From contig NIVC01000289.1 in assembly GCA_002269645.1 (NCBI GenBank), positions 1 through 64,000 of the forward strand: a stretch of 64,000 bases of DNA, read 5' to 3'. A program made the translations under genes and the position numbers. The notes under the pieces were generated by a model that was given only the letters and a program-made list of their open reading frames with translations, ran no database searches and had not been told where the DNA came from. Within the stretch, counting starts at the first letter, position 1. Every line of letters starts with the position of its first letter. Below, one piece after another: positions 1 through 64,000 of this stretch. This DNA comes from Macrostomum lignano. Taxonomy: Eukaryota.

Positions 1-2
1 GC

Positions 3-337
3 GAGCTGTTTGACCTCGGGTTCGACAAGGCTCGAGTCATGAGGTTTGATGACGAGTGCAGACTGAGTGAAGATGGTGAGACGGTCATGGAGTCGCGCGG
101 ATCTGACCTTGGCCGAGTTGCCACCTATCTGATGGCCCCACAGAGTGCACCGACTGCCAGAGTTGACCGGGGCCAAGACAAAGCCTGCAGCCACCCTGCT
201 TTGATTTCAACAAGGAATCTGGATGCTCAAGGCGGAACTGCCGTTTCGCTCATCGGTGCCGGCGTTGTGGACTTGGCCACTCAGCGGCGATGGCGCACAG
301 GGATGACGGTGCTGAGGTCAGCAGGCCTCTGCATTGA
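3..337 (+). pseudogene. gag-like ORF C-terminus of the YR retrotransposon (frameshifted)
   Basis: Frame from 3 reads ELFDLGFDKARVMRFDDECRL. After a -1 shift near 165-190 the frame at 197 reads CFDFNKESGCSRRNCRFAHRCRRCGLGH, the Cys/His knuckle typical of DIRS-order gag. Stop TGA 335-337. Confidence 0.7.
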
Positions 338-400
338 CTGCGCGTTGATCCTGTTTTAACTTCCTCTGTTTTATCAACTGACCTAAAGCTGGAGGCATGG

Positions 401-2039
401 ATGGAAGAGTTGGAGTCGATTGATCTGCCGCTGGACAGAAAGCAGTTTATTCTTGATGGGTGTGTCTGAGGGATTTCGGATACGAATGTGCAGCGAGAAA
501 ACCTGAAGTCTGTCGAGGTCAGCACTACGAGTCTGTGAATCTTTACGCTGAAGCTGTTCAAATGCAAATTCTGAGAGAAATTCGCCTTGACCGCTACCGT
601 CGGTGCTCGGATGGGTGGCGGCCTCGGATTGTGAGTGCGCTGGGTGCCCTGCCGAAGGATGACGGTCGGGTACGCCTAATTCACGATTGCAGTCGGCCGG
701 ACAATCTGTCGGTGAACGCGCACTGGGAGAGCAATGAAAAGTTGCGGTTTTCAAGCGCTGAAAACTTCGCAAGGAAGTTAACGAGAGGCTGCTACATTAC
801 TAAAGTTGACCTGAGTGAAGCATACCGCGCATGTGGAGTGCACCCAGGAGACTTCGTCAACACCGGCCTCAAGTTCAAATTTCCTGGCTGCGCCACTCCA
901 CCTACATGTTTGATACGCGACTGCCGTTCGGGGCGGCAGCCTCGGTCACGTGCTTCCAACGCCTGAGCAATGCGATTCATCTGATGATGGTGCGTAGAGG
1001 CTTCATCAACACCGAGTCTTACCTGGACGACTTTGCCTACTGCGGGACGCAGGAGAACTGCCAGCGCTTCTACGTCGATCTGATTGACTTGCTGACTCGG
1101 CTGGGCTTCACCGTCAATCCGGCCAAGTGCCAGCTGCCGGCGCAGCGGATGTCATTCCTTGGAATTGAGTTCGACACTGTGGAAGGAATCAAGAAGCTGC
1201 CGGATGAGAAGGCAAGGAAGTTGATCAACCTGCTTGGTGTCGAGTCAGCCAAGGTGAGGCTTAGTCAGCGGGCCCTCCAACAGGTCATTGGCAAGTTGGG
1301 GTGGGCAGCGCAGGTCATCAGTTGCGGAAGGACCTTCTTGCGTGAGCTGATTGAGCGGTGCAACATCTTACGGCGTGGACAGCGAACGCTGGTCGACTCC
1401 GGGTTACGCAGTCAGCTGAACTGGTGGAAGGTGGCGTTGCAGGCGTGCCGATGGGTGCAGCTGTGGCCGAGCTACGATCGAGTTGTGGCGATGGAATCCG
1501 ATGCGTGCGGCAGAGGTGGTGCGGCGCTGCTGCGTGACCAGGATGGTCTGGTTGACTGGTGCTACCTGGACTGGGAGAAGGATGCAGGATCTGTCTTCGC
1601 TGACCTGCCGATCAACTACAAGGAAGCGTTGGCCCCTCTGCTGGCAGTGATGAGGTGGAGGGATGTGCTCAAAGGTTGCAAGGTGAGCATCTACTGTGAC
1701 AACCAGACGGCCTGTCACATCATCAACAAAGGCGTTTCAAAGTGTCCTGCGTTGCAGCGGCTGCTGCAGACTGTGGCTCTGATGTGTTTGCGTTTTGGAA
1801 TGAGCATTCGCGCGTTTCATGTGCCTGGTGATTTTCAAATTTTTGCTGACGCTGCCTCGCGGTTGCACGAGCGAGGCCAGCTGTTAAACTTTTTACTCCG
1901 CTGTTATGGTTTTATTTGTCCTAGCATTCTACAATCACTGCATCAGCATGCTTTTGGCTTGGCGACCGCCTCCTTTCTTCATTTTCAGGCCGCCCAGCTG
2001 CGTCAGACTCTCTTAGCAGCCGCGCTACATCGCTGCTGA
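401..2039 (+). pseudogene. Reverse transcriptase-RNase H (DIRS-order pol), frameshifted
   Basis: Motifs ALGALPKDDGRVRLIHDCS, KVDLSEAYR, RLPFG, YLDDF, FLGIEFDT, SDAC, INYKE, CDNQTA and ADAASR are spread over several frames. Shifts near 460, 500 and 885-895. Confidence 0.9.
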
Positions 2040-2974
2040 GCGCTGCGTACGCACCGCGGTCGGCGCAGGCAGTCAACAGACACATCCGTGAGTGGCAGGA
2101 GTTCTGCCGCCATACCGGCTGCGATCCAGTGTCCTGCAACGTCACGAGCCTGCTGAACTATTTGGCCAGTCTGATCGGCACACGGCTACATGCCTACAGC
2201 AGCATCTCGGCAGTCTGCAGCTCTCTGTCGCTCTGGTTTCGAATAAACTCGTCGCCGGACCTGACTAAGCACGCTTCAGCGGTTCTTCTCCTACGCGGCG
2301 CTAAACGGGTCCTCGGACTGCGCGTGAACCGAAAGCGGCCTGTGTCACCTACAATGCTGACAGAGATGCGACGACTAGTTGACGAGACCGACAGGCTGCA
2401 GCTGGCCTGCTGGGCTGCGACCATCTGCTGCTGGTGGGGAATGTTGCGAAAGTCCAGCTTTCTGCCACGAACTGGCAAAGGCCCGGCCCTTTCCCGGCGC
2501 GCCGACCTGCTTCAGCATCCGAAGGGTCTGGTGTTGCGCTGCGAGTTCGGCAAGACCATCCAGTTTAAGGAGCGCAGTCACCGGGTACTGCTGCCGAGAT
2601 TGGCGCGGCAGCCAGCCCTGTGCCCTGTGAGCGCAGTCGAGTGACACATCCGCGCCAACGGGTTGAAGTCAGCAGAGTCACCGCTCTGGTCCTACGCCGA
2701 CAGAAGTGGCGGCTTGCGCCTGCTGACTGGGAGGCACCTGGACTGCTTCCTCCGTGACAAGTTTGCCGCAGCCGGCGTTCGACCAGGATCTTACTCCGCG
2801 CACAGTCTGCGACGAGGAGGAGCTACCTGGGCGTCTGTGCTAGGCCTCCCAGTGTCTGATATCATGCGCATTGGTGACTGGAGAAGTGAGGCTGTGCAGC
2901 GTTATCTCCCCCAGTTTCACCAGGCAGCGGAGGCTGCTGTGACTTTTGCCGGTGGTGTCTCTGCTTTGTTTTAG
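1989..2974 (+). pseudogene. Tyrosine recombinase of the retrotransposon, in-frame stop at 2642-2644
   Basis: N-terminal AYAPRSAQAVNRHIREWQEFC. Catalytic motifs WGMLRKSS (R), KTIQF (K), HSLRRGGATW (HxxR) and IGDWRSEAVQRY (W, Y). ORFs 2129-2644 and 2663-2974 are in the same frame, separated by one TGA. Confidence 0.9.
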
Positions 2975-3390
2975 CTCCTCGCCTTCTGCTTTTGTTCGCT
3001 TGCTTGCTTTGGGTTTGGAGGTCGCTTTTTCGCTGTGCGCCTCCCGCGCGTTGCTCGCCTTGCTCGCCAATTGTCTCTGTGTCTCTTTGTGTCCGGGCTG
3101 GTCACTAAACGAGACCCTAGCTTATAGAGTTTTATGGCCAAGTGTTTGAGTGAAGGACAACTTAATCACTCAGAAGACTCGCAATTAATTGTGAACAAAG
3201 TTTGAGGCTCGTTTAAAAGCATTCTTCTATGGCCAAGCCTAAGATAAGGCTAACCACGAATGTAGCATGCAACATGTACCACAGACACAAACTATCACTG
3301 ACTACAAGGTAGAAACTATCCAAGTAATGTTTTTTCGAGGATTAAGTTATTAATAGCTGGCCTCTAGCGTCTGTAGTTTCCCGTCCCAAG

Positions 3391-3693
3391 TATAGCTTTT
3401 TGCAATTGAATTCCGCCAAACTGCAAAACCTTTCAGCCAATGGAGATTTTTCCTTCACTTCGGTGGCTTCTACCATAGACTATTTAGGACACACCGGCTA
3501 GCTTTCCCGCTCCTGTAAATGATTTCAGCCAAACTGAAAAACCTTTCAGCCAAGACTTTCAGTCAGTGCTTTTCTCACGCAGCTAACCGGTGTGTCCTAA
3601 ATAGTCTATGGTAGAAACAGCTGAAGTGAAGGCAAAATCTCCATTGGCTGAAAGGTTTTACAATTTGGCTGAATTCAATCGCAAAAAGCTATA
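3391..3693. mobile_element. MITE / foldback element with ~110-bp terminal inverted repeats
   Basis: 3391 tatagctttttgcaattgaattcc...ggacacaccggctagct is the near-perfect reverse complement of agctaaccggtgtgtcc...gcaaaaagctata ending at 3693. TA at both ends. Confidence 0.85.
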
Positions 3694-4638
3694 TTGAATA
3701 CTCCATGGTTTGAGTTGACTATGGAAGGTAAGTCATTAGACAACTTAATTTATCATGCTGTTATGGAACCACGGGCCAGTAGACAAGGTACGACTTGAGC
3801 TTGTATTTACAGAAAGAGCTTTCATTTACATAAAAACAGGGCATTAATGAATTATATTTTTAAGTCAAATTGAAAGCATCAAAATTTACAAAATTTCAAC
3901 ACTTTACGATAACTGATGTCGCTGCAAACACAATCCAAACAATCGGTTGGAGCGCATCTCCAGCCAGCGCAATTGTTAGCAGTGATTGCCCTGCCAACAG
4001 GTTCGGTGACGCCTCTCTCTCGAATAACATGAATCTCAACTGCTCAAGTGTCACTCCTTTTACTGAAACTTGCTCATCCTCAGCCAATTCGCTTCTGTCC
4101 CGATAGTACTCTTGGAGTTACAGTGAAAATTAGGCCCATTCATAAAAATTACCCAGTTTCCGTTAGTGGCCAGTTGATGGCAGCGATCTGCTGGGTGATC
4201 TAAAAATGCCTAAAACCTGTTCTGCGTTTTGCCACCTCTCTGGATGGCAGAATGCACCAACCCAAATTCCGACGAACTTGCCATGCAAACCGTAACGAAA
4301 GGACCCTCTGGGTTGTCACTGTGCGCTTTAATGAAGAGAAAAAAGAGAAGAGATGCCGAACTTTTCTGGAGAGAAGCAATGGTCAGAGCGTTTGACAATT
4401 GCCGTTTCTTAGTTGGCGAAATATACTTTGTGTACCTCAAGACTACTCGGTCTTTAATGACCATCAATACATTGGATGTCGCCGATCGCATTACCTCGGT
4501 TCAATAGATTCATGACAACAGTGTTAACACAGACGCAATGATTTGTGTACTTGCGTGATGGATTCACCCTCCTAGAAATCCGAGCCATCATGCCATGCCG
4601 TTCAGGTGATATTACCTAGAACTTGCGTTGTACTTTAC

Positions 4639-5237
4639 CACTGCTCCAAAGAGAATTTTGCTTCACGAGACGAGACAACAAGCTTAAATAATGGCGCACC
4701 GCAGCTAAAGGCATACAATCTTAATCTGCTTTCCGGTGCATAGGTTGTTACCGTTGGTTTACTTCTCTTTACCTGACATGACCAAGTGGACGCAGTCCGT
4801 TCCAACCTTCTCGGAAAAGACAATAGCGTCCTTCATCATCTGGTGGAGCCACTCACGCCCTCTAAATCCAGAATGCGTACATAACGTGCAGAAAACTTCG
4901 TCGTGTAGTTTCACAGGCGTAGTTCAATCATAATACGCTCCGAGCTTCATAGCAACCTCTTCAGTGATTGCCTGAAAAAGCCGCTCAGCTTACCAATGCA
5001 TCTGTTTCGTTTCACAGACGCGATAAGAGCAGCTTTATAGGTTTTTTCAAACTTCTGAAATACGACATTGACAATCACTTCCTAATTCCTCACTTCTTTG
5101 AAGTGACGGTGTAGACTGGTAAGAAAGCCGTCTGCTCTAGGCAAGGATGCAAACCACATGCGCATATACTCTATAAGTTACCTGTGCGGCATGCTGTCAA
5201 TACAATCAGGAAGATTCTCCGAGCGTAAAAATGTCAT
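4639..5237 (-). CDS. Candidate multi-exon gene of unknown function (3' end unresolved)
   Basis: Exons 5237-5182, 5136-5094, 5054-4994, 4895-4773 and 4704-4639 join in frame through GT-AG introns of 45, 39, 98 and 68 nt: MTFLRSENLPDCIDSMPHRADGFLTSLHRHFKEKFEKTYKAALIASVKRNRCIVFCTLCTHSGFRGREWLHQMMKDAIVFSEKVG... The third acceptor is weak and no domain is recognised. Confidence 0.4.
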
Positions 5238-5317
5238 CTGTGGGCAATTCTCATAGATCCTTGGCGTTTACTACCCGGGCACTCAAGTACTGTGCCCGTT
5301 GAAGACAATTGCATACG

Positions 5318-5685
5318 CTACTGAGGGGCTGAGATCCATTTAGGTCAGTGATGAGCACGAGCCGACACTTACCGACATCAACCAGGAAGACGTCAAACTG
5401 CTCGTCCGATCCGGCGGCTTTCCACGAGCTCTTCCAGTAGAAGGCGGTCGCGTTAAACAGTCCGCAGGGTCCCGCCTTGTTCTGCACCGAGTAGAATCCG
5501 AAGCACTCGGCTATTTGTGAGCACAGCTGAGAGCAGTGACGCTGGTTGAAGCTGTGCGCGACTTCAAACGCGACTGGGAGAGTTCGGTTGACTGCGGCAC
5601 CGAGCTGCAGCTCGAATCTGGCCGCGCTGCTCACCAGAGCAGAAGACATGAGCACTGCCGATAGGAAGCTGAGAATCCGACTCAT
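5318..5685 (-). CDS. Small secreted protein with PAN/apple-like domain
   Basis: Hydrophobic signal peptide MSRILSFLSAVLMSSALVSSA, then CSQLCSQIAECFGF...GPCGLF (PAN-like Cys spacing). Exon 5685-5373, 44-nt GTAAGT..CAG intron, short terminal exon 5328-5318 ending in TAG. Confidence 0.6.
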
Positions 5686-7021
5686 TGCTAGGTTACAATT
5701 AGAATTTTGAGGCAGCTATTGACTTGCAGATGAGAACGAATTCTGTTTTGCAGTTTTCTCACATGCGTATATCAGACAACATTTATCCGTTTTTCGTTAC
5801 CATGGAAACGGAGGACCAAATAATAAAGGCTTCCTTCCCACTGCTATTTTTATTGGTTTGTGGTGACCAACCAAGTAGGTATTTCTCTGACTTGCTGAGC
5901 CCTTCTTCCCGCAAGGTACTGTACATGCCAAGGTTCGCACTCAAAACTAGTAGATTGGTTCTTAGAGCATTGGTTGCATGACTTGTCGTGAGCTATTGCT
6001 TTATTCCATGGTATTCTTTCCATGGTAAATCTAAGGGGATTAAATATATTTTATTCACTAAAATATGGTTTTGATTGCTCTTTAAGGTCGGCTGAGGGCA
6101 GGTCGTTTAATGCCATTATTGCAGTATATTGAAGATCATTCTTAGTTAAATAGTGCTGTATACTCATATCTATACGAGTTCAGTTATAGATGCTGACATG
6201 CCAGTTTTAATCGCTAAAAATATGATTTTGATAGCATAAGTGAAGGGCAGAAGTGGAATATACAAAAACAATGATGGCCCTACTGCAAGCAGTCGATTGT
6301 GAAGAATCTCGCTGTTGAAACGGGACTCAAGCCTGCTACAGCCAAAGATTAAAGGGATTCTTCTCGGATGCTTTAAGCGAGTTCTCAATCGAAAAGTGCT
6401 AGGAAAGAGCTGAATTGTGAAAAGTGTGCATTTCATGTATAAAATGATGGTGGAATCGTTCCGTTCAGATACACTAGGGTTGCCATTATTGCTGTGTCGC
6501 CTGCAAATATATAAAAACACCTGTTACGACTCTTTCAGTTTGACCCAGTATTTAAGACAGTAAAAGGTGTATTCGGCGTTTTTATTCTCGTTTACCGCTG
6601 TGACTACAGAGAACCGACAAATTGAATGGCACGCTTAAGAAGGAGGTGGTTGTCTCAAATGGAGGTCTCACATTGGCTGGTAACTAGTTCTTATCCTACT
6701 CGTACTTCTTACCCTTCTTCTCATTCTATCCTAACCCTACTTCTCAGAGGCGCGTACCATAAATGTACCTTATATTTCTATGGTAACGTCTACCGCACGC
6801 AACTGCAACGTTACCTCAACCTGTCCAGCACATCATTAAGGCCGCACCTACATGGTAGCCCTGGTGCGGAGTGGACCTGGGCTTTATTAATTTTGCCTAT
6901 AGGCCGACCGCTTAACAGGAGAGAGTTGATTCCGCGCTCACCGGTGTTATTGCCCAAGGCCCAGAGTGTTCTCCTGCATTGCCTGTCAACGGTATGCATT
7001 CGCAAAGTTTTGAGAGGAGAC

Positions 7022-7094
7022 GCTGCCCCTGATACTGATAGAGCTGTGTAGCCCAAAAGCAATAAACTAGCTAGTTGCTAGGGAAGTCAGCTCT
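7022..7094 (+). ncRNA. Hammerhead-ribozyme-like fold (type I topology, non-canonical core)
   Basis: Stem I GCTG-CCC/GGG-CAGC; CTGATA(CTGATA); stem II GAGCT-gtgt-AGCCC; AAAA in place of GAAA; stem III AGCAA/TTGCT followed by A. The core deviates from CUGANGA/GAAA. Confidence 0.35.
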
Positions 7095-7714
7095 GCCACG
7101 GAGTGGGGATTTTAACGCATTGGTTGAGTTAGATGCGGCCTCCCCTATCCTAGGCCTCTGTCCCTCACAATACTTTTAGACACCTCCCCGTCAACTGTAA
7201 ATTCTTCTTCTCATCTCCGAAACATCCGTGCCTTCTCTAAATTCGTCCAAGTTGTCTCTTGGCCGGCCCGTTGCCAGGGGGGGTCCGCGGCCGCCATCGA
7301 TCGGTTGTTCACCGCGGGCCTGCCCTCCGATGCAGTTCTGGCTGATATTCTCCTGGTCCGGCTCGAAATGATGGAGTGGGGTTCAGGGGCGCTCTAAATT
7401 GCGCTCGGATTTCTAACTCTTGTATTGATAATATAAAAGTAAGATAAATTTGGGTCCACGAGATTTGCCCGCAGACTCTCTGAGTTGCCCTTTTCCCGCC
7501 GAGGTTTGCCCGCAATGCTTTTTTCCTGCAGCGCATTTAGATTTTGTCTGCATTGCCTCACAATTGCTTAGTAAGTCTTAAAAAGAGATTTTGGGTCAAA
7601 AAGATTTAGGAATATATGCACGAATTAATAGCTCACAGATGTACCCAGTTGCATGTAAATAGAAATGAAACTCTACAAGTAAAACAAGCAGTTGATATGT
7701 AATTACTATCACAT

Positions 7715-7870
7715 ACTGTTCACATCACTGTTCACATCACTGTTCACATCACTGTTCACATCACTGTTCACATCACTGTTCACATCACTGTTCACATCAC
7801 TGTTCACATCACTGTTCACATCACTGGTCAAATCACTGTTCACATCACATCACTGTTGACATCAGTGTTC
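7715..7870. repeat. 12-bp tandem repeat (ACTGTTCACATC)n, about 11-12 copies
   Basis: Directly visible period-12 array, degenerating at the right end. Confidence 0.95.
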
Positions 7871-8850
7871 ACTAAAAAATTCGAATGTTTTCCTGGCTTT
7901 CCTATCTCTCCGACAGTTGATCGTCTGGGTGGGCTTTGGACCCATTTGATGATCATTCCATAACCTGTTTTGGCCATTATTGTTACACAATGCATCAGCG
8001 CTGTTCATCGTGAAGCTGGAACGCATATAGAAGGGGACGAAACTTGATCGAACGAACCAGAGTTTCAAACTGCCGGTGACCAGGAAGTCCACAATGACCG
8101 AGACAAACAGTCAGGATGCTGCTGCGCTCGCCGTTGACTCGATGACAAAGGCCGGGACAGGGCCTGGCCCTGAAGACTTTTTCCAGAGCCTGCAAAGATC
8201 GACTTTATAAGAAATAGAGCCTGAAGACCAGGCAAGGGTACGCGCGCGGAAAAGCTCCCACGCGGGCGTAATTGACATATGTTTTCAGTTATAGGGGCGG
8301 GTTGCATAATTGCACTTTTTATTTGTGCTACACATATACATGTACAGTGCTAATGATATGTCTACAAGTACTCCTCGGGGATGTTACCTATCACATGTAC
8401 TCGTACATATTGCAATCGTTAATCTCTGATGAGTAAGGGGTGTCGCTGTACGTACATGCCTCTGTACTCTGGTGGGGGTAGAGGTGTGGCATGGGGTGTC
8501 GGCCGCGCCGGCACTTATAGCCCTGCACGGCCGAGCCGTCTTGTCTCTGCCTCCATTTCTATTTTTATGTTTTCTTTACGAACCAATAAATAAAAACTCG
8601 CCTAAATAAATAAACGCTTCGCTTTATTACGTTTGAGATCCGCTTTCTCAGCCGCCAACCGTGTTCCACTCGTTAGGCCAATCTCTATACACGAGATACA
8701 CGGTTTTTTAGCCCACGGTCTTTTAACCCATTGCCGGTGCATGTCTTACAGCTAGGTCTACGTCAAGAACAGCCGCTGTCTGCAGCTTTTTTCGGAACCG
8801 CTTTGACTTGTGACTTCTTCCGGCATGTTTAAAATCCTTGGTGTACATAG

Positions 8851-9397
8851 CAAGGACGACTTAAGTAGAAGGACGGGAAACCTTGTTTCTTAGAAAATTT
8901 TAGAAGGCAGGTTTTCCCGAAAAAATACACTACGGAGATAGGAAGTTTTCATTTTTCAGTACAAAAATGGCTATTGCTTTTGATAGGAGGCAGATCCTGT
9001 GTTCACCTTTATTGTAATCATCTCTGTTACAAGTATTTGTTACACAATCAGCTAAGAATGATAAAATAGACTCATAAAACCATGCAATGAGCCGAGTTGT
9101 GCATTTCAATGGTTTTTAGGCACAAGACTTGTGGAAATGTACGTAGAATAAAAAATTAACATAGAATCCTAATTTTCTGAACGAAAAGCTCAATGAATAT
9201 CGATGGAGCAATAAGAAAGGCACAACATATCAAAAGATGAACACTGGATCTGCATCCTATCAAAAGCAATAGCAATTTTTGTGCTGAAGAAATGAAAACT
9301 TCCTATTTCTGTAGTGTATTTTTTGGAAAACCTGTCTTCTAAATTTTTCTAAGAAACGAGGTTTCCCGTCGTTCTACTTAAGACGTCCTCGTTAGTG
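8851..9397. mobile_element. MITE with ~170-bp TIRs and 8-bp TSD (hAT-like)
   Basis: caaggacgacttaagtagaaggacgggaaacc... versus ...gtttcccgtcgttctacttaagacgtcctcgttagtg. GTACATAG duplicated at 8843-8850 and 9398-9405. Confidence 0.85.
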
Positions 9398-10366
9398 GTA
9401 CATAGACTTTCGCAAGTTTAACGGATGAAAGTGCAAAAAATCTAAACAAAAGTGCCACTGATTAATAAAAAGTGGTTTATCTCAGCTAAACAATCTAACT
9501 GATTTAATGCAATCCTACTCCATTTTGTGTTTTCGCTAGCTTTCAGAAGGTTTACAGAAAGCACAATAATATTTTTTATAAATCAGCAACGTGATTTTAT
9601 AAATGCACTGCAACTGGTCCGGGAGTAGTTTGCATCTTTGTCGAGTTCAGTGAATATGATTCTGATCTTCGCTTGAATGCTCCTGATTAGATCAAGACAA
9701 ACCACAAATCAGTTATATTTCGTAGGCCTATTGTAGCTTCATTACACGTTTTAGCTAAACTGCTCAGAATGGTAGCAAGGCCTAGGGCCTTATAGAGTTA
9801 TAAGGTTTTAAGTTTATATTTAAGAGTAAGGCTAGATCCCCCTAATATATATATATATTAGCCTTAAATTTAATTTACACTAGGCCTAGTATTATAATTT
9901 GCAAAAAATATAATGAGTTCAATTGTTAAAAACATAGGCTCATCTATAAGTAAAGAAAAATGATGAATACAGGCCTATTTTAAAATCTATATTTATAGAC
10001 AATAGAAAATGATATAAACCTTGTAAAATACAAAATTCAAGTCAAATTGAATGATATTTTAGCCCTGTAGGCCTACTCTATATTATAAGGTGGGGACCTA
10101 AGTGAATAAATAAATAACTAAGCCTACTTTGATACAACTTTGGAGTCAATGTGTTATATAGAGTCAGTATTAAATTGTTATATGACAGTATTGAATTGCT
10201 CTTTATATTTATTTTTTTGGTATAATTGGCATTTAAATTTTGTTAATTTTATTCAATCTAATTAATCTAATCCAACTTAATCAATAGGCCTATTTATAGG
10301 TATATTAAAATTTGTTTTATAAATATATCATTATTGGCATTAGGAGAAATTTGAGATCATTATGTT

Positions 10367-11748
10367 CATACATGCCCAATACCCATCTGACCTGTCCAAA
10401 TGGGAACTGGTTATTTTAGTGATAGTTACTTCAGTGACATCCATTATGATGACAGGTTACTTTGGTGATAAATGCATATCCCATAGTCTGGATCATGGCA
10501 GGCATATACGCTGGAATGAAAATTCTAGTTTTTTTTTATTTTACTTTTTTATTTCAATTTTACAAATCAATTTGAAATTTAGGTTAAAATAGTTTTTTAG
10601 CAATTATTTTTGTCCTAATGTTCTGTCAAGTTAAGATAAAAATATTTAAGGGACATAACTACTTTTTTTAAGTGAAGGGTTTCTAAGAAATAAACATGAA
10701 AATTAAATCTAACCCTTAATCTAACCTGTAATTTTCATTTTACATTAGTACAAGTATAAGCTTTTGAAAAGTTCTATTTTTGACAAAATAAAAAAGTGTA
10801 AAAGTGATTGGCATGTTTCTGAAAAGTCCTTTTGCTTTGAAAAGAAATCTTAAAATAAGAAAATATGAGCTATTTCTTGGAAACAACTTACTTTAACAAA
10901 ATAAAGACTTCCTTTTTGAAACTGGCCTATTTAAACAAGGTATCAAATTATGAGAGACTTATTTAGAGTATTTATTTCAGCCTCAATATGAAATTATATA
11001 CACATTATATTGTCACTAAGGTGGGCATACATGCGCAACAGTCGGCCGAGTTGGCCGATCCGGCCGACCGATTTGGTGGTGAACCAAGGAAGTCGCAAAA
11101 ATGCCCACCCAAAAAAACCCAAGTAGTAGTACTAAGTAGCTGACGAGGCATTTTAGCCTTATAAGACAGTCATAGTTACTCCTGCCGTTTACCCAAAGTT
11201 GCGTTAATTTTGCTTTAGGTTTTTTTACATGTAAGTCGCATTTTTGGCCAAAAACTATGTCGCATTTTTGTTAAAACTAAGTCGCATGGCCGACCGAATT
11301 TTGGAGGTTGCGCATGTATGAAGGTGGGCCTAACTTGTTACCAAAATGGATGTCACCAAAGTGACTGTCACCAAAGTAACTATAAATTTGTTCAAACTGG
11401 ACAGGTGAAATAGCCACTAGCCAAGGTAATTTGCCAAATTAAAAAATGCAAAAAACAAAAAATTGGAGGAAGAAAGAAAGGAGAGGAAAAGAAAAGAAAA
11501 AGAAAAAAAGAAAAGAGAGAGAGAGGAAAAAGAGGAAAGAGAAAGAGAAAGAAAAGAAAAAAGAAAAAGACAAGAAAAGTCATATACAAAGTGAAAATTA
11601 GGTTGCAATCAATGGAACTAAGTCACAATCAAGAGGAACTAAGTTGCAATTAGGAGGAACTAAGTTGCAATTGGGAAGAACTAAGTCGCAAATCTAGACA
11701 AAACTAAGTTGTACCAGATGGGTAAAATTTTGAGGTTGGGCATGTATG
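10367..11748. mobile_element. Non-autonomous hAT-type element hosting a nested MITE
   Basis: TIRs CATACATGCCCAA / TTGGGCATGTATG. 8-bp TSD ATTATGTT at 10359-10366 and 11749-11756. Subterminal inverted segments near 10395-10460 and 11340-11410. Confidence 0.85.
11026..11320. mobile_element. hAT-type MITE (295 bp), CATACATGCGCAAC family
   Basis: 14-bp TIR CATACATGCGCAAC/GTTGCGCATGTATG. 8-bp TSD AAGGTGGG on both sides. Confidence 0.92.
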
Positions 11749-12069
11749 ATTATGTTAAAGCATACTAAATGTTGCTCTGGTCTCTTGGCGCTTCTTTGCC
11801 AGCGCTTCTCTGGCATTGTCCTATGCTTGCCATAAAGATAATCCTTTAGCTACTACAATTCTACAAAGACTAAGTTATTGCATGCCAAACTAAGTTATTT
11901 CTTGTCATAGATTTTTATCAATTATCAAATATACAGCTTCAAGTAGTTGGCAAATTATATTTGGATACATTGCTCACTTTAGATAGTACCAATAAAACCT
12001 CATCTTGGTATAATCTAAATTGTTAAGTAAATCAGCTCAACTATAAGAAACTAGCAGAATTGTCATATG

Positions 12070-13460
12070 TATGAGGGTTGTTTTGAAAGTTTGCAATCAA
12101 ACATTTTTAACATTAATGGATTGAAAAATGTAATGCTACTCTTCCTGCTTCTCAATATAGGCACCCTTGAGACTTATGCATTTGTGCCATCTCTTACGCA
12201 ACTTCACAATGCTGGCAGCATAGAAATTGGCAGGTGACCTGCTGACTTACTAGCTGATAGCCAATGCCAGGGTCTGTAGAGAGCTATACTCTGGGTTTTT
12301 TAGGGTTGGAAATCTAGTTACCAGCTGGCCCTTGGGGCTCAAAATCCAGTTGCCAATGGCTATTTTTGGTTGCCCATTAGCAATTAGCCACATTCTTGAG
12401 GATAGATATTTCCGAGGCTCATTAAACATGTTTGCACTGTATGACTATGGGAATGAGACTGTATGGGACTTGTGATTGACTTGTTATTCCCAAATGGTAG
12501 CTATTGTTGCCTGGCTGGTATGCAGCCTAGCATTGTCATGCTGAAGCAAGATGCCACAACTCAGCTTGCCATGTTGCTAAGCCTTGATAGCTTTATGCAA
12601 CTTCTGCAAGACTTGGATTTGGACTTGGACTTGGTACTCACTGTTGATTGTGGCACCATTGGGAAGCCATTCAATGAGCAGAATGCCCTCCTTGTCCCAG
12701 ATGACAGTGGCCATTTGCTTGCCAGCTAAAGGTGCAGTCAAGGCCTTGACAGGTGTGGGCTCTTGGCTAGCCTTCCACACACTGCTCTGTATCTTGGGGC
12801 TCTGGCGCACTATAATGGAACCAGGATTCATCCCTAGTCATAATCCAATCCAAAAAGTTGAGATCACTGATTCACTGCGATATGACTGGAGGAGCTGCTG
12901 ATACACCTGGACCTGCTCTTGCTGCTGTCAGAATTTTTGGGACCCAACAAGCAACAATACGCAACATATTGAGCTCAACCATCATCATTGAGTGAATGGC
13001 CATTGATGAGATGCCAGTAATGGTTGACAACTCTCCCACTGTGGCTTGGCAGTCAACATCCAGAGCACAACACACAAGCTTGATATTTGACCTGTTGACT
13101 GTGGTGGCAGGCCAGCTACTCCATAGAAGGTCATCGACCATCACTTGTTAACCATGGTTTTTTATGGTGCATATTTAACATATGTTGCTTGCACCTTGCA
13201 AAGAATTTTCACTTGTTGCTTCCCTTGCTTTCACAAAAGCTAAATGACACCCTGCTTTGCTTCTTTATTATTCAGCATAGTGAAAAAAATTAGTATGACT
13301 AAAAACACTGCAAAAAGGAAATGCCTGGCTTAAACAAGACCACTCTAGCTTTAAAAAATTCAACATATGATATTTGTCTATGGTATAAAGTTTCAAGACA
13401 AGGTAGTGACTCAAAAAAGATATGCATGTTTGATCGTGGACTTTTTGAACAACCCTCATA
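12070..13460 (-). mobile_element. Decayed mariner (Tc1/mariner) transposon, full length
   Basis: ~33-bp TIRs TATGAGGGTTGTT..., TA ends. Transposase remnants on - strand: VGELSTITGIS (HTH), WVPKILT, MATVIWDKEGILLIEWLPNGATINSEY, LLQHDNARLHT. Multiple stops and frameshifts. Confidence 0.9.
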
Positions 13461-13745
13461 TATATCTTTACAGTGTTAAAGTGTTATACTATTGAAATGT
13501 TAAAATCCATATGCTTTAGGGTATTATTTTAAGGTTAGTAGGGTCTTTTGGGTAATGGGTAAGCATTTTCTTTGCCATGATTAACAGTTTCAAAGTTATT
13601 TTTATTAATTTAAATTTGACTAGGCCTATATTTTGAACAGTTTGTTGTTTTTATTGCAAACAAACTAAATGCTAAAAAAGATTTGTACAACCATCAACAA
13701 TTGCTTATCGACTTGAATAACTTACAGATTTCTATTATACCTTAG

Positions 13746-16700
13746 TATGGCAGAAGATAAAAGTCGAAAAGGAGAGATTGATTCTCCAATCAGAGACATG
13801 ATTGATGAGATCAACATAGATCCAAAGATGTCAACAACTAGCTCATGTTCTGGTAGAATTGTAGTCTACCAGGTATGTCTATTAGCTTTTAAAGAGTGTT
13901 TTCTTTGTTTTCAATATCCTAGATTTAAAACCTTGAATATTCTTGATTATCAACTTAAAATTGTTTTAGAAGCTTGAAAATATTAGGAAGACCAACTGCA
14001 ACTGGCTGCTGGTGCTTCATGAGCCAATTAACCTGGAACAGTTGCAGGACAGCTTGAGAAATGTCACAACTGGTGGCATCGTCTTTGCAAAGTTTGAGCC
14101 CTTCATTCTGCATTGTCAATGCGCTGATATGGAAACGGCTAGGTGTCTGGTAAAGCTTGTTTTTACTTTGTCATATTACCCTTTTCAGAACTTTTTTGGC
14201 TTCTAATCCTAGACTCCCTTAGCCAGCCTCTAAGGGTTCCCAGATCCCGAGTTGCTGCGCCAGGCTCCCAGATCCCGAGTTGCTGCGCCAGGCTCCCAGA
14301 GTGTCAGTTGGTGGGCCAGCTTCCCAGATCCGCAGTTGCAGGGCCAGCCTCCCAGATCCTCAGTTGCTGGGCCAGCCTCCTAGATCCTCAGTTGCTGGGT
14401 CAGCCTCCCAGATCCTCAGTTGCAGGGCCACCCTCAGCTTCCCAGATCCTCAGTTGCAGGGCCACCCTCAGCTTCCCAGATCCTCAGTTGCAGGGCCACC
14501 CTCAGCTTCCCAGATCCTCAGTTGCAGGGCCAGCCTCCCAGATCCTCAGTTGCTGGCCCAGCCTCCCAGATCCTCAGTTGCTGGCCCAGCCTTCCAGATC
14601 CTCAGTTGCTGAGCCACCCTCAGCATCTCAGATCCTCAGTTGCTGAGCCACCCTCAGCATCTCAGATCCTCAGTTGCTGAGCCACCCTCAGCATCTCAGA
14701 TCCTCAGTTGCTGAGCCACCCTCAGCATCTCAGATCCTCAGTTGCAGGGCCACCCTCAGCATCTCAGATCCTCAGTTGCAGGGCCACCCTCAGCTTCCCA
14801 GATCCTCAGTTGCTGAGCCACCCTCAGCATCTCAGATCCTCAGTTGCTGAGCCACCCTCAGCATCTCAGATCCTCAGTTGCAGGGCCACCCTCAGCTTCT
14901 CAGATCCTCAGTTGCAGGGCCACCCTCAGCTTCCCAGATCCTCAGTTGCTGGGCCACCCTCAGCTTCCCAGATCCTCAATCTTTCAAGCAATTCATGTTG
15001 ATTTTGCAGTTGATCTGCGGTCTGAACAGTGGTTTTCGTGAATCAGGAATCGTTGTGGGCAAAAATGACAGATTTACAGTGGTAAGCAGGTTTTTATCTA
15101 CAAATAAAAAAGTTACGCATTGCAGTTATTCATGTAAATGTATGCCTCGTTTACATATATTTGTCTGTCCAATTTTCTAGGCAATCAGATCTTCACAAAT
15201 TATGGAAGTGCCACTCACCAACAATAGCGGCAAAGTAATTGTTCCTGATGAGGTATGAAACTCAGCTATTTGGGTTAAAATGTTTTAACGGGTAAAAATT
15301 TTGAAACTGAACATTTGAATGTCAAGAAGTCGCGTTGCTGAATACGATGACTGACTAAGTATTTGAATTGATCTGTTTATAGGAAAGACGTTTTTGCTAA
15401 AATTGATCACACATACTGTCCTAACCCGGGTCGGTTTGGGTGCCCAGTCTCGAGTACGATATAATATACGTAATATAACAGGCGTAGTGACGCTCTCTCT
15501 GTACTTTTATGGATACGAGCAGGCGTGACGACGCTCTGCGATAATAGGTCAATCTTTCTAGTGTTGTGACACTCAGAGTTCACGCTGCGGCTCGAGGTGT
15601 GATGGTACACTCTCGAGTGCTTCTAGTTTCGATACTGTTCTGTAGGTTGTACACACTAAATAGAGTAACCGATACAGTACTACAATAAGTACTACAAAAG
15701 TACGCAGGGCGTGGGCAAAACGCAGAGTCACGCAATAAATACCCCAAACCGTGGGGCAGACGGCCCCACCGGCTAAGCAACTACCAAAGAAAAGTGACTG
15801 GCCGCGCCGGCCAGCCAATCAAAACCCCGCCTAGGGGGAGGGGCCGCACCCGCGCCAAAGCTGGCTTGGCCGCAGCCAACCAGCCCTGAGCACGGGGCAG
15901 GGGCACGGCTGGGGAGGGGCACGCGCAAAGCCCGGCCGCCGGCCAGACCCTGCCACGCCCGCCAACCCCCCTAGCCAGCCCCAAAGTGCAACGCGCCCTG
16001 CCAACCGACAAGGGCGCATGCACTACAATACCGACAAACTATTCTTAGTATAGTTAATATAGGAAGACTAGCAATCTAAATTTCTCAATCCCGTTGAGAA
16101 AGCAACAAAGAACGATTAATCCTAACTCTCCCTTTGATGCTTGGCCTACCAAGAACTCCCATTTGACCCTTAAAATCTGAGCAACCACCATGAGCCACAG
16201 CATTTCGATTTCAGCAATTCCCCCCTATGAGCCATGGCATCTCAGCAATTCCCCCTATGAGCCATGACGTCTCAGCAATTCCCTCTATGAGCCATGACAT
16301 CTCAACAATTCCCCCTTTGAGCCATGACATGTCAGCAATTCCCCCTATGAGCCATGACGTCTCAATAATTTCCCCTATGAGCCATGACATCTCAGCAATT
16401 TCCCTATGAACCATGAAATCTCAGCAATTCCCCTATGAACCATGACATCTCAGCAATTCCCCTATGAGCCATGACATCTCAGCAATTTCCCTATGAACCA
16501 TGAAATCTCAGCAATTCCCCTATGAACCATGACATCTCAGCAATTCCCCTATGAGCCATGACATCTCAACAATTCCCCCTTTGAGCCATGACATGTCAGC
16601 AATTCCCCCTATGAGCCATGACGTCTCAATAATTTCCCCTATGAGCCATGACATCTCAGCAATTTCCCTATGAACCATGAAATCTCAGCAATTCCCCTAT

Positions 16701-17160
16701 GAACCATGACATCTCAGCAATTCCCCTATGAGCCATGACATCTCAGCAATTCCCCTATGAAGCATGACATCTCAGCAATTCCCCTATGAGCCATGACATC
16801 TCAGCAATTCCCCTACGAGCCATGACATCTCAGCAATTCCCCGAGCCATCGTATATGCCTGAGAAGATTGTACCACAGCGTTGCCACTTGTCATTGGGTC
16901 ATCGGGCGGGTAGGGTGGGTTGTTTATACTGTAGATGGCTAGGTGCAGCAATCCTGTCTGTTAAAAAAGCTAGTGATAAGTAATTAAGAATATACTTATT
17001 AATTTATTACTATCTTCATTCATTCCAGTACCTAGACCAGCTAGTCAGCCTGCTCAACCAGCGCATGCAAGTCACAGCGGAGCGTCGCGACAAATTTCTA
17101 ACTGAATTTCGCAATCGTTTTCGAAGCTCAAAAGAACAGCTTGAATACTCTGTTCAGTGA
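13746..17160 (+). CDS. TYW3: tRNA wybutosine-synthesizing protein 3 (tRNA(Phe) methyltransferase)
   Basis: Exons 13746-13872, 13970-14149, 15010-15081, 15181-15252 and 17029-17160, all GT-AG and in frame. Motifs DKSRKGEID, TTSSCSGRI, KFEPFILH, SGFRESG, AIRSSQIMEVPL and YLDQLVSLLNQRM match the TYW3 family. The true start is uncertain (ATG 13747 follows an acceptor-like AG). Confidence 0.9.
14238..14978. repeat. Intronic minisatellite, mixed 28/34-bp units (CCAGATCCTCAGTTGCAGGGCCA...)
   Basis: Tandem units inside TYW3 intron 14150-15009. They explain the overlapping PSASQILSC ORFs. Confidence 0.95.
15417..16027. mobile_element. Probable solo LTR (Ty3/gypsy-like, 611 bp) in TYW3 intron
   Basis: Starts TGT, ends ACA, flanked by 4-bp direct repeat ATAC (15413-15416, 16028-16031). 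Composition differs sharply from the flanks. No internal coding sequence. Confidence 0.6.
16189..16842. repeat. Intronic minisatellite, 29-30-bp unit ATGAGCCATGACATCTCAGCAATTCCCCCT
   Basis: About 22 tandem units in the last TYW3 intron. Higher-order block duplication 16302-16430 versus 16565-16695. Confidence 0.95.
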
Positions 17161-20100
17161 ATTTGTTTATTGCTAATTGTTCTATAGATATTTCGAAAAT
17201 TGTGTAGATTGTCTCCCTTACTATAAAAATAAATTTACTTTGTTTTAGCTGTTCGACGAAATGGTTGATCTTTGTTGAAACTTGTTGAAACTCGGTGTGA
17301 CGATTATGACGACATCCCAGGATTAAATAACGAAGACAAATAACAACGGAGGCAATTGGTGTGGCGGTAGCACTCAGACTTAACACAGTTGTACGGTACA
17401 ATGGCGATTATTTATTATGGTTAAATAGGCTCGCTCGCTATACATTCCAGTCGGCAATAAAGAGAGGGACTGGGCCTGATTGGGAGCTGAATCCGTTAGA
17501 CCGTTACTATGGTATTTTGGGCACTGCGGCAGGCAACAGAAATGGTGATGGATAGCTAATAGGTTACGACGATGGACTGCGATGGTATGATGGCAATGAT
17601 ATGGAATATAGGCAGCACTATCAGCCAGACAGGATGATAACGAGCGGGCTGGGGGTGGGCGCACAAGGAAAGCTTAATTTTAGGCTAGCATAAAATATGC
17701 GCGGCCTTCCTATTGGCCGGCAAGAAAACCAACTTGAAAACAAAAATTACATCGATCGCATTGTACATTAGGCTTTACGAACGTCGCGCAATGTTGTTAA
17801 AATTCCTTGGGCGTTACTATAAGCAGACGTTAGAGTACGAGACTATCTAAATGACATCAAATTAACGATATTATAAAATGGCACTGCTTACGCTAAAACG
17901 GCCCTTGTCGGGGCCACCTTAACTGACAACGTCACACCCGGGAGTTCTCAGATATCATTAATGTATTATATGTAAAATTACTATGTGTAAGTGTGAATGT
18001 ACATACATTGTACATTAAATAAATTAACATGTACGTGCCAGTATATAACACTGGACACTAGCATGTACAATTTGTATACATGTAAATTCGTTACAAATTA
18101 CGGTTTCGACAGAATCGTCAAATCAAAGATTGCAGCTATAGTGTTTATGCTAGTTTAACTAGTGTGTACTGTTCATGACTGAGACCTGGCTTATTTAATT
18201 CTGGAGCTTATAGGGACGTATTTGATTTCAATGTTGTGAAGGGAGGCTGAGGCATTTACATGTAAGTAACTTAAGGCTTTAGGTTTTTTTGTACCAACAA
18301 AAGCACAATTTACGATAACTACATATTTTGATCAATAAAATGTTTTACTGCTTAAATGTACATACAAGACATTAGGGCTTTTCCCGGAAGGTACGTTCAA
18401 ATGGAAATTTTTTATTAATCATTGTTTCGATCACTTTTATGTGTGTGGACTTGGTACTATTTAGTAAAGAACAGTGTATGAAAAATACTAATCATTAAAA
18501 TTGTAATATGCTTTTATCTATTTTATAATACTAGCGAGCTGTTGAAACCCGCGGATTTTGAACCCGCTGAATTCCGATCCCCAGAACTGTTTTTCCATGC
18601 ATTCCTAAATCTAAAGTCATACTCAAACAAACACTTGTAAGTAGTGGGGATATAGGTAAACAAAAGTTGGAGTAAATGTGTATTAAATTAAGATTTGAGG
18701 CCTTTAAAACTTCTCTCCTCTCCTCACTCTTCTCATCCATGTCCACTTTTCTATCACTCCTCTAGTCCTCTCCTGTCCTCTCTCCTTTCTACTCTTTTTC
18801 CTTCTCCTCTCCTCTCTTCTCTCCTATTTCCTCAATTCTCTCTCCTCTCTTTTTGGAATTAGAATTGCATAGAATAGGATGCAGGGTAAAGGTGTAAACA
18901 ATTTGCAGAACAGTAAATCATTGTTAGGGATATTAGTAGGAGGTTAGTAGAATATGCAAATGCATTTTGTGTTAGGGGCCTAGAATTTGCAAGTAGCAGG
19001 GCATACGTAAATACATACTTTTACATAAGTAAATACATATAGACAACAGAGTTTAAGTTACAATTACAATAAATAGGATTTTGTACATTTCACACTATGT
19101 ATGAATGTTTATTTAGTACCATTTTTTCAAGTTTAGGCTCTATCACTATTAAAAGGAACAAACTCTATTACTGACAGAGTTTGACTAAGCATTTTAACTA
19201 TCAATGAGTTTATTTCTAGGTTTAATAATCATTATTTAATTGAATGACATAACAAATACAAATAGTAGTATATATGGGTCCTAGTCATTTTGTCAACTAG
19301 CATTTTGTCAACTAGCGATTTCCTCAACTTGGTTTTCTCATTAGTTGTTTTGTCAACTAGCCAATGAAGTGATCTCAAACCTCGGTCACTTTGAGATTAA
19401 TCCTTATTCCTTCACCTCTCCTTTCTTCTTTTTCCTCTCTAACCTAATAGACATATAATCTGGTTAGGCCTAATCCTAACATTCTATCTTAGCACTTGTT
19501 TAGTCTCTTACAATTGGCAGTAAAGTTGCCACAAAATTTGTTCTAATAATTAGAAGTTTAATGTTAATAAAAAGTATATAGGCCAAATCAAACTAAGAGC
19601 TGATTTTAAAATCACTTGACTTTTTTATTAAAAAAATCATAAAAAGTACAATATAAGTTGTATTATACTATTAGAAAGCTATCCTACCTCCAAAAGGTAT
19701 AATGCATGACAGAATTTTTCAGCATGCATTTAAAAAGTGTTAACATGCATGCATAGCATGCCATATTCCTAAAGATACTATTTTTAGGGAAAATTCTTAT
19801 ATGCAACAAGGTCTAAAGCAGTCTTGTACCTCATGTATAGCATGTATCAAAGAGTTGATAATTTTTTTGGTTTGCTATATAATAGCCTAGCTGTGCCATA
19901 TGGAAAATATTTTTAGTCCTTAGTCTTTAGTCTCTTTATATTTTTATTAGTTTTATCTTTTTAGTATATCCTAGTCCTTTTAAAACATGACATAAATTCT
20001 TATTTTAAATAAGAATTATACATTTTCATTAAAAGGAACATAGTTAATTTAATAACTAAAAAGCAATAAAATATATTTAGGTTGCAAGAAAAGAAGCAAT

Positions 20101-20667
20101 TCTATAAGCATTTTTTATCTATAGTCTCATATCATAAAGTCAAAACACAAAAAGGTCCTTTATTGTTACAATGCTCCAACTTGCAATCCCCTCCCCCTGG
20201 TCCATTGGTACACACTTGGTGGATTTGATCCAACCCTCCCACATCTATTATGCAGAACAAAAAATTCTATGTGCACATTGCATATTTGGGAACTATAGAG
20301 GACACTAGCAATCTATGCCCTCTGTTGGGGAGCCAAAGAAATGCAATACTTGCAGAACTTGCCATATTTAAATAAGTAAAAGATAAATTAGGAGTGTTTT
20401 TTCTAGAAGTATTAAATAGGATTAGTGTATATAATGTTAAGTATATCAACAGTTTTTTAGTAGATATATATGTTATATTTTTAGTTTAGTTTTACATGTT
20501 TACATTATAAAAATTGCTAAAAAGGTCCTTTATTGTTGCAACTACAAAAGGTCCTTTATTATTGCAACTGCAATCAGTGTTCGTTTGAAGCAATGATTGG
20601 TATTGGCATGCATTGGTTTGAAGCATTCTAGCATGTACTCAGCATGACTTATTTGCAGGGGACTCCA

Positions 20668-20942
20668 CATACATGCGCAACTGCTGGCCGACCTGGCTGA
20701 TCTGGCCACCGTAAATTGTGGTGGACCAGGGGTAAGTCGCAAAAATGCCACCCCAAAGAATACGGACGTAGTACTAATTAGATGCCGAGGCATTTAGGCC
20801 TGATAAGACAGTCATAGTTACTCCTGCCGTTTACCCAAATAAGCGTTTATTTTGCTTTAGGGTTTCTTTCACAGGTAAGTCGCATTTTTGTCAAAAAGTA
20901 AGTCGCATGGCCAGTGTAAATCAGGGGGGTTGCGCATGTATG
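20668..20942. mobile_element. hAT-type MITE (CATACATGCGCAAC family, variant subfamily)
   Basis: Same 14-bp TIRs. 8-bp TSD GGACTCCA on both sides. Confidence 0.9.
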
Positions 20943-21558
20943 GGACTCCATATGACCAGAAATAGCAAGGAAGCATTGCTACCCATTTCATTAACCTTGT
21001 GCACTTTGTATGATCTGGACTATAGAAAGCCATAAAAGCAACAAATTGATCTAGCATATGCTGGCCTATTGTATGCTACTTCCAAGATTTGCTGTGCACA
21101 AGTGACAAATATAGCTTTGTATCATTTTGCCAGCTTAGTCTATCCAAACCTGTTGTGCCATTGATAACTCTAGCAAGTAAGCCATAGCTAACACTATAGG
21201 CACCTCGTACTAATGGAAGTAAGCTTACACTAGGCATTTCATCAACTGCCTACTAGTTGATACTATCACTTTTAATTTGGCTAGCACCATGGCAGTTATT
21301 TGTGACCTAGCATTCAGGCACCCCTTGAAACTAGCTATATATTCTATTGTTGGCATATTTTGTTGATGTTATTATAAAAATAACATTATGTCTCATATAT
21401 ATAGCTTGAAGAAGGCTAAATTGTTTGTTTCCATTTGCAGTTTTAAGTGGCTGCTGGTCATACAATTCTAGGTGATCTAAGAAATTTAGGCATTGAAGAT
21501 GGTATATTGTCTGGCCTTTCTTATATAATTATCCAATTGCTAAGTAAAGCCACTAGAT

Positions 21559-21735
21559 CATGCATATGGAACCCCCTTGATTTACACTGGCTATGCAACT
21601 TACTTTTTGACCAACTTTTTGGCTTGTCATCTAATTAGTACTACAATTATATTTTATTGGGTGGTCATTTTTGCAACATTCCTTGGCTGGGCCCCTCGTC
21701 AGCTGGCCAGATTGGCTAGGTGTTGCACATTTATA
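21559..21735. mobile_element. Old degenerate, internally deleted copy of the same MITE family
   Basis: Reverse-orientation similarity to 20668-20942 (cccccttgatttacactggc; gggtggtcatttttgcaac). TIRs decayed, with CpG loss. Confidence 0.6.
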
Positions 21736-22548
21736 TACAAGATTCTATTCTATCTGCTTGTAAAATGATAATATATATTTTTTGTATTAAATATCTTGAA
21801 ACTAATGTTTTGAATTTGAAATTCATTTCAATAACTACATATTTAACCAGTTTCAAATGTGCTTTAAAGGCAAAACAAAGAATAATATTTGTTATTAGGC
21901 TTATTTGATTATGATAATATTTTCAATTTTATAATTGTTTGTTATTTATTATATTTATTTTAAGTTGAATAAACTCTAAATGCTAGATAAATTAAGCTGG
22001 CTAGGTTTATAAATGTAATACTTTTTTCATCAGGGAATAAGCAAAATTCGTGAATTAGATGTGCACATTCCAGTCAACCTTGCTAAACTAGCTAGCATTC
22101 ATTTTGTTAAACTTTTTGAAAATTTATAACTTCTAATGAGTTTTTTTGTAGCTTTGGTATTCATGTGAAAGTGCCATTGCAATGGTACCCTTGGTAATAG
22201 GCTTTGGGGATAGTGAAGCTGTTTTATAATTGATAATCTACTTGTTTATTTATTGTCCTTTATGATGGTTGCTATTATCTGTATTTATTGTTTAAAAAAA
22301 ACTGTTGTACAACATTGGGCCTAAGCAAAAAAGATACTATCATTTTTTCAGTATGCCTTTTCAAGATTTTTTTTATTTCTGTTATATTGCTTCCAGAATT
22401 TTGTGAAACTTTAAAAATTGCATTAAAATTGGCTGTGTAACACTTTATATAAAATATGTTTCAGACATCTACTTGAATTTTCTACTAATATGAATGAAAA
22501 TTGTCACACCAATGCTAGTCAATAATTATTGCCAACCATTCTGTAGCC

Positions 22549-25500
22549 ATGGTAAATGAGTTTTCCCATGAGAAGGTAAGTTCTTAGAAATTTTAAATAT
22601 TCTGCTATAGATTATTTAATTTTTTAATGCTTCCATTCTTTATAAGCGGGTTTAAAAAACTTTTTTACCTTGAAGGCCAGATATGAAACCTAAGAGCATG
22701 ACTGCTGGCCAGAAAAGGGGAGAGAGGAGAGGTAATAGAGCAAAGAAGGTAGATGGGAGAAATGAGAGGCAAGAGAATAAAGAAGAGCTGAGTGACAGAG
22801 TAGAGAAGAGATTAGAGCCAAACCTTGAGCTAATTGGTAAAATCATTATCGAATTATATACTCCTCAATTTAAATATGATTTGCAATATGAAGCATTAGA
22901 TATATCATTTTAGAGCTTTTGTGCGGGAAAAATCGTCCATTGGCTTTGTGTAGGGCCAGCCCTAAAGTCACAGAGAGTGTACATGTCTGACGATTAGAAA
23001 ATCAGAGGCCGCTGTACACCCTGTGTGAGCCAGGTGTCACTGCTTGTGCAGATATAATTAGAATCGCAGTTCTCTAATCTCTATACAAAAACTATGAAAT
23101 TTAACAACCCCAGAGCAAGCTATCGGCTTCAATCTCGTGGATCATCTCTAAGGCCTTCCCGCCGCAGACTCCAAAGCCGGACATTTACAATCTGATATTC
23201 GACGCCAATACCGAATGCCAGCTGACTCATCACGTGATCCGCGGCCTCACGTCTAACAATCTCTATTCGGCCGCTTGCAGTACCCTGTTCCCGAATTCTC
23301 GCCAGGAGACTTGGACAGATCACGATTGCATTCTGAGAAATCTTCGTCGCAGAGGCATCCCAGTGTTGGACGAGAAAGGATGCCAGATTACTCAGACTGT
23401 TTTGCAACGCGACGAGGGTGGAAATTTGCACGTGAGTTTTAAAGGACACTTTATTTTGTACTTATAGTAGCTGTATGCATGCTTTACTAACTTCACATTT
23501 TGTGGCTTGACGATTGTTGCAAATATGATCTTTCTACTTGAATAAATTAACTTTTGGTGTTAGAGATGCAATGAATATGCTTTATCCAGATTTAAGCATG
23601 CGATTTACTCTACTATAAGTAGAAAAATAAGTAAAATAAAAGAAGAATATGAAAATGTGATTCAATACCAGATTTACTTTGCGATTTCCTCTACTATAAG
23701 TAGAAATATAAGTAAAAGTAAAAGAATCATACGGAAAATGTGATCCAATACCAGATTTAAGCATGCAAGTTCCTCTACTATAAGTAAAAAAAACAATCAT
23801 CTTCGCAGAATCGCCTCTCAACTGGCCGTTCTATGTCATTCGCATCGGCTGTGGGTGCCGCTTATGTATTAGTTATCTAAAATCGTCCATATATTTTGGT
23901 GAAGGACTTCTGGTTGTTGAAGATTATAACGGAGATTATATCAAATAGCCCACATGGTTTTATGGTTTCCAATTTGTTTATTTGAATTCAATAGATTATT
24001 TGAAACTACTTACAAGACATGCATTCAGTAGTATGTTTAATATCTATACCTATAAAAATCAAAACTCTGTGTGTCTGTGGACAATTCTAGCGATATAAAT
24101 GAACATTATTATCCAACTGGGCCTTTCTTTAAGAGAAAGAATTCACGGTGATTGGATTTCGCACATGTCAGTTTAATGCATATAAACCTAGAGTTATGAA
24201 AAAATTACCATAAAAAGAGTTAACATAAAATTATTGTATAATTCTATAATATCTGTTTGCAGCATCCACATGCGCCATCCTTGATGCGCTGCGTTATGCC
24301 AGGCGATTCGGCGAATCAAAATTTGTCCTTTCCATTTGTGAGCTTAACTTATTCGTTTTTATCATTTATTAATCAGAGTAATAAATATCGTACTCTGCAG
24401 CCTTTCAATCACTGGATTTGAGCTAATTTATATCACCTTGCGCATGCCATCTTCATCTGTCAGTCTACAATTGACTAAAGTGGAGAAAATTCATAAATTG
24501 TAGCTATTTTTTATTGTTTGACTGTTGGGAGTGGGTTTACCTTTAAATTACTTTTATTATTAAAAACATGCTATACATTTTCTAAAACTTCTCGTAGCAT
24601 CCACTTAAATTAGAATACAGTCTAATTTACAGAGATTTGCGAAATGATTGGACCTGATCAAACGACATTTAAGACAAACGTTTAAGACGTTTGCTTTAGC
24701 AGATATTCCTACAAAGGCAAACAGACATCAAGACTGAAACACTAGGACACATCAAGACCAGGACACTAAGACACATCAAGACCGTGACACTAAGGCACAT
24801 CAAGACTGGGACACTAGGACACATCAAGACCGTGACACTAAGGCACATCAAGACTGGGACACTAGGACACATCAAGACCGGGACACTAAGGCACATCAAG
24901 ACTGGGACACTAGGACACATCAAGACCGGGACACTAAGGCACATCAAGACTGGGACACTAGGACACATCAAGACCGTGACACTAAGGCACATCAAGACTG
25001 GGACACTAAGACACATCAAAACAAGGACACTAAGACACTTCAAGACTGGGACACTAAGGCACATCAAGACTGGGACACTAAGACACATCAAAACAAGGAC
25101 ACTAAGACACATCAAAACAAGGACACTAAGACACATCAAAACAAGGACACTAAGACACTTCAAGACTGGGACACTAAGACACTTCAAGACTGGGACACTA
25201 AGGCACATCAAGACTGGGACACTAGGACACATCAAGACCGTGACACTAAGGCACATCAAGACTGGGACACTAAGACACATCAAAACAAGGACACTAAGAC
25301 ACTTCAAGACTGGGACACTAAGGCACATCAAGACTGGGACACTAAGACACATCAAAACAAGGACACTAAGACACATCAAAACAAGGACACTAAGACACAT
25401 CAAAACAAGGACACTAAGACACTTCAAGACTGGGACACTAAGACACTTCAAGACTGGGACACTAAGACACATCAAAACAAGGACACTAAGACACATCAAA

Positions 25501-28500
25501 ACAAGGACACTAAGACACATCAAAACAAGGACACTAAGACACTTCAAGACTGGGACACTAAGACACTTCAAGACTGGGACACTAAAACACATCAAGACTG
25601 GGACACTAAGACACATTAAGACGGGTACACTATATTTTTAACAAACGTACTCCATATTTAAAAAGTATTTTCTGGCCGTCTGCCTATTTCTGTAGCATTT
25701 TTGCCTAGTTGTGTTAACTATTTGTCCAAAATTTAGATTCTTAAATCTTCATTTTAAATCCGAGCAGTTTTTAGATTCATATGTTAAAATGATCTTAAAT
25801 ATTAAATGATTTAATTTCTAAACATATCGGTAGATGGTTGTTTGTTTCATAAGTTTTGTTCCTCGCCTTGAACTCGAATCCGCAGAAGGCTCACCTGGCC
25901 CTGATTGACGGCCTGATGATTGCCTACATCGAGGAGTGCGCCAGCAGTCAAGAAATCGAAGCAGCGGTCGCTCGATTCTGCACCAGAACCCCGCCGCCTC
26001 AGGTGCCCAAAGCTACACCCGAGGCGCTCGACCTGTGGATTCGCGAGGCCAATGCTGCCGCTTTGAAAGCTTTGCCAGTGCCGCCCGACCGACTGTTGGA
26101 CGCGTCGGCCCGATTAGCTTTGCTAATAAATTTTTACGCTCCAGACCTGCTCCCGGTCACTACGGTTGATCTGAATGGCAATTTGTCCTGGCAGAGAAAG
26201 GTAGACAATTGGAGTAGGGTGCGCGATTTCTGCGCCTCCTACCTGGCCGATAATCCGTTCGTAGCTCACCCGGCCGATATTGTCCGGTCAGCTGATCGGC
26301 TAAAATTAAATCTCACGTGTTTAACTGCGGAATTGTTTCGCCACCTGGAGATTAGCGGCAAGTTTAAACCGTCTTATCAGATTTACCGGACTTATCCTGC
26401 TATGCAGCAGCAACAGCAGACTCCTACGCCGACTCCTAGAAGACAATCAGCTTCTTCTATTAATAATTTCGATTATCCTTCTCAGCAACATCAGCAGCAG
26501 CAAGCGGCTAATTATGCTAATGAGCTTCATAATCAAAACAACGTTGTTGAAGAAGAAGAGGACGAAGAGGAAGAAGAAGATTTTGCAACACCGGAAAGCG
26601 AGGAAGCTCCGCCGTTTGTTGCCCAGCAACAGCAGGTTATGCCAGGTGAAGCGCAAGAAGATGATGATGAAGAGGAAGCAACGAGTCTGGCTAGCGAAGC
26701 TCGCAGCGACGATTCAAAAACAACTTGGCTAGATTATGCTAGGAAAACTGCTCAAAAAAATACAGCTGGCGATTTAGCCGCTAGAGGCGTTGCTAGGCAA
26801 CAACCGAATTCGCAGCAGCAGCAACAGCAACAACAGCAACAATCGCAACAGCCAGTCTCCAATCTAGATTTGAAAATTCGTCTAGAAATGAAGAAGCGCC
26901 AAATTGAATTGGAAAAGAAGAAATTAGCCAGCCAGAGTAAGCGTGACAGAGAAGAGAAGGGCAGAGAGATTTTCATGCAGCTGGTGCAGCGGCAGGCAGC
27001 AAGCTCGACGGCGTCTGGAACGTCGGCAGGCGCTGTCGCCACTTCAGCCAGCGGTAGCGGAGGCGGCAGCGGGCCCAGCAGCGGCCCGGTAAGTGTTAAA
27101 GAAGTTGACGCCGCCTATAGCGATAGGTTAGACATGCTGAATAACAGCTTGACTAGTTTGCAGGATGAGATTAAAAAATTATCGCTGCAGCAAGAGCGAG
27201 CTGCTAGGGCCAGTCTGCAAGCTTTGCCCGAGCAGCAACCGCCGAAGCAGCAGCAGCCTCAGCAGCCGCCTCAGCGTGCTCGGGCCACTTGGCGGCAGCA
27301 GCCTCATCCTCAGCAGCCGCAGCATCTACCAAGCTTGCATCATCATCAGCAGCAGCATAGGCAGCAGCAGTATCACCATCTGCCTTTCCCGGCGCTGTCC
27401 ACTTCTGCTGACGGAGACTCTAGCGGCGGCGGTTTTCGTTTATCTCCAGTTGCAGATGCTGGCCCGTCGTTGCATATTGGCTCTTCTGCTCCTAGTAGCA
27501 GCAATAAAAAGCCTAAACAGCAGCAGCAGCAGCAGCAGCCGCAACAATCATCGCATTCGTCTGACTTGACCGTTGTGTCTCTGGCTAATAGTCACGGCAC
27601 TGTGGTTCTCGATCGGCCCTCCGAGCATGTTGCTTCTAGTACACAGAACCAATCAGGTCAACAGAAGCAGCAATTTAAGCAGGAAGAGGCTTTGGAACAG
27701 CAACAACAACAACAACTAGGCTTCTTCCTGGCCGGCGAAGAGCCAGCCGAAAAGGAAGATCTCCACAATGTCCAAATCAACAAGAACAATTTCTTTATCA
27801 GTTTTGATGACGACGGAGCCGGCGCCACTTCGGCTGCCGCGCCAAGTCCGCGCCGAGCCAAACGGAAGCCACAGCTGTCCAGCTCGTTGCGCTCTTCGGC
27901 TACTAAAAACGGCGCCACCACCACTGGCGCCAATCCGAATTCCAGCGCCGGCTCCGGTTCAGTCGATGCATCCGTGTCCTCGACTTCATCAGACAAAAAA
28001 GAGAAGGATGCCGCTGTCCCGGTTGCTACGGCAGACTCTTCGGAGAATGAGAAGACTAGGAAATCGCCCGTGCTGCAGAACACCGCCTTCATCGTGATTG
28101 ATGACGATAAGGAGGCTGAGAGAGCCGCTAGAATCAGAGAGTTGCAGGTGAGACGCTTTGATGAATCTCAACCTCTGTCATTTTCTTATCTCACCTCATT
28201 GCCATCCAATCTCACCACTCAACTCCATCCAGTCTCACTCCTCATCAATCTTCTCTGATATTAGCCTCGGTCCATCGCTATTCAATCACCGCTACGAAGC
28301 CACCTGTCTCATCCCTAAGAAGTCGCACCCCTCGCCCATCCAATCTGACTCCTCACTCATCCAATTTTACCCCTCTCTTATCCAATCTCACTCCTCGTCC
28401 ATCCAGTCTCACCTCTTCTCCATCCTTTCTCACTTCTCGTTCATCCAACCCCACCCTCACCCATCCAATCTCATTCTTTTGCCCATCCAATCTTACCCCT

Positions 28501-30201
28501 CACCAATCCGATCTTACTATCTTTCCCATCCAATCTCATCCATCTAATCCTACCCCTAGCTTATCCAATCTCACCCATCGCTCATCGCATCTCAAACCCG
28601 GCAGCAAAAGACAGCAGCCCGTCAGGCGGAGCTGGCCCAGAAACGCGCCGAACGCGAGCGCCTCGAAGAAGAAAAAGCCGCCCGTAAGGCGGCTGAACGC
28701 GAAGAGGCCGAGCGAAAAAAAGCAGAAGAACGCCGGCGAAGAGAGGAGATTTTCCGACTCTACAAGGAAAGAAAGCAGCAAGACGGAGGCGACGACGACG
28801 CGCCAAGTGGAGCGACCGGAGGCGGCGGCGGCGGCGGCGGCGGCGGCTACGGCGGAAGTCGGTCAGTGTCAGCCAAGTCGACAATCCGCCGGCCCAAAAG
28901 TATGTTCATCGCCGCTGCCGCTGGCGGTGGCGCCGCCAACCGAGAGGTGAAAAAGTCGCCAAGCGTTGCCGATCTCAACGAGTCCGCGGCGTCGGAAGCT
29001 GCGGCCTCGTCGGCTGGAGCTGCGTCGGCCGCCGCCGCTGCTTCTTCGACGTCGACATCTGTGCAACGATCGGGTTCCGTTGCCCATCTGACCGCTCAAG
29101 ATCCAAACCTTCGGCTGTTTGTTAAACCAAAATCCAAGACTAATAAGCACGTTATTAATAATGCTATTAGTCACTGCTGCTTGGCCGGAATCGTTAACGA
29201 GCCGGTGAAGAAAAAGGTGAGTCAACGGGTTCTTAGTCCCTTTGTCACATGAGTAGCGAATTTGAAATTTGAGGATACAGGACACTCTTGGAGAGTGAGA
29301 GTAACAAAGAACTAGAGATCTAGCCTCATCTAGGATTGACAAAGAACTAGAGATCTAGGAGTGACAAAGATCTAGAGATCTGGGAGTGACAGATCCAGGA
29401 GAGTGACAAAGATCTAGAGATCTAGCCTCATCTTGGAGTGACAAAGAACTAGAGATCTAGCCTCACTTGGAGTGACAAAGATCTAGAGATCTAGGAGTGA
29501 CAAAGATCTAGAGATCTGGGAGTGACATATCCAGGAGAGTGACAAAGATCTAGAGATCTAGCCTCATCTTGGAGTGACAAAGAACTAGAGATCTAGCCTC
29601 ACTTGGAGTGACAAAGATCTAGGAGAGTGACAAAGATCTAGAGATCTAGGAGTGACGGATGTCTACGATAGCGATGAAGATCTAGAGATCCAGGAGTGTG
29701 ACGAAGATCTAGAGATCTAGGAGTGACGAAGATCTAGGAGTGACGAAGATCTAGGAGTGACACATATCTAGATTGATGGGGATCTAGGCGAGCGATTTAG
29801 AGAGTGAAGTAAAAATTAGTGACAGTTTTTGAGAGATTGACAAACAATTCCAGCTACCCTCATAGCATTGAATCCCGCCCCGTCCCAATGCTCAGGCCCT
29901 AGCCGACTTGGACAATTCCGAGATGGCTCACTTTGTGATTCTGTTTCGCGACGCCAAGTGCCAGTACCGGGGCCTGTACGGATTCATTCCGGAATCGGAG
30001 GTGCTCGTCCGCCTGTCGGGCCGGGGTCCTCGGGACATCGATCACAGCATGGTTGATTGCTTCTTCAAATACAATTCTGGCAGCAAGAAATTCTCCGAGA
30101 TAAAGTCTACTAAGCATCTCTCGCCAGCTATTGATGCGGTGAGCATTCAGGATCGATTCTGGAAGAATCAGGGTCGGTCTGCTAGTACTACTCGCAAGTA
30201 G
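22549..30201 (+). CDS. CAMSAP: CAMSAP/Patronin microtubule minus-end binding protein (CH domain, coiled coils, CKK domain)
   Basis: Exons 22549-22575 (tentative), 23114-23431, 25886-28147, 28605-29216 and 29896-30201, in frame and GT-AG. N-terminal SASISWIISKAF, CH-region LALLINFYAP...LKLNLTCLTAELF, EERRRREEIFRLYKERK coil, and CKK LFVKPKSKTNKHVINNAISHCCLAG...HFVILFRDAKCQYRGLY...KYNSGSKKF. Confidence 0.92.
23585..23790. repeat. ~85-bp tandem repeat (about 2.5 copies) with CTCTACTATAAGTAGAA core
   Basis: Three occurrences of ccagattta...ctctactataagta. Similar ctactataagtag motifs recur at 50335-50490. Confidence 0.75.
24720..25630. repeat. Intronic 24-bp minisatellite AAGACTGGGACACTAAGACACATC, about 37 copies
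   Basis: Period-24 array in a CAMSAP intron. A unit length divisible by 3 produces the long IKTGTLRH and CLSVPVLM ORFs. Confidence 0.96.
28160..28580. repeat. Degenerate pyrimidine-rich ATCCAATCTCAC-like repeat in CAMSAP intron
   Basis: Recurrent atccaatct / ctcac motifs and strong C/T strand bias between donor 28148 and acceptor 28604. Confidence 0.7.
29330..29790. repeat. Intronic minisatellite, ~25-bp unit GAGTGACAAAGATCTAGAGATCTAG with variants
   Basis: Tandem variant units in the last CAMSAP intron. Confidence 0.9.
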
Positions 30202-30344
30202 TACATGTAAACAGGATTTGGAGACAATATTTTGTTTCTTTTGTTGTCCCATGTACCTGCGCCACTGTAGCCTGATGCCGTATTGATAGAGCTGTGTGTA
30301 GGCTATGGGGATATCATGTAATGTGCTTCAGTAGCTGTTTATTG

Positions 30345-30386
30345 TCTGTCTGTCTGTCTGTCTGTCTGTGTCTGTCTGTCTGTCTG

Positions 30387-30471
<85 letters not shown>

Positions 30472-30622
30472 GTCTGTCTGTCTGTCTGTCTGTCTGTGTC
30501 TGTCTGTCTGTCTGTCTGTCTGTGTGTCTGTCTGTCTGTGTGTCTGTCTGTGTGTCTGTCTGTCTGTCTGTCTGTGTGTCTGTGTGTCTGTCTGTCTGTC
30601 TGTCTGCCTGTCTGTCTGTCTG
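30345..30622. repeat. (TGTC)n compound microsatellite
   Basis: Direct reading. Lies 150 bp downstream of the CAMSAP stop. Confidence 0.98.
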
Positions 30623-33238
30623 TGGGACAGTCTCAAATTTTTTTACCATTAGTAACTAGTGTTTGAAGTTGTTACCCTGTTCATCTAAAATTCGATTTCA
30701 ATATTGTCTGTCTCAGAATATTAGGAGCCAAAAAGTGTGGTACATTTACAAGCGCACAGTGCTCTCCATACTGACAAGCTACTGCCCTGCATTACATTAT
30801 ATCCGACAAATCTCAACTGTCTGTCTGTCTTATTATCTATCTGGCTTATTATAAGAAGTGATGATAATCTGTTTTATAATAACTAGTTACTCAAACCATC
30901 TGATCTAATATTATATTTACATTTGACAGCCGCCTGTTTTAAATTAGAAATAATTACCCGGCTCGTGAGATTGTTAGTTAAATCATGTCTAGTCCGCTAC
31001 TGACTACTTTCTTCTACTCGTAATTGACGAATAAAGAACAAAGACTGCCGACTGAATCGGTTTTTATTTTATATTATTATTTCTATAAATTTCCTTTTGC
31101 AAACGCCACTACTCTGGCCAGTAGTTGGGTCGCCTTTCTATGTTTTTTTGTTATACTGGGGTCCATTTTTGTTTTTATTTTGCTCTTTAATTCAACCTAT
31201 TCTATTGTGTTATGGAAATTCAGTGAACTGTTAGGTCTGAGCTTTTATTCATGTACATAATTATTTATTTAGCATATACGCTCGTATATCTTATACCTAA
31301 TTAAGTTAATTGAGTAGAGAGAGATATTACTTTGCCACACAATCAGAACTAGAAGATCTTGCTTTGGCGTGCTAAATGTTTGAATGCTTTTGCTTTTCCA
31401 CTTTGCCCGCCGCGATCACGCTGTGACGATTAATAAATTGTTATAATTTTACTAAATATTCCGCCTTATCAATGTTGATGATTGCAGCTCCTGCAATTAT
31501 ACTTGCGTTCAATTTCTGTTGCAATCCAGCGTCTACAGTCTAAGCACGCTGCTTTTATTATCTATACTACTAGTAGTAGAGCTGAGTCCATATGGCAGTA
31601 GTGTGTACAGAAAATTTATTGTTTTCTTTGTGCACGCACCAATTTGAATCTTAGATACATGTATAAGTAAATTTATTTACAGTTGAGATTTGTAAGTTTC
31701 CCTGCTAATTTGCTAATGTTTTCCTCTCGCAAAAGCAATTTGATAACTTTTTAATTGCACTTTGGCTGCTATTTAGTTTCTAGTGGAAAGCACTTTGGTT
31801 TATGCTGGCTTCCTTAAACTTCTCTGTTTTCAAAAAATAACCTTTATTCATTGTTGGCTTGCTTTGTTTCTTGAACTAACGAAGAGTCGCGATCTGTCTG
31901 TCTTAAGAATAATGCTTCCATTATTTATGATACCTTATTTCTTAATATAGCATTGCAAAGGTATATATATATATAAAGCAATTAGTAGCTTCTAATTAAA
32001 TTAAGTTAAAACAAAGCTAGCTAGCAATTTATAGATTGGAACTCAATAATAGCACTTGAGTAGATCTTAGTTTTGCCCGAATGAATTGTGATTTGTGATG
32101 AATCGTGACTCCTGTTTTAAAGCCACGATATATTGACGACTGCATTGTCGGTTTGTAAGAATTAAGCTAATTGACTACTAACAGGTTCTGGCCTGCTATC
32201 TAGCTAGCTATCCATTTTTGTTCTGTTTTTGCTTTTCCTTCAGGTTGGATACTTTCTCTTGTCTCTTGTCTTGCTTTTAATTTCATTGTGTTCAGCTAAT
32301 TGCTGTTTTTAAAACGCTTACTAATGACTAAATTTGTGATACTATACTTTGAGAGAGTCATTACTGTGCTTAAAGAGCCTGAGTGATATTATTATGGAGC
32401 AAAGTTTGTTTGATCAGCGATCAAATGATCTGTTGAAGATGTTATTATAAATATTTGTAGATTAATTTTTGTTCCTAAATCAATAATGTTCTTTGTTCTT
32501 ATGCCATTTTCGTTTCTATTATTGCGTGTTAATCAGTAGTAGCTCATGCTTTTAAAATATAGAAATAACTCTACTGATTATTAAAGTGCAATTATAAATT
32601 CTTCTCGTTTTCGAAGCTTCGTCCGTACTTCATATAGTGCGTGCTATTGAATTGACACTTTTCTGAAAACTGCGCTGGACAAAAAGTAATATAAATTGAC
32701 TCACTGTTGAAAATATCTAGCGGCTCTCTGCTAGGGTACGTTGCTTTTTATTCGTTGCTTTTATTGGTTGCTTTCACTGAGGACTGCCTTTGTATTTTCT
32801 CTTTGCCAGTCCGTACAATGCTTGCTCTGTTCCATTTGTTCCACTTCGTTGCCATTGCAAGTTTCGCGAAGAAAACTTTTCCCGCTTCAATTGCCCTGAG
32901 TTAGTCAAATATATTTAATAAATTATATCTATCGTCCATGGGTTCCTGTTGGACTTATTTGATGACACAGTTGACCTTATTTAAAATTTTCTGAGTACCG
33001 AGGCTTCACTGTATGTTTCTCTGATTTATTTTTTCTGCATGCAGAAGTATAAAAACGCTTAACGTTTTGCCTGATTTTCTTTGTGCAATTAAAAATAGGA
33101 GTGGAGTGGCTTAATATACTGTAATTTTTTAAGCCCAACGTTTCTTGGAAATACGAATTTCGGGATTTAAGCTGTAAAATTTTGAACTACTGTCAATAAA
33201 TGACATTGGCATTACATGTAAGTACCCCACACGAGCGC

Positions 33239-33525
33239 AATAATAATAATCAAAATTGATTACAGCTGCCCTAATGGGCAGATGTGAAACCGACAGCTCA
33301 GCCGCAGCTGCAGCTCAGTGCAGCATCTGAAGGCTGCGTACGGCTGTTCAGTCCAAGGACTGGGGGGTCGCTATATATTATACTCGTACCCTCCGTCCTC
33401 CGATTTAATGCCGTTTTAAACCTGGATGGAGTGAAGCAATGCAGAGTTAATTAACGTGTCTTGCTCAAGTACACAGATTGTTCTGAATGGGTAGTAAATC
33501 GAACCCCTGACCTTCCAGCAAGGAC
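33239..33525 (-). mobile_element. tRNA-headed SINE, 5'-degenerate copy
   Basis: Reverse-complement similarity to 39800-40113 (gtccttggactgaacagccgtacgcagccttc; gctgagctgtcgg; B box GGTTCGATT; ATT-repeat tail). Confidence 0.8.
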
Positions 33526-36500
33526 TATATATATAGTTATAGTATAGTATACTATACAATATAATTAGTATATAATAATGTATAATATAATATATATATG
33601 CAATACATATAGTTAGTATACTACTATAGTGGACTGTACGTATAGCTATATACAGTGGTCCTTGTCTTCCAGTCATAATTCCGTCGATGTCGTTGGATGT
33701 TAGAGTAAGCAACTCTACAATCCCACAAGGTTGCTAAGTTTGCGGCAAATAGGATCGTTGCCTCGTAGACACGCGTCTCGCAATACTTTAAAGACAGCTT
33801 TGTCTTATTTAATACATTCCTTAAGCCAAATAGTGCTATGTTAAATCCTTAAACTATAAAGGGTTGTCTTCGTTACTCGGCCATTTGTTTATTCGTAATT
33901 GAAATTAGTGTGTTTTCAAAAAGTGTGCAATCTGAGGGAGAATGCCTCGAATTTAAAATTCGTTTTAAAGTACGATATTTAAAATTCGTACAAGGTCCTA
34001 CATTTTTTCTTGCCAAAGAAATACGTTTTGGCAGGGAAGCCCATGACATAATCTTGATTAAATCATGGTTCTTGTCAGTATCTTTACTCTAGCGAAGGTT
34101 GTCAGTTTATTTAAATTGTTAAGGATGGTCTAGGCCTAGCCTAGCATGTGCAAATGGCAATGCAATGCTGCAATGCAGATAAACTAGGGCAGGGCCGTCG
34201 GGCGGCGGGCACTACCCTACGCCTACGGCTATGCTCCTACGGGCGGCCCTACATTAATTACATGACAGGCCTACGCACAGCTATACTTTAAGTCCCAGGC
34301 CCAGTATAGGCCTATGGCTAGTAAAGTTTTTAGATGTGTTTAATTTTATTTTAAAATTAGGCCTAGGACCTAGTTAACAGAAAAATTTAAATGTTGTTTC
34401 ATTTTATTAATACTAGGCCTAGTCATTTCTCATAATATTGGTACTAAAGCTATAAATTCCCATTGTCTAGCCCAGATTAGGCCTAGGCCCTAGCCTAGGG
34501 CTAGGCCTGCCACCTATTATCTAGACTTTGGAATCAAGTGCAAAGGCAAGGTCTTAAGTGTAAGCCTACTCTTAGCTTAGTAGCCTTAGTAGTAGGCTAA
34601 GCCTATATGCATGTTATATTAGCCTATTAGGATATATTTATTAAATGTTTTTTAATTTGGATCACATAAAACTTAATATACTAGGGGCCTATAATATATA
34701 AATTATAAACCAACTTTAAAAATTAAACATTTATATTTTTTAGGCCTAAGTAAGGCTAAGTCCTAAGATTTTTTATAGGCCTGTGGCAGTTGTTATTATT
34801 ATGTTAACCATATAATTAGCAAAACAATTATTTTTATAGTCAACACAAAACAAATACCATCTAAATGAAGTGACAACTTGCTGTATAAATATTAAGATTT
34901 AAATAAATAACAAAACGTGTTATTGATAAATATGATAATAACTTCTAGTGGTTCTTGTCATAATAGCTTAGCTACTTTAGGCAATTTTTAATTATTACAT
35001 TGTTATTTAACTGAGAATTTTTTTATATGACCATAAAAATAGCCATTTTGCTTCTTACCTCTGGTGACCATAAAAATAACAGTTTTGCTATTGATACAGT
35101 TAGGCCTATATTAAGTAGGCCTAAAGACCATAGGCCTAGATAGTATCTTATATGTTAATCATAAAAATAACTGTTTTGTTAGATCCCAATTCAGGATCCC
35201 AATCCTGATCCTAACTTGGTTAGGACCTGGGTGTTTTTTTTAGATTCCTGACATTGTGAATAAGTATCAGGAGTCGGGAAAAATCAGGCAGGATTATAAA
35301 AAGTTTTTACATTTAAATCCTATATCCTAAAAATGAGTTGTCTGTGGGTAGGTAGGTAGGTATGCAATAAATTTATTTCCTAAATAACATTAAAAGCAAT
35401 TTTGAAAGGAGTAAATAGGGCAAAAAATGCCAAATTTATTTGTTTATTTAATTTAAGCCTTCAAGGTTATTTTGATTTTCTAAAATATCTTGACTTAAAT
35501 GAATCAATCAACTTACTTGAACAAAAAGTAATTGTAAAGCTCAATTTTGTACTAAAAGTGTTATTTGATAATCTTTAATTATTGGAAATACTAACAAAAT
35601 GAAAATTATAAAGTTTAGTACAAAAATATTACAATAGTCAAATAGGTTGAGGTTTGAAATTCACTAACTACTGAATTTTCTTTTTACTTAACTGCTAACT
35701 GCTCAACAAAACTTGACTTGAATACTCAGCTTGAACTCCCAAAGTTTTGTCAAGTACTTGACTTGACCAAAACCTGAGTTTGTTTTGGCTCTATAATCTA
35801 GTAGTACTAACTTATACTAAACTACAAGTTAGGCTAGTATATTAATATCAGTTGACTACTAATACTAATTAATATATGTGCCTATATATCTTATATCTAA
35901 AGCTGAGTGGATCGATTGACTAGCCAGGTTTATTGTGCATATCCTCTTAGATGGCTGGGAACTCAAATGCGGGATTTATATATTAATGCAGAACTTTCCT
36001 AGGCAACAAATAGGCTATTTAAATGGTAAAGTTTTCAAAATTATTTCTTAAAAAAGCAGAAAACTGTTTTCTCAACCTTATTTAGCCACTTCTTCTGCTC
36101 TGAACTAAAAATTTGCATCAATTTTAAGTGATTGCGCCACAACTTTTTCTTATCTTGGCATTGCATTTTCTCTCTAGTAGGGGGATAGGGGCATTCTAAG
36201 CAGCTGCATATGTACATTTGGACACTTGCTAATTGGTAGACAGTGAAATTCAATGCTTAAACTTGCAAGCATCTCACTGTAGTAGGCTGTGAATGTACAC
36301 TAAAAAATTCAATGTTTTAAACTGGGAAATTTCAAATACAAACTGTTCCTCAAGTTTTGAACTTTGAGAGAAAAGACTTATATTGCTAGAAAGAGTTTAG
36401 GAATATAATTTGTTTGCTTTGAGTATGAAAACTAAAAGCACAGCATTCAAAAAATGATTTCTATACTTTTAACTTTCTGCAGAGATTTTACTTATTTTTG

Positions 36501-37361
36501 CAAGATGCAATGGATAAATTTGGGAGCTTCAACTTCTAATTGCTGCTGTGTATTGGAGGGTTGATTTAGATTGCTCAATCATTTTGTTAACTTTAACTGA
36601 GACTGATACTGACTGAAATTGATTGCACAATCAATTGGTTCAATTGGTTAAATTTTTTTATTATCAGCGCCTTCTAATAGGTAGCTCTGTGTAGCTTTAA
36701 CCTTAACCCTAACCACTGAATACTGTATTTAGGCTTGACAATTAGAAAACACCTTTTATACACTTCAATTCAGTAGTCTATTGATTAAGTTAAAGGATTA
36801 CAACTTGAAAGAGATGATGTTGATAGAGTTTCATTTCACAGAGAGAATTTTGATGACTATCTATTTCACGAAGAGGATTTTTAGGGATTTCTGATTTCAT
36901 GGAAAGGATTTTGAGGGATTTTGGAGAGGATTTGGATGATGGGATTTGGGTCATAGGATTTAGCTGATGGATTTCAGGGAATGGAATTCTGGTGATAGGA
37001 GTTCTTCCCCTTTCTCCTCCAATGGATAAGTTGGCCTCATTATAATAATAAATGCATCTTTACTTAGCCATCATATACCTAAATAAGCCTAGATGCCAAT
37101 GGTAAATCTTGATACCAATCCTGAGTCCCAACTTTTATGAATTCAATCTCTCCCAATCCCACCCAACCAGATTTTTTCTCTCCTTGTTGTTGGGCTCTAT
37201 ACTCAATGCCAACAATTTTCATTATGTTTAAAACCTTGGTAAAACCTTAGTCTTGGCAAAGACTAGAAATTTGCTATAATTTGTAACCATAGCTATAAGC
37301 TAAAAAATTGCCATAGCCATAATCTATAATGAAAATATAGCTGCAAAGGTGCCACTCTTTT

Positions 37362-37900
37362 ATAGTTGACATGGTGCCTCTTATGTTATATATGGTGTTT
37401 CTTTTATGTTAGACATGGTGGCTCTTTTCTATTTTACACTGTCTATTTGATGTTAGACATGGTGTCTCTTTTATGTTTGACATATTGGTTCTTTTATGTT
37501 TGATATAGTGGCTCTTCTATGTTTGACATGGTGGCTCTTAAACTATGTTTCACATGGTGACTCTTTTTTTGTTTGACATGGTGGTTCTTTTATGTTTGAC
37601 ATAATGGCTCTTTGTTTGACATGGTGCCTCTTATATATTTGACATGGTGGCTCTTATGTTTGACATAGTGGCTTTTTTAGGTTGTATATGGTGGCTCTTT
37701 TATTTTTGACATGGTGCTTCTTATATATTTGACATGGTGGCTCTTTTATATTTTTGACATGGTGATTCTTTTATGTGTGTCTTAACATATCTTTTATGTT
37801 TGAAATGGTACCTGTTTTATGTTTGACTTGGTACCAATTTTATGTTTGATATGGAGTCACTTCTATATTTTACATGGTGACTCTTCTATGTTTGACTGCG
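37362..37900. repeat. Degenerate 23-bp minisatellite TTTATGTTTGACATGGTGGCTCT
   Basis: About 22 diverged tandem units. Confidence 0.9.
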
Positions 37901-37960
37901 CTTTTTTATGTTTAGCATTTTTGTGTTTTTAGGGGTTTTTTAATAAAAAAATATTTTGCA

Positions 37961-38024
37961 CTACTAAGATTTGAACCCAAGTTGCTACATTAGTAGTCCA
38001 GTCTGTCTGCGTCTAGGCTACCTC
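37961..38024 (-). mobile_element. tRNA-derived Pol III head (SINE-like or tRNA pseudogene)
   Basis: Minus strand gaggtagcctagacg...gggttcaaatcttagtag has A-box-like TAGCCTAGACG and B box GGTTCAAATC. I could not establish an intact cloverleaf. Confidence 0.4.
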
Positions 38025-39471
38025 TTGTCAATTGAAGAACTTGAATTGTGGCCCTTATAATTCAATTCTTGCACTATCTCAGTTGAAGTAAAAATTATAA
38101 CATAATCAATTTCTTAGTCAGCCAGTATTAGTTTTAATTTAAGTTAGCAATATAGTTACCCAATTTCAATGAAATATGGTATTATGTTTCAACACAATAT
38201 TTTTAACACTATAGGCAGTTAAAGTCAGTTTCAAAATTCAGCTAGTACATTGACAATAAATAAATACAACATGGTTACACAATCTCAATCAAGTCTTGTG
38301 CTTTTTGACACATTTTCAACTTGTTCTGATATAATCTTTGTCAAAGTCAGTATTTAGTTAGTTTTTTCTCTAGCATTTTTACAATGCATTTCAAGTTGAA
38401 AATTCTGCTTGACCTTTGCAAAAAGCATGTTTTTTTTGAATCTTTAATCTCTTTAGCATTGAGGAATTTCTTAGCCTCAATACATGTACTATCATGGGAA
38501 AATTTCTGATAAAATGGTTCAAATTTAAAGAAAATCAGTTGAGCCCATTTTTCAGAAAAATATTTTTTCTAGAATATATTTGCTTGGGATTCACATGCAT
38601 TTGTAAGTTTGGTTTGGAGCATTCTAGTGTGCACTCAGCATGATCTAGACCATTGCGATTAGGCATAGGCCGAAGCTCATAGAGCAAGGGTTGGAAAGTT
38701 CTAGCTCTCAGGTCCTTTAAAACTTGACAATAGGAATCTAGCCTGCTCAACTTCCTTTATACAAAAAATGAGTTGTTTGTATATTTGTCTATAATCTCTT
38801 CTTCTCTGTTTTCTCTTTTTCTCCTTTCTCATGTCTCTATTCCCTCATCTTTATTCAATCTCCTCTCCCCCTTTCTCTAGATTGCAGTCATGTTTTAGAT
38901 TCTTTAACTGGCCTTTTAAGATAAAAAAAGTTTGCTGACCCCTGTCATAAAGGATTTGACATCATGTTCTAGGTAGCTGACTTTCATTGTGGACACTTGC
39001 TTTAAAATCATTTCTCCTGAGAAATTAGCAATGGTAATTATCAAAAGTTCATAATATATGTTGTTTATTTAAACATTTTAATTTCTTTTTCTTGCCTCAC
39101 CAACAGGAACTCAAGAAGGTGAAGATTGCTAGTCAATCCTTCTAGCATTTATCAGAACAATTATTAGAACCTGAAAAGTTCTTCAATTCAATTTTTAATT
39201 TAAACTCTTAATTCTTATTGAACATTATAGTGCATGTAGTTATGTGTAGCTACAGAAAAATTAAGATATGAATATGAAATATGTATAGGCTATAGAAAAA
39301 TTCTGTTATTGAAGTAGTCTATGTATAGCCAAATAGGCATGTATTATCACTAGCCTTCAATGAAGCCTAAGGCCCTGAGAAGTCGATTAAAACTGAACTT
39401 TAAGTCTCCACTTTATCCTGCTACAATGGGATAAGCAGCTCTGATAGTTGCGAACTTGCAAGCTCCTATAG

Positions 39472-39695
39472 CATACATGCGCAACCTCCAAAATTCGGTC
39501 GGCCGTGCGACTTAGTTTTTGGCCAAAAATGTAAAAAAACCCTAAAGCAAAATTTACGCAACTTTGGGTAAACAGCAGGAGTAACTATGACAGTCTTATT
39601 AAGGCAAAAAGCCTTGTCATCTACTCAGTACTACTTTGGTATTTATTTGGGTGGGCATTTTTGCGACTACCTTGGTTGGCCACCAAATCAGTCGG
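39472..39695. mobile_element. Truncated hAT-type MITE (CATACATGCGCAAC family)
   Basis: One intact TIR at 39472. Internal sequence matches 53817-54110 with a small deletion. The second TIR is missing. Confidence 0.85.
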
Positions 39696-39799
39696 CTATA
39701 GTTCCAGCGCTGAAAAAAGTGTACACAAACCCACAACATTACATTTTCTGTAATTGCAGGGCATCAGGCAGCTTTCTATTATCTGTTAAGATGTTAGGG

Positions 39800-40113
39800 A
39801 GGTTGTAGCCTCGTGGTTAGGGCATTGGACTCACGACTGAAAGGTCGGTTGTTCGATTTTCGACTCTTTCAGAACAATTTGTGACTGTGTCCTTGAGCAG
39901 GACACCTGACTCTTCAGTTCACCCCGTTGTAAAATGGCATTTGTTGGGGTAATTGAGGGTGTGTGTGGCGACCCCCCCCCCCCCCAACCAAGTCCTTGGA
40001 CTGAACAGCCGTACGCAGCCTTCAAATGCGCCACGCAATAGCTGCGGCTGAGCTGTCGGTTGCACATCTGCCCAATTGGGGGGGGGGGCAGGTGTTATCA
40101 ATTATTATTATTA
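39800..40113 (+). mobile_element. tRNA-headed SINE, near full length
   Basis: A box TAGCCTCGTGG 39806-39816, B box GTTCGATT 39851-39858, central GTGTCCTTGAGCAGGACAC hairpin, (ATT)n tail. Second copy at 33239-33525. Confidence 0.85.
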
Positions 40114-40848
40114 TGAGAATGATATAACAAACTAGTTTTTTTTTCATTTAAGTGTTTACTGTACGATATACAGCATTGGGTTATTTTTCAAGTTTTAGAA
40201 ACATTTCTGCATTCATTGGGATCAAAAAAGCAAGAATAAAAATTAAAATTAAGTTTGAACATTGATTTATTAGAAAATGTGTGCATAAATCTCAAACTCC
40301 CCATCTTAAATTAAGGGGAGGCAGCATAGAGACACGCGGGTGGATTTAACTACCCGGCTTTTTAAAAGGATGCTGACTTGTAGATGCACTCGTCGATGTA
40401 CTGTGTAGAGCAGGGCGAAAGAGAAGTGGTTTGAGGTGGGAGAGAAACGCTGCCTTCCCCCACCCTTCTCTCTGCTTTCTTCCCTCGGTTTAAGATCGGC
40501 GGCCCACCTCTTCGGGGCTGTACAATCGTGCAAAGCAAACTGTTGGATAGGAGAGGCATACAGAACACAGAGAAGATACTAAAGCAGATTATTGGTTCCC
40601 AGAACCTCGCTACCCAGCCCAGAGAGTGAGGAATGACGGAGAAGGGGGTAGCTGACACCTAGATAGAGAGAGAGAGTTTAGCTCGAAGACTGTAAAGCCT
40701 AAAACATGTATATTAAAGCTAGTGAATGGCAAAAACATTTTTCGGAAGTATTGATTCGGTGCTAATATTAGAAATCATGAGCACACGCGGGAAATACGAA
40801 TTCGAGCTGGCAGTCTATGATGAATACTTCTACTCAGCCCTGCATTGT

Positions 40849-43800
40849 ATGTCGGCAAACTCGATGATGACGCATTCAATTGCAGCCGGACAACTGGAGC
40901 CGCCTCCGCAGCAGCATTTGCAGCCGCATTTGCAGCAGCCGCAGCAAAATCAACAACAATCGCAGCAACAGCAGCAATTCTGGCCTAGTAATCCGTTACT
41001 AGAAGATTTTGAAAGTCAACTATCCGAAATTGCATTGTCGAGCAGTTTTTGGCAAAGTTTTCTATTACCTCTGCAGCCGCAGCAGCAACAACAGGAGCTT
41101 CCGCCTCCACCGCCGTTCTACCAGTCTTCTTCCACATTGGATTTCACGGGAACAGCCGAGCAATTACAATCCTTGTCTAATTGCTACACCCTATTACACG
41201 AGGCTAGTAATAGTAGATCCGCTACTAGTAGTAGTACTTCTAACGATAATATGCAACGCAGGCGATCCAATAGTAGGCGGTACGCTCAGCATCGTCAAAT
41301 GATTCCTTCACCTCCGCCTCTGCAACCGTCAGCTTCGGCGTTTGCCTCAGAAATGCCGCATCATGGTTCTACAGCGTCGCATCTGGGATATCAGCAGCAG
41401 CAGCAGCAGGATTCTAATGCTCCTATGCTAGCCGCGCTAATGGCTGCTAATGCTCAATCTAATCTGCTGAATCCTTCGCCTCTGGATCACCAGCCGCCGC
41501 CGCCGGCCCACCAGCAGCCGCAGCAGCATCAGCGCCGTCAGCCTGGCGTGCCAACCGCTCTACAGAATGCCGCTACAGCCAATGGCGGCTTGTTTACCCA
41601 TTTGAAAGTGTCTACAGCGTCTGAGCAGCATCATAACCTGCGTAGCCATGCTGGTAGTTCATCATCTAGCCAGCAACAGAATAATTTGCGTAGGCATCAT
41701 CAACAGCAGCAGCAGAGACAAGCTAGTAGTAATAATCAGGCTTCTTCTTCTCATTCTCTACATCATCATCAGCAGCGGCAGCAGCATCAACAGACGTCAA
41801 ATCCTGCTCTGATGGCCTGTCTGAATGGCGCTGGCGGCGGCGGGATCGGTCGTGCCGATTCCACTGTTGGCGCTGGTAAGTTGTTGTTGACTACTAGCTA
41901 GTAGCGATTTATCATAAACGAATGCGTATGCAGAGACCAACTATATTTGGCTGGTGAAAGTATGGGTATGCTGGTTTATTGATACAGTGACCTGCAGAAA
42001 TTGGCAGAAAAAACCTGATGGATTGATGTGACAGACGAAATTCGTTAAAGACGTTACCGTGACAAGAATCGCTAAGGAGTCATTTCAAACACCTCACTAC
42101 TGAATCTAGCGACCTTGTGGCGACACTTGTGACCTTTTAACGTCACAAACCACTGTAATGTGACGGACTGGAGTCACAGAGTTGCAGGATCGTGAAAAGT
42201 TGTTATAAATGCGAAATGCGATTCTGAATTCATAAACTGACGCAGATGCGCTTTAGACGCAACTCATTGATTCTACAGCGACTCTGGCACGATTCTTACC
42301 CGAATTACGACTTTTTGGCGACTTGCACCGTGACATCATCTCGTCGTTTTATTGTCGTCTAGAGCCACTTTTTTCCTATTTTACCTGTAATATCTGCAAC
42401 AATCACACTGGGACGCTTCTTGGCCTAGGCACCGTTTTCACTGGGACAAATTATTGGATTGATGGAGTGGTGACAGACAAAAAATTGAACAACTGACAGT
42501 CAACTAATGGATATTTATACTGATTTAGTTGGCGCATAAATCAGAGCTGTCTCAAAACCAGTCTCACGCACTCCTATTCTCACACCATCCCGCAGTTCAC
42601 CACAGGAAGCGGTCCGGCGATTTCAGTTTCCCAACATTCGATTCGTCCTCGGCTCAGTCAGTTTCATCCTCAATTTTTGGCGGCGCCGCCTCTATTGTGG
42701 ACGAATTCCTGTCGGGCTGCTCGTCCTCATCTTTTAGTCATCATAATCACCATCACCAGCATCATCATCATCATCATCATCATAGCTCGCCGTCTTCGGC
42801 TAGGCCTGACAGCGTACTGCCAGAAGAGTTGCCATTTTTTGAGCACCTAAACACTTTGTTGAAGCCTACATTATTGCGTCCTAGCCGATCGAACGGGCAT
42901 AATCAGTATCAGCAGCAGGTGAGAATTTTTTTTCATTTTAGTTCGGTATTTACGAGTATTAAGTATTTCTTTGAGAGTTTTGCTTAGCGAGTGATAATCT
43001 CAGTGTTGCCTGTAGAATTCAGTAGGTATCTAGAGGACCCAGATCCCAATGGGAGTTGTGAGGGATAGATCCCAATGGGAGTTGTGAGGGATTGGGATCC
43101 CAATGGGAGTTGTGAGGGATAGATCCCAATGGGAGTTGTGAGGGATAGGGATCCCAATGGGAGTTGTGAGGGATAGATCCCAATGGGAGTTGTGAGGGAT
43201 AGGGATCCCAATAGGAGTTGTGAAGGATAGGGATCCCAATGGAAGTTGAGAGAGATAGGGATCCCAATGGGAGTTGAGAGGGATAGGGATCCTAATGGGA
43301 GTTGTGAGGGATAGATCCCAATGGGAGTTGTGAGGGATTGGGATCCCAATGGGAGTTGTGAGGGATAGATCCCAATGGGAGTTGTGAGGGATAGATCCCA
43401 ATGGGAGTTGTGAGGGATAGGGATCCCAATGGGAGTTGTGAGGGATAGATCCCAATGGGAGTTGTGAGGGATAAGTATCCCAATAGGAGTTGTGAAGGAT
43501 AGGGATCCCAATGGAAGTTGAGAGAGATAGGGATCCCAATGAGAGTTGAGAGGGATAGGGATCCCAATGGGAGTTGAGGGATAGGGATCCCAATGGGAGT
43601 TGAGGGATAGGGATCCCAATGGGAGCTGAGTGATAAAGATCCCAATTGGAGTTGAGAGGGATAGGGATCCCAATTGGATTTAAGAGGGATAAGGATCCCA
43701 GTGGAAGTTGAGAGGGATAGATATCCCAATGCGAAGTGAGAGGGATAGAGATCCCAATGGTATCTGTGAGAATAGTAATCCCACAAGCAAGCATACAAAC

Positions 43801-45896
43801 CTTAAAGATTTAGTATACTTAGATTAGGTTTTAACTGTTTGAATTTTGATGCCATACATATAAATAACACAAAATGATAAAGCAATTATTTTGACTTCAG
43901 GCCCACTGCGATTTAGAGTTCGGCATGAATCCGCAGCAAGTCAAATCAGTACTATCAATGCGCACTCGAGACTTGGCCTCTGGCCGCACCGAGTACGCCG
44001 TACAGGTTTTGATTCGTTGCTTCCACTCGGAGGCTGGCACGCAGCCAGACGCGTTTCCGCCTGGCGTAAATCTGACCGTGAACAGTCAGCCTGTTCTGGG
44101 CCTGCCTGCTCCGCTGCCCTGCCGGCCCGGATCCGATCCTGTCAGGCCCGGTCGGCCTGTAAATATCTCCGGTGAGTGACGTAATAGAAATTTGCTGCGA
44201 CATTTTGACGAAATGTATCGATTTATAAAGCGTGATTTTTAGGCGCAGAAAAATAACGCCTTGCTAGATATTACCGAAAATTCAAAACGAAGTACTCGGA
44301 ATCGGGGCATCCAAACTTTTTCAATTATCACCTTGAAATTTTACCTAAATTTTCAGACAAATTTGAAAGCTACATGTATTGAACGTATATTTATAGATTA
44401 TTTTCTCAGCGTATTTTATCTATATTTCTACTGTCCGTAGTGTAGAGAATTAAATTAGACATGTTCATAGGTAGCTCACTTACCCTTTTCTTTTCAATTG
44501 CAACTACAATATACAACACGAATGTCAAAGATTGCCTACTTAAGAGTAGCGAGAAATGACTTTTAACCGGTGTGTGTCCATGGGCAGTCAAGACTAGCTG
44601 AAGTCATCAAGAAGTCATCAAACAACGCCAACCCCCATAGTAACCGCTCCTAACTCTAATCACGCAGGTCTCTGCCGCCTCTCTGCCAGCTCCCAGGCGA
44701 ACAATCGTATCCGCGTCAGCTGGCTGCACCGACCATCCGGTCCGGGCTACTGCCTCTCCGTGTCCCTCGCTCGCGTCGTATCGTCCAATGACCTCGCCAA
44801 TCGGCTATTGACCTTGCCAGGTCGGGTCCGGCCAGCCAGTCAAACTCAGCGCCAAATTCGTCAGTTACTGCTTGGCAACGGTGACGATGACGAGGACGAC
44901 GACGATGCCATGGTTGCTATGACAACTATAACCGCTTCGCTGCGCTGTCCGTTGTCCTGCGCCAGAATCCAATTGCCCGTTCGATCCGACGATTGTCGTC
45001 ACGTGCAGTGCTTCGACGCCCGGACATATTTGTCCATGAACGAGCGACGGGCCACCTGGCGATGCCCCTGCTGCGACCGGCCAGCACCCTACGCCAGTTT
45101 GCACGTCGACGCTCACTTTCAATCGGTGCTAGCCAATGCTCCTAAAAGCGTCGATGTTGTCCGTTTCCTTGACGACGGAACCTGGCAACCTGCTGGGGCC
45201 AACGCAGCATCCTCGTCGACCTCTGCATCGACGGCCGCCTCCGCCTCCACCTATAAAGGCTCATCTTCCGCATTGAGAGGCGCCAATTTTGACAGCGTTG
45301 TCATTGACGACGATGACGACGATGACAACAGCTACAGCGCAATAGACGAAGCGCCGCCAACATTGAAAAGGCAAAAGCGCAGCGACAGTGTCGACGACTC
45401 GCCATCGACAATTTGCAACGATCTCGACCCGGGCGATGTTATCGTGGTCGATTTGACCGCCGATTCCGATTCCGGCGGCGACGGCAATGGCAGAGATTGC
45501 GACGATTCAAGCGACAGCCAGTCGGATACGGACACTTACAATAATGGCTACGGTTGCGCCTACTCCTCGGGAGCTGTGGGTGTTATTGTCACTCCGGTAC
45601 AGTCGCCGTCGCCATCGCCGCCTATTCAACCGTCGTCTCATGGCGGCGGTGCTTCGTCATCGTCGAATTCGTCGTCTTCAGCTGCAGCTGCAGCACCAGT
45701 GTCTGTCAGTACTACAAGTAGTATCAATGGTAGCAGCCATAGTTTTCCTTTGTCTCAAGACCTGCCAACCTATTTTGGCAGTTATCCTACATTGCCTATA
45801 CACTCGTCGGCGATGCCCCCGCCGCCACCGCCTCCGCCACTCCCAATGGCGGCTCCTTCATTGTCGTCATCAGCTGCTATGTTTCCGTTTGATTGA
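40849..45896 (+). CDS. PIAS: PIAS-family SUMO E3 ligase paralogue A (Q/H-rich N-terminus, PINIT, SP-RING, SIMs; no SAP domain seen)
   Basis: Exons 40849 (or in-frame ATG 40726/40777)-41875, 42596-42918, 43901-44171 and 44668-45896. LPFFEHLNTLLKPTLL and QVLIRCF...DAFP...RPVNIS (PINIT domain). SLRCPLS...CRHVQCFDA...TWRCPCC (SP-RING). VIVVDLTADSD (SIM). Confidence 0.9.
42054..42410 (+). repeat. Dispersed repeat (copy 1) in intron 1 of PIAS paralogue A
   Basis: Collinear blocks shared with 53370-53800: gacaagaatcgctaaggagtcatt; gacgcagatgcgctttagacgc; gtcgtctagag; ttcctattttacctgt. Confidence 0.8.
43030..43790. repeat. Intronic 27-28-bp minisatellite GGGATCCCAATGGGAGTTGTGAGGGATA
   Basis: About 27 tandem units in intron 2 of paralogue A. 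Source of the spurious minus-strand SQLPLGS ORFs. Confidence 0.96.
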
Positions 45897-45946
45897 TTAT
45901 CCTCTATTTGTTTGCGCTTTGCTCTGTTTATTTTATTGGCCAGTTT

Positions 45947-45952
45947 AATAAA
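45947..45952 (+). terminator. Candidate polyadenylation signal of PIAS paralogue A
   Basis: AATAAA about 50 nt downstream of the TGA stop, followed by T-rich sequence. Confidence 0.5.
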
Positions 45953-47568
45953 GATTTAAGAAAGTTTTAGACAACAAAAGATTATTTTTTAGTTTACTAC
46001 AGTCTAATAGTCTACTTTAATAAAATTTAGTAGTACTAACAATCAGCCTATTGTTAGATTTTATCTGTTTTATCTTGCCACTTCTTTTACGAGCCTGCTT
46101 ATCACTCTCTAGGGCCAGGCTGTCTGAACCGTCGATAATTTTATTGCCTTTAAATGGGGTGGTGGGGAGCGCGCGTGACTTGTTTTGTACTTCTAACTGA
46201 CTAGCCAATCAGAAACGAGAGATAAAAATAGAATGTAGAGAGGGTGAGAATACAATATTAGATAACGGGTTAATCGTTCGCGCCGTCTGTCCTTTCTCTA
46301 CTACCGCTTACCCTATTTTTATTGACCTCGCCAGCACTGTCCTGATCAATTAACTGGAGTGGTTAGGCTCTGATTCAGCCGGGTGGGTGTTTAAAGTGAA
46401 CTTTTTAAGTAGAGGGAATGAAAAACAAAGACAGTAGTTAAATATGAGATAATTAAGTGGAGTGAAAGCGAACCGCCACGTTGTCCAAGACTAATTAAGA
46501 TCATACTGATAATTAGTCACTTGCGTAGTGTATAGCAAGTGTTATTACTCTTAGCGCTACTGCAAACGCTTAGGTACAATTGAATTGCGATGATTTTCTG
46601 CCTCTAGCTAGAGTGTACATCGACTTCATTATTGATTGTTGGTTGTTAGTATCAGTAGCTTTCAAAATACTTACTTTTACTTTTGCTTATGTTTTTCAAA
46701 ACCGATGACAGATTACTATCTGTCGCTAACTAACAACTTCTAACTTCTTCTTTAGTAGTACTTCTAAATTGGCTTTTGTAAACTCGGTTTCTCCCTCCGC
46801 TTTGTGTTCTGTTGCAATTGCAACTTGCACAGATGATAAATAAACTGTTGAATTGAATCTGACATCTCTATTCTCTGTTGTCATTTGCTCGTTGCACCAC
46901 AATTCCAATAACAATATTTATACCTTTCTATCCGATTAAACGTCTTAAATTCGTATATAGATGCTTTATATCCTCAAATGTTGTCAAACTAAACTCCTGT
47001 GCTACTATAGGTAATTTACTCTGCTTGTTTTCGTTTGAAATGGAACCTCTGGCAGGCACCAAAATTTTCATGTACCGAGCTTTTTTGCTGTTTTTTTTGT
47101 TATATGGCCAACATCAGCTGTATAATATGTTTTTCAATAAGCGCGTTTTCTACTTCAGATTGTTTTCGAATAAAATTTCTTTTCACATGTCATGTGTTTA
47201 AATTATAAAAATACTTAGGTTCAGCTATTTTAATATCAGATAGAAGCGCCTTCTCTTGCTCGACTGCTCTGCTGCTAACATTTATATTCAACTCTTGTGA
47301 ATTTAATAAATTATTATATGCTGCATACTCAGATTTTTTGTATGTTATTGCTGGCTGGCAACAGTTTTTTGTGTTAATTTATTTATTTGGTACTACTCTA
47401 TATTAAAATGTTTAAATCTTCTACGGCAAAAATTTAATGCCAAGTTTATCAAATCTACTTAATACTCGTATTTAGACAAGCGCAACTCACTGCAAGGCAA
47501 CGCCCAGAATAATAGTGTACTCATACTCAGATTTCTGCCTATTAACCCATTGAAAATTGTGTCCCAAA

Positions 47569-47897
47569 TGTACGCACTCAGTGTCCACCAACCTTGAAAT
47601 AGTCTGTCTCAAATGTCGGCACCCAATTCCCACCAGCCCCTTGAAAAGTCTGTGCCAAATGTACGCACTTAATGCCCATCGACCCATTAAAAAGTCTATC
47701 CCAAATGTACGCACTCAATGCCCATCAAACCTTTAAAAAGTCTGCCCAAATGTACTCACTCAATGCCCATTAAAACCTTGAAAGTCTGCCCCAAATGTAG
47801 TACGCAGTCAATGCCCATCCAACCTTTGAAAAGTCTATCCCAAATATACGCACTCAGTGCCCATCAAACCCTAAGAAATTCTGCCTAAAATGTATGT
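47569..47897. repeat. Degenerate ~45-46-bp tandem repeat (TGTACGCACTCAATGCCCATC...AAAAGTCTGCCCAAA), about 7 copies
   Basis: Directly visible diverged units. Confidence 0.85.
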
Positions 47898-48687
47898 ACT
47901 AGACGCTTTTAACCAATAGACACTGCGATATTCGATGGGTCGTATTTTACTGCTTAAAATATTTAACTTTTTTAAAGATGAAATATAGTCAAAGCGAAAT
48001 TCATGTCAGAGTGCAACTGTGAATTGTTACTTATATCAATGTGTTTAAACATTCATTCAAGGATATCATTTGGCTTTTGTCTAACGACTGAAATTTTCAA
48101 CCAAGTTAGTTGGGTTTCTGTGTGTATGTATCTATCCATACATATGGTTACTTTTGCACTGCTTTACATTGTTCTATTTTTATAGGCAACTCATTGCTTC
48201 TTGTTCGTTAATTTTTTTGAAAATCGTCGCTTTATTACGGCAAATTTTGTTGGTCCTTACTAAAGCCAACTTGTTTGCCACCTGTAAACCCTACTGTATT
48301 GTGCGCGTGACCTATGTAGGCACTGTCCATATATTGTGTTCTGTCGCTCTAAACACATTGCATGCTCTCTATTGTTTTCCCAAACTCCCGTCTTTGTGTT
48401 TCTGCTTGCTTTGTACAACTTACGAGCTACTATTCCCGAATATGTTTTTTTACTTACGAGTAACTCGTACCTATGTAAATAAATTTCATACTCTTTTTAT
48501 TGGATTGTGAATGTCTAACGAAATTTTAAAATGCCGTTTAATTTTAAGTTGAAAAATAGATGCTTATATCGTGTATGGACTTTTATGCTAATGAAAGAAA
48601 AGAAATCGTTACATTTTTGTCCTCGATTTAACACATTATATTTACAAAGTCATGAATATTCTCTAGTATTTGTACCCAAATCTTGTA

Positions 48688-49685
48688 TAGCACTGAGTAT
48701 GGGTATCCCTGAGTCTCCCATAGCACTTGAGCATGGGTGTCCCTGAGTTTCCCATAACACTGAGCATGGGTATCCCTGAGTCTCCCATAGCACTGAGCAT
48801 GGGTGTCCCTGAGTCTCCCATAGCACTGAGCATGGGTGTCCCTGAGTCTCCCATAGCACTGAGCATGGGTGTCCCTGAGTCTCCCATAGCACTGAGCATG
48901 GGTGTCCCTGAGTCTCCCATAGCACTGAGCATGGGTGTCCCTGAGTCTCCCATAGCACTGAGCATGGGTGTCCCTAAGTCTCCCATAGCACTGAGCATGG
49001 GTGTCCCTAAGTCTCCCATAGCACTGAGTATGGGTGTCCCTGAGTCTCCCATAGCACTGAGCATGGGTGTCCCTGAGTATCCTATAGCACTGAGCATGGG
49101 TGTCCCTGAGTCTCCCAAAGCACTGGCACTGAGCATGGGTGTCCCTGAGTCTCCCCATAGCACTGAGCATGGGTGTCCCTGAGTCTCCCCATAGCACTGA
49201 GCATGGGTGTCCCTGAGTCTCCCCATAGCACTGAGCATGGGTGTCCCTGAGTCTCCCCATAGCACTGAGCATGGGTGTCCCTGAGTCTCCCCATAGCACT
49301 GAGCAGGGGTGTCCCTGAGTCTCCCCATAGCACTGAGCAGGGGTGTCCCTGAGTCTCCCATAGCACTGAGCAGGGGTGTCCCTGAGTCTCCCATAGCACT
49401 GAGCAGGGGTGTCCCTCTGTCTCCCATAGCACTGAGCATGGGTGTCCCTGAGTCTCCCATAGCACTGAGCATGGGTGTCCCTGAGTCTCCCCATAGCACT
49501 GAGCATGGGTGTCCCTGAGTCTCCCCATAGCACTGAGCATGGGTGTCCCTGAGTCTCCCATAGCAATGAGCAGGGGTGTCCCTGAGTCTCCCATAGCACT
49601 GAGCAGGGGTGTCCCTGAGTCTCCCATAGCACTGAGCATGGGTGTCCCTGAGTCTCCCATAGCACTGCCACTGAGTATGAGTGTC
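48688..49685. repeat. 33/34-bp minisatellite GAGCATGGGTGTCCCTGAGTCTCCCATAGCACT, about 30 copies
   Basis: Homogeneous tandem array ending about 190 bp upstream of the paralogue B start codon. Confidence 0.96.
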
Positions 49686-49873
49686 CTTGAGTATTTAATA
49701 GCACCAATGCTTCTCTAAGTTAATTTCATGTAGCATTTTATAAAATTTTTAATAATGAATATGGTTATTGTCACTATGGATTTAGTACATGTGCTGCAGT
49801 ATATTTATATTAATATGTATAATCCCTCTAATCGCCAACCCGCAGAATCAATTCGTTCAATCGCGTATTGCAT

Positions 49874-52800
49874 ATGTCTAAGGCTAGCAAACGTGCCAAG
49901 AAAAGTACGATAGTATGCCCCTACTGTGTTAGTAATCGGCCACAGAATCAGTTCAAGGGTAGCTTTGACGATTTTTCAATTCACCTGCTATCGATTCACC
50001 CGGCCAATGCTCACAAACTGGAAACTATTCGTCGTTGGCACCAAGCCAAATTGGTTGATAGTAAACTATGCAAATTTTGCGACAGGTTCGAACTGAATCT
50101 AATTGCGCATTATCGATCTGCTCATCTGAGTCAGTTTGCCCAGCAGAAATCTGTTCTTACTGGAAAACATGCTACTAAAACTGCCAGACTGAAAGCTGCT
50201 CAACGTATTGACGAGCTTCGAGCATATATATTTGATGATAAACCGTTGCCACCATATCCGCCGAGTAGTGAGGTTACTAATGGTGAGTTTAGTTGCTATT
50301 TTTTATTATTCAAGTGTTTTTTTTATATATTTCTGCTATAAGTAAATTAGTTGACAAAAAATCAGTAATATTAATTCTATACTGCATTTTTTTAATATTT
50401 CTACTATATGTTTAAAATTTAATAAAATTAAATAATAAATAAGAAAATATTGCTTTCTTATTTTTTATTTCTACTATAAGTAGAATAGTTAATAAAATCA
50501 ATTTTATTAATTTTATACGTACAATATTTTGTTATTTTTACTGTAAGTATAGTGTCAAGGAAATGCTAACTTTAATCTATATGTACCTTTATTTATTTTA
50601 TAGATTTTTTATAGATCGAAAATTATTGAACGAAATTTTCGCCTCAAACGAAACCACTTGAGCATTTTGCTTTTTGCTTCTAACACACTCAACCCATCTC
50701 TATGGTAAACAAACATTAACAAGTCTAAATAAATTGTCATATAATTGATTGCCTACGCAGGCCCCAACATCCCGTCAACCTCGGCTGTTTCGACAACTAC
50801 CGCTGGTCTGTCGTTCTCCCAGCAGCAGCAGCGGCCGCCACGGCCAATCCAGCACAGAATTTATATCAACTACGACGAGGATAGCAGCGGCGAAGAGAAC
50901 GATTGTAGCGTCGTTATGGGCGATATCTTTGCCAACAATAACGGTATTAGCAACAGTTTACCTGCCATAGACCCTGCTGTGGCTGCCGCTGCCGACTCAC
51001 TGCTGCATCCGGCTGTGCTGCCCAATGAGCTGACATTTTTTGAGCACGTGGCCACTTTGTTGAAACCTACAGCTCTGCGCCCTACACGACTGCACGGCAT
51101 GCTGCCGCATAGGAAAACTGTGAATCTGCATTCAAATGATTGCTGCTTACAGTATCCTTGTTTTCTAATCTCTTATTGTCTTTTGTAACGTGTCTCTTAG
51201 CACCCTTATTGTCTTCTCAATATTTCTCCTCTCCCTTCCCTGTTTCCCTCTCTCTTTCGCTGTCTCTCCCCTCTCTCTCCCCTGTCTCCCCTCTCTCTCT
51301 CCCCTGTCTCTCCCTCTCCCTCCCCTGTCTCCCCTCTCTCTCCTCTGTCTCTCCCCTCTCTCTCCCCTGTCTCCCCCTCTCCCTCCCCTCTCTCCCCTGT
51401 CTCTACCCCTCTCTCTCCTCTCGCTTCTCTGGCTCTCCCTCTCTTTCCCCTGTCTCTCCCTTGCCTTTCTCCCCTCTCCCTCCCCTTTCTCTTCTCTTTC
51501 CTTCCTCTCTCTCACTGTCTCGTCCCTCCTGCCTTCTCCGGGCTATCTCACAACATAGTTCATCTCAAATTACCAGACTTTCCCTGTCTTCATTTTGTTA
51601 TCTTAAGTTAGTAAATCTTCTCTACTTAACCTCTCTTTCTCAAATTAATAGGCTTTTAATCTCACTATAACCTGAATATAATTTTTAACCCTTAACAATT
51701 CTCTTTCCATGCTAGGCGTCGTGCCATATGGAGTTCTGCCTCACACAACAGCAGGCGGAGTCCGTGGCTTTGATGCGCACCAGAGATCCAACCACCGGCC
51801 GGTCAGTTAATGGCATGCAAATTCTGTTGCGCTGTTTCAAATCCGAGTCCGGACCGCAGGCCGATTCGTTTCCGCATTGCGTCAGCTTTTTTGTCAATAA
51901 TCAGCCGGTAATGGGACTGCCCGACCCGCTGCCTTGCCGGTTTTCCGGCGCCGATCCGATTATACCAGGCGCGCCTATCGATATTTCCGGTAGGCTGGCA
52001 GCCCTGCCGAAGAATGATTTCTGAATACTTTGCGAACTGAATTAACTAAATCATAGAATGCACAGGGGCGTGCAGGGAATCCCCAAGCAACCGTAGAGTG
52101 TACATTAGTGTCAGAGAATCCCCAGTCGACCATAGCATGTACATTGGCGTGCAGGGAATCCCCAATTAACCGTAGAATGTACATTGGCGTGCGGGGAATC
52201 CAAATCAACCGTAGAATGTACATTGGCGTGCAGGGAATCCCCAATTAACCGTAGAATGTACATTGGCGTGCGGGGAATCCAAATCAACCGTAGAATGTAC
52301 ATTGGCGTGTGGGGAATTCCCAAATCAACCGTAGAATGTGCATTGGCGTGCGAGTCCGCAATCTACCGCAGAATAGAACCTTTAACACATTCACCCGCAG
52401 GTCTCTGTCGAGTTGGCAATTCTGCTATCAATCGTCTGCGAGTGAGCTGGCTACACCGAATCCTGGGCGCCGGTCACTGCCTGTCAATCACTCTGGCTCG
52501 TGTTGTCACGCCCAACGAGCTCACTAAGCGGTTGCTATCCAGTTCAAATAAAGTTCGCTCCGTCAGCGAAACTCTGCAACAGATTCGTCAACTGCTACTT
52601 ATTGACGATAATAGCAACGGAGCGGATGCGGCTGTTGCCATGACAACGCTAACCGCTTCGTTGCGCTGCCCGTTGTCGCGAACCAGAATCGAGCTTCCAG
52701 TTCGCGGCCTTGATTGTCGTCACGTGCAGTGCTTCGACGCCCGGACCTACTTGTCGATGAACGAGCGGAAGTCCACCTGGCGGTGCCCCTGCTGCGACCG

Positions 52801-53269
52801 GCCCGCCCCATTTGCCAGTCTTCGCGTCGACGCTCACTTCCAGTCAGTGCTTGCCGACGCCCCTGTCAACGTTGACTCCGTGCGTTTCCTAGACGACGGC
52901 ACCTGGCAACCGATTGAAGATTCAACACCGACTGTTGGCAGTTCCGAATCCAGCGTAGCAGCGCCGGTAGGCAAGTCTAGCCTGGTGATTGACAGCATCG
53001 CCATTCCCGACGATGAAGATAGCAATGTTGAGAAAAAGGGTCCAAGCGTTACGAACAACAACAATAACAACAAGAACAAGCAGTCAAAGCGGCATGACGC
53101 ATCAAAGACGCATCATGAACATCAGGCTGTCGCTCCACCAGCGGCTAAGCGAGGCCGCTTAAGTGCGCCCAGCCTTGGCAACAGTCACCATCGGCGACGA
53201 GCTGCGAGCTCGGTGGAGCAGCTGCAGCAGCATGTGCTAACCGTGGATCTCACTGGCGACTCCGACTAA
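49874..53269 (+). CDS. PIAS: PIAS-family SUMO E3 ligase paralogue B with two N-terminal C2H2/BED-like zinc fingers, PINIT, SP-RING, SIMs; no SAP domain seen
   Basis: Exons 49874-50282, 50761-51119, 51716-51989 and 52401-53269, in frame, with the same intron phases (1,0,1) as paralogue A. Exon 1 has CPYC-x18-HLLSIH and CKFC-x9-HYRSAH. LTFFEHVATLLKPTAL, PIDIS, intact SP-RING, C-terminal VLTVDLTGDSD SIM. Confidence 0.88.
51220..51540. repeat. CT-rich low-complexity tract in intron 2 of paralogue B
   Basis: Near-pure pyrimidine ctctccctgtctcc repeats. Confidence 0.95.
52057..52352. repeat. 39-40-bp minisatellite AACCGTAGAATGTACATTGGCGTGCAGGGAATCCCCAATT, about 7 copies
   Basis: Tandem units inside intron 3 of paralogue B (51990-52400). 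Confidence 0.92.
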
Positions 53270-53369
53270 TTAATTCCTATAAATTTTTTCTTCAAAATCT
53301 TCAATGGATTGCATTTGACCAACATGGCTTATCAATTTGTGTTTACCAACACTTGACCCGCTAAAGAAG

Positions 53370-53800
53370 GTTACCTTGACAAGAATCGCTAAGGAGTCAT
53401 TGCGAACAACTCACTAGTGAGTCTTGTTTACTTTTTTACGACTCAAACCACTGTCACGTGAGTTGCAGAATCGTTTAAATAGTCGCGTAAAAGTCGTCCA
53501 ACAGTCGTTGTGTTGGCGCTTATCTTTCTACTGACTTAAGTAGACTAAATAGAGTTGTTATAAATATTCATAAAGTGACGCAGAAGCGTTTTAGACGCAT
53601 CTCGAAGATTTTACAGCGACTCCGGTACGCCTCAGATACAACTATACGGCCCCCAGAGTCCGTTCTTGAGTCGCAGACAATGAAACGCCTCAAATTTAAT
53701 CCTAGGCGACTCTTTTGACGCCTTTCACCGTGGCATCTCGTCGTTTTAAAGTCGTCTAGAGTCGCTTCTTTCCTATTTTACCTGTGTTATCTGCAACGAA
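53370..53800 (+). repeat. Dispersed repeat (copy 2) downstream of PIAS paralogue B
   Basis: Same orientation as, and collinear with, 42054-42410, with indels. Confidence 0.8.
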
Positions 53801-53816
53801 TCTGGGGCGACGCAAA

Positions 53817-54110
53817 CATACATGCGCAACCTCCAAAATTCGGTCGGCCATGCGACTTAGTTTTAACAAAAATGTGACGTAGTTTTTGGCCAAAAATGCA
53901 ACTTACATGTAATAAAAACCCTAAAGCAAAATTAACGCAACTTTGGGTAAACGGCAGGAGTAACTATGAATGTCTTATTAGGTCAAAATGCCTCGTCAGC
54001 TACTTAGTACTACTGGTATTTTTTCGGGTGGGCATTTTTGCGACTTCCTTGATTGGCTGCCAAATCGGTCGGCCGGATCGGCCGACTCGGCCGACTGTTG
54101 CGCATGTATG
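53817..54110. mobile_element. hAT-type MITE (294 bp), CATACATGCGCAAC family
   Basis: Intact 14-bp TIRs and 8-bp TSD GACGCAAA. Highly similar reverse complement of 11026-11320. Confidence 0.93.
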
Positions 54111-54867
54111 GACGCAAATGACTCTGAAACGCAATTCTTGGCCCATAGTTACCGTTCTTATCGGTCTATCTTGAACTATTGAAGTAGGAATTATTGAATA
54201 ATTATTATAAACAAACTGATTGTAACAAGTGCATTTTTGCTGTATTAGCCAAACTTTCAGATGTGAAGTATGAAATGGAATAATATATATACTCGTGTTA
54301 GTAGTATATGTAAGTAGGTATTGATCGCTTTAACTTTGTACTTTAATATTTTTGTTCGAACACTGGTAGCACTATATGTGCTAGTGGAAGGCTGTACTAT
54401 TTATGTCCCCCATTTACATGTACTTGAATTACATACCGATGATCATATTTAGATAGTTCATTTTTAGAAGTAAAAATTAAAAAAGAATTCAATTTAACCT
54501 CATTTGGTCTCAAATTCATTGTAATAATTCAAACTTATTGTAATATTGCTGTGCCTATAAATATATTAGCAGCAATTCGCTCCTTGATAAAAAAGGCAAA
54601 TACAATCACGCAATAAAAAGCAAACAAACAATAAGTGCGTGAAACTACTTTTTGAACTAGTTGTCCAACTTTCAGTTGTAGTACACTCTTTGTTTTTAAT
54701 ATTTTCTTACTATTGTATAAGTTTTGTTACAACTAATAAGGTAATTGTTATATCAGTAAAATAGAAAAAAAATTGTATAAATGAACATTTATTGGTATTA
54801 ATTCAAAGTTATATTTTTAAATAAAAGTAAGTTATAGTCGTAACTTGTTAAGAAATTATTTCTTAGC

Positions 54868-55945
54868 GTCTGTCAGCCAGTTCAGTAGTTCATGGACCAC
54901 TAGTCACTACTACGGGTGTCTGTCAGCCAGTTCAGTAGTTCATGGACCACTAGTCACTACTACAGGTGTCTGTCAGCCAGTTCAGTAGATCATGGACCAC
55001 TAGTCACTACTACAGGTGTCTGTCAGCCAGTCCAGTAGTTCATGGATCACTAGTCACTACTACAGGTGTCTGTCAGCCAGTCCAGTAGTTCATGGACCAC
55101 TAGTCACTACTACAGGTGTCTGTCAGCCAGTCCAGTAGTTCATGGATCACTAGTCACTACTACAGGTGTCCGTCAGCCAGTCCAGTAGTTCATGGACCAC
55201 TAGTCACTACTACAGGTGTCTGTCAGCCAGTCCAGTAGTTCATGGACCACTAGTCACTACTACAGGTGTCTGTCAGCCAGTTCAGTAGTTCATGGACCAC
55301 TAGTCACTACTACAGGTGTCTGTCAGCCAGTTCAGTAGTTCATGGACCACTAGTCACTACTACAGGTGTCTGTCAGCCAGTTCAGTAGATCATGGACCAC
55401 TAGTCACTACTACAGGTGTCTGTCAGCCAGTCCAGTAGTTCATGGATCACTAGTCACTACTACAGGTGTCTGTCAGCCAGTTCAGTAGATCATGGACCAC
55501 TAGTCACTACTACAGGTGTCTGTCAGCCAGTTCAGTAGTTCATGGACCACTAGTCACTACTACAGGTGTCTGTCAGCCAGTTCAGTAGATCATGGATCAC
55601 TAGTCACTACTACAGGTGTCTGTCAGCCAGTTCAATAGTTCATGGACCACTAGTCACTACTACAGGTGTCTGTCAGCCAGTTCAGTAGATCATGGACCAC
55701 TAGTCACTACTACAGGTGTCTGTCAGCCAGTTCAGTAGATCATGGACCACTAGTCACTACTACAGGTGTCTGTCAGCCAGTCCAGTAGTTCATGGATCAC
55801 TAGTCACTACTACAGGTGTCTGTCAGCCAGTCCAGTAGTTCATGGACCACTAGTCACTACTACAGGTGTCTGTCAGCCAGTTCAGTAGATCATGGACTAC
55901 TAGTCACTACTACAGGTGTCTGTCAGCCAGTCCAGTAGTTCATGC
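54868..55945. repeat. 50-bp minisatellite GTCTGTCAGCCAGTTCAGTAGTTCATGGACCACTAGTCACTACTACAGGT, about 21.5 copies
   Basis: Exact 50-nt period, no unique spacers, only about three recurrent variant positions. Confidence 0.97.
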
Positions 55946-56402
55946 ATCATGGATGCTCTGACTTAATCTGGACAAGTACCCCATGAGCCTTGATATCTCA
56001 GAAATTCCTCAATGAGTCTTTGACATCTCGGCAGTTCAGGTTTGGTAAATCATTGTGGAAGGAAATTGTTTCACAGCAGCAGCATGCAGCGCTACGTAAG
56101 ATGCACGATTGAGATGCATAGCAACCAAGAGACAGTCGCGACTGCTGTTAAAACGCTCGCATTAACGGAATTGCCAACAAATGCGAGTGAACCCTTTGCA
56201 ATTATTATCAACGAGCTAGTCAATCGGGATTTTTTTCTAGCTCTAGGCGCTAAAAGCAGTTTGTTTGACGAGTGATAATCATCTATCTGATTCAATCATC
56301 AATGCTTTACACTTGTAATTTCTGCACAGATCTATCTGTGATTTAAAAGCATCAAACAATTAGATAAGAGCGTTGATTTTTTTATCGACAGAGGGGACGA
56401 TA

Positions 56403-57338
56403 ATGGAGAAATGGACTGGGTGGTTGGCTGTCTTACCTGCGATAGCTTTTGCTTGACTTGAGCACCTGCATCCTCCATCGCACCTGTCTGAGCGGACCCT
56501 CACTTGCCCGGCTATCTCCATTCTGCAGTGCGTCTTTTCGAGTCGACTGCAAAATCTGCCTGGCATTGCGGTTGTCCAATGGAACTCGCAAACTGACACC
56601 TGTTTGCTCTTTCTATTCAGCCGAGTCTGCCACCTGCTCAACCTGAGCAGCCCCGCTGACGGGTCGTCAGACGAGGCCAACTCGTGCGAGCTCGTTGTGG
56701 ACTCAGAGCTGGACGTTCTCACTGCCAATCAGCACTTTGCGTCGTATGGCTCGGAGGCAGGGGCGGGCAGCTCGAGAACCTCGTGTGCAGCGATGGCGGA
56801 GAAAAAAAATGTCATCGAGCACACCGGAAGGACGGCCTGACATCCAGGATGTGGGTAAGCGACACCAGCGGATTCGACTTCTCCAACAGCTTCACATTTC
56901 TAATGGAGCTGAAGAGGCAGCCGAAATCGAGCCCCTTGATCGAGCTCACCGACTGCAACTCTTACTCCTGGGCTTCGCAACACTTCTGGGAATGGGACCC
57001 TCTCGAGATGACTCGCAAGCTCTATATTCAAACTGGGCAACACTGGAACTTTTTCTCCACTATCCAGCAGGTGCTCCCAGTCCGAAGCGACCAGTTCGTT
57101 CGAGTCGGGTCGATGACCATCATGAACAGGACCTGACTGTTCGTCGATGGGTCCTTGATTCCCGACAACCATGCAAAGTGTCTATCCGCGACGGAGACCA
57201 GCTCAAAATCGACAACTTCTGCATGAAGATCGGTTGTGGCGTCAGCTGACTGGCTCGTTCACCAAAATCAACGGCACCGTGAAGATGCTGGCCGTGTCCA
57301 ACTTCTACCTGACCGCCGATCATCAACCGGCTGTTTAA
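56403..57338 (+). pseudogene. Intronless pseudogene of a secreted PAN-like plus LamG/ConA-like domain protein
   Basis: Signal-peptide-like MEKWTGWLAVLPAIAFA, then TGA 56454-56456; SILQCVF...WNSQTDTCLLF (PAN-like); after frameshifts SFTFLMELK...LFVDGSLI...INGTVKMLAVSNFYLTAD (LamG-like strands). Further stops at 57134-57136 and 57247-57249. Domain calls are by eye. Confidence 0.55.
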
Positions 57339-58542
57339 CTAAGTACGTGAGCAGATCCTACTCGTAACTGGACTAAGAACGTTTTTAGGCTGGGACATAG
57401 TATGTACGGTAAAGCTCTGTGACTCTTACAAATTTAACTCAGCTTTCAATTCAATTCAGCAGAGCCAGAATCTATCAGATGTTGAGATGTTCTCGTATCT
57501 CCAAAGCTGCTTTAGAGGCGAAAAAGAAGTTGTGCATTGAGAACCTTCAATTTACAGCTTGCGATTACCATGCACACTATACCTGCATGGGAGCTGCTGG
57601 AGGACCGGTACAGATCGGTAGACAACTTAGTTCACCACTTTATGAAGACGCTCCAGGCAGCTCGCTGTGTGCATGGATCAGATTAAAAAACATAGCCTTT
57701 CGAGCTTCTGCAGACCCCTGTGTGTGAATATACGAAGTTCTGCTAATGCCTTATTTGGAAGCCAAACTGCCCGGCTCTGTCTGAGAATATGTAACTGCGC
57801 TCAATTCTGACTTCCACCAAGGACTCAAATTAGGGCCAGCTACGGATCGAGTGGACGCAGCTGTCAACTCTGCTGCTATCCTCAAATAGCTCGATCCTAC
57901 GCAGCTTGAGCGGCTCTCCAGCTCAAACATACCCAAGGAAGTGCTGCCTTGCATGACGAGTTAAAATTACATCGCGCTCGCTGTATCACGTGTTGCACAC
58001 AGCTTCTCTCCTGGACAGGCTGGCAAGGAGCTCCGGCCGGGTGAGCACAACTTTTTTGGAGAGGCGTCTGTTGCGGAGTTTGACCACTCGATCTTCAGGG
58101 TCAACTCTTCGTTACACTAAAGTAAAAATCAGGTAAAAAAGGTGTTGTGTTACAGTACACTGAGCTTGCATTGATCAATGTTCAAAAGGCTTGAACGCGT
58201 ATATTATTTATTTATGCAAAGAAAATGGTCGAATACATCTCCGTTTATACTGGAGGAGGCGCTTGAAGATTTGCGCGACCACTGCCGCCTCAACGGCTGC
58301 GCAATTGTTAATGAGCATGCAGTCTGACGCCAATTAGTGAATCGGGTATGTTATGCTTTCATCCTCACCTCAATTGGGCATTTACTTTCATCGCAAAATA
58401 AGATTCCATGCAGTGTCTGCTGGCCGTCGGCTCCGCTATGATGCGATTTACGATGATGACGCTATTGGGACATGCATGTGGCTGCTCCTCGCGCAGGGCG
58501 CTGGTCTGTCTCAAGTTAAGCTACAAATGTAGCTACCAGCAG

Positions 58543-59178
58543 TAGAATGCATGAGGGGGCTTCTGGGACAAAATTTTTAACGTCCTCCATAATCCCATTA
58601 AATCCATCCATATAATCCCCGACAGAATCAGAGCATAACCGGTGTCCTACTGTTATGCTCAGAGCATAAACTCTCTGAGCATAACAGCTCCAAATCCACC
58701 CATAGCATCTTCGAAACAATCAGAAAAGAATCTGCATTCTTCTCCCCACATTCAATCCGCAACGCGAAACCAGATCCCTAAGACTTTAAATCATCAGCGC
58801 AGGGTGCTTATCCTTTGAAAAAAATTAAATTCTTCATAAAAATGTTTCCAGTTGTCTCTCCAGGTTCTTATTACAAAGCGCATGAGCCTAATTACAAAAG
58901 TAAAGTACCAAATGCAAACTTGAATGCAGCGAATACATGAGAAAATATATTGACCCGGCGTTGATATCAATGTCCCTAATATTAATCTAGCTCTCCAAAG
59001 ACACTGGTTTCGTAAGTATGGAGTACCCTACGTAAAAGATTACGACAGCTACTATAACTTTGCAGAAATCATTAGGCAATTATGATTTCTTACATTCTCT
59101 CAATGATAATATGGATGGATTTTATGGGATTATGGAGGACGTTAAAATTTTGTCCCAGAAGCCCCCTCATGCATTCTA
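58543..59178. mobile_element. MITE with ~70-bp TIRs and long target-site duplication
   Basis: tagaatgcatgagggggcttctgggacaaaatt... versus ...aattttgtcccagaagccccctcatgcattcta. CTACCAGCAG repeated at 58533-58542 and 59179-59188. Confidence 0.88.
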
Positions 59179-59635
59179 CTACCAGCAGAGCGCCGCGGTA
59201 AAATCGTGCATCTCGCAGCAGAGATTATACACTGTGAGTAGAGGCATATCACATCGTGTACAGAGAGAGTACAAGGGGAGAATTCATCGGACACGTACGC
59301 AGGACAATTGTGGCGGCCATCGTGAATGACAAGGACCCCTGTAGTAAACGAGCTAGACATGAAACTCAAAGATTATAATTTTTACGAGGCTAATTTCCTG
59401 GATAAAATACACTGCAGATCGATCAGATATGGGACAATTTTTTTCATCACAAAATTTACGATTGCGTTTGATCTGGGGCAGCTTGAAGATTACGATCATC
59501 GACATCCGCGGATGGCTTTCGACTGCGATGACCACTACGATCAGCCCGCCTACTTTTCAAGCCGATGAAGGCGTACACCTTTCTGGAACCGGCCGTCCTC
59601 GCGGCAGGCTAAGACCCCGGCCGTAGGATAATACA

Positions 59636-59680
59636 CAAGGACGACTAAAGTAACGTATAATCTACTTAAGTAGTCCTTTG
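59636..59680. mobile_element. 45-bp miniature derivative of the 8851-9397 MITE family
   Basis: caaggacgactaaagta + 8 nt + tctacttaagtagtcctttg. Flanked by ATAATACA / ATAATACT (7 of 8 match). Confidence 0.65.
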
Positions 59681-62600
59681 ATAATACTACACACATTTCT
59701 TTAATTTAGCATGCACATAAAATGTTACTCTGTTGTGATGTAGGCGCGACTCCTGCCCCCCCCCCATGCACTAATTTTTGTGCACCCAGCTTCCTTTTTC
59801 CCTAAGCTGTGATTCCCGCGCCTCGGCGTGTACGTAAGTCCTTGTTTCGGCACTATACCTACATATATGCAGTAGACTGTCCTTGTACAGCTGTATGCCT
59901 CGCATACCTGAGTCCCTTAATCGGCTATTTCTAATACACAGGGGTCAAGAACCTTCGTCTTTTACAGACCGGGAGTCCCGTCTCGTTAAGTGGGAGTTTT
60001 TAACGGGTGTACTCCTGCACAGGTGACTGCATATGGCCCGAGTCGGCCACGCCTGTGGAATGCATCTGTATCCCTTTAAACACCCCGGGCGGGCCCGCTG
60101 TCTAGATAAAGGGATCTTGGCCTCAACGTATATAGCTACCGCACCATCCAGAGGCGGACAAAGTCTAAAGGGACGAGACCATGGTAGCTGTACCTGAATG
60201 CAGCGCCAGAGCCCAGGGGTGGCACAGATGTTTTCATGCTGCCGCACGGGTTAAGTTAATTTTACGCCGGATGTATTTTATTACGTACAGCTGCATATAG
60301 TTGTGTAGCTACGAGTATATAGAAACTTCGAAAAGAAAGAATTGAGGATTGAATTCACATACATGTACCATATGGTTTACTGAGTCTCTAAAATTAATTG
60401 TTAACTATTCATTTACATGTGCATGTATACAGTATACATGTACTACATAGCGATAATTATAGCGATGCGATAACAACAATATATATATATATTCCTGTCC
60501 GGCTCTCCAGCCTATTTCTAAAAAATTGACCGTAGTGCCCTTCTACTTTAGTTTTCCAGTGGCGTGAAAACGAGAGCGTCCCAGCGACAGATCTGCGCGC
60601 TTTGTAAAATATGTACACATTGTTCATTGTATTAGAGAGCAGAATTGGCTTAGCGTGGGTTGTGGGACGATCTTGCCAAAAACGTTGCATTAGGATGCCG
60701 ACAGCGCTTGAGTCATATTATTAATTTTATAAAAGCGATTGTATTTGAAGCTGCTTACGTATTTGAAGCCAATTTTGAGTGGTCATAAAATCGTTGTATA
60801 GATTTTTCGTTACTTGTGCATTGCTTGTGCGATTCATTAGTTTATTTATCTTTTGTGTGAATAAGCTGTATATCAATGCCTTTAAAAACAAAATGAAACA
60901 TTAACTCCACGCAATATCGTAAATTTTTGTTAAAACAGATAGCGTTGACCGATTGAAAATAGCACTTTTTTAAGCAAGACGTGGAGGTTGCCAGCATTCT
61001 ATACATAATTGATCTTGAAATATAGTTAATAAAAGCCATTGAACTTTGCGTCATTGATTAAAGCGTCAAGAAACTTTGAGGTTCTCAACACCATTTAAAC
61101 ATTTAATAATGTGGCTATTCTATTTGTAATACTTTATTTGTTACTATAGTTTTGTATTTCTTTTTGACTATTTTATTCTGCAATTTAGTTTAAAAAAATA
61201 GTGCATTAGTTAAGACGAATTTTGTACTCACTGCTTACATTTCGAGGACAAATAATATTAAAGTAAAGTTTACTGCTTCTGTATCTAAATTTCAAGCATA
61301 TCTAATACAAAAGATTGGTTAGAATGCAAATAAAAGTTTATTAGCCTAATATAAATAAAATAGGCCTAAATATTATATTGTATTGACTCTGTTAGTCTCT
61401 GTACTTTTGAAATTTTGTTTAGTCTTAAAACTCAGTTAAAGCTCAAATTTCTTTAAATTTAAAAAAAATACAATAGCCCTTGGCCTTGGCCTTTATTTTG
61501 GATGTCATTGTTTTGTAAACTTGTCTTTTTTGTAAAAAAGATGACATTTTGTTTTATCCTAATGTGAATTTTTAAGCTAGATATATTTATAAAAGTTTTT
61601 TCTTTCATTCTAGTTTATTTTGATTTTTATTCGTCACATTTTTCATATTTTCATATTTTAATTTAAATGATAATATCTATATAAATTAACATTCAATGAT
61701 TCAAGTAGAAAGTTAGCTGTTTATTGATATTTATTGTTTTTATATTATCATTTTTGACTAGTCTATGCCATGGTTGGAAAGATGGCAAAAACAATCTAAC
61801 AATCTATCTTATGCTTCTAAGCCTATACTCTTTATATATTTTTTCATTAGGCCCCTTAATAGAATTATTTTATAAATTTTTATAAAATATCTAAATAGCT
61901 TTTGTTTATAAATTATGAAACATTTAAGAATTTAAATTATATGGTAATCAGAAAGAAGGTATGTATGCTAGAAATTTCTAGAGTACATTAAAGAAATTTG
62001 CCATATGTATTGATATACAAAAAAGTCATTTGGGTTTTTGGTATAAAATATATCCTTAAAAATATATTATTACTAATAGTCACAATAGTTTTTGACATAT
62101 ATATATATAATTGTAAAATTTGATAGCCCCTTTATCTGAAACTGACTACCCTATTGTTTACAAGGTAAAGTTTTGAAATTTCAACAAAAATGTCCAAATT
62201 CTACTTTTGTTCTTTATATATATTAAATGTTATACAAATATAACTAATACTTTTAGTCTTAACTTTGTCTAATTGAAATTAAATATAAAATCACTAGTCT
62301 AGTCTTAATGTTTAAAAATTGACAATTTATAACTTTGTATAAAATAATAGATTAGGCATTAGAGGTTAGACACTATAGTCTTATTGATGCACCTACTATG
62401 CAGGAACATTTTTTGGTTGCTAAGCAAGTTGCACATGGCGGGCTGCCAGTAATTATGCTTTACATGTGGGCCCATAAGGCCTTGCAACAATAATAGACCT
62501 TTTTGCACCTGCAATAATAAAGGACCTTTTTTATTACAACAATTATATATATTACACAATGAATTTTTTAATTGATATGAAAAAACAAGACTAGGACTAA

Positions 62601-63399
62601 CATTAAAAAACAATAACCAAATTTTGTAATGCCACCAATGTAATTAATACATGAAAAAAAATTGAAAATGTTTGCTATAAATAAACATTTCCTATAAATG
62701 TTTATAACATTTAGTATGTATGCAGCGAAACTCTAACAAAAGTAAACAGTTTTACAAAACAAAAAAAATGTATTTGTTACATAAAAAAATACAAAAATTG
62801 TTGAAACATATATAGGAAAATATTAATTTTTTTAGGAAAAAAAGCATATTTATATTAACAAGACCATTAATTCAGTCTAATAAATGTTCAATTTGGTCCT
62901 AATAAGCTACACTATTGACTGTCTTGAATCCACTACACATAGCATGCCAATGCATTATTCAAGGCCCCTTTGCATGAGAATTTTTACCAAAAAAGGCTTT
63001 TATAAGACAGGGTTAGACAATATCAAATTGTTGAGATTTTCAAGACTTGAGATCTTTTGAGATGATTGAGATTCTATATCAAGATTCAAGATAAGCCTAA
63101 TTTGTATATAGTAGTTGAAGCGGCTCACGTGCGGCAAGATGAAGACCACTTGTCTTTTAATAAAGTGCTGCGGCTGGGCCTTTTATGGCTCAAGTTTATT
63201 TGGGCCATAGACAGTTTGAGCAACAGTGGCTGGCTCTGTCAAAAGTACATGTGTCTGCTACACAACTCCTCCCAGAGCCAGACAATGTTGCTCTTGCATT
63301 GTGCTTGTCGGGAGCTTAGCTGCTGTGGCAAACGGCTGGGTCGGCAGCGATTACTTTGTCACTAACGCAATGGAAACAACTGGGTTGGAAAAGGGTCAA

Positions 63400-64000
63400 C
63401 AGCAGTGGATGACCGGGTTGGGGCATCTAAATTGGTAATGTGAAACTGTTAGTAGCACAGAAATCAAAAGCGTGCAGAGTATTTGGCTGGCTTGATGGCA
63501 GGTGTTCAGGGACTGTCCAAAAGTGTGAGCACTTTGCTGTTGATAGATCAAGCTGCGGGCTGGTGGCGTTGTCGAACAGTTGAGGTCATAGGCACTAGCA
63601 TCCTCGAGGCCAAGGGCAGCGGCAGCAGTAGATGGTTGTGCTGATAATGATGTTGCTGGTATGTATGCCATTGTGGTGGTGATCCATTGGTAGCATGGTA
63701 GGGCCTGCAGCGCAGAAAAGTGCATCGATGCTTTGTCCGACATGTCCGCCTGTGCTGCTGGGACAAGGCATTGCCAAGGTGAGCTGCATTGATGTCATAG
63801 TGTCGTGTGGAGCATTGCAAGCAAACTTTGGCAGGCAAGAGCCCCTTACCTGGAGTGCACTGCTCATCTACTGCATAACCGCAATGACCAGGAATCAGTC
63901 ATGGTCACTTAGATGCGGCTCTAGTCAGAAGCACTGAGCCGGATGTAGGGATCGAGGTGGCCGATGGCTTTGGCTGGACTCGGAAAACCTGGTGGCCGAA
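63400..64000 (-). mobile_element. Possible decayed non-LTR retrotransposon (RTE-like RT C-terminal region)
   Basis: Fragmented minus-strand frames STRHYDINAAHLGNA, ALFCAAGPTML, AALGL and PPARSLIYQQ...HTFGQSL...ASQIL loosely follow the post-RT consensus of RTE-type LINEs. Many lesions. Confidence 0.35.

Follow-up and report, generated by a model that had tools for sequence, protein, structure and literature searches.

Paralogue B of a tandem pair of PIAS genes (PIAS-B), located in a 64,000-nucleotide stretch of Macrostomum lignano DNA that was analyzed as a whole and is termed the window here, probably encodes an intact, presumably expressed and Macrostomum-specific SUMO E3 ligase of the PIAS/Siz SP-RING type that carries a portable, probably zinc-binding, targeting module. 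The PIAS-B gene model consists of four exons on the forward strand, which is also the strand of the individual parts of the gene and of paralogue A given below. The exons join in frame into a 1911-nt sequence encoding 636 amino acids, and every intron is bordered by GT and AG. Exon 1 (49874–50282; 136 codons plus one base) encodes the two-finger module, and exons 2–4 encode a PINIT/SP-RING cassette. The original prediction for exon 1 comprised a basic N-terminus, Cx2Cx18Hx4H and Cx2Cx9Hx4H motifs, a basic helix and a phase 1 GTGAGT splice to the PIAS cassette, and was borne out in each of these elements.

PINIT/SP-RING cassette of PIAS-B

Based on Pfam and PDB alignments, exon 2 (50761–51119) encodes a linker of low complexity and the first part of the PINIT domain, and exon 3 (51716–51989) forms the PINIT core, in which the signature reads PIDIS instead of PINIT (51974–51988). 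Exon 4 (52401–53269) completes the PINIT domain and encodes the SP-RING (52658–52801), two SIM-like motifs and the stop codon. The Pfam PINIT profile (PF14324) scores 44.4 bits at residues 226–367 against a cut-off of 27, and the zf-MIZ profile (PF02891) scores 76.3 bits (E 1.6e-21) at residues 434–481 against a cut-off of 33.5. Approximately 300 residues of PIAS-B align with PIAS3 (4mvt, E 1.6e-46) and PIAS2 (4fo9, E 1e-45), and Siz1 and Siz2 also align. The C-x-H and C-x2-C ligands of the SP-RING are retained, with the CRH and CPCC segments of PIAS-B aligning with CAH and CPVC of PIAS3. Two putative SIMs, LVIDSIAIPDDEDS (residues 542–555; 52982–53023) and VLTVDLTGDSD (residues 626–636; 53234–53266), resemble by eye the VIDLT-acidic SIM of PIAS proteins. 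The cassette is predicted to work as in PIAS1–4 and to have E3 activity: the SP-RING would hold SUMO-charged Ubc9, the PINIT domain would assist in substrate positioning, and SUMO would be bound by the SIM-like motifs.

A SAP domain was not detected by Pfam at E ≤ 1 in the PIAS-B protein or in exon 1 of paralogue A, and a loose SAP-motif regular expression retrieved nothing in the six frames of the window. The missing SAP domain is compatible with a place in the wider SP-RING family because some members, such as ZMIZ, also lack it. Paralogue A (40726–45893; proteins P0003 and P0002) has the same cassette and the same intron positions as PIAS-B, with 54% identity between the two exons 3, and begins with a Gln/His-rich exon 1 that contains no fingers. 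The proposal that the fingers replace the SAP domain is correct as to the absence of SAP but overstated as to replacement: paralogue A also lacks SAP, and the SAP domain may have been lost independently of the acquisition of the finger exon.

PIAS-B has the PINIT domain and SP-RING ligands, and putatively the acidic SIMs near the C-terminus, in common with PIAS1–4, Drosophila Su(var)2-10, C. elegans GEI-17 and yeast Siz1/Siz2, but differs from them in its lack of SAP, its orphan N-terminal module with two CCHH motifs and its PIDIS signature. Plant SIZ1 is a PIAS-type ligase with an extra PHD finger upstream of the PINIT and SP-RING domains (PMC4574183). PIAS-B and plant SIZ1 are alike in placing an additional zinc-binding reader domain, presumed as such in PIAS-B, ahead of PINIT/SP-RING; however, SIZ1 keeps SAP and adds PHD, whereas PIAS-B has no SAP and its CCHH fingers are unrelated to PHD. 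ZMIZ1/ZMIZ2 (tonalli) likewise combine an SP-RING with the absence of SAP, and hagfish ZMIZ1 is the best match to PIAS-B outside Macrostomum. Unlike ZMIZ proteins, PIAS-B scores only 13.7 bits on the Pfam ZMIZ GBD-like domain (cut-off 26) and passes the PINIT cut-off, and the PDB alignments favor PIAS. The PIAS-B cassette is very divergent, with seven proteins retrieved at E ≤ 0.001 (five from M. lignano, one hagfish ZMIZ1 and one JGI protein).

Two-finger module and its family

The reading frame around exon 1 is open from 49832 to 50338. Its translation starts with MSKASKRAKK, in which the basic stretch KASKRAKK (49880–49903) looks like a nuclear localization signal and is absent from both other module copies described below. 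The 136-residue product contains exactly four cysteines, all of which lie within two CxxC pairs. Finger 1 (C15-x2-C18-x18-H37-x4-H42-P43; 49916–49999) and finger 2 (C66-x2-C69-x9-H79-x4-H84; 50069–50125) are separated by a 23-residue linker and are followed by a basic stretch at residues 85–120 (50126–50233; seven K/R versus two D/E) with predicted helices over most of its length. The module, which spans ∼125 residues and has a pI of 9.85, ends in the proline-rich sequence PLPPYPPSS (50243–50269). Composition-preserving shuffling of the 136 residues (200,000 replicates) never produced two Cx2C-x7-20-H-x3-5-H motifs and produced one such motif in 0.6% of cases. Comparison of exon 1 with a near-identical genomic copy (L001) identified three non-synonymous and five synonymous changes (dN 0.0095, dS 0.058, dN/dS about 0.16). 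These observations indicate that the PIAS-B module is real and under constraint. Both CCHH motifs are likely zinc-binding sites.

A HMMER scan of 1.84 billion representative proteins with exon 1 retrieved only M. lignano proteins, including one other bearer of the module, P0008 (E 7e-11 over exon 1 residues 14–132). P0008 is a 300-residue protein in which the module is joined to a SET domain (Pfam 7.6e-16), and the module (pI 9.46) is the first coding exon of the gene, as in PIAS-B. The nearest solved relative of the P0008 SET domain is KMT5A/SETD8 (PR-Set7; 1e-13), a relationship that concerns the partner of the module and not PIAS-B. Canonical KMT5A is not known to carry fingers of this kind. 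A third copy of the module was identified in an unannotated open reading frame beside the SET gene (ORF-X; E 5e-5). All eight Cys/His residues are invariant across the three copies at 30–34% sequence identity, which upholds the expected conservation of the ligand pattern in two distant paralogous copies. All homologues come from one species, and the observed conservation therefore concerns paralogues and near-identical copies in the genome rather than orthologues. The finger 1 spacer varies (18 residues in PIAS-B and 16 or 11 in the other copies), and the finger 2 spacer is nine residues in all three. Finger 2 is the best conserved part of the module, and PIAS-B and P0008 share the pattern KLCxxCDxFxxNLxxHYxxxH in this region. 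An A-R-x2-A-x2-R-x2-EL pattern is conserved in the basic helical stretch. The PLPxYPxSS tail is common to PIAS-B and P0008, and the tyrosine alone is kept in ORF-X.

Other searches added no members to the family. P0009 was retrieved in the HMMER scan at E 5e-4 but was discarded as spurious because its sequence is repetitive and of low complexity. P0015, retrieved by a word-indexed search with the module alignment, is a mis-modeled UniProt fragment in which satellite sequence and out-of-frame KDZ 5' sequence are joined to the end of SET exon 1. A word-indexed protein search with exon 1 alone gave no match and was insensitive, in that it missed even the near-identical P0001. A phmmer search of exon 1 and the P0008 module against PDB sequences yielded no meaningful match. 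No further copies were detected in the 64-kb window when it was searched by tblastn with the module, KDZ protein, SET domain and paralogue A exon 1 sequences. We regard the module as a small orphan domain family that is uncaptured by Pfam. The finger-PINIT-SP-RING architecture had been put forward as unfamiliar, and it is indeed not widespread: its bearers among the 1.84 billion representatives are restricted to M. lignano, and searches of the literature and supplements for the architecture and the gene identifiers found no paper that describes it.

The module was compared with established finger families. A classical C2H2 finger is defined by C-x2-4-C-x12-H-x3-5-H with an F/L core and by a Pfam match. 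The PIAS-B spacers of 18 and 9 residues depart from x12, although a core of the F...L-x2-H type is readable in finger 2, and zf-C2H2 (PF00096) does not match at E ≤ 10, including with isolated fingers. The suggested resemblance of finger 1 to the BED fingers of transposases was not sustained: zf-BED (PF02892) gave no match at E ≤ 10 with whole exon 1 or with isolated fingers of PIAS-B and P0008, and only the general form Cx2C...Hx3-5H is common to PIAS-B and the BED fingers of hAT-type transposases and ZBED proteins, among which ZBED1 reportedly has SUMO ligase activity. The sole family-level signals, all sub-threshold, are of the Di19/KCMF1 type. No Pfam zinc-finger family reaches threshold on PIAS-B; zf-Di19 (PF05605), the only such family with any match at the P0008 N-terminus, scores 14.3–18.8 bits on P0008 residues 5–42 against a cut-off of 27.5 (E 0.002–0.05) and does not match PIAS-B. 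In a PDB profile search, the C. elegans and human KCMF1 finger, whose spacer is comparable in length to that of finger 1 (Cx2Cx19Hx4H), ranked first at E 0.45–2.5, below significance. KCMF1 and plant Di19 fingers display CPxC...H-x4-H with long or irregular spacers and provide the best, albeit sub-threshold, match to finger 1, and KCMF1 is also an E3 ligase. However, the 23-residue linker of PIAS-B contrasts with the short Di19 linker, and finger 2 with its nine-residue spacer has no match.

Structure prediction defined the helical part of the module better than the fingers. AlphaFold2 models from a single sequence and from a four-sequence alignment had mean pLDDT values of 56.7 and 54.8, respectively. 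Helices at residues 85–96 and 102–120 (67–96 and 102–120 in the single-sequence run) reached pLDDT values of 74–89 and were the sole confident part of the single-sequence model, in agreement with the proposed basic helix. The finger folds were not reproduced at such confidence: finger 1 adopted a strand-strand-helix arrangement in the alignment-based run at a pLDDT of only 60–68, and finger 2 was modeled as a helix in these low-confidence models. A Foldseek search of the model against the PDB returned nothing at E ≤ 0.001.

The occurrence of the same module at the head of PIAS-B, the KMT5A-like SET protein and ORF-X leads us to interpret it as a portable domain for targeting, which would bring different chromatin-modifying activities to a common partner. 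In PIAS-B, which has no SAP domain, exon 1 would supply a basic module instead, composed of two atypical CCHH fingers, a basic helix and PLPxYPxSS. The charge of the module makes DNA or chromatin its most likely partner. The module could instead be a protein-protein interaction domain, like the Di19-type fingers of KCMF1, that links both the SUMO ligase and the SET enzyme to the same protein or complex and not to nucleic acid. We consider this reading rather unlikely. It draws on the zf-Di19 signal of P0008, the first rank of KCMF1 in the PDB profile search and the proline-rich tail, which may correspond to a peptide ligand motif, but all of the Di19/KCMF1 scores fall below significance, PIAS-B itself has no Di19 match and the module is strongly basic. 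The KCMF1 Di19-type finger domain reportedly serves protein-protein contacts in recent UBR4–KCMF1 structures. Plant Di19 proteins are described as DNA-binding transcription factors, so the resemblance to Di19 does not discriminate between ligands.

KDZ transposase cluster and possible origin of the module

The P0008 and ORF-X copies of the module reside in a same-strand cluster in which a KDZ transposase gene is followed by the SET gene (P0008) and ORF-X. A 553-bp repeat is found after the KDZ transposase gene and again after the SET gene; ORF-X is followed by a partial copy of this repeat (254 bp, 97% identity). Four contigs contain the cluster, and two of these match at 100% identity over 13 kb. 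Collinearity between the cluster copies extends over at least 18 kb, with satellite arrays as boundaries. Transposons with SET-domain genes and KDZ elements with chromatin-related passenger genes are on record (PMC12730594). Exon 1 may accordingly be a domain that derives from, or is shared with, accessory genes carried by a KDZ element, and not a BED-finger transposase, and that was captured by a host SUMO ligase. This origin is possible but appears unlikely in view of several observations. Exon 1 has no BED or transposase similarity, and only short chance-like matches, not terminal inverted repeats, were found around the cluster. The cluster exhibits no sign of amplification: three or four near-identical copies are the usual redundancy of this assembly (PMC5730564), and PIAS-B is likewise present in three near-identical genomic copies. 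Moreover, the cluster genes were kept in GenBank despite the removal of gene models that overlap annotated repeats (PMC5730564). No KDZ remnant was found near PIAS-B in the window; a weak KDZ match at 15824–16042 lies in GC-rich low-complexity sequence and was rejected. At 30–34% identity, the copies give no direction of transfer.

A more specific scenario is that the module is the sequence-specific DNA-binding domain of a KDZ-type transposon, which would carry it on both its SET methyltransferase and another accessory protein, and that a host PIAS captured the module and aimed SUMO-dependent silencing at the element. This scenario is improbable; if true, the fusion would be a fixed record of transposon–host conflict over chromatin marks.

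Exon 1 junction and implications of the fusion

Exon 1 ends at a GTGAGT donor (50283), and exon 2 begins after an AG acceptor (50759–50760). The phase 1 junction creates a GGC glycine codon. The intervening intron 1 (50283–50760; GTGAGT...CAG, 478 nt) is AT-rich and displays more numerous substitutions and indels than the exons in the comparison with L001. The four-exon model is identical to UniProt A0A1I8G3V7 (P0014) and differs from GenBank PAA86255.1 only in a nine-residue open leader. The same exon 1/exon 2 junction is found in three GenBank proteins (P0001, P0010 and P0011) and three UniProt proteins (P0012–P0014), and the model is repeated in two annotation sets, two assemblies and three genomic copies. 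The predicted splicing of exon 1 onto position 50761 is thus already contained in two public annotations, of which that of GenBank was guided by RNA-seq (PMC5730564).

A probable trans-splice acceptor and a short 5' leader (49844–49873) precede the ATG, with the AG at 49844–49845 following a pyrimidine-rich tract. The GenBank proteins P0010 and P0011 are 5'-partial and start with INSFNRVLHM, the first codon of which is located at 49847, directly after this AG; P0001 starts with INSLNRVLHM. In the GenBank pipeline, genes are cut wherever a trans-splice site has been mapped (PMC5730564). The fusion could in principle be an artefact of annotation or transcription, with exon 1 non-coding or part of a separate small gene and the PIAS start downstream, as the 5'-partial GenBank models and the low-complexity, poorly conserved exon 2 might suggest. 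This is highly improbable: the junction preserves the reading frame and uses canonical splice sites, the annotation sets of both assemblies agree at three genomic copies, exon 1 shows a synonymous excess, its homologues keep the ligands, and P0008 provides a second case of the module as first exon of a larger enzyme.

Much of the substrate choice of PIAS ligases is considered to come from their placement on chromatin, for which the SAP domain is the usual device. PIAS-B, read from sequence and so far confined to one species, is a natural PIAS protein that lacks SAP and bears an unrelated, likely two-finger module, and it offers a ready test of the effect of targeting on SUMOylation. The same module is also found on a putative lysine methyltransferase, and its link to the KDZ cluster may bear on the trade in chromatin-targeting domains between transposons and their hosts. 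RNAi and transgenesis are established in M. lignano, which makes the targeting test feasible in the organism itself.

Gene model of PIAS paralogue B

Exon 1 of PIAS paralogue B (49874–50282, + strand) is stop-free and comprises 136 codons plus one base, with the N-terminus MSKASKRAKK. Intron 1 runs from a GTGAGT donor at 50283 to an acceptor AG at 50759–50760, and its phase-1 junction generates a Gly codon. Exons 2–4 (50761–51119, 51716–51989 and 52401–53269, + strand) follow with GT/AG at all junctions, yielding a reading frame of 1911 nt that encodes 636 residues. This model is identical to UniProt A0A1I8G3V7 and matches GenBank PAA86255.1 except for nine leader residues. The SSEVTN-G-PNIPS junction is also observed in two further GenBank proteins from two more genomic copies (98% identical) and in their UniProt counterparts. 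Thus, the in-frame model and the public annotations agree with the original prediction that exon 1 is spliced in phase 1 from the GTGAGT donor onto the PIAS cassette. The GenBank annotation derives from a genome-guided RNA-seq assembly in which mapped sites of trans-splicing and polyadenylation define the gene ends (PMC5730564). Because partial GenBank models of B begin with a codon directly after an AG at 49844–49845, we infer a spliced-leader acceptor immediately 5' of the ATG.

Between B and a collinear, near-identical genomic copy (L001), eight of the 409 bases of exon 1 have changed, five synonymously and three non-synonymously (dN 0.0095, dS 0.058). Under neutrality, three or fewer non-synonymous changes among eight would arise with a probability of ∼0.02 (binomial estimate). 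The introns are less conserved than the exons and contain indels.

The top protein matches to the B model are exclusively from M. lignano (BOX15_Mlig... proteins of GCA_002269645.1 and UniProt entries), and the window has the features of eukaryotic DNA: short exons, AT-rich introns and numerous satellite arrays. Gene B is flanked by a 33-bp unit repeated 29 times just 5' of its start (48687–49667), a 50-bp unit repeated 21 times on its 3' side (54868–55944) and a nearby satellite array (47547–47894), and it carries a CT-rich array in intron 2 (51225–51521) and a 39/79-bp array in intron 3 (52052–52352). Satellite copy numbers around and inside B differ between the window and L001. Paralogue A (40726–45893) and B (49874–53269) lie in tandem on one strand, separated by ∼4 kb. 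The two genes could belong to a single transcription unit, as B apparently starts at a trans-splice acceptor and operons occur in M. lignano (PMC5730564). Elsewhere in the window, long open frames at 457–2641 (+) resemble a reverse transcriptase or retroelement pol fragment by eye in translation, and an 801-codon open frame (25853–28255, +) lies 3' of a tandem array (24699–25638) in which several frames are open on both strands.

Predicted catalytic cassette and the SAP position

Pfam identifies a PINIT domain (44.4 bits) and a zf-MIZ domain (76.3 bits) in B, both exceeding the cut-offs; exon 1 gives no match, and no SAP domain was found. Within residues 137–636, ∼300 positions align with the solved PINIT/SP-RING structures from human PIAS3 (E 1.6e-46) and PIAS2 (2.3e-45); yeast Siz1/Siz2 give a weaker alignment. 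The SP-RING ligands are retained, as CRH and CPCC in B versus CAH and CPVC in PIAS3. By eye, LVIDSIAIPDDEDS and the C-terminal VLTVDLTGDSD resemble PIAS SUMO-interaction motifs. Paralogue A shares the cassette and intron positions with B, and its Gln/His-rich first exon contains neither fingers nor SAP. The original prediction held that fingers replace SAP. B indeed has the two finger motifs and no SAP, but a single-event replacement is not demonstrable because A also lacks SAP, and the SAP domain may have been lost before the A/B duplication.

A two-finger module with three copies

The exon 1 peptide contains exactly four Cys residues, all within two CxxC pairs. Translation reproduces the predicted spacings of finger 1 (C15-x2-C18-x18-H37-x4-H42-P) and finger 2 (C66-x2-C69-x9-H79-x4-H84), and shuffling the exon 1 residues 200,000 times never produced two such motifs. 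HMMER, run in full against 1.84 billion representative proteins, returned, beyond B's own cluster, one true relative (P0008; E 7e-11, 33% identity over residues 14–132) and none outside M. lignano. A word-indexed protein search with the 136-residue exon 1 missed a 98% identical B protein (P0001), and short-query negatives from that search are unreliable. P0008, a protein of 300 residues, combines the module with a SET domain (Pfam 7.6e-16), and the closest solved relatives of that domain are KMT5A/SETD8 (1e-13). The exon structures of B and P0008 are alike but not identical: the module likewise fills the first coding exon of P0008, and its intron lies seven codons later in phase 2 rather than phase 1. 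A tblastn search of the P0008 locus with exon 1 located a third copy, ORF-X (stretch L005, 12005–12820, +), ∼1 kb 3' of the SET gene. ORF-X encodes 272 residues with an N-terminal module and a Cys/Pro-rich tail, has no Pfam match and is absent from the called genes of its locus.

The three copies align at 30–34% identity with all eight Cys/His residues invariant, so the predicted ligand pattern is conserved among the M. lignano paralogous copies. Finger 1 has spacers of 18, 16 and 11 residues in the three copies, whereas that of finger 2 is always 9. Also conserved are a basic stretch (A-R-x2-A-x2-R-x2-EL) and one Tyr of the Pro-rich tail. The module is basic (pI 9.85 for B, 9.46 for P0008).

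The resemblance to BED fingers was not borne out: neither zf-BED nor zf-C2H2 matches exon 1, even at E<=10 on isolated fingers, and by sequence exon 1 does not appear to belong to any recognised finger family. Pfam zf-Di19 matches P0008 finger 1 below the cut-off (E 0.002–0.05), and the KCMF1 finger (VICPLC-x19-H-x4-H; x18 and H-x4-H in B finger 1) ranks first in a PDB profile search (E 0.45). These two weak, concordant signals amount to leads rather than membership. Structure prediction was uninformative. A single-sequence AlphaFold2 model of the module has a mean pLDDT of 56.7, with helices at 67–96 and 102–120 and confident positions (pLDDT 74–89) only within residues 81–120; with four sequences, finger 1 becomes strand-strand-helix (pLDDT 60–68) and finger 2 stays helical. 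Foldseek returned no match to the predicted module structure.

Association with a KDZ transposase gene and the proposed module target

Immediately 5' of the SET gene and ORF-X is a KDZ (Kyakuja-Dileera-Zisupton) transposase gene, and all three are on one strand of contig NIVC01001431.1 (L005 6767–13211, equivalent to 2767–9211 of stretch L002). The transposase gene appears intact, with Pfam KDZ on both halves and weak CxC1 and B-box matches. A 553-bp sequence, whose first 47 nt are the end of the KDZ coding region, is repeated behind the SET gene (100% identical) and, in part, behind ORF-X (254 bp, 97%). The cluster looks like a multi-gene element or operon-like unit and occurs on four contigs, with 13 kb of 100% identity between two of them. 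The UniProt model A0A1I8J2B7, named 'secreted protein', is chimeric: satellite sequence and the KDZ 5' region, out of frame, run into the final part of SET exon 1. Either the model is an annotation error, or it hints that transcription reads through the cluster.

This arrangement points to a possible transposon link for the module on grounds other than those of the original prediction, and transposons carrying SET genes and KDZ elements with chromatin-related passenger genes are on record (PMC12730594). The link is a real lead but unproven. Speaking against mobility, no terminal inverted repeats were found around the cluster, and its copies, bounded by satellite arrays, are collinear for 18 kb or more. 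The three to four near-identical copies correspond to the usual redundancy of this polyploid-like assembly (PMC5730564), in which B itself is present in three. Repeat-overlapping GenBank models were filtered out (PMC5730564), yet the cluster genes were retained, and the window contains no KDZ remnant.

B-type proteins are public only as 'hypothetical' or 'SP-RING-type domain-containing', and a literature search turned up no publication that covers them or the finger-PIAS architecture, which accords with the original impression that it was unrecognised among characterised PIAS/Siz/ZMIZ proteins. We read B as a lineage-specific PIAS-type protein with putative SUMO E3 ligase activity, in which a portable, probably zinc-binding module occupies the position of SAP in canonical PIAS. 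The module is a small undescribed domain family without a Pfam family. Its presence in both B and a KMT5A-like methyltransferase suggests that the two have a common target. By analogy with KCMF1, this target may be a protein partner, which is the main rival reading; given the charge of the module, we lean towards DNA or chromatin.
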